54,238 nt of DNA, from positions 9,874,873-9,929,110 of the forward strand of contig NC_068996.1 of assembly GCF_001194135.2 (NCBI RefSeq). The letters are read 5' to 3'. Of this stretch, positions 1-54,238 are shown in pieces; position 1 is the stretch's first letter, and each line of letters opens with the position of its first letter. A model generated the notes under the pieces. It did not search any database, was not told the DNA's origin, and worked only from the letters and a program-made list of their open reading frames with translations. A program made the position numbers and the translations under genes. The DNA is from Octopus bimaculoides. Taxonomy: Eukaryota.

Positions 1-216
1 AGGAAAAGATTTTCATGGTTGTCATTGTCCGTTATTGGAATCAGGTTAGGAAAAGATTTTCATGGTTGTCATTGTCCGTTATTGGAATCAGGTTAGTAAA
101 AGATTTTCATGGTTGTCATTGTCTGTTATTGGAATCAGGTTAGGAAAAGATTTTCATGGTTGTCATTGTCCGTTATTGGAATCAGGTTAGGAAAAGATTT
201 TCATGGTTGTCATTGT
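1..216. repeat. 47-bp minisatellite, about 4.6 copies, cut by the window start
   Basis: Unit aggaaaagattttcatggttgtcattgtccgttattggaatcaggtt starts at 1, 48, 95, 142 and 189. Confidence 0.95.
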
Positions 217-459
217 TGTTGTTATTGTTAAATATATTATATTTCTGGTTATATCAAATTCTGCAGGTGGTCACTTACATACAAAACAGTTCCTCATGTA
301 CCAAAAAGACTACATATATACATGTGAAAACAGTTATTTGTGTTCAAAGGTCATGGAGAAGAGCAGCAAGCCCTCATGACACAATATATATATATTGTGT
401 TATGAAGTTGTGGTATTGTGTTATAAATCCATGTGGTTTCAGGTTTCATTCCTCTATTC

Positions 460-935
460 CAGGGGTTACCAAACTTTTTTTCACGGTGGACTAGATAGCT
501 GAGAGAATGATGAGCACAGGCCACATAACCATTTTGTTCACTACAATACAGTGAATACACAAAAAATAAAGACAACCAACATATTTATTTACCAAAAAGT
601 TATCAAAGAAGACAATGTTACCAATAAGATAGTTATATCACAACCAATGCACACAAACTAAGCAGCAAAAAAAGGTTTGCGAGATTTGTGAAACTGATGC
701 TTAGCTTTTAAGATATCATCAATATTTGCTTTGGAATTGCTGCATCCAACCAAGAGAATTGCTTTCAAATTCTTCATTTTTGAAAATGTTTGCTCACAGA
801 TATAAGTTGTTTCAAACACTGATGCCATACCAGAGGTAAATGAGCTCTCATTGTAGGTACTTTACACAAAAGGTATAGTGCGGCAGCAGGTCAGATGAAC
901 TGACCTCACAGTTGTAGTTTGGTGACCCCCCACCA
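460..935 (-). mobile_element. Non-autonomous hAT (Charlie/SPIN-like) deletion derivative
   Basis: Left end CAGGGGTTACCAAACT and degenerate right end AGTTTGGTGACCCC; 8-bp TSD CTCTATTC at 452-459 and 936-943; minus strand at about 680-840 encodes SVFETTYICEQTFSKMK, a hAT dimerisation-domain motif. Confidence 0.85.
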
Positions 936-1547
936 CTCTATTCCATTGCATGGAACCTTGGGCAAATGTCAGACCAATGCTTTTTAAATGAAATTGGTTG
1001 ATTGGAAAGTGCACAGAAGTTTATTGTAAATATATGCATGGATGCTGGTGTCATGTAAAAAAAAACACTGGTGATGGTGCCATGTAAAAAGCACCCAGTC
1101 CACTCTAAAATGGTTGGCGTTAGGAAGGGCATCCGGCAGTAGAACCACACCGAAACAGACTATGGAGCCTAGTGTGGCTCCCAGGCTTATAGTGCCTGTC
1201 CATACCATGCCAGCATAGAAAACTGATTTTAAATTATTATTATAATGATGATGATGTGTATGCTTCAATTTTATTTTTACAAATAATATACAAGAAGACA
1301 CTTGTTCAAAGTACCACATCATGGGACTGAACCTGGGACCATGGGGTTGGGAAGCAAGCTGCTTACCACACAGCCGCACTTCTGCCTGCATGTGTGCATC
1401 TATTTTTGTAGAGAAGCAAGAATAGAACTGTGAAATGGCATGTTCAAAAATATGTCTCTGTAGTTACTTGAATTTGAAACTTATATCTTAGGTTTCGTGC
1501 ACTGATCCTTGTATAATAATAATAATAATAATAATAATCATAATAAT

Positions 1548-1765
1548 AATATTTTCTACTATAGGCACAAGTCCTGAAATTTAGAGGAAGGGGTCTAGTC
1601 AATTACATAGACCTCAGTGTACAACTGGTACTCAATTTATCAATCCCAAAAGATGGAAGGCAAAGTCGACCCACCAGAATTTGAATTCAGGATGTAAAGA
1701 CAGATGAAATGTCGTGAAACGTTTTGCCTGGCATGCTAATGATTCTGCCAGCTCACCACCATGAT
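1548..1765 (-). mobile_element. SINE family C copy (core ...gtcgactttgccttccatc...ataaattgagtaccag...); further copies near 12105-12265, 13740-13890, 14210-14370, 14405-14630, 16570-16735, 19965-20120, 39290-39800, 50655-50850, 50920-51115
   Basis: Recurrent ~220-bp unit containing a gagttcaaatt B-box-like motif, a conserved core and a short AAT-type tail. Confidence 0.75.
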
Positions 1766-1911
1766 AATAATAATAATAATAATAATAACTGCAATTACAA
1801 ATCACATATAAAGACAACTGCAATATCAAATTGATAATTACAATTACCTCTAAATGATGTACTTCACCTTCTCCATTATATATATATTTTTTTTCCTTAT
1901 TCTATTTTCAG

Positions 1912-1975
1912 CTTGATGAAGATGTCCGTGTTCTGTTGCAACGGTTTGATGCAGAGACGGCTGATGATTCTGAAG
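1912..1975 (+). CDS. BRE1: BRE1 exon (first in window) LDEDVRVLLQRFDAETADDSE(G)
   Basis: tttcag acceptor, G|gttagt donor; resembles the N-terminal BRE1 motif QFDENIRIILKRYD (from memory); phase 1 fits the next exon. Confidence 0.88.
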
Positions 1976-2966
1976 GTTAGTTTATTGTTCTGATCATTGA
2001 TCAGTATATCTTTATTTGAAAATTCAGCTGTAGCATGACCTTAGCTGTTATGGTTTAAACGACATAAAGAATTAGAAAAAAACCCAAAATTAAGTTAAAC
2101 ATTTCTATTAGTGCTAAAACTTGTTTTCTCATACCCTTAACTCCACACTAACATACAGAAGCATTATCTTTCTTCTATGGGTTTGTTGACCTGTGAGCTA
2201 TATAGTGACCTCAATAGTGCCAGTGGTACAAAAAAGGCACCCAGTCCACTCTCTAAAAGCGTTCGCTTTAGGAAGTGCATCCAGCTATAAAAAACATGTC
2301 AAAGCTGATCTCACCGATGCTTGTACCATGTGAAAAACATCCATTCCACTTTGTAAAATGGTTCATGTTAGAAAGGCATTCGGCTTTAAAAACCATACCG
2401 AAGCAGACAACAGAGCCTGGTGCAGTCCTCTGATTTACCAACTCCGGTCAAGCAGTCCGAACCATGCCACCATAGAAGACAGACATTAAATGATGATGAT
2501 ATATATATATATATATAACATAGAGATGTATGTGTATTCACTTTTCACGTGAAATTTAAATACTCAGTTTTCACAAATTTAAATATTCAATACAAGATAG
2601 TTTTTAATATGCTTTTATTTGTACGATTTTTTCCATTCTATGTTTATCTCATTCATTGTTTGCAATGTTCTCTCTCTCTCACACACACACACATAGACTC
2701 TCTTCAGGTTTGATTTTATTCTGAACTCACACACTCTTCATTAATTTCCGTAAAAATTCATTATTCATTTTCTTTTTGCACACCGTGTATTTTTGTATGT
2801 ACGTTTGTATAGATTCATGTACGTGAGTGAAGTGGGTGTGTTGTCATGTATACGTACAGACGTAAATACATTTGCATACATCTTTTTTGTATATATGTGT
2901 GTGTGAGAGAGAGAGTGATGTCTAAGTGGCATATGTGTGTGTGTGTGTAAACAAGAAAGTTACCAA

Positions 2967-3435
2967 TAAGACCTTCGTACATTGGGCCTCACCGAGGCGA
3001 TGACTACTGACCGAGACCTTTGGAAATGTGCTGTGCGTGAGAAGACCCGGCAAGCCAAGTAAGATCGTTGCCAGTGCCCCTGGACTGGTTCTTGTGCGGG
3101 TGGCACATGAGATGCACCATTTTGAGCGTGGCCGTTGCCAGTACCGCCTGACTGGCTCCCGTAGGATTTTCGAGCGAGATCGTTGCCAGTGCCCCTGGAC
3201 TGGCTTGTGCGGGTGGCACATAAAAGACACCATTTCGAGCGTGGCCGTTTTCGTGCGGGTGACACGTAAAAGCACCCACTACACTCTGAGTGGTTGGCAT
3301 TAGGAAGGGCATCCAGCTGTAGAAACTCTGTCAAATCAGATTGGAGCCTGGTGTTGCCATCCGGTTTCACCAGTCCTCAGTCAAATCGTCCAACCCATGC
3401 TAGCATGGAAAGCGGACGTTAAACGATGATGATGA
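2967..3435 (+). mobile_element. 5'-truncated RTE-type LINE (ORF C-terminus plus 3'UTR and (GAT)n tail); family B
   Basis: Encodes DLRTLGLTEAMTTDRDLWKCAVREKTRQAK*, homologous to the ORF end of the long copy at 30163-33139; ends ccatgctagcatggaaagcggacgttaaacgatgatgat. Confidence 0.88.
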
Positions 3436-3696
3436 ATAGGATGGTGTTGCTAAAAAAAGAAGTGCTTTATAATATATATTGTACTCAAGTTACAAAGGCA
3501 CTCCCTTGTTATTCTCTGTATTAGAAATTTAATGAACTGGTAATTGGCTGTTGCAAACCTGCTACCAACAGAACTAGTGTCTCTGCAAAATGCATGATAT
3601 AAATTGAGAGAAAAAGAAACGCTGATATTTGTTTGTTTTTGTATCAGTAGCATTTAACGTTTTTATTTATACATGTAATATGTTATCTTATTATAG

Positions 3697-4026
3697 GCGA
3701 AACTCCAGAGACAACATCATTTCTCACATTGCTCTCGACCTGGGATAAAGATGAGCTTGGACAAAAGCTTGGACAGCGAGTCGAGTTCTCCAAGCGTGCC
3801 ATTGGCCGGCTACTGCAAGCGTTTGACCGATTGGTGCTGCGCAACGAGCGGCTACAGCGTGCACTTCGGGAGCACGTTCTTGCATCAGCAACTGACTCAA
3901 TGGCCGACGACGAGAAACCGCCAGCTCCACCTCCACCGCCTCCACCACCACCACCACCATCATCGGAGACATCAGCGACGGGTGGCAATGATGCTGTGGA
4001 TATGAAAAAGCCCAAACTGGAACCAG
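3697..4026 (+). CDS. BRE1: BRE1 exon (G)ETPETTSFLTLLSTWDKDELGQKLGQRVEFSKRAIGRLL...poly-Pro...KKPKLEP
   Basis: ttatag acceptor, G|gtatgg donor; in frame with ORF 3729..4142. Confidence 0.93.
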
Positions 4027-5081
4027 GTATGGGGATCTTACCTACCCACCCATCCACACATCATCTCTTTTATCTTTATCCTGCTGCTCTTCACCCTGCT
4101 ATATTGCCATTCACCTGCTTCCCAACTCATATCTACCATTGAGTACCCTTCCATCACTCGCTACATTCACCCCTATACCTTTCCCATCTACCCTTCCCAA
4201 CCTTCTCTCCAACTCTTATTTTTGACATCCATCCTCTGCCCTCAACACTTTTCTGTCAGTCTCTACATTTGCACCCTACCCCATTTCTTACCATCTCTCA
4301 CTCTCCATACACTCTGGCTTAACTCTATCCGGCCTCCCTTTCCAGCCTTACCTTACACCACCATCTTAATTTTATTTTATTTGTTTATTTTTTTAACTTC
4401 ACTGATTACTCCTTCCCATTCTTGTACAATGGAAGCAGACATGTATCTCTTCTACTGCAAGAAATCTGTTCCAGCCCCTTCCTTTGACTTTGCTCTGACA
4501 TTTCATTACCTAGCTTAAAACTGCTTCCTTTTACTGTAGCCCTGTCCAGCCATTGAGGATCTTAATCTTGCAAGCTACATAACCTCACAATTACCCTGAA
4601 AAAACAAACACCCAGTTACATTATGTAAAATGGTTGGTGTTAAGAAGGGCATCAAGCCATAGAAGTCATGCCAAAGCTGACATTGGAGCTTGACATCAGG
4701 CAGATAGATGTTAAGAGATGATTAAGCTGATGATATATGCATATGTTTGTGTGTTTGTGCACATGTGTGCACATGTGTGCATGCATGTGTGTGATAGGCA
4801 TTCAGACAGTAATAACAAGGTCTATTATCGCTGTGCCTTGTGTGGCTTTCTGCTACATTCACCATTGAACTGGCCCAAATTGAACAATAATCTAGAATTG
4901 GGTTCATGCAAGGCAAGTCTATGACATCCATGATGACCTTTGCATGTTTCCATGTTGCCTTGTAACAAGAAAAGCACTAATCAATGTACCAAACTGAGGT
5001 ATTGGTTTATAAATAATTACAGAAATTAAGACAATGACTCAAAATTGTTATAATGTCTTGTTGTTGAGATGGGTTCTCTTT

Positions 5082-5166
5082 CTTTCCTGATGAGAAGATT
5101 ACATTATTTTACCCCGTTTATTCCTTTGGAATAAAACCAATGTTGTCTTCGAAACATGTCGAAAGT
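5082..5166 (+). ncRNA. Type I hammerhead ribozyme motif with palindromic minimal helix III
   Basis: CTTTC-CTGATGA-GAAGAT-[46 nt with internal hairpin]-GTCTTC-GAAA-C-AT-G-TC-GAAAG: stems I and II pair, core intact, GUC cleavage triplet. Activity untested. Confidence 0.75.
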
Positions 5167-5367
5167 AAAAGAATTTGAATAACATCTGCGTTTAACTCCA
5201 TTTATTTACTTATACTATACAAATTACTGCACATTAACCCGGAGTTTCTACCTTTGAATAGGTCGCTACATCCTTGTTACTTGCGTGAATTTTGCTACCC
5301 TGGTAATTGTTTATTGAATTTTCCATGTTAACTGTAAACAAAGGGTAATTCATTCATCCATTTATAC

Positions 5368-5890
5368 ATTAAGGTACTACATGAGTACTTATATCGCTAA
5401 AAATAGAAGTCAGAAAATACTTCTGTACCACTGAATAGTCACAAATCTTGTTACAGACATGATCGGAAAAAATATCAGTAAACAATAATAATGTCTTACC
5501 TCTACTGGGTCAGAACAAGTAAATGCTGGTCAACTTGTTACCGGTTTTGAAATTTAGCGCCAAATAGGTTCTTGATTTCTCATCAGCCAAAGTTTACCAG
5601 CAAAATTACTACTAACATTCTCCCTCATCATGCCTGCAAAAGTTCGTTTGAAGTGAGCAAGCACTATAGGAACAAGCGAAATGTGTAAAATTATTTATAA
5701 ATAAATATAGGGATGGTATTATTAAAATACTAACATGAGTGGTAAGCGAATTATCAGCCATGCAGGCAAATTAATAAAATATATACATACAATATTATAT
5801 ATGTACACAAGGGTACTAAATGAGTACCTATGTTTATTTTTTGACTTCTGTTTTTAGCGATATAGGTACTCATGTAGTACCCTTGTGTAT
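5368..5890. mobile_element. MITE-like element with ~48-bp TIRs and an extra internal TIR copy
   Basis: aaggtactacatgagtacttatatcgctaaaaatagaagtc (about 5371) is the near reverse complement of 5843-5885; a further left-type copy lies at 5805-5832. Confidence 0.7.
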
Positions 5891-6134
5891 ATATGTACAC
5901 ATCTAATATTGTGTGTATATATTTTATTAATTTGCCTGTATGGCTGATAATTCTCTTACTACTCGTGTTGGTAATTTAATAATACCATCCCTATATTTAT
6001 ATATATATATATATATATATNNNNNNNNNNNNNNNNNNNNNNNNNNNNNNNNNNNNNNNNNNNNNNNNNNNNNNNNNNNNNNNNNNNNNNNNNNNNNNNN
6101 NNNNNNNNNNNNNNNNNNNNNNNNNNNNNNNNNN

Positions 6135-6360
6135 NTATATATGTACATACCTTCATCCACATGTACATATAGATACATATCTGGGTACATGACATTTCTA
6201 AAGAACATGGACAAAATGATAAACAAGGTACAACAAACAAGCAGGTCACATAGAGAACATATTCTTCATCAGCTGCCACCATTAAAACACCGGCGTTTCG
6301 AAGAGTTAGGGCAGTACGCATCGTTAAAATGGCTCTTCCCACGAACACACTTTAAATTTT
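6135..6360 (-). mobile_element. Dispersed repeat fragment, possibly a Penelope-like terminal region; second copy in the opposite orientation at about 33370-33545
   Basis: 6140-6285 is the reverse complement of about 33400-33545; contains ggcagctgatgaag and ttcgaaacgc motifs. Confidence 0.5.
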
Positions 6361-6928
6361 TTTCATGGAGGATAGTGGCGGACGGAAAAGAAGACAGGAA
6401 ACACACACACACATATATATATATAGTGACAGGGGAGGTAACTACCCCATGACCGTCTTAAGGATCAACCAGATTAGGTCTCGTTTCACCTGTATATATA
6501 CATATATATATAGGTGTAGGCATAGCTACCTAGGGTTTCTGATTCAGTCCCACTGCATGGCATCTTGATCAAGAGTCTGACCAAAGCCTTGTGAACGGAT
6601 TTGGTAGGCAGAAAATGTAAAACTTTTCATTGTACATGTTTGTATGTGAGTGTATATATATTTTTATTTTTATATATACACACTCATTCATGTGTGTATC
6701 TATTATTGTATTCTTTTTGCTTTGTTGGCAGTGAGTTCTTCAGTTAGATATGAAAGTATGTTGACAAGGGTTAATTAGTTGATTAATCTTCTCTTTGTAG
6801 TCTGCAATTTGATTTCATTTTAAACTGTTTTATTTTCGTTATCTTCATTTATTATATTTTTAGATTTATATGTTCCTTTGTTTGAGATTGAACCCACACT
6901 ATTTTCATATAGATTACAGTTTCATATA

Positions 6929-7490
6929 CTCTTTACTCTTGACTTCTTTCAGTCATTTGACTGCGGCCATGCTGGAGCACCACCTTTGGTCGAGCAAATC
7001 GACCCCAAGACTTATTCTTTGGAAGCCTAATACTCGGCAGTCTCTTTTGCCGAACCACTAGGTTACGGGTACATAAACACACCAGCATCGGTTGTCAAGC
7101 GATGTTGAGGGAACAAACACAGACACACACATACATCATCATCGTTTAACGTCCGCCTTCCATGCTAGCATGGGTTGGACGATTTGACTGAGGACTGGTG
7201 AAACCGGATGGCAACACCAGGCTCCAATCTAATTTGGCAGAGTTTCTACAGCTGGATGCCCTTCCTAACGCCAACCACTCAGAGAGTATATATATATATA
7301 TATATATATATATNNNNNNNNNNTATACGACGGGCTTCTTTCAGTTTCCGTCTACCAAATCCACTCATAAGGCTTTGGTCGGCCCGAGGCTATAGTAGAA
7401 GACACTTGCCCAAGGTGCCACGCAGTGGGACTGAACCTGGAACCATGTAGTTGGTAAGCAAGCTACTTACCACACAGCCACTCCTGTGCC
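6929..7490 (-). mobile_element. tRNA-derived SINE family A with an RTE 3'-end fragment (7134-7287) nested at its (TA)n tract
   Basis: Head caggagtggctgtgtggtaag...ggttcagtccc (A/B boxes) and tail ...gactgaaagaagtcaagagtaaa on the minus strand; same family as 40981-41365. Confidence 0.85.
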
Positions 7491-7695
7491 TATTCATTTC
7501 CACCAAACCATTCTCATCTTCGTCAAGTAGAGAACAAAGGTTTGAATATTAGTTAGAAGAAACCAGTATTACTGCTGATGTATTGTAGAACTGAAGCCAT
7601 ATACCAGCAAGCTGAGTTCACAAGTCGGTTTTAGTTAGTCATAATTATAAGTTATTTCCCTTCACTTACATTTCTAAAACCATTGTGAAAAGCAT

Positions 7696-7858
7696 TACTG
7701 TATTTTTATTGTATTTTAACATAAGAAAAACCCAAAATTGGGGGCTTAAAATTTGGAAAAAAAAAGGTTTTGTAAGGAATTATAATGTTATTCATCAATA
7801 AGAAACTCCCATATTTTTTAACCTAATTTTTGACCAAAAAAAAGGGTTAAAATACAGT
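7696..7858. mobile_element. pogo/Tigger-like MITE; second, better-preserved copy inverted at 46582-46750
   Basis: TIR TACCGTATTTTAA/TTAAAATACGGTA at 46582 and 46750; internal sequence shared in reverse complement. Confidence 0.7.
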
Positions 7859-7915
7859 TAATTTACTCTCCCTTGTAAATTGTATTTGGTTAAAAATAAA
7901 TCAATGTTGTTACAG

Positions 7916-8214
7916 ATGCGACCGGTGCTACAAGAGGAGACAGTGTTGATACAAAACCAGACTACCTGGACACAGTTGTGAAGAAGGAACCAGGTGCATC
8001 TGATTCAGTGCATGATGACAACAATGCCAGTGATACAAACGATTGCAAACTACATTCAGACTCAGTCGATGTGAAAGTACCTGTAGGATGTACAACAACT
8101 CCAAGCCTTATCGATATATTGCATATGGATCTAGCTGATGCACTGCAACAAAACAAACAGTTGCATCAGTTGGTGACACAACTGCATCAGCGGCATCACG
8201 AGAACACTTTAAAG
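7916..8214 (+). CDS. BRE1: BRE1 exon (D)ATGATRGD...LQQNKQLHQLVTQLHQRHHENTLK
   Basis: ttacag acceptor, AAG|gtttgt donor; phase 1 to phase 0; in frame with ORF 7978. Confidence 0.92.
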
Positions 8215-8303
8215 GTTTGTGTTTACTTAATGTGTGTGTGTGTGTATTACCTTATAAGGTAATTCTTATAATTTTATGTACTTATAATAATATTAACTAA
8301 CTA

Positions 8304-8627
8304 ACTGGCACTGTGTCGGTTACAATGATGAGGGTTCCAGTTGATTCGATCAACGGAACAGCCTGCTCGTGAAATTAACATGAAAGCGGCTGAGCACTCC
8401 ACAGACACGTGTGCCCTTAACATAGATTTCGGGGATATTCAGCGTGACACAGAGTGTGACAAGGCTGGCCAATTTGAAATACAGATACTATTCATTTTTG
8501 CTGGTTGAGTGGACTGGAGCAATGTGAAATAAAGTGTCTTGCTCAAGGACACAATGCATCATTGGGAAATTGAACTCACGACCTTACGATCGTGGGCTGA
8601 ATGCCCCTAACCACTAAGCCACATGCT
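8304..8627 (-). mobile_element. tRNA-derived SINE family D (head + shared core + tail type 1)
   Basis: Head gtggcttagtggttagggg...gagttcaatt; core tgtgtccttgagcaagacacttt...gctccagtccactca. Confidence 0.8.
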
Positions 8628-8643
8628 TTGTCATAATAATACT

Positions 8644-8950
8644 AACCCTTTAGCATTTAAACTAGCTATATCTGTCCCAAATATCCTACCTGCTTTGTGT
8701 TCAAACCAGTATTAGGAAGGGCATCCAGCTGTAGAGACCAAGCCAAAATCAGACAGAAGCTTGGTACAGCTTTCTGGCTTACCAGTTCCGGTCAAACCGT
8801 CTAACCCATGCCAGCATGGAAAACAGACGCTAAATAATCATGGTGTTGAGATGATGATGATGATTGAAATTGCAAAGCTAAAAGATGATGTATGATTAAT
8901 TTAAAACAGTGTGAATCAATAAGCGTTACATTTGACAGAGTAATCAGATT
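8644..8950. mobile_element. TTAA/CCCTTTAGCATT-ended MITE (piggyBac-like), interrupted by an RTE fragment at 8710-8860; other copies at 17779-18150 (tandem pair), 36013-36055 and 39960-40520
   Basis: Ends taaccctttagcatt and gaatgctaaacggttaa; shared internal ctctca...ctacaatgtc...aacaatcacatc sequence. Confidence 0.7.
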
Positions 8951-9474
8951 ACAGAGTGGGAGTCTATAAGCAGTGATGCATATAAATGGAATGTTATTAC
9001 CAGTTTGAATATGCCAGTGGCACATTCGGACTTGGAAACAAACTATTCTCTGGGTTTTGTCATGGAGAAAATTTCTTGCTGCAGGTAAATGATGTAAATA
9101 GACCTAAATCAGCTTGCAGCGCCACCTATCCAGACTGTAAGTTGCAAGTATTTTGGAGTGGTTATCTCCCACCCCATAATTTGTTTATGGTGAGCTGCTG
9201 ATTATCACTATCAGTTGTACAATGATTGGAATAGCATAAGCTTGTCCAGTGTTTGCTTGCATGAAAAGGTAGTCACAAAATGATGAAAATGAAAGGAATT
9301 TGGCAACCAGAACTAATTGACAAATAATAATAATATTAAAAGAAGTTAAATAGTACCAGTGCATGTGTTTATTATTATTGGTATAATGACCCTCCCAAGA
9401 TACCACAAAATCTGTTTCATCAGGCAAGTTCACATCAAGAATCTTGCAAACCAAATACAATTATTTGTGTGTCT

Positions 9475-9775
9475 TGGGGTTCTTAACCATTTTTTTTACC
9501 TACAGACCCCCTTTGATTACTATCTTATTTGGGTAGCCATTCCTATGTTTAAAAACTAGTTTTATAGAAGCTTCTTTCAAAGTTCCCATTTCATTTTTAC
9601 CCATTAACTTGTGTAGGTTGCACTATGTAAAACGTCAGAGAAAGAAGCCTAGCTGTTTCTTGCAATACATAACCAATACATACATCTAATGCAAAATATT
9701 TTCAAGAGCCCTTAAAATACTTTTGTGGGTTCCCAATTTACCATTTTGTTGCATGAACCCTGGTTGAGAAACACC
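9475..9775. mobile_element. hAT-like MITE; inverted second copy at 25313-25598
   Basis: About 300 bp shared in reverse complement; end ggttgagaaacac resembles hAT CAGTGGTTCTCAAC termini (also seen at 23009). Confidence 0.65.
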
Positions 9776-10064
9776 AACCAAATCAATGAAATAGAAAAGA
9801 GAAAAGAAAAATGTTTTGAAATGTTTGACTTTTGTATTTTATCAATAAATCTATGGGAAAGAGTTAGATAAAGAGTGAAAGGTGAGAGGCTTCAGAGAAC
9901 TAGATCTTAGAAAAGTATTGGCTGAATAATTTTCTTAGTTACCAAAATCATTGTCTATACATTTGTGCGCTCATTGACAAGTTAGTGAGTTTTGTAGATG
10001 CAGTATATTCAGAGTTATATGTATTAACATATTAAAAGATTTTTTTCTCTTGTTTCTATTTTAG

Positions 10065-10283
10065 GCATCTGAATTACAAGATACAGTGACTGCTGCAGAA
10101 ACTTGCAATGCTGAACTGCGAAACAAAGTCGATGATTTGGAATATGATTATGAAAAAGCAGATCAGCGTGCCAGGAAGTTAGACCGACGACTAGCTGACA
10201 GTCTGCAGAAGTTGCGGGGCTACGAAGAAGACCCAGTGGTGCATGAAGGTGGCCGTACAATCTCGGGTGTTTCAAAGAATAAG
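10065..10283 (+). CDS. BRE1: BRE1 exon ASELQDTV...VSKNK
   Basis: ttttag acceptor, AAG|gtgagg donor; 73 codons of coiled-coil-like sequence. Confidence 0.93.
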
Positions 10284-10320
10284 GTGAGGGTATAAAAAAA
10301 AATATGCGTAAAGGTACAAG

Positions 10321-10872
10321 GGTGCAGGCATGGCTATATGGTAAGAAGCTTGCTTCCCAGCCACATGGTGCCTTGGTCTAGTGTCTTCTACTATAGCCTC
10401 TGTTCCACCAAAGCCTTGTGAGTGGATTTGGTAGATGGAAACTGAAAGAAGCCTGTCATATATATATATGCGGGTGACACGTAAAAGCACCCACTACACT
10501 CTGAGTGGTTGGCGTTAGGAAGGGCATCCAGCTGTAGAAACTCTGCCAAATTAGATTGGAGCCTGGTGTAGCCATCCGGTTGCACCAGTCCTCAGTCAAA
10601 TCGTCCAACCCATACTAGCATGGAAAGCGGACGTTAAACGATGATGATGATGATGTGCATATATCTATGTGTCTGTGTTTGTCCCCCCACCACTGCTTGA
10701 CAACTGGCATTGGTGTGTTTACATCCCCATAACTTAACAGTTCAGCAAAAGTGGGTGATAGAATAAGTACCATACTTTGCAAAATAAGGCCTGGGGTCGA
10801 TTTGTTTGACTGAAATCCTTCAACGTGATGTTTCAGCCTGGTTGCAGTCAAATGCTGAAACAAGTAAAAAAG
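10321..10872 (+). mobile_element. SINE family A with a nested RTE 3'-end fragment (10470-10655) at its (TA)n tract
   Basis: Same head and tail as 40981-41365; the insert ends in (GAT)n. Confidence 0.85.
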
Positions 10873-11152
10873 ATAGAACATTTTAAAATTTTCTTGAGTA
10901 TCAGTTGGTATGATTCTATCTAGAAACATTGAACTACTTAGATGCAACTAGCAAGTTGCTTATAGAGCTGTTTCAGCTCAATGAATTCTTGTTTCCTATC
11001 CAAATATGTGTAGCTAAAGTACATTACCCAAAGCAATATTCCTACATATATATATATATTTTTTTACTTTACCATTGTTATTTTTCTTTTGACTTCATTA
11101 GGGTAATTAGATTTACATTTGACAGATATTTGTCCTCATTTTGTTTGTTGTT

Positions 11153-11198
11153 AACACAACGTTTCGGCTGATATACCCTCCAGCCTTCATCAGGTGTC
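11153..11198 (-). ncRNA. Minimal type I hammerhead-like motif (intact core)
   Basis: Minus strand GACAC-CTGATGA-A-GGCTG-gagggtatat-CAGCC-GAAA-CG-TT-GTGTT. Confidence 0.65.
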
Positions 11199-11484
11199 TT
11201 GGGGAAATTTCAAACATGGGTTCCCATTCTTAAGGTATTTTTCAATGTTATTATTATTATTATTATTATTATTCAGGTCACTGCCTGGAATCGAACTCGG
11301 AATCTTGGGGTTAGTAGCCCATGCTCTTAACCACTATGCCATATGCCCATGGGCATGGTGGTTAAGAGCACAGGCTACTAACCCCAAGATTCCGAGTTCG
11401 ATTCCAGGCAGTGACCTGAATAATAATAATAGCAACCTCGAAAAATACCTTAGGAATGAAAACCCAGGTTTGAAATTTCTCCAA

Positions 11485-11530
11485 GACACCTGATGAAGGC
11501 TGGAGGGTATATCAGCCGAAACACTGTGTT
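11485..11530 (+). ncRNA. Hammerhead-like motif with mutated 3' core (GAAACACT instead of GAAACGTT), probably inactive
   Basis: Plus-strand mirror of 11153-11198 with two substitutions at positions 16.2 and 16.1. Confidence 0.5.
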
Positions 11531-12370
11531 AACAACAACCAAGATGAGGACAAATATCTGTCAAATGTGAATAATGTACATTATTCCTCATCTCTTAAAT
11601 ATAGGACTGTATTAGGTTTGATTTTGTCATGGATGTTACTAACGTTTATATTACTCATTTGTGAAATATGCTCTCATTTTTTTTATTACTCATTTAACCC
11701 TTATATCATTATTTATTTTTGCAAATAATTCAGTAATGTTAACTCTAAATGTAATAAAATTCTTGTTTTTAAAGTCAACACTACGTAATACCACATACCT
11801 ACATAACGGAATACCTACTAAACATTGATATTTATGTACCAGCTCCAGGAATGCGTTTAATATGTAAATTGGTATATCCAATAACTTAACACCACTGTAT
11901 GTGCTGGCTACATAAGCAGTGTGTTTGAAGACAAGAATTGTTTAGATGGGTGCTGATGAATGGACAAAACCCCTTATATGTGACATCTCGATATGAAATG
12001 TAGCAAAAATGCTGGCTATAATTTATACAGAATATCTAGAAATAACCTTACAAAATATTATATTTAGAGTTCATAATAAATAATCACACTCACTCTAACT
12101 GGCAAAATCTTTAGTAATATTATGTGCTGAGGTCAACTTTACTTTTCATCTTTTCAGGGTCAATAAAATAAGTACCAGTTAAGTACTGGGGTTGATTTAA
12201 TTGACTTACAACCTTCTCCCTAAAATGCTGGCCTTGTGCCAACAATTTGAAGCCATTATTGATCTTAAAACTTCCCTTTCCTCAGTCATAATACCAATTC
12301 CACCAATAACTTTTAAGGCCTATTTCTTTCTTTTTTTTTTAATCCTAAATCTCTGCCACCACCCTAACAG

Positions 12371-12496
12371 TTTGATGAGATCAGTGCAGAATTGGAAGAG
12401 CAACGGGAATTTGCCACAACTCGACTCAGTGAATTGGAGAAACTCAGCAAAGACCACCATGAGGCATTGAAGGAGATTGAACAGCTGCGTATGGAT
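12371..12496 (+). CDS. BRE1: BRE1 exon FDEISAELEEQREFATTRLSELEKLSKDHHEALKEIEQLRMD
   Basis: taacag acceptor, GAT|gtaagt donor; 42 codons; missed by the ORF track. Confidence 0.95.
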
Positions 12497-13154
12497 GTAA
12501 GTATGATGGAATGAGAGTAACCCATATAATCCATACATTTGTTTGTTTGTTTGTCCTCAGGTCATCTTTGGTGGAGTAGACCTAAGGCATGCAGGTAGAA
12601 TGATGATGGATTGTTTACAGATCTGTTATTCCAAATATGCCTTAATCTATAGACCATACTGCACATATCAATGAGCAGTGATGAATCACAAGTCACGCAA
12701 TGTGACAGTCTGAACATGTATTATGCAGTCATGTTGTATAGCATGGAAAAAAAAAAGAATCGAGCTCTTTGAAGTGGCTCAGCATGAATATAATTAATTT
12801 CCTTTTGGAGCAAACATGTGAATAATGGCATTTCAACTATGATCATCCCACTTTACTCCCGTATATTTAATCCTACCTAAATCCAGATTTACTACTGAGT
12901 TTTATTTTCATTTTCAATTGCTCAGGAGTTTAAATTCTTCATTATTTCTATTGTAGTTTGCTTCATGTTGTATTTAGGTTATATTGAATGTATTTCATTG
13001 TGATAAGAATTTATTTGCTTCATTAGACATTTAGCTACAATACAAGCGCCTCCAATGAGCATTTATAACAAATGGCTGTAATATTAGAATTTGGCTGCTA
13101 TTTCTATCAGATAGTCTTCCTTGTTGGTTTTATAAATTCCATGTCTTTTATGTA

Positions 13155-13500
13155 GTAAAATTATTTGTTTGTTATTAAACTGAGTTTTGGGACTTAAGTT
13201 AATAATAAAATTATGATGGAAGGTTTTAATTTAAATATTTAATTTGAACATAAGCATTTACAAGAGAAGGCTCAATCTTCAGTGTCTGCTAAAGAACTAA
13301 AGATAAATGTGTGTATCATAATAAAATAATTAATTTGTTTGTTATTAAACTGAGTTTTGGGACTTAAGTTAATACTGTTTTCTTACATAAAATTATGATG
13401 GAAGGTTTTAATTTAAATTCGAGAAAGCTTCAGTGTATGCTAAAAAACTAAACATAAATGTATGCATGTGTGTGAAGTTTATAATACGTATGAGTTTTCT
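13155..13500. repeat. Local tandem duplication of a ~170-bp AT-rich unit
   Basis: tttgtttgttattaaactgagttttgggacttaagttaata and ataaaattatgatggaaggttttaatttaaat each occur twice. Confidence 0.75.
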
Positions 13501-13513
13501 AATTGTGTTTTAG

Positions 13514-13687
13514 TTACAACATTTGCCAGAGCATGTTATTATGGACAGCAGTGAGTACAAGTGTTTACAGTCCCAGTTCTCTGTACTCTATAATGAGAGT
13601 ATGCAGCTGAAGACTCAACATGAAGAGACACGTAACCTGTTGCAAACGAGTAAGATTGGACATCTACGCCATATAGAACAGATGGAG
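13514..13687 (+). CDS. BRE1: BRE1 exon LQHLPEHVIMDSSEYKCLQSQFSVLYNES...EQME
   Basis: ttttag acceptor, GAG|gtaaga donor; conserved EYKCLQSQFSVLYNES motif. Confidence 0.96.
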
Positions 13688-14842
13688 GTAAGACAAAAAA
13701 AAAAAAAACATTTCCTCTCACACCCCGTGCTAGATAGTTAAGCTCATTTTATTTACATTTTGAGTTCAAATTCCTCTGGTGTCAACTTCATGTTTTCATC
13801 CTCTTAGAGCTAATAAAATAAAGTGCCAGTCAGATTACGTCAGTTGACTACTTCTACAAAATGTGTCTTGAACATATGTTATAAATCAATGTGGCAAAAT
13901 CGTTACTGCATCAAACAAATTGCCTCGCTGGGTTCATTTTCAATCTTTATATTCTAAGCTCAAACCTCACTAAGGTAATAGGGTGGCATTTGCTGCAACA
14001 GCACATCGCAGTATCCACCATTTGTTGGTGATTTGCTACTCCTGGCAGACAATGGCTTTGCACCACAACTGCCTTCTGACACTGATGACATAAATTAATA
14101 GTCAAGTACTGGCATCAATGTAATCAAATATTCTCTCCTGTCACTTTGGTCTTTTACATTTGTAAGAAATTATTATTAGAACAGGGGAAATATCGTTTCA
14201 TATTTATTTTAGATCTGTCCATTTAAATTCTGAATTCAAATCCCGTAGGGGTCTGTGTTACTTTCATGCTTCTAGGTTTGGTGAACTATGTACCAGTAAT
14301 ATATTAGGATCAGTTACATTACCTATACCACTGCCTCCTAAATTTTTCCTATTTGTGGCAGTGTGAGGAATTTCCTATATATTATTGTTATTATTGATAT
14401 CTCTTCAGGTGGCATCCTGGTAGAATTGTTACAGCACTACGCAAAAGGCTTAGTGGGTTTTCATCTGTCTTTACATTCTGAGTTCAAATTTTGCCAAGGT
14501 CAACTGTACCATTCATCCTTTCATGGGGGTCGATAATATAAGTACCAGTCAAGCACTGGGGTCAGTGTAATCAACTAGTCCCTTACCCCAAAATTTCAGG
14601 CCTTGTGCATATAGTAGAAAGGATTACTATTGATATCAGGCAGAGTAGCATAGGTTAGCTTTTCTACCTAGTCATCTCCCACGAGCCATTCTATTCATGC
14701 CTGCATGGAAGATGGACGTTAGACGATGATGATGATCTCTTGATGGAGAATTGCTACTGATCTCCATGTGAATGTGGGTATATTACTGGCATTTGAATAA
14801 ATCCTTCCTAATGCCCTCTCTATCAATACCTTTTTACTTTAG

Positions 14843-14978
14843 AGTGATGAACTCACCTGTCAAAAGAAGCTACGCACTGAGCTAATTCAGCTGGAAGATA
14901 CACTAGCACAGGTACGCAAAGAATATGAAATGCTACGCATAGAGTTTGAACAGACACTAGCTGCTAATGAACAGACTG
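14843..14978 (+). CDS. BRE1: BRE1 exon [45 protein letters not shown](G)
   Basis: ctttag acceptor, G|gtaagt donor; highly conserved BRE1 segment. Confidence 0.97.
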
Positions 14979-15836
14979 GTAAGTTTTTGAGGATTTTTTT
15001 TTTTTTTTTTTCTAATGGCTGTTTGGTTAGGAATTTGCTTCCCAACTACATGGTTCTGGGTTCAGTCAAAGGGTCTTTGTCTTGTGAGTTATTTGGTGAC
15101 CCTTCCAACCCTGGTGCCATGTATAAACCATCCAGTCAACACTGTAAAGGGGTTGGCATTTTGGAAGGGTATCCAGCTGTAAAAATCATGCCAAAGCACA
15201 CCGTGCCAATGCTGGTGCCATGTAAAAGCACTCAATCTACTCTGTAAGATGCTTTGTTATTTGGAAGGGCATCCTCCCTTAAAAGCCATGCCAAAACAGA
15301 CAGTGAAGCCTGGTGAGATCCTCCAGCTTGCCAACTCCTGTCAAACTGTCCAACCCATGCCGACACAGGAAACAAATATTGATAATGATGACATTTTAGA
15401 GCTGGGTATGTTTAACAAAGGCATGTAACAGCATCACTGACAGGTTGACACCAAGCCAATGTGCATGCGAGAGAGAGAGAGAGAATCTATATGATTGCTC
15501 AACTTACTAGAAATAGCAGCCAGATTACTCCCAAATCAGACCTTTCTTAAATGAGGCAAGGACAGATTGGATAATGCACTCCTAGATACACCTTGAAAAA
15601 AAGACAGGATGGCTATGATTGGAAGGCTTTTGATCATACAATTTCTTGATTATGGTTCATTTGAGGGTTAAACAAGAACACCTGACAGATTTGTTGGGTT
15701 TTTTTGACCTGTAGGCTTACATATTATAACTTCCATGCTATGTAATGTCTTTATATGTATAACTTTATTAGTTAGTTGTATATGGAGCTCTGTACCCACC
15801 GTCAATTTCAACAAATGTTGTTGTTCTCAATTGCAG

Positions 15837-15958
15837 GACCAATTAATAGAGAGATGCGTCACCTCATCCAGAGCCTACAGAACCACAACCAGCAACTGAA
15901 GGGTGAAGCAGGTCGCTACAAACGGCGGCTGAAAGAGGCCAATGCTGAACTGAGCAAG
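15837..15958 (+). CDS. BRE1: BRE1 exon (G)[40 protein letters not shown]
   Basis: ttgcag acceptor, AAG|gtaaga donor. Confidence 0.97.
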
Positions 15959-16754
15959 GTAAGAAGCCATGTTAAGATTAGAAAAAAAAATCTTTTATTA
16001 TTCTATTTGTTTTATTTGGGGATGGTCATATTGCCAGTTTAGCCAATAAAAACACACGCACTGTATATTTGGTGTTAATTTGCTTCAGCTTTATATTACA
16101 TTACATTACATTAATCCTATTTCGGCCAGAGTTCTTTTGTCACACTTCTGTGACCTCATCAGTGGTCCTTTGCTTTCTTCTTTCTTATGTGTGTGTCCCA
16201 CCTTGCTAACTATCAACCAATATAGCTTTTAAATGTTTAGGATGATGCTGACGTTGGTAGCAGGTTTACTTTTGTTATAAGAGACAACCGTTTTTCTTAG
16301 GGTCCAATATGTTATAACACCCTTTTCTTACAGGGGTGTTGGGGCTCAGTACATTTGTTACAAGCAACAAACTCATCATCATCATTATCATCATCACCAT
16401 CATTTAACATCCATTTTCCGTGTTGGCATGGGTTGGACAGTTTGACTGAGAACTAACCAAAGAATTTGGGGCCTTATGCCTAGAGTAGAAAAGAAGAAAA
16501 ATAAGTTTGACTGAAAACTAGTAAGTCAGGGAGCTGTACCAGGTTCCAATCTGATTTGGCATGGTTTCTACAGTCTTTATGTTCTGAGTTCAAATTTTGC
16601 CAAGGTCAGCTTTGCCTTTCATTCCTTTGGGGTCAATAAAATAAGTACTAGTTGAGCACTGGAGTTAAAGTAATCAACTTACCTGCTTCTCCAAAATTGC
16701 TGACTATGTGCCAAAATTTGAAACCATTGTTATTATTATTATTATTATTATTCA

Positions 16755-17096
16755 TCATTTAACATCTGCTTTCCATGCTAGCATGGGTTGGACGATTTGA
16801 CTGAGGACTGGTGAAACCAGATGGCAACACCAGACTCCAATCTGATTTGGCAGAGTTTCTACAGCTGGATGCCCTTCCTAACGCCAACCACTCTGAGAGT
16901 GTAGTGGGTGCTTTTACGTGCCACCGGCACGAAGGCCAGTCACAGGGTACTGGCAACAGCCACGCTCAAAATGGTGTTTTTTACGTGCCACCTGCATGGG
17001 AGCCAGTCCAGCGGCACTGGCAATGACCTCGCTCGAATGATTTTCTAACGTGCCACCAGCACAAGTGCTAGAAGGCGATGCTGGTAATGATTATGC
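16755..17096 (-). mobile_element. RTE family B 3'UTR fragment running into an N gap; other B copies near 1040-1255, 2205-2500, 15130-15395, 19705-19960, 23945-24395, 25615-25760, 26295-26500, 49105-49660, 49815-50150, 52630-52790
   Basis: Shared ctacagctggatgcccttcctaacgccaacc and tttccatgctagcatggg motifs; (CAT)n tails on the plus strand. Confidence 0.85.
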
Positions 17097-19029
17097 NNNN
17101 NNNNNNNNNNNNNNNNNNNNNNNNNNNNNNNNNNNNNNNNNNNNNNNNNNNNNNNNNNNNNNNNNNNNNNNNNNNNNNNNNNNNNNNNNNNNNNNNNNNN
17201 NNNNNNNNNNNNNNNNNNNNNNNNNNNNNNNNNNNNNNNNNNNNNNNNNNNNNNNNNNNNNNNNNNNNNNNNNNNNNNNNNNNNNNNNNNNNNNNNNNNN
17301 NNNNNNNNNNNNNNNNNNNNNNNNNNNNNNNNNNNNNNNNNNNNNNNNNNNNNNNNNNNNNNNNNNNNNNNNNNNNNNNNNNNNNNNNNNNNNNNNNNNN
17401 NNNNNNNNNNNNNNNNNNNNNNNNNNNNNNNNNNNNNNNNNNNNNNNNNNNNNNNNNNNNNNNNNNNNNNNNNNNNNNNNNNNNNNNNNNNNNNNNNNNN
17501 NNNNNNNNNNNNNNNNNNNNNNNNNNNNNNNNNNNNNNNNNNNNNNNNNNNNNNNNNNNNNNNNNNNNNNNNNNNNNNNNNNNNNNNNNNNNNNNNNNNN
17601 NNNNNNNNNNNNNNNNNNNNNNNNNNNNNNNNNNNNNNNNNNNNNNNNNNNNNNNNNNNNNNNNNNNNNNNNNNNNNNNNNNNNNNNNNNNNNNNNNNNN
17701 NNNNNNNNNNNNNNNNNNNNNNNNNNNNNNNNNNNNNNNNNNNNNNNNNNNNNNNNNNNNNNNNNNNNNNNNNNNNNNAAACCAACCAGATCTGGCCTCT
17801 CATATCTACCCTACAATGTCATCCTAAAAATAAGCAATCACATCATCAAAGATAAGAGATAAGAGACATTGCCTGATAAATTCAAAACAATATGAATAAA
17901 TAAGCATTACATTTGACAGAGTGATTTGATTGCAAGTAAGTTTAATCCAATCATATCTGGCCCAAATATTCTTCCTGCTTTGTTTAAACCAACCAGATCT
18001 GGCCTCTCATATCTACCCTACAATGTCATCCTAAAAATAAACAATCACATCATCAAACCGTCAAAGCTAAGAGATAATGCGTAATTTATTCAAAACAAAG
18101 TGAATCAATAGCATTACATTTTATGGTGTAATCTGAATGCTAAACGGTTAAGGATATCCTTAATAAAAGAAGCAGAGAAATGGAGAGTATATATATGATT
18201 TCTTACAGTTAAAGATATCCTTTCCTTAATTGCTAAAGATTGTATATGTGCTCTCTGATCACATGGTGTTTCTTTCTCTCACACTCCCTTACTCTTTCTC
18301 TTATTCCGTTACTTTATATGTGTATCGCCCTCTCTGTCACCTCATAATTATGTCTCTCTCAGTGGCTCCTTCTGTGACAGTTCACACTCTGAGCATCCTA
18401 TACAACACCGTAAAGAGATGCGGCAAAGGTAATCAATTAGGAGGTTGGAATCACTGGCAGCCACCTATAAGATAGCACAGTGGCTCCCAATAAAACTCTG
18501 CAGGCCACAGTAAAGGCTGCCTATCTAGGACAGTAGTTACTGAATAATATATATGAAGTAGGCATTTCCTCCAAACAACAGCAAAAAGGCAACCTGCCTA
18601 AGAGGACAGCAACTTTGAATAAAAGTTGATACTGTGGAAAGAGGATATGTCAGTCCTGTCCAAAAAACTCTCTTTAGGCTAACACAAAATTTTATTCTTT
18701 AAAATCATATCCATTACAAGATTAAGATATAGTTTTAAGCATTATTAAATAAACAGAAATAATTAATGCTTAATTGTCAGTGTATTTTTTACATTAAATT
18801 AAGTGATATCTGTATATAAATCATTCTTTTCCTCATTCCATTTATTGGACTGTGGTGATGTTGGGGTATCACTTTTAAGTATATTTAATTGATCATATCA
18901 ACCCTGGTACTTATTTTATCAATCTCTGTTACTGACAGGCTAAGTTACCTTTTGATGTAAAGGGATGCATTGTCTCATTCATTCACCATGATTTTATGTC
19001 CATGCCTATCTGACACATGCAGACAAAGT

Positions 19030-19320
19030 GGCATGACGATTGTCCATGACTGCATGGGTTGGATAGATCTTCGCTAGTACAAAGTCTTATGGCTCGTTGC
19101 AGTCTTTTGTCATCTTGGTGAGCTTCAGTCTTTCAAGTATCAACTTTTACCACTTCCTGAGACTTCTTCCACTTGGATTGCTTCACACTTCTTTTACCCA
19201 ACTGACATCCTCCATATGCATCACATATCGGTACCTTCTTACTAATGTCTTGATTCATACAGATACCCTGCTTTGCAATTAGAAACATCTCACATTTCTG
19301 ACAATGGTAAACCATTTAGT
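19030..19320 (-). mobile_element. Old, diverged LINE 3' fragment (RTE-like)
   Basis: Minus strand has a degenerate ORF C-terminus followed by aacccatgcagtcatggac...cgtcatg, resembling the family B tail. Confidence 0.45.
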
Positions 19321-21692
19321 TTTCCCTCTTGACTCTTTGCCGAGTATACCCGTCATCATCTAGTCACTCAACAAGCTATCTTATACTATTCCCTGTTCCC
19401 TACTTTCTTTCAGACATCCCAATAATATTTCTATCTACAGCACCATTCCACTACCAAGTTATCTTCTGTAACATAAGTGGAATAGTGCTGAAGCCTGATG
19501 TAACTTGAAGCAGGTTCTCTCAAAGAAACTCCCAGCTGTGTTGTATGTTACACATCTCTCTCTTGCCTTCTTCAACATACATATGATCAAATACTTCCCT
19601 CTTTAGATTGTCCTGTGTACCTGGCTCTGCCTAGTTCCTACTCTGAAGTCACTAATCACTAATCCATGTTATGTAGTATAATATTCACACCCTTCACACC
19701 ACCCCAGGCTCCAATTTGATTTGGCAGAGTTTCTACAGCTGGATGCCCTTCCTAATGCCAACCACTCTGAGAGTGTAGTGGGTGCTTTTACATGCTACCA
19801 GCACAAAGGCCAGTCAGGAGGGACTGGCGACGGCCACGCTCAAAATGGTGTATTTTACATGCCTCCTGCACAGGAGCCAGTCCAGCGGTACTGGCAACAA
19901 ACTCACTCGAATGTCTTTTCACGTGCCAGGAAGGCGTTGTTGGTAACGATCGGAAGGCGACATCGATTCTAGTGCTCAGGTGGCACTTATTTTATCAAAC
20001 TCGAAAGAATGAAAGGCAAAGTTGACCACAGCAGAATTTGAACTCAAAACATAGAGTCAGAAGAAATACTGCTGAGCATTTTGTCTGGCACGGCAACAAT
20101 TCTACCAGTTTGATGCCTTTGATAGAATACCTTATACCTGAATACTTAAATGCAATATTGCTTCTAAACTTTTCTTAAATGGATTTTTTATTTTTATGGC
20201 TTGATCAATGCAGTCCATAATTGCACTGTGGTGATTAAAATATGTTTAAACTGACATCATTTAAAAAGGTTTTCTTTGCATTAATGATATATGGTTTGAA
20301 TCCCAAGTGATTAAATAAACTGAAATAGTTAAAGTTTAATCATCACTCTTTAAAAAAACTAATACCACAATATAGATAAGGTTTTGTCTCATCATCAGTC
20401 AGTCATCTTATAATATGCCTGGAATGTATTGGAGTTACACAGGTTATACCCTGTTTAGCATTCAACATGTGGTTGTTTGTCCAAAGTTATCTAGAGTCAA
20501 TAGCAGTCAGCAGAATGTAAGGAGATATGTAGGACAGCAGGTTGTTATTATGTCTATTCTATACATGTATATCTACGTCTATGTAGATATACATAATATG
20601 TCTAGCATATTTGTTACCACAACAAAAAAATATGCTACGTAGACATGCTTTTTATAAACTAGGATTTATTATCATTGAATTGTGTCCCCTCTTCCCAAGA
20701 ATTTTTACTGCACCATTAATTTAAAATGTCAGCCCCTTAATTTTGATCTGATTAATTTGCTGAAACAAATGGCATCTCTCACTTACTATAATTTCTTAAT
20801 ATTCCAACAGAATTTACCTACCCCGCCCCCCTCTCTCTGTCATATGTATGGGTACCAGTTCATGAAGGCTTTACTGTGACCTATAGGATGTCTAAAAATT
20901 AGTCAATTAATTTAATTTTTAAATAGTATGATAATTACTACTATGTCGGCAAGCAGTGATGAAGAAGGCTTATACTTTAGCTGATGAAGCCTAATAAGCC
21001 CAAACATTCAGTCTTGTCTCCTTTGCTTGCTCAGCCTATATGTAGGTTTTTTTTTTTTTTTAATAATGTACAAATATAGGTACAGGTGTGGTTGTGTAGT
21101 AAGAAGCTTGCTTCCCAATCACATGGGTCTCGGTTCAGTTCTACTGCATGGTATCTTGAGCAAGTGTCTTCTACTGTAGTCTTGAGTCAACCAAAGCCTT
21201 GTGAGTAGATTTGGTGGACAGAAACTGAAAGAAGCCCATCATATATATATTTGTGTGTGTGTGTTTGTATATGTATATTTTTATTAATATTTAGCAGAAG
21301 TAACAGTAACTTAAGGTCCGGGAGTTTCGTGTATTGGCACTTATCAAACTTATAAAATTATACACATATTCATATTTTGACTTCTATTTTTCCTGTTTGC
21401 ATCACCATACCTATGTATATATCTGTGCCCTAAAAAAATGGTCAAAATAGAATATCTTTGATCAAGACTGACTTGGGACTGAACAACTCCCAAAGCTTTA
21501 CGTAAGTGCTAACAATGAAAGACCAAAAAAACAAAAAACAAAAAAAAATAAAGAAATTGAAAAAAATGAATGACAGATTGATCTAATATATGATATGTAA
21601 TAGGTATGTTCTCTCCCATTATCAGTGACACATTTAAAATGGAACAACTCTTAACAGGCATATCTTTTTTTGTATCGTGTATTTTTCTGCAG

Positions 21693-21931
21693 TTAAAATC
21701 TGAAGGTGCAGCACAAGAGGCTAGCAAGGATGAAGCATCGATGTCATCTTCGTCTGGGACAACAACTGCTGGAAGTACAGGGGCAGGAACAGCACCTGTC
21801 TATGTACCACCCAAAGCAGAAGCGGAACCTGTTGTTTTGAAGAAACCGGATGAGGACGAGAAGGATTTCGATGTGAAAGACAAAGGTCGCTCAGAGTCAG
21901 AGATTATAAAAGATTTACGAGCTCAGTTAAA
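21693..21931 (+). CDS. BRE1: BRE1 exon LKSEGAAQ...RSESEIIKDLRAQL(K), low-complexity linker
   Basis: ctgcag acceptor, AA|gtgagt donor; ends in a SEIIKDLRAQLK motif; phase 2 fits the next exon. Confidence 0.92.
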
Positions 21932-22598
21932 GTGAGTTGAATTTGGTTATTTGTGGGGGGGGGGGTGTCAAAAGAGTTAATATACTTTCAAGAGAACGTG
22001 GAATAATTCTTTTTGAAATTAGGTCTCAGAGCACAAGAAGCTATAAATGATGGTATTAAAAGTTGATTGAAAAACTATTTTGGTTGATGGGGGCTAAATC
22101 TTTTAAGAATGGAAGAGAGAAAAAAAAATCAAGTTGGAGACAGCAATTTGAAGACAGGGTTGGTTAGTCGTAAACAAGGAATTTAGTGAACAAAAAAAAA
22201 AGGTAGAAATTTATGTTTAAATGGATTTCTATCTGCTTCAAAATTATTCCAATTGTTCAATCAACTATTCCTTTTTCATCTAAGAGTTACTAGACAGACA
22301 CTTGCACTTTTAACTTAATTCTAAGACATTGTGTAAAAGCAGGTGGAGTCCACTCCATAGACTCGTGCAATTTCCGTGTGCTCAGTTTCACTTGCAGGGT
22401 TTGAGTCGATCCAAGGCTGTGGTAGAAGACGTGAATCCAAGTTGCCATGTTCTGGAATTGAACCCAGTCCCTCATGATTGCAAACTTACATTCTTAACTA
22501 TTCATCTGGTCTTGCAACTTAGATAAGTTTGATATTAACAAGCATTAAATTAAATTTTACATGAACATAATTGGATATGACTGAAGAGCACAGCCTGC

Positions 22599-22712
<114 letters not shown>

Positions 22713-22857
22713 CTTCATCGTCTCTCTGTTTAGGAATGTCTAAAGTAGATATAAACAGAGCATCAAGTTTAAATTATATTGAAGAGCAATGTATAGACAA
22801 CAATATTAATAACTCATGCAATTTATTATTGATTGGTTGTCTGATTTACTTAATTAG

Positions 22858-22945
22858 GAAGAACCAAGACAGCCAGAAGGAAATGAAGTTGCTACTGGAT
22901 ATGTACAAGAGTTCATCATCGAAAGAGAATCGTGACAAAGTTCAG
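22858..22945 (+). CDS. BRE1: BRE1 exon (K)KNQDSQKEMKLLLDMYKSSSSKENRDKVQ
   Basis: aattag acceptor, CAG|gtaaaa donor. Confidence 0.97.
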
Positions 22946-23176
22946 GTAAAATGTCCATCTTATATAATAAACACGAGAAATCATTATGATTAAATTTGAT
23001 AAACTACACCAGTGGTTCTCAACTGGATTCCATATGAATCCGTGGGGTGGAAGTGGGGGTGTCCATTTAAGATTTTGTTAAAGTTTATGTGTAATAAATT
23101 GGTTATACTCCTTAAATAATAAATGTGCCCTTTTAAAGTCTAGCCAGGCTCATGGGCCCGGTTTCCCAGTTTCAAT

Positions 23177-23354
23177 GCAGGAGGATCAGTAAATTATGAT
23201 TTTATTCATCATATTCCCCTCCCAGATTCATACACTTATTGCAGTGGTCCTTCAGTTTTTCTAAGCCCTGTAAAAGAACTCGGAGGGTTGGGCTTCCAAC
23301 CAGGCTTTTTGTGATACCCCTAAAGCCAGGAACTTTTCACCACCCCCTCGTGTA
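23177..23354 (-). mobile_element. Mariner-derived MITE lacking one TIR; complete copy at 52797-53026
   Basis: Minus strand resembles the mariner C-terminus LQGLEKLKDR..KC..L.GEY; TIR ...aggggtggtgaaaagttcctggcttt. Confidence 0.75.
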
Positions 23355-23455
23355 TATTAATAGACAAATAAAGTGAAATCTATCTGTTTTCCTCAATAGC
23401 AATGTATCTTCCGTACTTAACTGTCTGTTTAACTCTTGCGTTTGGTGTTTTGCAG

Positions 23456-23638
23456 TTAATGAAAGCAGAAAAGAAAGCTCGTCAAGAGGTTGAAGATCTC
23501 CACAATCACATTCGGAAGATGCAGGAAGCCGAGCGCAAGGAACGTCGGAAGTTGGCTGATGATGATGCTTTGCGTAAGATTAAGAAACTTGAAGACACAA
23601 TCAGCGACTTGCAGAAGAGCCTAGCAGCACAGAAACAG
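23456..23638 (+). CDS. BRE1: BRE1 exon LMKAEKKARQEVEDL...LAAQKQ
   Basis: ttgcag acceptor, CAG|gtgaaa donor; 61 codons. Confidence 0.96.
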
Positions 23639-23744
23639 GTGAAATTTCTAATTTAAAATTGATGAGAAAATTTAGTAACCGAATTGATGATTATAATACT
23701 GAGGTAACATGGTAACACACACACACACACATACACACATACAC

Positions 23745-23778
<34 letters not shown>

Positions 23779-23889
23779 ATCATGTGTATATATGTATGTA
23801 TATATATACACACATGATATGTGTTTATGTTGTGTATTTATATAATCATCATCATGGAAACAGGAGATAGATATTAATATTAATTTCAA

Positions 23890-23928
<39 letters not shown>

Positions 23929-24773
23929 ATACATCGAAATTGAACCAAATTTGATGACTGGCACATGTGCCAGTGGAGCGCTAATAGTACCAACCGAGCA
24001 GGATCACTGCCAGAGCAGCAGTCTCGCTTCCGTGCCGGTTGCACGTAAAAAGCACCATTTGAGCGCAATCGTTTCCAGCTTCGCCTTACTGGCACTTGTG
24101 CCGGTGGCATGTGAACAAAACATTGGACTGACTCCTGTTCAAGTGGCATGTAAAAAACACCATTTGAGCGTGGCCATTGCCAGTACCAGCGGACTGGCCC
24201 TCGTGCTGGTGGCACATAAAAAGCACCCACTGCACTCTCAGTGTGGTTGGCATTAGGAAGGGCATCCAGCTGTAGAAACTCTGCCAAATCAGATTGGACC
24301 CTGGTGTAGCCATCTGGTTTCACCAGTCTTCAGTCAAATCGTCCAACCCATGCTAGCATGAAAAGCGGACGTTAAACGATGATGATGATGATCATCATCA
24401 TTTAATGTCTGCCTTCCATGCTGTCATGTGCTGGATGGTTTGACAGGAGCTGGTCAGCTAAAGGATTGTGCCCAGGTCTACTGCCTGCCTCAACAAGTTC
24501 CACCTGACCCATGCAAGCATGGAAAAGTGGATGTTAGATGATAATGAGTGTGTGTGTGTATGTATGTATATCATTATTTTACTGTCTGTTTTTCCATGCT
24601 TGCATGGGAAGGATGGAGTTTATTGAAGCAAATTTTCTATGGCCCGATGCTCTTCCTGTTGCCAACCATCACCTGTTTCCAGGTAAGGTACTTGGAAAGT
24701 GAATATATAATTAAATTTTACATAAACATAATTGAACATCAGAAAATTACTATTTTTAAATCTCACAACGAGA

Positions 24774-24912
24774 GAGTAAAGATTGTTTGCCAACATAACA
24801 TGGCAGATCATGTCGTATAGCCAGCTGGAGACGATGTCTCCTGGGGCTAAATTACAGCAACATTCATCCTAAACCAGGACTGCCATATTATGTTGGCATA
24901 CAATCTTTACTC
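24774..24912. mobile_element. 139-bp MITE with 33-bp imperfect TIRs; inverted partial copy at about 43168-43275
   Basis: gagtaaagattgtttgccaacataacatggcag pairs with ctgccatattatgttggcatacaatctttactc. Confidence 0.8.
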
Positions 24913-24950
24913 CATGCCTGAAGAGTACAGCTCTCTCTCTTTCTCTTGCT

Positions 24951-24996
<46 letters not shown>

Positions 24997-25001
24997 CTCT
25001 G

Positions 25002-25032
<31 letters not shown>

Positions 25033-25091
25033 AAATGCATTCACATTCATTAAGATTTGATTATATATTTCTTTCTTTCTTTCCAATGTAG

Positions 25092-25220
25092 CGTGAAGAA
25101 GCGTTGCTCAGTGAAATGGATGTTACTGGCCAAGCATTTGAAGACATGCAAGAACAGAATATGCGTTTGCTTCAGCAGTTAAAGGAGAAAGATGATGCCA
25201 ACTTCAAGTTGATGTCAGAG
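25092..25220 (+). CDS. BRE1: BRE1 exon [43 protein letters not shown]
   Basis: atgtag acceptor, GAG|gttggt donor; hallmark BRE1 motif; missed by the ORF track. Confidence 0.97.
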
Positions 25221-25759
25221 GTTGGTGGATTTACTGACTCTTATTTTATTTTTACGGACTAATTTGAGTAGAAATGTGTCAGTCGATAGGAGAATGAGAT
25301 ACATCATTTAAGACTGGGGTTCATGTAACAAAATATTAAATTGGGGAGCCACAATAGTATTCCAAGGGCCCCGAAAAGCCTTTGCTTTAGATGTGGGTAC
25401 TGATGTGTATTGCAAGAAACAGCTAGGTGTTTTTTTTTTCTCACATTTTACACAAGTTAATGCGTGAAGAACAAAATAGAAATTTTGAAAGAAGTGTATA
25501 TAAAACTTGTTTTTAAACATCAAATGATTAGGTAGGGTCCACCAAAATAGAATAATAATCAAAGGGGTCCAAGGTAAAAATATGATTGAGAATCCCTGAT
25601 TTAAGAGATATCTCTGTCTTCCATGCTGGCATGGGTTGGACGGTTTGATTAGAGTTGGGGAGCTGCACCAGGTTCCTTGGTCGTCTGTTTTGGTTTAGTT
25701 TCTATGGCTGGAAAAGCCCTTCCTAATACCAACCAAGATAAAATAGCACACAGAGCATA

Positions 25760-26130
25760 CTGAGTGCGTTTTATGTGATACCAGTACTGTTTCTTTTCAC
25801 ATAACACCGGCATGGGTGCTTTTTTTTTTATGTGTGTGTCACTGGCATGGGTGCCAATTTATGTGACACTTGTACTGGCACATGTGCTTCGTATTTAGTA
25901 GTGGCCCATGTGCTCCTGATGTGGAACTGGCACGAGTGCTTTTCTATGTAGAACTGGCACACGTGCTTTTTATGTGGCACCAGCACGAGTATTTCTTCGT
26001 GTGACACTAGCATAGATGTTTCTTTACGTTACACTAACACAGGTGTATTTTACATGGCACCAGCACAGGTAATTTTTACATGACATAAACACATGTGTTT
26101 TCTGCATGGCACCAGCATGTACATGAAATG
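25760..26130. repeat. Degenerate 22-24 bp tandem array related to the RTE 3'UTR motif
   Basis: About 15 variants of ttttatgtggcaccagcacgagtg directly adjoining a family B fragment. Confidence 0.7.
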
Positions 26131-27658
26131 ATATTGGTTATTGGTTATGTGTTGTAGAGATTGACATGAGTGGAGGAAATTGTCACACATCACTTTCATA
26201 GCATAAGTTATCTGAAGGTATGTGTATACACACAAACTGAATGATAATGATTAATGGCTCAGATAATAAAACAATTATATAAATATATACACTCCGAAAG
26301 TGTAGTGAGTGCCGGTGGCACGTAAAGCACCCACTACACTCTCGGAGTGGTTGGCGTTAGGAAGGGCACCCATCTGTAGAAACTCTGCCAAATCAGATTG
26401 GAGCCTGGTGTAGCCATCTGGTTTCACCAGTCCTCAGTCAGATCGTCCAACGCATGCTAGCATGGAAAGCGGACGTTGAACGAGGATGGTGATGAGGACA
26501 TCTGTCTATACAAACATGTTTTGTATGTGTGTATATATCTATATACACATGCATATACATATACAAACATGTATGTATGTATATATATATATATATAATA
26601 ATATTATTAGGGACAAAATCCAAAATTACAGGTAAAAAACTCAATTAAAATCAATTTATAAAAATTAAAATTAAATTGAGCCTTATAGATAAAGTATATA
26701 TAAAATATATATAGTTTTAGGGAAAATAACCAATTTTCAAGAACTCATCGATGAAAATCCACTATCACATATAGAAAAATTAATAATTAAAAGCACAATA
26801 AATGAGTATAATATAAAGTAAAGTAAATATCATAAGATAAATATAATAAAAAGATTACACGTGTTTCATAACCAATTTTCAAATAGAAAAGAAATTTAAA
26901 TCGATTAAAATCAATTGAAATTATCGAAAATAAGTTCTATTCAAAAATATAGNNNNNNNNNNNNNNNNNNNNNNNNNNNNNNNNNNNNNNNNNNNNNNNN
27001 NNNNNNNNNNNNNNNNNNNNNNNNNNNNNNNNNNNNNNNNNNNNNNNNNNNNNNNNNNNNNNNNNNNNNNNNNNNNNNNNNNNNNNNNNNNNNNNNNNNN
27101 NNNNNNNNNNNNNNNNNNNNNNNNNNNNNNNNNNNNNNNNNNNNNNNNNNNNNNNNNNNNNNNNNNNNNNNNNNNNNNNNNNNNNNNNNNNNNNNNNNNN
27201 NNNNNNNNNNNNNNNNNNNNNNNNNNNNNNNNNNNNNNNNNNNNNNNNNNNNNNNNNNNNNNNNNNNNNNNNNNNNNNNNNNNNNNNNNNNNNNNNNNNN
27301 NNNNNNNNNNNNNNNNNNNNNNNNNNNNNNNNNNNNNNNNNNNNNNNNNNNNNNNNNNNNNNNNNNNNNNNNNNNNNNNNNNNNNNNNNNNNNNNNNNNN
27401 NNNNNNNNNNNNNNNNNNNNNNNNNNNNNNNNNNNNNNNNTATATATATATATATATATATATATATCAATCATCATCAAAACCAGAACAGGATCCATCC
27501 TCTTTTTTCATTTTCAACATACACACACACACACAATTTGGCTCTTGTAGAATTATCAAACTTTCTTAAATTAAATTAAATTCCTAGTTTTTTTTTGTCT
27601 CTTACTTTTGTATTCTTTCATGTCTCTTTCACTTTCTCGTGTGTCTATTTGTGTGCAG

Positions 27659-27831
27659 CGCATCAAATCGAACCAGATACATAAATTGCTACGTGAAGAG
27701 AAGGATAGTTCTGCAGAACAAGTAGCTACGCTTCATGGTCAAGTGCAGGCACAGAACCAAGTGGTACGAAAGCTTGAAGAGAAAGAACGCATCCTGCAGA
27801 ACAACCTTGCTACAGTTGAAAAAGAACTCAG
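27659..27831 (+). CDS. BRE1: BRE1 exon [16 protein letters not shown]...TVEKEL(S)
   Basis: gtgcag acceptor, AG|gtatga donor; phase 2. Confidence 0.96.
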
Positions 27832-28002
27832 GTATGAGTGTATGTGTGCATGCATGCGTGTGTGTGTGTGTCTGTGTTCATTATTCAAGGCAGCATGGCA
27901 GTATGGTTAAGAAATTCATATTGTAGTCTTGTGGTCCTGGGTTCAAACCTGTCACATGGTATCTTGGCAAGTGTGTTTTATCATAACTTAGTGGGTATTA
28001 CT

Positions 28003-28850
28003 CCTGGAAAAGTACAGGACAAGTTATTACACCTGGAAAAGTATAGGAAAAGCTATTACTTCTAGTAAAGTAAAGAATAAGAAACTTTTTACTTAAAATA
28101 ATGCAGCAAAGAATAAAATTTGAAAATATTATAAACTAAAAATTACACAAGTTATAATTAATTGTTAGCAAAAAATACAAAATTTTTTAATTAATCATTG
28201 TACATCATAAAATAATTATAAAATAATTAAAGCTAGATTTTAAAAAAATTTTATAATATACTATTAAAATATAGCAAATAATTAATTATTAAATAAATAG
28301 AATTTTATTCAAGCTATTACTAAAGAATTTGATTACTATTTATAAGTACAATTCCAATTTACATATATAAAAATTTAAAATTTATGTAATACTTTTTAGA
28401 TTTTATTTTTTAAATATTCTAAGGTATAAATTTTTGCATCTTTTGTTATTGCAATAGAGTGCAGTTAATTAATCATCAGCTAATTAGACAGTTCCCCTAA
28501 TTTTTCATTTTTTAAAATTACTTTTTGTAATTACAATAAAATTCAGTTAATTAATCATCAGCTTATTAGCCAGTTCTTGTAATTTATCACTCTTTACAGT
28601 TCTCATCTTTTAAATTTATTGTACAAAACTTTTCAGCTAATTTGTATGTTTGTCTGATTAGTCACTTTTTTCTGTATTTAAGGTAGTAAATTAGCCAAAT
28701 TCTACTTAAATAAGTATAGTGTTATTTGTAAACTATAATAAAATCATTTTTAATATTCAAATTTTAAATTTTAGCTGCAATATTTTAAGTAAAAAAGTTT
28801 CTTATTCTTTACTTTATTAAAAGTAATAACTTGTCCTGTACTTTTCTAGG
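28003..28850. mobile_element. AT-rich long-TIR (foldback/MITE-like) element
   Basis: cctggaaaagtacaggacaagttattac...aaagtaaagaataagaaactttt...acttaaaata at the left end is mirrored at 28740-28850; the first ~29 bp are duplicated on the left. Confidence 0.75.
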
Positions 28851-29523
28851 TTTATAGCTTTAAGAATATTATTTTTCATGTTCACATTTTTCCATGTAAT
28901 CCATGATTTTTCCAGGCATTGCTGTTATAAGATAATTAATAATGTGTCAATTAATAATTTAATTATAAAATACTGAAAGATAATATTTCAATTTTTCCAT
29001 GTAAATGATGATGATATTTCAATTTTTTTTCATGTTTAATTTAAATATATGTTGTGATTCAATCATTTGATATCCACATCAAATTAATAGCAGGGATTTT
29101 TACCTTCTTGTGGTTGCACCTGGCTCACCAAAAGTTACAAAAAACAAGACCCCAAAACCTAGATTTTGAGCTGGTGATAATAGCATTGATTGCTGCTAAT
29201 CTAGATCTATCAATAATTATTCAATACAAAAGTAATTATAAAAGCATATCAGATATACACAAGTTAAAATTACCTACATCCCATTAATATAAATTTGAAA
29301 AATCGCTTTTAATTAATTTTGAAATTTAAAAAGTAAATTTAGAATATAAGCACTTTTAACCAATGCCTTTTCTGGACAACCTCACTACATGCCTTCAGGT
29401 CTGCCCATAGAGACATGGTCAAAAATGATTATATTGCTGCCCCAATAAATTTAGATGCATATATTTTTATATACATATGTATGTATTCAGCTTGAACTGT
29501 TCCTTCTATTTCTGGATTTTCAG

Positions 29524-29701
29524 CCTACGTCAACAAGCCATGGAGATGCACAAACGAAAAGCAGTCGAAAGTGCTCAGGCAGCAGCTGATCTGAAGTTGC
29601 GCCTTGATAAATATCAATCACAGTTGAAAGAGGCCCAAGTTGCTGTTGCCGAAAAGACTGCACACTTGGAGAAGGAATCATTCAAATTTAAACGGATGCA
29701 G
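29524..29701 (+). CDS. BRE1: BRE1 exon (S)LRQQAMEMHKRKAVESAQ...FKRMQ
   Basis: tttcag acceptor, CAG|gtaagc donor. Confidence 0.96.
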
Positions 29702-29980
29702 GTAAGCTCTAATTCTTCAACTGCAAAGTGATATCTTTACCTGCACCTGTGTATAGTCAAATTAATGGAGACACCTCTGATGAGAATCCAATAAGGTTTG
29801 AAAATCAATAAAGGCAGTACTCCAGCATGGCTGCTGTTTAATGACTGAAACAAGTAAAAGGTAACATATATAAATGGAAGATATGCCTAAACATATTTGC
29901 TTCCTACCCATTGTGTCCTTTTATCATACCTTACTATTTTTACCACTCAATGCTATTAATCTGTATTCATGATCTTGCAG

Positions 29981-30082
29981 GAGGAAGTAGCAAGCCTTCG
30001 ACGTAAGCTTGAGCGTTCAAAGAAAATAGAGATGGCTGGTGCTGCTGATGAAGTTCTCATGGAGGAGATAAAAGAGTACAAG
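29981..30082 (+). CDS. BRE1: BRE1 exon EEVASLRRKLERSKKIEMAGAADEVLMEEIKEYK
   Basis: ttgcag acceptor, AAG|gtaagt donor. Confidence 0.96.
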
Positions 30083-30162
30083 GTAAGTTCTCGAGTCAAC
30101 CTTGATCAGCCAGGCCAATGGCTTTCCTGTCTTTGTATGGTGATTGTGTGCATATGTGTGTA

Positions 30163-33139
30163 TCATCATCAATTAACATCCATTTTCCATGCTGGCATGG
30201 GTTGGACGGTTTGACTGAGGTCTGGAGAGCCAGCTGCTGCACCAGGCTCCAATCTGGTCTGGCAGGTTTCTACAGCTGGATGCCCTTCCTAACGCCAATC
30301 ACTCCGAGAGTGTAATGGGTGCTTTTACGTGCCACCGGCACAGGAGCCAGTAAGGCTGGCCTGGCCATGAACACATTCAGATGGTGCTTTTTACATGCCA
30401 CCAGCACAGGAGCCAGGCAAGGGGTACTGGTATTGGTCACAATCGGTTGGTGCTTTTTACATGCCACTGGCACAGGAGCCAGTCAGGCAGACCTAGCATT
30501 GACCATGTTCAGATGATGCTTTTTACGTGCCATTGGCACGGGAGCCAGTCAGGGGCACCAGCTCCAGCAACGATACTGGTTTTACTTGACTCAACAGGTC
30601 TCCTCAAGCATATCATATCGCTCAATGCATCAAGAGTATTCTTAACAGGGCTGGACGTGCATGGCTGCGATCTCACTTCGCTTGCTGGGTCTTCTCAATC
30701 ACAGTGTAACTCCAAAAGTCCTGGTCTCCTGTCATTGCCTCTGTGAGGCTCAATGTTTGAGGTTCCTTCTACAGTTAGGGAGTGGCACTTCCTTACACAG
30801 CTATCCTCATCCATACGTAACACATGGCCATACCAGCGCAATCGCCTCACTTGCACACCACATTTGATGCTTCTTATATCCAACTTTTCTCTCAGGGTGC
30901 TTACACTGTCGTGTGTGCACTCTGACATTACACATCCAGTGGATCATACTAGCTTCATTTCTTTCAAGCCTACGCATGTCCTCAGCATTCACGGCCCATG
31001 TTTCACTGCCGTGTAGCATGGCAGTTTGTACACACGCATCATACAGTCTACCTTTCACCCTGAGCAAGAGGCCCTTAGTTGCCAGCAGAGGTAGGAGCTC
31101 CCTGAACTTTGCCCAGGTTATTCTTACTCTAGTCGTTACACTCGCAGAGCATCCACCCCTACTACAGACTTGGATGCTTAGGTAGCAGAAACTATTAACT
31201 ACTTCTAGTTTCTTCCCCTGGCATGTGATGCAATCTTTTTTCTGTACATCTTCAGTGTTTATTGCCCCAGTGCATCTGCCACACACAAAAACTAGCTTCC
31301 TGGTTAATCTTCTTTTGATATTGCTGCACCTTTTATGTGTCCACAGCTTACACCAGGTACATCATATGGAGTTTCTACCCACGTCTTTTCTACAAATTGA
31401 ACAGGGCCATCTACCTGAAGTGGGTTGTGATTTGACAGCCTTCCTACTTACCAAGACTTTGGTTTTGGCTAGGTTAACCCTAAGGCCCTTCAATTCTAGA
31501 CCTTCCTTCCACACCCTAAACTTCAACTCCAGTTCTGGCAGTGACTCGGCTATTAGAACAAGGTCGTCAGCATAGAGGAGCTCCTAGGGGCAGCCTCTCT
31601 TGAATTCCTCTGTTATTGCCTGGAAGACTATAATAAATAAGAGGAGGCTGAGGACTGATCCTTGGTGAACCCCTACATTTACTTGGAATTCTTCATTATA
31701 CTTGTTGCTGACCCTCACCTTACTGTCAGTATCCCTGTACAAAGTTTGTACAGCTCTTACCAGCCACTCATCTATCCCCAGTTTCTGCATTGGCCACCAG
31801 ATAAGAGATTGAGGGACCTTGTCAAAGGCTTTCTCCAAGTTAACAAAAGCCATGTACAAAGGTTTATCTTTGGCTAGGTATTTCTCCTGCAGCTGCCTTA
31901 CCAGAAATATAGCATCAGTGGTGCTTCTGCCTGGCACAAAGCCAAACTGCATCTCATCTAGGCTAACTCTCTCCCTAATTAGTTGGGCTATGATCCTCTC
32001 TGTAACTTTCATCACCTGATCCAATAATTTGGTACCCCTGTAGTTATTTCTATCTAAAGCATAACCTTTCCCCTTGTTGCAGTTGACTATGGTGCTGTTA
32101 CACCAGTCATTGAGTATGTCTCCTTCATGAACTACCTGTGGGTGACAAGACCATAACCCACACCGCCCACTATTTTAANNNNNNNNNNNNNNNNNNNNNN
32201 NNNNNNNNNNNNNNNNNNNNNNNNNNNNNNNNNNNNNNNNNNNNNNNNNNNNNNNNNNNNNNNNNNNNNNNNNNNNNNNNNNNNNNNNNNNNNNNNNNNN
32301 NNNNNNNNNNNNNNNNNNNNNNNNNNNNNNNNNNNNNNNNNNNNNNNNNNNNNNNNNNNNNNNNNNNNNNNNNNNNNNNNNNNNNNNNNNNNNNNNNNNN
32401 NNNNNNNNNNNNNNNNNNNNNNNNNNNNNNNNNNNNNNNNNNNNNNNNNNNNNNNNNNNNNNNNNNNNNNNNNNNNNNNNNNACGCAAGGGCAGCATCAT
32501 CCATGCAGACACATTTCTCTCCTATGACATCATGGTTTTCTCTCACACTCTGTCTTACAATCCGAGATACTTCAGTTCTTTGGTCGTCCTCATGTCACTG
32601 AACATTGGCAAACTTCTTTTCTGCTACTCCCTTGGCTATATATACCTGTCTCTTAGCTTCCCTTTTGACTATCTGATGCATTCTCCTGCTACCCCACTCT
32701 TCCAAGCATTCCAGGCCTATTTCTTTGCTCTAATGGCCCTGTCTACAGTATTGTTCCACCACCATGTTACTCTGGGTTTGGGAGGGACTTTGCACCAGCC
32801 ACAGATGTGGTCTGTGACACTCAGCAAGTTGTCTCACAGGAATTCCCAGCTGCCTTCTATGTCACAGCACTGTCGCTCTTCCTCCTTATCATCAAATTTC
32901 TCGGTAAAGATACCCCTAAATCTCTGACCATGTGAAGGGTGCCTAAGCTTCCAAGTCCTTCTTTTCCAGATTGGTCTGGTTTTAGGCATCCTTCTGGCCT
33001 TGAGTCTAAAGTCACTAATGACTAGTCTATGCTGGGGGTTACATTCTTCACCAGGGAGGGTCTTTGTATTTAAGAGCAACCATGCATCCTGCTGTCTGGT
33101 GAAAATGAAATCGATCAGGCTAGTGGAGTCACCTGATGT
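30163..33139 (-). mobile_element. 5'-truncated, inactivated RTE-clade LINE (end of AP endonuclease, reverse transcriptase, 3'UTR) in the last BRE1 intron
   Basis: IDFIF...HRLVISDF (APE end); QFGFVPGRSTTDAIF, GVHQGSVLS and GCP*ELLYADDL (RT with premature TAG); RLRWYGHV; frameshifts; N gap 32179-32482; family B tail. Confidence 0.95.
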
Positions 33140-33574
33140 ATATATATGTATATATATCCACATTAATATCAAACAATGAGAATGGGACATTCATCTCCAT
33201 GTTGTAGATGAACATCCCATGTGACAAACTTGAATAATAATTGAGAGATATCTCTCTCAACATGAAACAAAACCAATGGTAGTCTAGTTAAACCATGAAT
33301 AAAGAAAAAAATACTATCAATCTATCTATCTATATATATATATACATAGATAGATAGATAGATATGTGCCCTAATTCTTCGAAGCGCTTAGTTTAGAATA
33401 GGGGCAGCTGATGAAGGAAATATTCTCTATGTGGCCTGTTTGTTTTCTGTGCTCTGTTTATGTTCTGTTTTTCATTTTGTCCACGTTTTTTGTGATGTCC
33501 TATACCCAGATATGCATCTATATATACATGTAGATGTAGGTATGTACATACATGTACGTATATATGCATATACT

Positions 33575-33627
<53 letters not shown>

Positions 33628-33695
33628 TTGTAAATATATGTTATGCATATAATGATATTCATATAGTAATTTTCTATTTCTTTCTCTCTCTGCAG

Positions 33696-33872
33696 GAGCA
33701 ACTGACCTGTCCGTCCTGCAAGGTCAAGCGTAAGGATGCTGTGCTGACCAAGTGCTTCCATGTGTTTTGCCTAGAATGTCTAAAGACGCGCTATGAGACT
33801 CGCCAGCGTAAATGCCCCAAGTGCAATGCTGGGTTCGGTGCCAACGATTACCATCGATTATATCTCACCTAA
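33696..33872 (+). CDS. BRE1: BRE1 terminal exon, C3HC4 RING finger [58 protein letters not shown]
   Basis: ctgcag acceptor; all eight zinc ligands present; TAA stop. Confidence 0.98.
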
Positions 33873-34210
33873 ACAAACTTTCACATTCGACGAGTGGAAT
33901 TTTTTAATCGGGAGTAGATTGGAGTATTTCATTTTCCGCGGGGAAATTTTCATGTGTGTTTGCGCATGTGTTAGAATGAGTGAGTGTGCATGTATGTTTA
34001 TCATAGGCTGAGTTTTGGAATATAAAAGAATGTTATCATCACTACCAGCTACTCATTGCTACTTGTGAACTGTATGTAATGAGTCGATTGTTTTTTTTTG
34101 GAAGCAGGGCAGTTTGTGTTTGACAGACTAAAATAAACTCATGTTTACTCCCACTCCCCTTTATATAGATTCTGGAGGTTATATATATACATATATATTA
34201 TATATACATA

Positions 34211-34245
<35 letters not shown>

Positions 34246-36064
34246 NNNNNNNNNNNNNNNNNNNNNNNNNNNNNNNNNNNNNNNNNNNNNNNNNNNNNNN
34301 NNNNNNNNNNNNNNNNNNNNNNNNNNNNNNNNNNNNNNNNNNNNNNNNNNNNNNNNNNNNNNNNNNNNNNNNNNNNNNNNNNNNNNNNNNNNNNNNNNNN
34401 NNNNNNNNNNNNNNNNNNNNNNNNNNNNNNNNNNTTGCAATATCCTCCACGTGTAATTGGAGTTTGTTTTTATGACGAAATGTTTGCTACAAACAACCAT
34501 TACTGATTTGGTGGAAAGTCAGAAGAAATGTGGATGCTCTACCATCCACACGCCTTTCAACTCAGTGACGATCAATGTTTCATGTGTATGTTTCTTTTAT
34601 GTGTGCATATATCTATGTATCTATCTATCTATGTATCTGTCTATCTATCTATATGTATATATATATAACCCATACCAGCATGGACAATGGACATTAAGTC
34701 ATGATAACGATGATGATGATATATTTATAGATAGATAGATTGATATATAGATATACTTGTATATTTATTTGTATGTTTGTGTATATGTATGCACATGTAT
34801 TTTTCTATATATACACACACACACGTGTGTATGTTTTTGTTTTAGTTCTTCCACTTCTTTGCAGTCTTTGTTATTATTTTACATATACATTTGTTGGCGC
34901 TAAATGTTTTTGTTTTCTTTTTTACTTTTGCTCCTGTTGGCATTCACTGTTGCAATACGTTCTCATAGCTCATGTGTTCATTTTTTTTTTTTGTTCCATC
35001 TACCCCATTTGCCAAGTTCTCTGTTCACAAGACATGTTTTCTGTTTGTAAACTCTTCTTGTGCTCTCCATAAAGATTACTCTATGTCCTCGACTAATCAT
35101 GTTTTGTCAGTCCCTGATAAGAGAACTGTCATTTGTCGTCTTGTTGGCACAGACTGCATGGTCTTTATTTAAATCATTGATCAATTCGCAAAATAGAAAC
35201 CTTTCCCGCTCTCTCTCTCTCTTATTTTATTTTTCAATGTTACCACTGATATGCCCGATTTGTACCTAATTCAAATGTACCAAATTCCCCTTTGTGCATA
35301 AGCAGGGTACTTGGTTTCAGTTTTAAATCATTTCTCATGTTCTAATTCACAAAATAAAATTCCTGCTGTACATCATATCTGTTGTGTTTATATCTGAGAT
35401 TTTTGTTTTTCTCTGTTTCTTCATGGTTTAGTCACAGGTCTTCTAAGGTGAGATCAATTGATTGCAAAGTCAATGCTTGGTTGAACCTATGTAAATCAAT
35501 GTCTACAGCAACAATGTGAATAAGAGGCAAATTCTAGAGGATTGACATTTTGGAGATGAAGGATTAGTTGAGGTGATTATGGTTTGAGGATTTGGTAACA
35601 CGGTGTGTAGATGTGCCAAATATAGGTGGTATGTAAAAGCTTCTGCAAGGGAACAGATTTGTGTTGTAGAAGCAATGAATGGAGGAGGAGGAGGAGACTG
35701 ATTCTATTGGTTACATTCTGTAGTGTGTTACTTGTGAATTTTTTTGCCAATAAATCAATAATTAGAGCTGAAGTATTTTCTGCTACTGAAGAAGAAAATT
35801 AGTGATTAAGATGTACTTTGAGAATGATATGGATTGGCAGTCACCAGGAAACATCAATAGCAATTATAAGACTTACATCATTTGCAGACACTGTAGGTAT
35901 TGTGTGTTGTCCAGATGTTAAAGAAGATAATGTATTAGGTTGTTCCCTTGTTTTGTGAGGTTGCTGTGTCTTTGTACCATAGAAAGAGACCAGGAGCTTG
36001 ATTCACAGATATTTAACCCTTTTGCATTCAGATTACTTTGTCAGATGTGTATGAAGTGGGATGT

Positions 36065-37959
36065 ATACCGGACTAGGTATGTTTAATAAAAAATAACTTA
36101 TTTATCTAAGTTTTAACATCATCTCCTTCGAAATAGTCAACCTTGCACAGCAATACACTGGTCATCTGAGCCTTCCTGCCACTTTTGGAATCTGGCCTGG
36201 AAGTTGTTTTCTGTAAGCGAGTTAAGGACTTTGTGATTCACTCTGAATCTTGACAATGGTTACCATTAACCCTTTCGTTACAAACCCGGCCGTAGCCGGC
36301 TGAAAAATTTTTTGGTTCATAAGACTAACCCGGTCGAGCGTACCCATTGTTATTTAAATGTATATTTGAACCCAAATCTCGTTAGTACATTCGTTAAAAC
36401 ACCTCGATTTCACTTTGCAAACAGTTGAGTTATTGTCTCCGACATTGTTTGGCGTGATATTTGAACTCAGTGAATTTTGGAAGATTTTTTTCCACATTTT
36501 TTGCGGCGTTAATTTTTTTCAACTTTGAAGATGGAGAGGAGTTTCATGCTATCAAGCAGTGATTCCGAATTTGAAGGTTTTTCAACAGAAGATATGGAGA
36601 TATCGAAGAAAANNNNNNNNNNNNNNNNNNNNNNNNNNNNNNNNNNNNNNNNNNNNNNNNNNNNNNNNNNNNNNNNNNNNNNNNNNNNNNNNNNNNNNNN
36701 NNNNNNNNNNNNNNNNNNNNNNNNNNNNNNNNNNNNNNNNNNNNNNNNNNNNNNNNNNNNNNNNNNNNNNNNNNNNNNNNNNNNNNNNNNNNNNNNNNNN
36801 NNNNNNNNNNNNNNNNNNNNNNNNNNNNNNNNNNNNNNNNNNNNNNNNNNNNNNNNNNNNNNNNNNNNNNNNNNNNNNNNNNNNNNNNNNNNNNNNNNNN
36901 NNNNNNNNNNNNNNNNNNNNNNNNNNNNNNNNNNNNNNNNNNNNNNNNNNNNNNNNNNNNNNNNNNNNNNNNNNNNNNNNNNNNNNNNNNNNNNNNNNNN
37001 NNNNNNNNNNNNNNNNNNNNNNNNNNNNNNNNNNNNNNNNNNNNNNNNNNNNNNNNNNNNNNNNNNNNNNNNNNNNNNNNNNNNNNNNNNNNNNNNNNNN
37101 NNNNNNNNNNNNNNNNNNNNNNNNNNNNNNNNNNNNNNNNNNNNNNNNNNNNNNNNNNNNNNNNNNNNNNNNNNNNNNNNNNNNNNNNNNNNNNNNNNNN
37201 NTAACATGTTGATAAATAAAAAAGTTACAGGCGTTTAATGAGACTAGTCTAAATTCATGATTATTTTAGAATTTAATTGAAACTCATGAGGGGTGTATTT
37301 TGGTCAGAGATATAGTAACGAAAGGGTTAAGCTGCATTGGGGAAGAGATGGAAGTGTGCAGGTGCTAAATCTGGCAAGTAGGATGGGTTGTGGAAGCAAT
37401 ACCATGTTTTTGGTGAGAAACTCATGAGTGAGGAGAGTTCGGTGACAGGGTGCATTGTCATTGTGAAGAATTCGATTTTTTGTGCTCCACAGATTCGGTT
37501 ACTTTTACCAAATGTCCTTCCTCAAATCCTGCAAAATGTTGCAATCTCTCAATTGACAGTCTGGTCCTGAGGAATGAATTCTCAATGCACAGTAACACAC
37601 TTCCGGGGTTGATACTCATGGTAAGTCTTCCAGGGACATTCTTTTGCTTTTGAAGTGCCTGTGCCACTTGAAACATTGCATACGACCCATTGCCTCGTCC
37701 ACTGTAAGCGTGCTCAATGTCTCTGTAGTAGACTTCTCAAGTTTATCACAAAATTCCATGTTGGCTCTCTGTTCCTGTCCATTGCAAAATCACAGACTAC
37801 AACATACATATCATCACAGAAACACAAATGTCACAACTTGCAAAGTAAACACAGCAATGTCACTTGGCACACTGATTCATGGAGATCACTGCTAGCTCTT
37901 ACTGCCTTCTGTTGGTGCACTGCAGAACTTGTCCAGAAACTTTTTGATATGACCTTGTA
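36065..37959 (-). mobile_element. Degenerate mariner transposon split by a piggyBac-like insertion
   Basis: TIR tacaaggtcatatcaaaaagtttctggac (37931-37959); EQRANMEFCDKL..., HNDNAPCH and PSYLPDLAPAHFHLFP (37330-37790); C-terminus TIVKIQSES...FQKWQ...DYFEGD (36110-36265). Confidence 0.88.
36270..37326 (+). mobile_element. piggyBac-like non-autonomous element (589 N internal)
   Basis: Perfect 12-bp TIR CCCTTTCGTTAC/GTAACGAAAGGG with TTAA on both sides (36266-36269, 37327-37330); acidic ORF start MERSFMLSSSDSEFEGFSTEDME at 36531. Confidence 0.88.
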
Positions 37960-38299
37960 CACATACACACGTATTCTCCTCTTCAGCAAGACACCTATCC
38001 CTGTCACTTGATTATACTTTCACTTTCCTCAATACATAAGAGAGTAGAATATTTTGGGTTGGATATGGCTAGAATAAGAATAGGGTGGTGAAAGTTCAGG
38101 GAACTTTTGCCTCTGATGACAACCAAAGATCTCTCTCACTCTCTAAGTGAAAGGGAGATTGTATGATGCATGTGTACAAACTGTAATGCTGTATAGTAAT
38201 GAGGAAAACATGAAGCTGGTATACTTTGCTGTATGTGCAATGTCAGTGTATATGTGTAACAGAGCATTGGTATATTGAGGGAGAAGTTGGACATAAGAG

Positions 38300-38825
38300 A
38301 AATTATATGCAGTGTGCAAGAGAGGAGACTATGCTGGTTTGGTTATGTGATGTAGACGGATAAGGACAGTTGCATAAAGAAATACCAATCACTTAAAATG
38401 GAGGAAAGTTGTGGAAGGGGGACACCTAGGAAGACATGGGACGAAGTTTTGAAGGCTGATCTCAGGATACTGAGCCTTATGAAGGAGACGACAGAGGGCC
38501 AAGATTTATAGCTCATTGCTGTACTTGAGAAGACCTGTCCACCACAACAGAATCGAGATCCAATAACCAAGTTGCTATGTACAAAGCATTGCTGTAGGTG
38601 CTAGTAACACTTAAAAAGCACCTGTGCACTGGGGGCTTTTTACATGATACGTAAAAAGCCCCCAGTGCACTCAGTGGGGTGGTTGGTATTAAGAAGGGCA
38701 TCTAGCCATAGAAACCAAGCCAAAACAGACTATGGAACCTGGTGCGGTCCCTGGCCTTACCAGTTCTTGTCAAACCATCCAACCTATGCCAGCAAGGAAA
38801 ACGGACATTAAATGATGATGGTGTT
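38300..38825 (+). mobile_element. 5'-truncated RTE LINE (ORF C-terminus plus 3'UTR)
   Basis: Encodes CGRGTPRKTWDEVLKADLRILSL with stops; family B tail. Confidence 0.8.
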
Positions 38826-39369
38826 CATTTTAACTTCTAAAGGCTTCAAAGATGTGCTTACAATCGCCTAACTTATCCTTAATAACCTACATCTTGGTGA
38901 GAATTCAATTATTTTACCATGTTACAATGCAGTATCAGTATATAGTACTTCAGTATTCATTGAAAAGCTCAATGACTAATTTCAGTCATTCAGCTTTAGC
39001 CATTCTGGGACACTATCTTCAAAGGTTTTTACCCTAGCAGCTTGCCTTTTGGTTATTGGAAATTTTGCTGTAAATATTTTTGTCATATGAAAATGCACCA
39101 TTAAAAAAATTAGCTGTTTTCTTAAAATGGCAACATCAACTAATTTACCAATTAGAGAAAGGTAATTTAATATCTAGTTTACAGTTTGCTTGTGTACCTC
39201 CTTTACAGCGAAATTTCCAGCAGCAAATTTTTCCATGGTAAAAAATATTTACAGCGATTTTTCCAGACACATAGCCTTGAATTGACCAAGGAAGGTGATA
39301 AAGAAGCATTCATCTAGACAGGATTTGAACTTAGAACACAAGGAGATGTAACTAATTACCACAAGCATG

Positions 39370-39755
39370 TTGTTGGCAATCCGTCGCTTACGACGTCGAG
39401 GGTTCCAGTTGACCCGATCAACGGAACAGCCTGCTCATGAAATTAACGTGCAAGTGGCTGAGCACTCCACAGACACGTGTACCCTTAACGTAGTTCTCGG
39501 GGATATTCAGCGTGACATAGTGTGACAAGGCTGGCTCTTTGAAATACAGGCACAACAGAAACAGGAAGTAAGAGTGAGAGAAAGTTGTGGTGAAAGAGTA
39601 CAGCAGGGTTGGCCACCATCCCCTGCCGGAGCCTCGTGGAGCTTTTAGGTGTTTTTCGCTCAATAAACATTCACAACGCCCGGTCTGGTAATCGAAACCG
39701 CGATCCTATGACCGCGAGTCCGCTGCCCTAACCACTGGGCCATTGCGCATCCACC
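39370..39755 (-). mobile_element. tRNA-derived SINE (different head and body, tail type 1) with 13-bp TSD, inserted in a SINE C copy
   Basis: TSD TACCACAAGCATG at 39357-39369 and 39756-39768; head tggcccagtggttagggcagcggactcgcggtc...gtttcgatt. Confidence 0.85.
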
Positions 39756-40144
39756 TACCACAAGCATGGTATCTTAGCCAATGCACTTTCAGCAGAATAC
39801 TTGAATGTAATAAAGTCATAAATTATTAAATCCTCATCATCATTTAATGTCCAGTCTCCATGCTGGCATTGGTCAGACTGACCGGATTTGACATGCTGAA
39901 TGCCTAAGATTTATATCTCTTAAAATATTGTATTTAACTAACTTCACATGGATTAATCTTTTGGTGTTTATGTTAGCCATATCAGGCCAAAATATTCTGC
40001 TTTATTATCAAATTGCTAGATGTGGCCTCTCACACGTATCCTATTTTAAAAATAAACAATCAGATTGAAATCTCAAAGCTACAAGACATTGTCAGATTAA
40101 TTCAAAACAATATGAATAAATAAGAATTGCATTTGACAGAGTAA

Positions 40145-40487
40145 AGTAAAAAGACCCCCTTTTGTCATGTATGACCATGGGACTGCACCTAGAAAGTTAC
40201 CCTCCCAGGCACAAGTCTTGGCAAGCTTGTATATAGAAGACAAGCAGTCGCCCATGCATTCCAGCCTCCCCTCTCCACACCACCAATGTTATCCAAGAGA
40301 AAGGCAAAGGGGCTGATACAGCTTGGCACCAGTGACGTTGCAACTCATTTCTACAGCTGAGTGAACTGGAACAACATGAAATAAAGTGTCTTGCTCAAGA
40401 ACACAACACACAGCCCGGTCCAGGAATCGAACTCACTACCTCATGATTGTGATCCCAACACTCTAACCACTGAGCCATGTGCCTTCA
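40145..40487 (-). mobile_element. SINE family D (tail type 2) inserted in a TTAA MITE
   Basis: Same head and core as 8304-8627; imperfect 15-bp flanking duplication catttgacagagtaa/catttgtttgagtaa. Confidence 0.8.
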
Positions 40488-40739
40488 CATTTGTTTGAGT
40501 AATCAGAATGCTATCGAGTTAAAGACCTAGCTATTGTCTTTATCATTAAAACTCAACTCTACCACACACCATAGTGATGATGTTGCTGTGTGGTCATTTG
40601 AATTGCTAGAAATAGCAATCAAAACTTCTTCATAGCTACTTGAATTATCAAAGGAGTAATTTATCCAGTGTGTACTTGAAATTTTTAAGATATCACAATG
40701 TGATTTGTACTTTTGCTATTTCTATTGAGTCATCCACAA

Positions 40740-42155
40740 AGTTTTGAGTGTTTTTGGAGGATGGAAACAAAATTTTATTTCCAATGCAATAATTTCTGTT
40801 CATCAAAATACCCTCCGGTTCCCTTGAATTTAATCCATCTTTTCAACAGCTTCAGATTTCTATCCACATAGAATTGCTCTGTCTTGGAAGAAAAGAATGT
40901 ACCCAGGTGGTTTTTGAGTGAATCTAAACCATTTAATAGTTTCCTGTTCCTAGAATTTTTGAGAAATCTTAACAAATAGACGCAGGAGTGGCTGTGTGAT
41001 AAGTAGCTTGCTTACCAACCACATGGTTCCGGGTTCAGTCCCACTGCGTGGCACCTTGGGCAAGTGTCTTCTACTATCGCCTCAGACCGACCAAAGCCTT
41101 GTGAGTGGATTTGGTAGACGGAAACTGAAAGAAGCCCATCGTATATATATATATATGTTTGTGTGTCTGTGTTTGTCTCCCCAACATCGCTTGACAACTG
41201 ATGTTGGTGTGTTTATGTCCCTGTAACTTAGAGGTTCGGCAAAAGAGACCGATAGAATAAGAACTAGGCTTACAAAGAATAAGTCCTGGGGTCGATTTGC
41301 TCGACTAAAAAAGGTTGTGCTCCAGCATGGCCGCAGTCAAATGACTGAAACAAGTAAAGAGTAAATGAAAGTCAGGTAGTGCAATGTTAGGAGAGTTTCA
41401 TACATGTGGTGAGAGACACCAGCCAAACTCATGCAACTTTGTGTGGGTAACGAAAAGCACATGCAGTCTTCATTAAACATAACCCATTTCCAGTTGACTA
41501 CTTCTGGCCTCATCTGGTGAATTTTTGTTTTTTGATTCATTTTCTCCAGATGATGCTTGTATATGTCACAATTGATTTTCTAAGCTGGAGTATAATAATG
41601 TCTTTGAAATCCCACCAGAGACAAAGCGTAACCTTTTTTTTGCATGAATATTTTGCTTTGGTAACTGTTTAGCCACAGAAACCTCAGAACCATTTCCACA
41701 CTATCCTTGACTATCCATTTTAGATCTCCGCTCACCAATTACTTTAAAAGAGGTTCACATACATTGTGTTTTAAGAGCATGTCACAGATGAAATATTGCT
41801 CTGTGCAGTTTTTCTCTGACAGGTTGTAAAGAACCCATTCATTATAGAAGGAAATGTGCCAAGTTTCACTAGGTGTTAACGAATGGTACATTTTGGTACT
41901 TCCATATATCTCTGCAAGCTCCCAAGTCGTGATTTTGGGGTTGATCAGTGTATACCTTCAGATCTTTGTCCAGCTTTGAAGGTCTCCTAAAGAAACTCGA
42001 AATCTTCAATGTCTGAATTTTGTAAACCATTTCTGACCCATTGATTCACCTATAGCACCTTCACCATACACATCAAGAATGGTTTTACGTTTCTGTAGCA
42101 TTTTCATCCTTTTTAGAGATGAAATTTATTACGTGCTGCAATTGTTGATTATCCA
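40740..42155 (-). mobile_element. Near full-length degenerate mariner transposase, interrupted by a SINE A at 40981-41365
   Basis: N-terminal VYGEGAIGE...KWFTKF...TTWELAE, middle RPEVVNWKWVMFNED, C-terminal LKNHLGTFFSSKTEQFY...LLKRW...GGYF; many stops and frameshifts. Confidence 0.82.
40981..41365 (+). mobile_element. Full-length tRNA-derived SINE family A; inverted full copy at 42164-42593; partial copies near 1290-1390, 6500-6640, 21079-21260, 46760-46960, 47680-47820, 49090-49790
   Basis: A box tggctgtgtga and B box ggttcagtccc; central (TA/TG)n; tail ...gcagtcaaatgactgaaacaagtaaaga. Confidence 0.9.
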
Positions 42156-42367
42156 TTTCTGACTCTTTCTTTACTTGTTTCAAGCATTTGACTGTGGCCA
42201 TGCTGGAGCACCGCCTTTTAGTCGAGCAAATCGACCCCAGGACTTATTCTTTGTAAGCCTAGTACTTATTCTATCGGTCTCTTTTGCCGAACTGCTAAGT
42301 TACGGGGACATAAACACACCAGCATCAGTTGTCAAGCAATGTTGAAGGGACAAACACAGACACACAA

Positions 42368-42430
<63 letters not shown>

Positions 42431-43794
42431 CAATGGGCTTCTTTCAGTTTCCGTCTACCAAATCCACTCACAAGGCTTTGGTCAGCCCAAGGCTATAGTA
42501 GAAGACACTTGCCCAAGGTGCCATGCAGTGGGAATGAACCCGGAACCATGTGGTTGGTAAGCAAGCTACTTACCACATAGCTACTCCTGCGCCTTAATAA
42601 AGGTTGATTAAAAGTAAGAGATTTACCGATTTTTTATGCAAGATGCAACAAGTAAGATATCATGCTATAAGTGATTTCAACATAAGTGTTGTACCAATAT
42701 TACAGCTGTAATACGGACCATTTGAAGACACAACTCAAAATTGCTTGGAGCTTTCCAAGTGACCCATTAGCTGGTTAAATGGCCAATATAAAGTCTCCCT
42801 AAATTGAGAAGTTCTTGGTGAAATGAGACTAAAGGGATCTCTGAACTCTATTTTTCTTCTGTTCCCTCACTAAATACTCTAGAGAGTTGAGGTGAGGATT
42901 GGGGTGTTTTTGTCATGGCATCAGCATGAGGAGGGGTCATTTTATTCACTCTCACTCAAGATAATGTGACAAAAAATACAAATTATTAACAATCAAAGAC
43001 AATCATCAAATTTCAAAAGATTCTTAAAGATTCATATTAGAAGAAATAATTCAGACAACAAACTTGTGAAATGTGTGACAATCAAACGGAATAACCAAAA
43101 GATTCAAGAATGGGAAGAAATTGAAGGTTAATGCAAACATGAACTGCAAAACAAAAAAATTCACGTAGTAAAGATTGTTTGCCAACATAACATGGCAGTC
43201 CTGGTTTAGGACTAATGTTGCTGTAATTTAGCCCCATGCAACATAGTCTCCAGCTGGCTATACGACACGATCTGTGTCCTTATATTTTCAGACAAGGAAA
43301 TCTAGCACCCCCACTCAGCTCAAAACAATATCTGTGTATTGCGATTTCCGAGTTATTTCCCTCCATCAGCAATCTTTACTACAAAGTACTGTTGCTGAAT
43401 ATCTCACGTGAGGTTTAAAAATAGTAATTTTCCAAAACAATTCTCATTTACTGCACCATTTGCCCACAATACTAAACAGGATAAAAATTAATACACTGGG
43501 TAAGAGGACATAAATGACAAATCAAAGATTTATCTCTTAGAAATAGTGAACTACTAAACATTTGTGCAAATGGAAAATTCAAAATGTTTCTTTTTTTTCT
43601 CAAAATAAAGGAAGAAAATTATCAACTACAAAAGTCAACAGAATACTTTATAAGGATTCTAAATCTGAAACTGAACCAGAAATAGTCAACACCACTATTA
43701 AAAACATCTACATCTAAACAGATTACACCATAACGTGTTTGAAAAACTTATATATTACAAAAATATCTTCCCAAAAGATATGTGTCACTCTACT

Positions 43795-44855
43795 GTTTTT
43801 CAAGATGTTTTTTTAATATAACTAATAATTTCTATTTAAAATATTGTGACTACATGTTATTTTTTTCAAGATGTTTTTTTTTTATATAACTAATAATTTC
43901 TATTTAAAATACTGTCACTGCATGTTATTTTTTTCAAGATGTTTTTTTATATAACTAATAATTTCTATTTAAAATAGTCACTGCATGTTATTTTTTGCAA
44001 GATGTTTTTTTATATAATTAATAATTTCTATTTAAAATATTGTGACTGCATGTAATTTTTTTCAAGATGTTTTTTGTTTATATAACTAATAATTTCTATT
44101 TAAAATATTGTGACTACATGTTATTTTTTTCAAGATGTTTTTTTATATAACTNNNNNNNNNNTTTCTATTTAAAATATTGTGACTACATGTTATTTTTTT
44201 CAAGATGTTTTTTTATATAACTAATAATTTCTATTTAAAATACTGTCACTGCATGTTATTGTTATTTTTTTCAAGATGTTTTTTTATATAATTAATAATT
44301 TCTATTTAAAATATTGTGACTACATGTTATTTTTTTCAAGATGTTTTTTTTATATAACTAATAATTTCTATTTAAAATATTGTGACTACATGTTATTTTT
44401 TTCGAAATGTTTTTTTTATATAATTAATAATTTCTATTTAAAATATTGTGACTACATGTTATTTTTTTCAAGATGTTTTTTTTTATATAACTAATAATTT
44501 CTATTTAAAATATTGTGACTACATGTTATTTTTTTCAAGATGTTTTTTNNNNNNNNNNTTTTTTTTATATAATTAATAATTTCTATTTAAAATATTGTGA
44601 CTACATGTTATTTTTGCAAGATGTTTTTTTTATATAACTAATAATTTCTATTTAAAATATTGTGACTGCATGTTATTTTTTTCAAGATGTTTTTTTTAAT
44701 ATAATTAATAATTTCTATTTAAAATATTGTGACTGCATGTTATTCAAGATGGTTGTTTTATATAATTANNNNNNNNNNTATTGTGACTGCATGTTATTCA
44801 AGATGGTTGTTTTATATAATTAATAATTTCTATTTAAAATATTGTGATTGCATCA
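43795..44855. repeat. AT-rich tandem array with ~62-bp unit, roughly 17 copies, with small N gaps
   Basis: Unit ttttttcaagatgtttttttatataactaataatttctatttaaaatattgtgactacatgtta. Confidence 0.95.
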
Positions 44856-47196
44856 AGTAGTTTTTCGGAAAAAAAATTCATATATACATATACATATATG
44901 AAACTTTTTTTTTGTCAAAATAAATGAATATTTCTATAATGAACCAGTACTTTTTCAGATATGATAGACAAATGTTTGGGTAAAAAAAAAATTACAATAT
45001 GCGAATATGTGTCCAAAAATGTTACAGTAACACATTGATGCAGTTTAATTTCCTTATATTTTTATCATTTTTGTTTTACAATGAAATAAAAATTAAGGGA
45101 ATCTAATTCTGTTAATCTCATTAAAACTGGTGTATGAGACAAAAAGTGCACAAATTGGAAATGGAGTGGTTGTGTTGTGATTAACAGGTTGACTTATCAA
45201 TAGTAATAACAAGTTGCGAGGAAGAAATTATATCTTCAACAATGTGAGCGTGTGCATATTGTGTTATATTTATACACTCTTCATTTCAGTGTTTCGTATT
45301 CGAATGCCGTTGCTTTTCTTAAATACATTATAGCCATGCTATTTCTATTCGAAATAGTATCCATCGCAACAATATTTGGTTTTATATGCATTTGGTATAG
45401 TAATTATAAAATCTTAAGGATTTGCATTATTATTGAAAATTATTTTAATATATACATATCCTTTTTTGCAATTTGGATGCACACACTTTGAATTCTAGTC
45501 TATGCATAATTTCTTCAGTAATATATCTTCAACAATGCTTATTAATAACACTAAATATTTGTAGTATATACAATGTACAATTTGATCTATGTCTGTCATG
45601 TGTGAAAATCATAAAGATAGGGAAATTGCTAAAATATTGGAGCTGGAATATATTAATTTAGGTCATATTCTAGAGTTTCATAGAATAATCCCGTAGAGAG
45701 AAAAGTCAAGGATGTAAATTGTCTTATTAAATGTGGGTCTGATGAGGTATAGCCTTTAGTTGCAATAAGAAAAAAATCCCTATACAGAGCTGAACCCCAG
45801 GAGTTTTTATAAGCATGCCAAAAAGTTCGACAATATTGCAGGAGACTTTTAGGTACTAAAATTAACTGTTTTTTTGCCCAGCAAAAATTGCAGTCAAAAG
45901 ATGATTGGCTGGAATAAATGTCAGTATGTTTTATTAGAAAGTTCAGTGATGTAGCTAAAATTAACACCACCAAATTTCGTGGTCATTATTATTTTCCAGC
46001 AGATTTAACTTTCAAACTTAAATGCTCTTGGTTTGAATTCAAGGAAGGCTTTCTGCTACAAGAGTAATATTTGATACTAGCTGGACCCGTACTATCAAAA
46101 ATGATGGCTATTTGTAGTATTTTATATATAAAGTACATAATAATCACACATACAAACATTCACATACTTCCCTTGCACACACACACACACACATATACTC
46201 ACACGGAATTGAAACACGGTTTGATTTTTCTTTTCAGCGTTGAATATTCACCATCCCACTTCCATTGTACACAAACATTCACATACTTCCCTTTTACATA
46301 CACACACATCTATTCACACAGTTGAAATGCTGTTTGATTTTTTTTTCACCATAGTATTTCCATCATACCACTACCACTTTACCATAACCCGTTCCTTTCT
46401 CATTCATATGTTGACAGAGAAAAACACGAGTATTATTATAGTAGATTGCTTTTAAATCATTATATCTCTTATTTTAAAGGAAAATGAAGTATAGCTAAAG
46501 ATTTCTCAAAAGATCTAAGTGAGAGGAATCTAATATTGAAAACCACACAAAATCACACAAGTGTCACCCAGCTGTCATATATACCGTATTTTAACATGCA
46601 CAAGGAACCCTTTTTTTGTCAAAAATTGGGTTCCAAAAATATGGGAGTCTCTTATACATGGATAGTATTATAATCCCTTACAAAACCTTTTTTCCAGATT
46701 TTAAGCCAAAAAAAAATTAGGGGGTTCCTTATACACATTAAAATACGGTATATATATATATTTTATCTTTTACTTGTTTCACTCATTAGACTGTGGCCAT
46801 GTTGAGGCACTGCTTTGAAGAATTTTTAGTTGAATGAATTGACCCCAGTACTTATTCTTTTAAGCCTTTTTATCCTATCACTCTCTTTGATGAACTGGTA
46901 AATTAGGGGTGTGAGAACACACCAACACAGGTTGTCAAGCAAAAGTGGGGAACAAACACGCACACACACGTGTATACACAGAGTATTGTATTGTTCTTAA
47001 CCACCAACTTAACACTACACACTGAATCGTGGCAAGGTATGGAAGGTTTTCGGAGGACCGGAGAGATTATGTCTGGGTGGAGAATTATACGAGGTATAGT
47101 ACTATACAGAATACCGAAAGGATCTTCACCTCTTACATCACACATTTCTTCCTACTTCAATGCCGAGATGGTATAATTTCCTGGGAGAGAGATAAT

Positions 47197-47301
47197 TTTG
47201 CGGCTGAGGATAGCTTTACATTGTAGATTATACACATATTATATTATGTTATATTATATTATATTATACACATGTAGAGCTTGAAACACGTGTACCGCGG
47301 A
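47197..47301 (+). ncRNA. Type I hammerhead-like motif with palindromic tetraloop in helix III
   Basis: GCGG-CTGAGGA-T-AGCTTTACA-[AT-rich loop]-TGTAGAGCT-T-GAAA-C-ACGT-G-TA-CCGC; the 10.1/11.1 pair is a U-U mismatch. Confidence 0.6.
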
Positions 47302-47507
47302 ATCCTTTATAGTTTTGTTGTTATTTTTTTTTTTGGATTTACAATTTATTATATATATATATGTAGGTTATGAGCGAAAGTGGTGTCAATGAGACCCAGA
47401 GGTTTCAGGTAATGCTGAGTAAGTGCCATGGACAGACCATAGTTAAGCTCCAGGTTCGGTGGTTATGTGAATAAGGGGTCCAACGTAGGTCATATATCAG
47501 CGTGTCA

Positions 47508-47662
47508 ATATAAGGATTTCGTAAGGAGATAAAAAAACCAAGGCTGTGTATAATATAGAACATTTATAAATAGGTCTGGAAACAGCTGTAAGACCTTCTA
47601 TTTATAAATGTTCTATATTATACACAGCCTTGGTTTTTTATCTCATTACGAAATCCTTATAT
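47508..47662. repeat. Near-perfect inverted repeat, ~65-bp arms with a 24-nt spacer
   Basis: 47508-47573 versus 47598-47662: one mismatch and one indel. Confidence 0.9.
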
Positions 47663-48919
47663 ATATATGTGTATGTATGTATATATGACAAGCTTCTTTT
47701 AGTTTCCGTTTATTAAATCCATTCACAAGGTTTTGGTTGTCCTCAGGCTGTAGTAAAGACATGCAATGGGACTGAACCTGGAACTCTGTGGTTGAGAAGC
47801 AAGCTTTTTACCACAGAGTCGTATGATGATCCTCAGATATGAACACTTTTTACTCCATTACGTTGTCAACATGGTTTTCAAGATATACATATATATACAC
47901 GCACACACACACATATATATAATCAGCCACTGATGATGCTTAAAGAAGCATAAATTCATATTTAGTAATTCCACTGATAAACACTTTTCATCTGCTACTG
48001 GTATACTTACGTTTTTTGATACTATATGTCTATAAGATGCCTTCTTGAGACAAATATTGCAGTTTCCAGGCTTTCTACAATATGTGTCTATGTTAAACAT
48101 GCTAATAACTAACATATATATATACATATACTCAACCCAAAACCATGTGGTAGGGAAACAAACTTCTTAGCACACAACCACGTCTGCTCCTTGTTAATCC
48201 AACCATGAACATAGAAAAAAAAAAAAGCTGAACATTTTTAAACAATAAAAAAATTTTTTTAATGGAAAAAATTCCCAAAAAACAACAACGCTTTATTAAA
48301 GTTTTATTCAAAATCAAAATCTCCCCCTGCCATTGACATTTTAAAACACTTTATTATTTTATTTCTGAAGTTATAAATCACTTCTGGAGGGAAGAAAAAA
48401 AGTTAATATATATATATATACACACATATATATAGTTAGATATATTTTTTGTTATAAGTGATAGGAGGAGGAGGAAGAGAAGCTGGGAAAAGAGGGTCAG
48501 AGAGCAGGAAGTAAATATAGTTTACAAATAGAAGTGTTTTCTTAACTTGAGAGAAAACTAGTGTGTACATGTGTATGTGTATGTGTGCGTGCATGTGTGT
48601 GTCCACCCGTTTCTTAGAAAATGCTTCAGCTTCTACTCCCAAGTACTAATATAAGCATCAGTAGTACAGGTGGGTACCTGAAGATGTCCCACTCTAAGAA
48701 CAGCAGCAGCAGCAGCTACACTCTTGAAGATTCCACCATTTCTTTATTTTTATTTTTATTTTTGTGGTTGGATGTTAAAGAGTAGAATTACAATGACAAG
48801 GGGTTTGAAAGCAGGTGGGTTTCTTTTTTATTTTTTTCCTTTTTTTTTTTAGCTTTTCTTTAACAAGTTTGTATAGAGTGATGTTGCAATGCGTTATCTT
48901 GTATATTTAATAACTGCTA

Positions 48920-48984
48920 CTACTGCAATGGTGAAAATGGTGTTGGAATCAGGATGCGTGACTCCATGTGTCGTATCAGCGGCA
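48920..48984 (-). CDS. NIPSNAP: NIPSNAP terminal coding exon (V)PLIRHMESRILIPTPFSPLQ*
   Basis: ttacag acceptor after a pyrimidine tract; phase fits the previous exon; ends in the family's MESRI.IP...SPLQ C-terminus and TAG. Confidence 0.95.
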
Positions 48985-50429
48985 CTGTAAGAACAATGAA
49001 AGAAAAAAGGGTTAAAAAAAAAAAAGCAATGTACAATGAAGCAAGCAAAATATTGAAAGAAGTATTCACTGTTTGATGCAATTCATAGATGCAGGCATGG
49101 CTGTCATCATCATCATCATCGTTTAACGTCCGCTTTCCATGCTAGCATGGGTTGGACAATTTGACTGGGGACTGGCTGCACCAGGCTCCAATCTGATCTG
49201 GCAGAATTTCTACAGCTGGATGNNNNNNNNNNTTCCTAATGCCAACCACTCCGAGAGTGTAGTGGCTGCTTTTACGTGCCACCGGCACGAGGGCCAGTCA
49301 TACGGTACTGGCAATGGCCATGCTCAAAAAGGTGTTTTTTACGTGCCACCTGCACGGGAGCCAGTCCAGCAGCACTGGCAACGACATTGCTCGAATGATT
49401 TTCTAAGGTGCCACCAGCACAAGTGCCAGGAAGGTGACGCTGGTAACGATCACGCTCAAATGGTGCTATTTACTGGCCACTAGCACGGAAGCCAGACAGC
49501 TACTCTGGCGATGAACACGCTCAGACAGTGCTGTTAGTGCTCCACTGGCACAGGTGCCAGTCATTGAGTATGTTTCAATTACGATTTCACTTGCCCCAAC
49601 AGGTCTTCGCAAGCAGAGTTTAGTGTCCAATGAAGGAGAGGTTGGCATGGGTGCCAGTCGTTGCTTCTCAACTACAAGGATCTGAGTCCAGTCTTACTTT
49701 GTGGCACCTTGAACAAGTGACTTCTACTATAGCCCTGGGCTGAGCAAAGCCTTGCAAGTGGATTTGGTAAACAGAAACTGAAAGAAGCATCATTGAATAT
49801 ATACATATATATATCATCATTGTTTAACGTCCGCCTTCCATGTATGCATGGGTAGGACAGTTGACAGGAGCGGGCCACCCCAGGCTACTGTATCGATTTT
49901 GGCAGGGTTTTTACAGCTGGATGGCCTTCCTAACACCAACCACTCTGCAGAGTGGACTCAGTGCTTTTTACATGGCTCCAGCACAGGCGAAGTGAGTTTT
50001 GGTATGATTTTTTACAGCTGGAAGCCCTTCAAAATGCCAACCACTTTACAATGTAGACTGGATGCTTTTTATGTAGCACCAGCACTAGCAGGGTCACAAA
50101 GTAACTTGCAAGACAAGGGATTTTGAGGGGAGGGAGCATTGGAGGAGGTGATCTTGTATCAGTTGATGAAAAGTTAGAGTGTGAGAGAGAGAGACAGAGA
50201 AGCAGAAACAGGTGTCTTACTATAGAGGAGGTACATGGTTACTTGGCGAGAGAGAAAGAGAGAAGAGGAAGAGCAGGGGAAGAAAGAGGAAGAGAGAGTG
50301 AAAGGAAAGATATATATATATATATCCTATGATGACTGAAAAGAAAATATGTATAACTTCAACAGAATCAAGCCATGTCAATTATTGGTAATTTTCTCAA
50401 TGATGTGCATATCTTTCACNNNNNNNNNN

Positions 50430-50460
<31 letters not shown>

Positions 50461-50858
50461 CACACTGCAGGTTGTTCCTTCAGTTTCCTTTTGTCAATTT
50501 TGCTCACAGTGGAAGGGCCAATCCAAGAATATGGTAGATAACACATCTGCCCAAAGTTCTGTACACTGAGATCGAACCTAGAACCACAGGATTTAACTAC
50601 ACACCCATATCTGTACCCTTGTCTTGCAAGTAATAATGATAATAATAATAATAATAAGCCTTTCTACTATAGGCACAAGACCTGAAATTTTGTGGGGAGG
50701 GGTTAGTCAATTACATCAACTCCAGTGTTCACCCTAAAAGGATGAAAGCCAAAGCTGACCTCAGCAGAATTTGAACCCAGAACATGAAGACAGACAAAAT
50801 GTCACTATGCATTTTGTCTGGTGTGCTAACAATTCTGCCAGTTTACTGTTTTACAACC

Positions 50859-50899
<41 letters not shown>

Positions 50900-51604
50900 A
50901 AACAATAACAGTAATAAAACTATAAGCACAGGGTTTGAAATTTTGAAGGCAGGGATTAATTGATTACATTAACCCAAGTGCTCAACTGACATTTTAATGA
51001 CCCCCAAATGTATGAAAGGTAAAGTCAACCTTGGTGTAATTTGAACTCAAGGCAGACAAAATACCTCTTAACATTTTGCTGACATTCTAACAATTCTGTG
51101 TGCTCACTGCCTTCAATATAAATGATGACAACAATATAAATATACACACACAAAGTAGTATATAGAAGGAATTATAATACAAGCAGTTTCTTCACAAAGA
51201 GCATCTGCATATTCTAGCAATCAATTGTATGTACGTAAATGTTTTATTTTAAATGAGAAAAATCATACACACAAGTTGAAATTCACAGTCATGTATATAA
51301 TTTACAGAGTAACTATGTATTAAAACAAAGACTAGAATTTATGGTATTATTTTAATTCTATAGTTACAGATGTTTCATTACAACATAGAAATATATTTTA
51401 TGAATGTAGATATTAATATTAATATAAATAAAATGAATCCAAAACATGATTATTATTATTATTTTGAGGCTAAGTCTGAAGATTTGCACCTGGGAATAGT
51501 TCTGCATGTATGTATGTATAGTTATATTATTCTGAATTCATTATATTTATATTATCGTTAATATATATGTTCATAAAATGCATTTCCCATATTGTAGTGA
51601 ACAG

Positions 51605-51840
51605 TGGAGGCGCGTGGCTTAGTGGTTAGGGTGTCAGCATCATGATTGTAAGATTGTGGGTTCGATTCCTGGACCGGGTGACGCGTTGTGTTCTTGAGCA
51701 AAACACTTCATTTCACGTTGCTCCAGTCCACTCAGCTGGCAAAAATGAGTAACGCTGCGATGGAACACAGCTGGGGAACACATACGTCATTGAAACCGGG
51801 CCCATGAGCTTGGCTAGGCTTTAAAAGGGCACATTTATTT
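51605..51840 (+). mobile_element. SINE family D (tail type 3); isolated tail fragment inverted at about 23122-23176
   Basis: Head ggaggcgcgtggcttagtggttaggg...ggttcgattcc plus the shared core; tail ...gggcccatgagcttggctaggctttaaaagggcacatt. Confidence 0.82.
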
Positions 51841-51934
51841 ATAATTTTATTAAAATAACACCATAAATCTCAGTCTTTGTTTTAATGTATTTAAAAGTAA
51901 TAACTCCCTCAAAAGAAAATCTTCTAACGCATAC

Positions 51935-52018
51935 CTGTATATGCCACACACTCGTCCCATCCAGGTCGCCGCCAAGCTGCCTCACGTGTTTCCTTCCTCG
52001 TCTGGAGGTCTTCATATG
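51935..52018 (-). CDS. NIPSNAP: NIPSNAP exon (A)[27 protein letters not shown](V)
   Basis: cattag acceptor, G|gtatgc donor; matches the NIPSNAP motif AYKDLQSREETRNAAW. Confidence 0.95.
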
Positions 52019-52390
52019 CTAATGAAGTTATAAAATGAAAATAATCAACAGAAGATAATTGTCAACAGCACTTTTCATCACTGCATAAAAGCATGCATGG
52101 TTATTGGGTAAGAAACAAGGCAATGAAATAAGCAAGGAAATAAATAAATACAAGTTGGAAGGACAGCATAAATTAATGCATTAACAGTGAGTATTTAACA
52201 AATTAGGACAAGGTAGAAGCATGGTGATATGCAGAAAATATGGTAAACAAAAATGTAGGATGAGACTGCAGTTAGAAAAGATTTTTCAGAAAAAGCAATG
52301 CACTGAAGATTAAGTCAGAAGCAGTTAGTAAGAGAAAGAGTATGCATGCTTGCATGTATATGGTTGTGTGTGTGTTTGCATGTTACATAC

Positions 52391-52476
52391 CCCACAAGTG
52401 GTGCACATTGTACAGTGTCCCAAGATGGCTGAAGAAGCCAGCTACAGCCCCAGGTCGGTGCCGAATGCCGCGCGCC
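52391..52476 (-). CDS. NIPSNAP: NIPSNAP exon (W)ARGIRHRPGAVAGFFSHLGTLYNVHHLW(A)
   Basis: Minus-strand ttcag acceptor and G|gtatgt donor; matches the NIPSNAP1/2 motif GFFSQIGELYVVHHLW; missed by the ORF track. Confidence 0.94.
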
Positions 52477-52607
52477 CTGAACGTATATAAACGGAAAAAA
52501 AAGACCACATAGACAAAAAGGTGAACATTGGTGTAATAAGTGCTCTTAACTGTGCTTCTTGGAAAGTGAGTATATGTATGTAGATATATAAAATCTATAA
52601 TGTGTAT

Positions 52608-52650
<43 letters not shown>

Positions 52651-52796
52651 CATTGTTTAATGTCTGTCTTCCATGCTGGCATGGGTTGAATGATTTGGCA
52701 GGAGCTGGCTAGACTCCAATTGTCTGTTGTGACATGGTTTCTATGGCTGGATGCCCTTCCTAACACCAACCACTTTACAGAGCGTGCTGCGTGCTA

Positions 52797-53026
52797 TACA
52801 AGGTGGGTGTTGAAAAGTTTCTGGCTTTGAGTAAAAGAAAATACAGGAGGATCAGTTAATAATGATTTTATTCAACATATTCCAGTCTCAGATTCACACA
52901 CTTATTGCAACAGCTATTCAGTTTTCCTAAGCCCTGTAAAAGAACTCAGAAAGTTGGCCCTCCAACCTCCATCCAGGACTTTCACAATACCCTTAAAGCC
53001 AGGAACTTTTCAGCACCCCTCATGTA
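52797..53026 (-). mobile_element. ~230-bp mariner-derived MITE with both TIRs
   Basis: tacaaggtgggtgttgaaaagtttctggcttt pairs imperfectly with aaagccaggaacttttcagcacccctcatgta; TA flanks. Confidence 0.82.
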
Positions 53027-53084
53027 TATAATATATATGTATGTGTGTGTGTGTAATATATATATATATATATATATAATGTAT

Positions 53085-53575
53085 AAACCTCAGTATCTGG
53101 CTTTTGTTAACATGGATAAAGTCTTTGATAGGGTCCCCCACTCCCTTATCTGGTGGTCAATGCAGAAGCTAGGGATAAATGAGTGGTTAGTGAGAGCGGT
53201 ACAAGCCATGTACAGGGATGCTGCCTGTAAGTTGAAGGTTGGCAAATGAATAGAATGAGCTCAGTTCTCAGCACTCTTGTTTATATTAGACCTCCAAGCC
53301 TTAACAGAGGAATTCAGGAGTGGCTGTCCCTGGGAGTTCCTCTATGCTGATGACCTTGTCCTTATAGCTGAATCACTACTTGACCTAAAGAAGAATTTTC
53401 AGGAGTGGAAGTAAGGCCTGGAATCTAAGGGCCTTAGAGTTAATTTAGAAAAAAACCAAAGTCCTAGTAAGTAGGAAAACAGACAAATCATAAGTTTCTT
53501 CAGGGAGATGACACTGCTCCATATGTAAGAAGGGTGTTGGTAGGAACTCCATATGTTGTACCCAGTACAAGCTTT
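53085..53575 (+). mobile_element. RTE reverse transcriptase fragment (internally deleted, frameshifted)
   Basis: KPQYLAFVNMDKVFDRVPHSLIWWSMQKLG...GCPWEFLYADDLVLIAES, homologous to 31560-31900. Confidence 0.9.
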
Positions 53576-54001
53576 TACCATTCTTTTATTCAAATATTTT
53601 ATATTATACCTGTTCAGGTAGAAGTCTTGCTAACTACCTCATTATTACTGTTTTTAAGAGGAATAATGCTTACATATAGTTGCTTTTTTATTGTTTACAA
53701 TAGTTTTCTCTTTAAACGGAGCGGGACGTTTAAAGTTTGAAATGCACACAAGTTGACGTAGTGAATATTTTAAAAATGGACGTTACTATCTCCAACTGAA
53801 GATTGCAAAGCATGTTTTTTCATGCACAGCATGAAATTGATTGACATTAGGGTATGTAAACTATCTTCAAATTCCATCCTGAATGTAGGCCTATTTTTTG
53901 AAAGGTTCATTTGCATTGCTCGTGTGCATATTTACCATAGGATTGGTGGTTTCTGAAGTTTTCGCTTTCATATCTGGCAAGCGGCATTTTTACCCTTCTT
54001 T

Positions 54002-54033
<32 letters not shown>

Positions 54034-54036
54034 CAT

Positions 54037-54238
54037 AATACAGTTCTATATTTAAGAGATGAGGAATTATTTACATTATTTACATTATCTACATTTGACG
54101 GATATTCGTCCTCATCTTGTTTGTTGTTAACACAACGTTTCGGCTGATATACCCTCCAGCCTTCGTCAGGTGTCTTGGGGAAATTTCGAACCTGGGTTCT
54201 CATTCCTATCGATGTCACTATTATTATTATTATTATTA
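54037..54238 (-). mobile_element. Third copy of the hammerhead-tailed element, cut by the window end at its (AAT)n tract; hammerhead motif at 54129-54174
   Basis: Minus strand GACAC-CTGACGA-A-GGCTG-gagggtatat-CAGCC-GAAA-CG-TT-GTGTT; flanks match 11111-11250 and 11430-11612. Confidence 0.85.

What the first reader, a model, noticed from the sequence alone, without database searches (positions are those of the whole stretch)
11111..11612. tRNA-headed, hammerhead-tailed SINE-like element arranged as a ~460-bp head-to-head palindrome inside a BRE1 intron
Seen in sequence: two ~230-bp arms centred on atgcccatgggcat. Each arm reads outward as a Pol III-type head (A box TGGCATAGTGG intact in the left arm, B box GAGTTCGATTCC, loop GGG-CTACTAA-CCC), an (AAT)n tract, a spacer, then GACAC-CTGATGA-A-GGCTG-10nt-CAGCC-GAAA-CG-TT-GTGTT and an ~80-nt tail. 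Established knowledge: minimal type I hammerheads with a palindromic, nearly absent helix III occur in Penelope-like elements and non-LTR retrozymes and cleave as dimers. An extra A after A9 is tolerated (CChMVd). Schistosoma SM-alpha is a tRNA-derived SINE carrying a hammerhead. Penelope insertions often show inverted terminal arrangements. Inference: this may be a Penelope-mobilised, self-processing SINE/retrozyme family with a tRNA-Ser(GCU)-like head (resemblance recalled, not aligned). I am not aware of one described in cephalopods.
Basis: partly seen in the sequence, partly recalled or inferred. Interest (0 to 1): 0.85.

Follow-up and report, generated by a model that had tools for sequence, protein, structure and literature searches.

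The report
Inverted octopus SINE pair with hammerheads
An intron of an octopus BRE1 gene holds two old, head-to-head copies of a short mobile element that joins a tRNA-like promoter to the minimal hammerhead ribozyme typical of Penelope-like retrotransposons; the combination is neat and apparently undescribed, but it is built from known parts.

Summary
Two inverted copies (11111-11351 minus, 11352-11614 plus) share about 92% identity. A third partial copy lies at 54036-54238 (minus).

Each unit reads: tRNA-like head with A and B boxes, (AAT)n, spacer, 46-nt hammerhead, tail with a 9-bp stem.

The hammerhead is a Penelope-like-element (PLE) minimal type. It has a 5-bp helix I, an extra nucleotide between A9 and G10.1, a G10.1-C11.1 pair, a 6-bp helix II, a palindromic ACGU in place of helix III, and a GUU cleavage site. 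My descriptor matched none of 300 simulated windows. The right-arm copy is broken (CGUU to CACU).

The locus looks like a PLE-type insertion: an inverted copy abuts the 5' end, and a 43-nt extension sits at one end only. The three copies are equally diverged, so the palindrome dates from the family's amplification.

Not supported: the tRNA-Ser identity, the retrozyme label (no tandem repeats), and any family-wide claim. No further octopus DNA could be reached. Head-to-module linkage is seen at one locus only, and Rfam calls no hammerhead.

Closest known are the schistosome Sm-alpha/Sj-alpha elements and dispersed PLE min-HHRs. Verdict: partly supported, new member of a known kind, moderate interest.

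The parts
11111..11351 (-). Left copy of the element. It reads right to left, has the full 5' end, and lacks the last ~43 nt of the tail.
11272..11351 (-). tRNA-like head of the left copy: A box 11331-11341, anticodon-like loop 11308-11320, B box 11287-11298.
   Evidence: Rfam tRNA 14.8 bits at 11284-11341. Motif positions. Weak similarity to other SINE heads in the window.
11248..11271 (-). (AAT)8 linker of the left copy.
11153..11198 (-). Intact minimal type I hammerhead motif: GACAC/CUGAUGA/A/GGCUGG-8nt-UCAGCC/GAAA/CG/UU/GUGUU. Predicted cleavage is after U at 11158.
   Evidence: Descriptor hit, with 0 of 300 simulated windows matching. The fold gives helices I and II.
11352..11614 (+). Right copy of the element. 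It is 5'-truncated by ~9-11 nt and has the full tail.
11352..11418 (+). tRNA-like head of the right copy: A box degenerate (GGCATGGTGG at 11352-11361), B box at 11394-11405.
11419..11430 (+). (AAT)4 linker of the right copy.
11485..11530 (+). Hammerhead motif of the right copy, disabled at helix III and the cleavage site (GAAACACU instead of GAAACGUU).
11531..11614 (+). 3' tail with a 9-bp stem (AGAUGAGGA 11542-11550 / UCCUCAUCU 11585-11593). Bases 11573-11614 form the extension that is missing from the left copy.
   Evidence: (I8)
54036..54238 (-). Third, solitary copy of the 3' module, cut by the window end inside its (AAT)n. Intact hammerhead at 54129-54174 with U7 changed to C. Its 3' end abuts (TA)n.

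Best explanation
This is a fossil insertion of a short non-autonomous retroelement of octopus. The element is a composite with three parts:
- A tRNA-derived head that carries an internal RNA polymerase III promoter (A and B boxes).
- An (AAT)n linker, probably the old tail of a simple SINE.
[quoted passage not shown] It holds a minimal type I hammerhead and a 3' stem-loop.

Proposed mechanism (all inferred):
1. Pol III transcribes the unit.
2. A PLE reverse transcriptase/GIY-YIG endonuclease recognises the 3' module in trans and integrates it by target-primed reverse transcription at AT-rich or microsatellite sites.
3. As is usual for PLE integration, a second copy was laid down in inverted orientation against the 5' end, and a ~40-nt extension was left at one end only. 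That produced the head-to-head palindrome.

The hammerhead has no helix III of its own (palindromic ACGU). It could therefore cleave, after GUU, only when two copies pair.

Shown here: the anatomy, the fit to the hammerhead descriptor, the insertion architecture, and the age. Both copies have since decayed by about 4-5% each, and the right-arm ribozyme is broken. At this locus the element most likely does nothing, apart from giving BRE1 pre-mRNA a ~230-bp imperfect hairpin.
For: Anatomy is shared by three copies.

Hammerhead:
- My descriptor hits the left arm and copy 3, and none of 300 simulated windows.
- All four extra hallmarks of PLE min-HHRs are present: a nucleotide between A9 and G10.1, the G10.1-C11.1 pair, palindromic 15.2-16.2, and a short helix I with a long helix II.
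- The only core change in an intact copy is at the free position N7.
- The hammerhead has fewer variable columns than the rest of the module: 3 of 46 against 17 of 86, Fisher p=0.046.

Head:
- A box and B box lie at tRNA spacing.
- The Rfam tRNA match is 14.8 bits. The reported E=6.9 is multiplied over 4227 families, so it is about 0.002 for tRNA alone.

Insertion architecture:
- The inverted copy sits at the 5' end, the 43-nt tail is at one end only, and copy 3 abuts (TA)n. All three are described as PLE peculiarities.
- The three copies are mutually ~90% identical with equal singleton counts, so the palindrome is as old as the family's amplification.
- The (AAT)n lies only on the 5' side of the module in all three copies, so it is internal to the element and not a target site.

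Background: octopus genomes carry many Penelope families.
Against: - The head is seen joined to the module only in the two arms of one locus, which are not independent. Copy 3 is cut before any head.
- No PLE coding sequence, and no pLTR to compare with, is in the window.
- TSDs could not be defined; the 9-mer with one mismatch is at chance level.
- Rfam finds no hammerhead. This is weak evidence, because a canonical-looking bacterial type I motif was also missed.
- The hammerhead fold is not more stable than shuffles (z=-1.4).
- There is no covariation, no cleavage data and no transcription data.
- The 3' stem-loop would suit a LINE partner just as well.
Confidence: 0.55

Rival explanations
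1. It is an ordinary LINE-mobilised tRNA SINE. A LINE reverse transcriptase recognises the 3' stem-loop. The hammerhead-like stretch is a passenger relic picked up from a PLE fragment, or a chance match. The palindrome arose by template switching or by a later DNA-level inverted duplication.
For: The conserved 9-bp stem in the tail is the kind of structure that stringent LINE/SINE pairs use. LINE reverse transcriptase fragments are present in the window. SINEs and LINEs are the most abundant octopus repeats.
Against: The tail has no similarity to the LINE sequences in the window. Twin priming inverts one part of a copy and does not duplicate the whole unit. An inverted copy plus a one-sided extension is a PLE signature. 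The motif fits PLE min-HHR hallmarks that were not part of any search.
Confidence: 0.2
2. It is a chance composite. A small tRNA SINE ending in (AAT)n lay next to an independently inserted solo pseudo-LTR or truncated PLE. The whole stretch was later duplicated in inverted orientation at the DNA level. On this reading no 'tRNA-headed hammerhead SINE' family exists.
For: Head-to-module linkage is seen in one locus only. PLEs favour microsatellite targets. Most dispersed min-HHRs are thought to be truncated PLEs. Two protein-level searches spanning head plus spacer found nothing.
Against: (AAT)n is found only 5' of the module in all three copies, including the unlinked copy 3, and never 3' of it. 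The arms are no closer to each other than to copy 3, so the duplication dates to the amplification burst and not later. The protein database holds almost no octopus repeat ORFs, so the null searches carry little weight (one search found one hit).
Confidence: 0.15
3. It is an assembly artefact: a fold-back chimera that created a false palindrome.
For: The window comes from a gapped short-read-style scaffold with 12 N runs. PLE structures are known to confuse such assemblies.
Against: The arms differ by 17 substitutions, by (AAT)n length, by 11 nt at the 5' end and by 43 nt at the 3' end. A fold-back artefact would be a perfect repeat. No N gap is adjacent.
Confidence: 0.03

Closest known systems
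Minimal hammerheads (min-HHR) of Penelope-like elements (Cervera & de la Pena 2014, PMC4209133; Lunse et al. 2017)
   Same: Type I topology. Helix I of 5 bp and helix II of 6 bp. An unpaired nucleotide between A9 and G10.1. A G10.1-C11.1 pair. Helix III reduced to palindromic 15.2-16.2, so activity is expected only as a dimer. Dispersed copies occur, including pairs on opposite strands a few hundred bp apart.
   Different: Here the motif lies in a ~270-bp unit behind a tRNA-like head, not in the pseudo-LTR of an element with an RT/EN ORF. No PLE pseudo-LTR was available for comparison.
Sm-alpha / Sj-alpha SINE-like retroposons of Schistosoma (Ferbeyre et al. 1998; Laha et al. 2000; summarised in PMC6765202)
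   Same: A short non-autonomous element with a Pol III-type promoter followed by a hammerhead.
   Different: As I recall it (their sequences could not be read here), the schistosome elements carry canonical hammerheads with tertiary loop contacts and a short helix III. They are often in tandem arrays and cleave in vitro. Here the ribozyme is the PLE minimal type, no tandem array is seen, and the taxon is a cephalopod. Sequence homology was not tested.
Metazoan non-LTR retrozymes (Cervera & de la Pena 2020, PMC7229834; Li et al. 2026 bioRxiv)
   Same: Small, AT-rich, non-coding elements with type I hammerheads, thought to depend on PLEs.
   Different: Retrozymes are head-to-tail tandem repeats expressed as circular RNAs, and no Pol III or tRNA head is reported for them. 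This locus is an inverted pair plus one solitary copy.
Octopus tRNA-derived SINEs OK, OR1, OR2 (Ohshima & Okada 1994)
   Same: tRNA-derived SINEs of octopus. OR1-like, CORE-type copies appear to be abundant in this same window.
   Different: The head here is only ~57% similar on average to the other SINE heads in the window, and its body is different. The published consensus sequences could not be consulted.

Membership tests
Hammerhead ribozyme, type I | Conserved core CUGANGA ... GAAA, plus a UH cleavage site in the correct order | tested here: met
   The left arm 11153-11198 and copy 3 54129-54174 fit. The right arm fails at 16.2/16.1.
Hammerhead ribozyme, type I | Helices I and II formed by Watson-Crick or GU pairs around the core | tested here: met
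   Helix I is 5 bp and helix II is 6 bp. Both appear in the minimum-free-energy fold.
Hammerhead ribozyme, type I | Match to the Rfam hammerhead covariance models | tested here: not met
   No hit at E<=10, even on a 61-nt slice. A canonical-looking bacterial type I motif also escaped the models, so the negative is weak.
Hammerhead ribozyme, type I | Self-cleavage | not testable with these tools
   Needs in vitro transcription of monomer and dimer constructs.
PLE-type minimal hammerhead | Unpaired nucleotide between A9 and G10.1 | tested here: met
   An A is present in all three copies. The feature is listed.
PLE-type minimal hammerhead | G10.1-C11.1 pair, palindromic 15.2-16.2, no helix III loop | tested here: met
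   GGCUGG/UCAGCC and ACGU. The features are listed.
PLE-type minimal hammerhead | Location in the pseudo-LTR of a PLE, or homology to one | not testable with these tools
   No PLE ORF or pseudo-LTR is in the window, and no octopus repeat library was available.
PLE-type minimal hammerhead | Consensus families with compensatory changes | tested here: inconclusive
   Only three copies. There are 3 variable columns in 46 and none is compensatory.
tRNA-derived SINE (SINE2) | Internal Pol III A and B boxes at tRNA spacing | tested here: met
   TGGCATAGTGG and GAGTTCGATTCC lie 43 nt apart start to start in the left copy. The A box is degenerate in the right copy.
tRNA-derived SINE (SINE2) | Recognisable tRNA homology | tested here: inconclusive
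   Rfam tRNA gives 14.8 bits against a gathering score of 29. ARAGORN finds none. The acceptor stem is not paired.
tRNA-derived SINE (SINE2) | Many dispersed copies with common 5' ends and TSDs | tested here: inconclusive
   Three copies in 54 kb plus one O. bimaculoides ORF. There is no clear TSD. The head is seen at one locus only.
tRNA-derived SINE (SINE2) | 3' tail shared with an autonomous partner | not testable with these tools
   No match to the LINE fragments in the window. No PLE was available for comparison.
Non-LTR retrozyme | Head-to-tail tandem repeats of 170-400 bp, each with a hammerhead | tested here: not met
   The arrangement is inverted. No direct tandem copies were found.
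Non-LTR retrozyme | Expression as circular RNA | not testable with these tools
   No RNA data were available.
PLE-type insertion architecture | Inverted copy abutting the 5' end, and a 30-40-bp extension at one end only | tested here: met
   The copies are head to head, and the 43-nt extension 11573-11614 is on the right only.
tRNA-Ser(GCU) origin of the head | Long variable arm and GCU anticodon | tested here: not met
   In the Rfam alignment the anticodon position reads ACU and the variable region is ~5 nt.

The most novel reading that the evidence does not exclude
This may be the first recognised SINE proper that parasitises Penelope-like elements rather than LINEs. On this reading, a Pol III-driven tRNA head is fused to a PLE pseudo-LTR module, carries the PLE's dimer-dependent minimal hammerhead, and inserts with the PLE's inverted-copy signature. 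Such a family would give a ~270-nt system for asking what PLE reverse transcriptase recognises and what the enigmatic min-HHR does.
Probability: 0.35. Interest if true: 0.65.

Novelty: new member of a known kind. Interest (0 to 1): 0.45.

Why it matters
Thousands of minimal hammerheads are scattered through animal genomes, and their role is still called unknown. Most are dismissed as truncated PLEs.

A compact element that pairs such a ribozyme with its own Pol III promoter, and that shows PLE-style insertion scars, would suggest that part of this 'dark' population is an independent class of PLE-dependent SINEs. It would extend the LINE-SINE partnership model to the third retrotransposon order. 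It would also offer a small substrate for testing PLE template recognition and dimer-only cleavage.

For octopus genomics, it would help to classify part of the large 'unclassified SINE' fraction.

At this particular locus the practical consequence is modest. It is an old intronic insertion whose inverted arms can fold BRE1 pre-mRNA into a long imperfect duplex.

Tried and rejected
- Rfam at gathering and at E<=10, on the window, on the region and on a 61-nt slice. No hammerhead was found. The miRNA hits (mir-7147 at 28 bits, mir-455 at 27 bits, far below their thresholds) only reflect the hairpin and were rejected.
- ARAGORN found no tRNA.
- Three protein-level searches with translated frames of the element, meant to harvest other copies. 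They gave one O. bimaculoides ORF and two nulls.
- Five exact-protein look-ups, meant to obtain DNA beyond the window end or other loci. All were empty.
- Two metagenome scans and one viral-contig scan with hammerhead patterns. They returned nothing related, only an unrelated GC-rich bacterial hammerhead, L001.
- Literal sequence strings searched in the literature. No hits.
- TSD search. Only chance-level matches.
- Fold stability. z-scores of -1.4 (hammerhead), and -1.6 and -0.6 (tails), so not informative.
- An apparent compensatory change in a 4-bp tail hairpin (GACA/UGUC against GACG/CGUC). I discounted it because both changes are CpG transitions, and almost any CpG decay there keeps pairing.
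- Twin priming was rejected because the whole unit is duplicated, not partitioned.
- Lunse 2017 and Ferbeyre 1998 could not be read.

Full report
**Observation**

The repeat finder reports two collinear inverted-repeat blocks: 11111-11264/11419-11572 (154 nt, 91%) and 11261-11340/11352-11431 (80 nt, 96%). They are separated only by a length difference in an (AAT)n tract. BLAST of one arm against the other gives E=4.5e-70. A global alignment has 17 substitutions in 223 aligned positions, 14 of them transitions and several at former CpGs. No assembly gap is nearby.

Every quoted motif is present:
- A box TGGCATAGTGG at 11331-11341 (minus strand).
- B box GAGTTCGATTCC at 11287-11298 (minus) and 11394-11405 (plus).
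- The GGG-CTACTAA-CCC loop.
- The (AAT)n tracts.
- The hammerhead-like string.

**Anatomy of the unit**

A third copy of the 3' part lies on the minus strand at 54036-54238. The window end cuts it inside its (AAT)n. With three copies the unit can be delimited as:
- A head of about 78 nt.
- (AAT)4-8.
- A spacer of about 50 nt.
- A 46-nt hammerhead motif.
- A tail of about 85 nt ending ...CTGTATTA, which contains a 9-bp stem, AGAUGAGGA/UCCUCAUCU.

The two arms are not equivalent. The left (minus-strand) copy has 11 more nucleotides at its 5' end (CATGGGCATAT). That brings it to the length expected for a full tRNA-like 5' end when compared with other SINE heads in the window. It stops at 11111, without the last ~43 nt. 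The right copy is 5'-truncated by about 9-11 nt and carries the full tail (11573-11614).

**The hammerhead**

Written as RNA, the left arm and copy 3 read GACAC CUGA(U/C)GA A GGCUGG AGGGUAUA UCAGCC GAAA CG UU GUGUU. This breaks down as:
- Helix I of 5 bp.
- The CUGANGA box.
- One unpaired A.
- Helix II of 6 bp opening with G10.1-C11.1.
- The GAAA box.
- A15.1-C-G-U16.1, with no loop.
- U17 as the cleavage nucleotide.
- The 3' strand of helix I.

I wrote a descriptor for such minimal type I motifs. It found exactly these two sites in the window and none in 300 simulated windows of the same first-order composition. Minimum-free-energy folding recovers helices I and II, although the fold is not more stable than shuffles (z=-1.4).

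Cervera & de la Pena (2014) list four features of Penelope-like-element (PLE) minimal hammerheads that were not in their search descriptor and argue against chance:
- A conserved G10.1-C11.1 pair.
- Palindromic 15.2-16.2.
- A short helix I with a long helix II.

All four are met here. The 'extra A' is therefore diagnostic, not an anomaly.

Among the three copies, the only change inside an intact motif is U7 to C, at the one free core position. The right arm carries two changes (G16.2 to A, U16.1 to C) that destroy the palindrome and the A15.1-U16.1 pair, so that copy is presumably dead. Variable columns number 3 of 46 in the motif against 17 of 86 elsewhere in the module (Fisher p=0.046). That is suggestive only.

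Rfam reports no hammerhead at E<=10, even for a 61-nt slice. As a control, a canonical-looking type I hammerhead with a full helix III, found by pattern search in a metagenome contig (L001), was not called Hammerhead_1 either. The Rfam negative therefore carries little weight.

**The head**

ARAGORN finds no tRNA. The Rfam tRNA model aligns positions 8-63 to 11284-11341 (minus) at 14.8 bits, below the gathering score of 29. The printed E=6.9 is multiplied over 4227 families, so for the single prior hypothesis 'tRNA' it is about 0.002.

The A and B boxes are 43 nt apart start to start, as in a tRNA. The D arm, anticodon arm and T loop are recognisable, but the acceptor stem is not paired. The anticodon position reads ACU and the variable region is short, so the recalled tRNA-Ser(GCU) origin is not supported.

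Other SINE heads in the window resemble this head only weakly (nhmmer E 0.01-0.4; alignment). They do not reach the tRNA model at all. The sense strand of all three copies has no T4 run. That is compatible with Pol III read-through, but it is not significant in so short a sequence.

**Origin of the palindrome**

In the shared module the three copies are mutually about 90% identical (right-left 90.1%, right-copy 3 90.1%, left-copy 3 90.9%). Singleton counts are nearly equal (8, 6, 6). The arms are thus no closer to each other than to an unlinked copy 43 kb away. The inverted pair dates from the time the family was amplifying, not from a recent duplication.

A fold-back assembly artefact is excluded by the many differences between the arms. 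Twin priming is excluded because the whole unit is duplicated, not partitioned.

The architecture matches what is described as typical of PLE insertions (Craig et al. 2021; Goubert et al. 2022):
- 'A 30- to 40-bp extension (tail) ... present only at one end'.
- A preference for (TA)n and other microsatellites.

Copy 3 abuts (TA)n at its 3' end. Cervera & de la Pena had already noted pairs of min-HHRs on opposite strands 100-700 bp apart in Schistosoma.

**Context**

The plus strand of the window carries a BRE1 (RNF20/RNF40) homologue:
- The joined C-terminal exons match human BRE1B residues 854-1000 at E=1e-56.
- The exons at about 10086-10230 and 13523-13690 match BRE1B at about 266-310 and 380-431.

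The palindrome is therefore intronic. The right copy is in sense with the gene.

A translated frame of the module is 83% identical to an O. bimaculoides 'uncharacterized protein' (A0A0L8FV75). That identifies the host as an octopus and shows at least one more copy elsewhere in that genome.

**Limits**

I could not reach more octopus DNA. Protein-level searches across the head-spacer junction found nothing. Exact-protein look-ups were empty. Collection scans gave nothing related.

As a result, the link between head and module rests on one locus whose two arms are not independent. The consistent 5'-only position of (AAT)n in all three copies gives some further support. Copy number, consensus, covariation, TSDs, the partner element and activity all remain untested.

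**Comparison with what is known**

It works like the PLE minimal hammerheads, and probably is one. It resembles the schistosome Sm-alpha/Sj-alpha SINE-like elements in joining a Pol III promoter to a hammerhead.

It is not a non-LTR retrozyme by their defining tandem arrangement.

In the searchable literature I found no cephalopod hammerhead-bearing SINE and no SINE assigned to a Penelope partner. The giant squid genome paper merely counts 235 Rfam Hammerhead_1 hits. Repbase, Dfam and SINEBase could not be queried, so the repeat family itself may already be catalogued.

**Verdict**

- The best explanation, at confidence 0.55, is a decayed PLE-style inverted insertion of a composite tRNA-headed element carrying a PLE-type minimal hammerhead.
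- It is a new member of a known kind, of moderate interest (0.45).
- The more novel reading is a true Pol III SINE family that depends on Penelope-like elements. I give it about 0.35.

Noticed in passing
window 2960-3370(-), 7198-7395(+), 10391-10585(-), 16811-17026(+), 19721-19972(+), 23886-24323(-), 30118-30315(+), 49139-49483(+): A highly repeated element gives near-identical spurious ORFs (MKPDGNTRLQSDLAEFLQLDALPNANHSE...). There are at least eight copies in 54 kb, one of them only ~500 bp upstream of the palindrome. It is probably part of an abundant octopus SINE.
   Followed up: no
window 42509-42590(-), 40984-41063(+), 7411-7499(-), 1306-1387(-): tRNA-like SINE heads (GGCGCAGGAGTGGCTGTGTGGTAAGTAGCTTGCTTACCAACC...CCTTGGGCAAGTGTCTTCTACT) that look like a CORE-type, OR1-like octopus SINE. 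They are only weakly similar to the head of the palindrome element.
   Followed up: partly
window 51605-51870(+), 40250-40490(-): A second tRNA-headed SINE family with the body ...GTTGTGTTCTTGAGCAAGACACTTTATTTCACGTTGCTCCAGTCCACTCAGCTG....
   Followed up: no
window 8862-8943(-), 17825-17922(-), 18032-18121(-), 39950-40140(-): A ~100-bp repeat starting ACTCTGTCAAATGTAAYGCTTATTTATTCATATTGTTTTGAATT shares a 13-14-nt string (CTGTCAAATGTAA) with the tail of the hammerhead element. The left arm is truncated about two bases after this string ends. This may be coincidence or a shared tail motif.
   Followed up: partly
window 30695-33190(-), 52905-53249(+): LINE reverse transcriptase fragments (Pfam RVT_1, E=1.9e-16 for 31584-32024). 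The first lies inside a BRE1 intron and is interrupted by an N gap. The second is about 800 bp from copy 3 of the element.
   Followed up: partly
L001 2404-2470 (metagenome contig Ga0187803_10020600): A GC-rich, probably bacterial contig carries a canonical-looking type I hammerhead. It has the same helix II sequence (GGCUGG/UCAGCC), an unpaired U after A9 and a full helix III. Rfam does not call it Hammerhead_1.
   Followed up: partly
window 11530-11615(+), 54040-54125(-): Inside the tail stem there is a 4-bp hairpin, GACA/UGUC in both arms and GACG/CGUC in copy 3. It is a double change that keeps pairing, but both changes are CpG transitions.
   Followed up: yes
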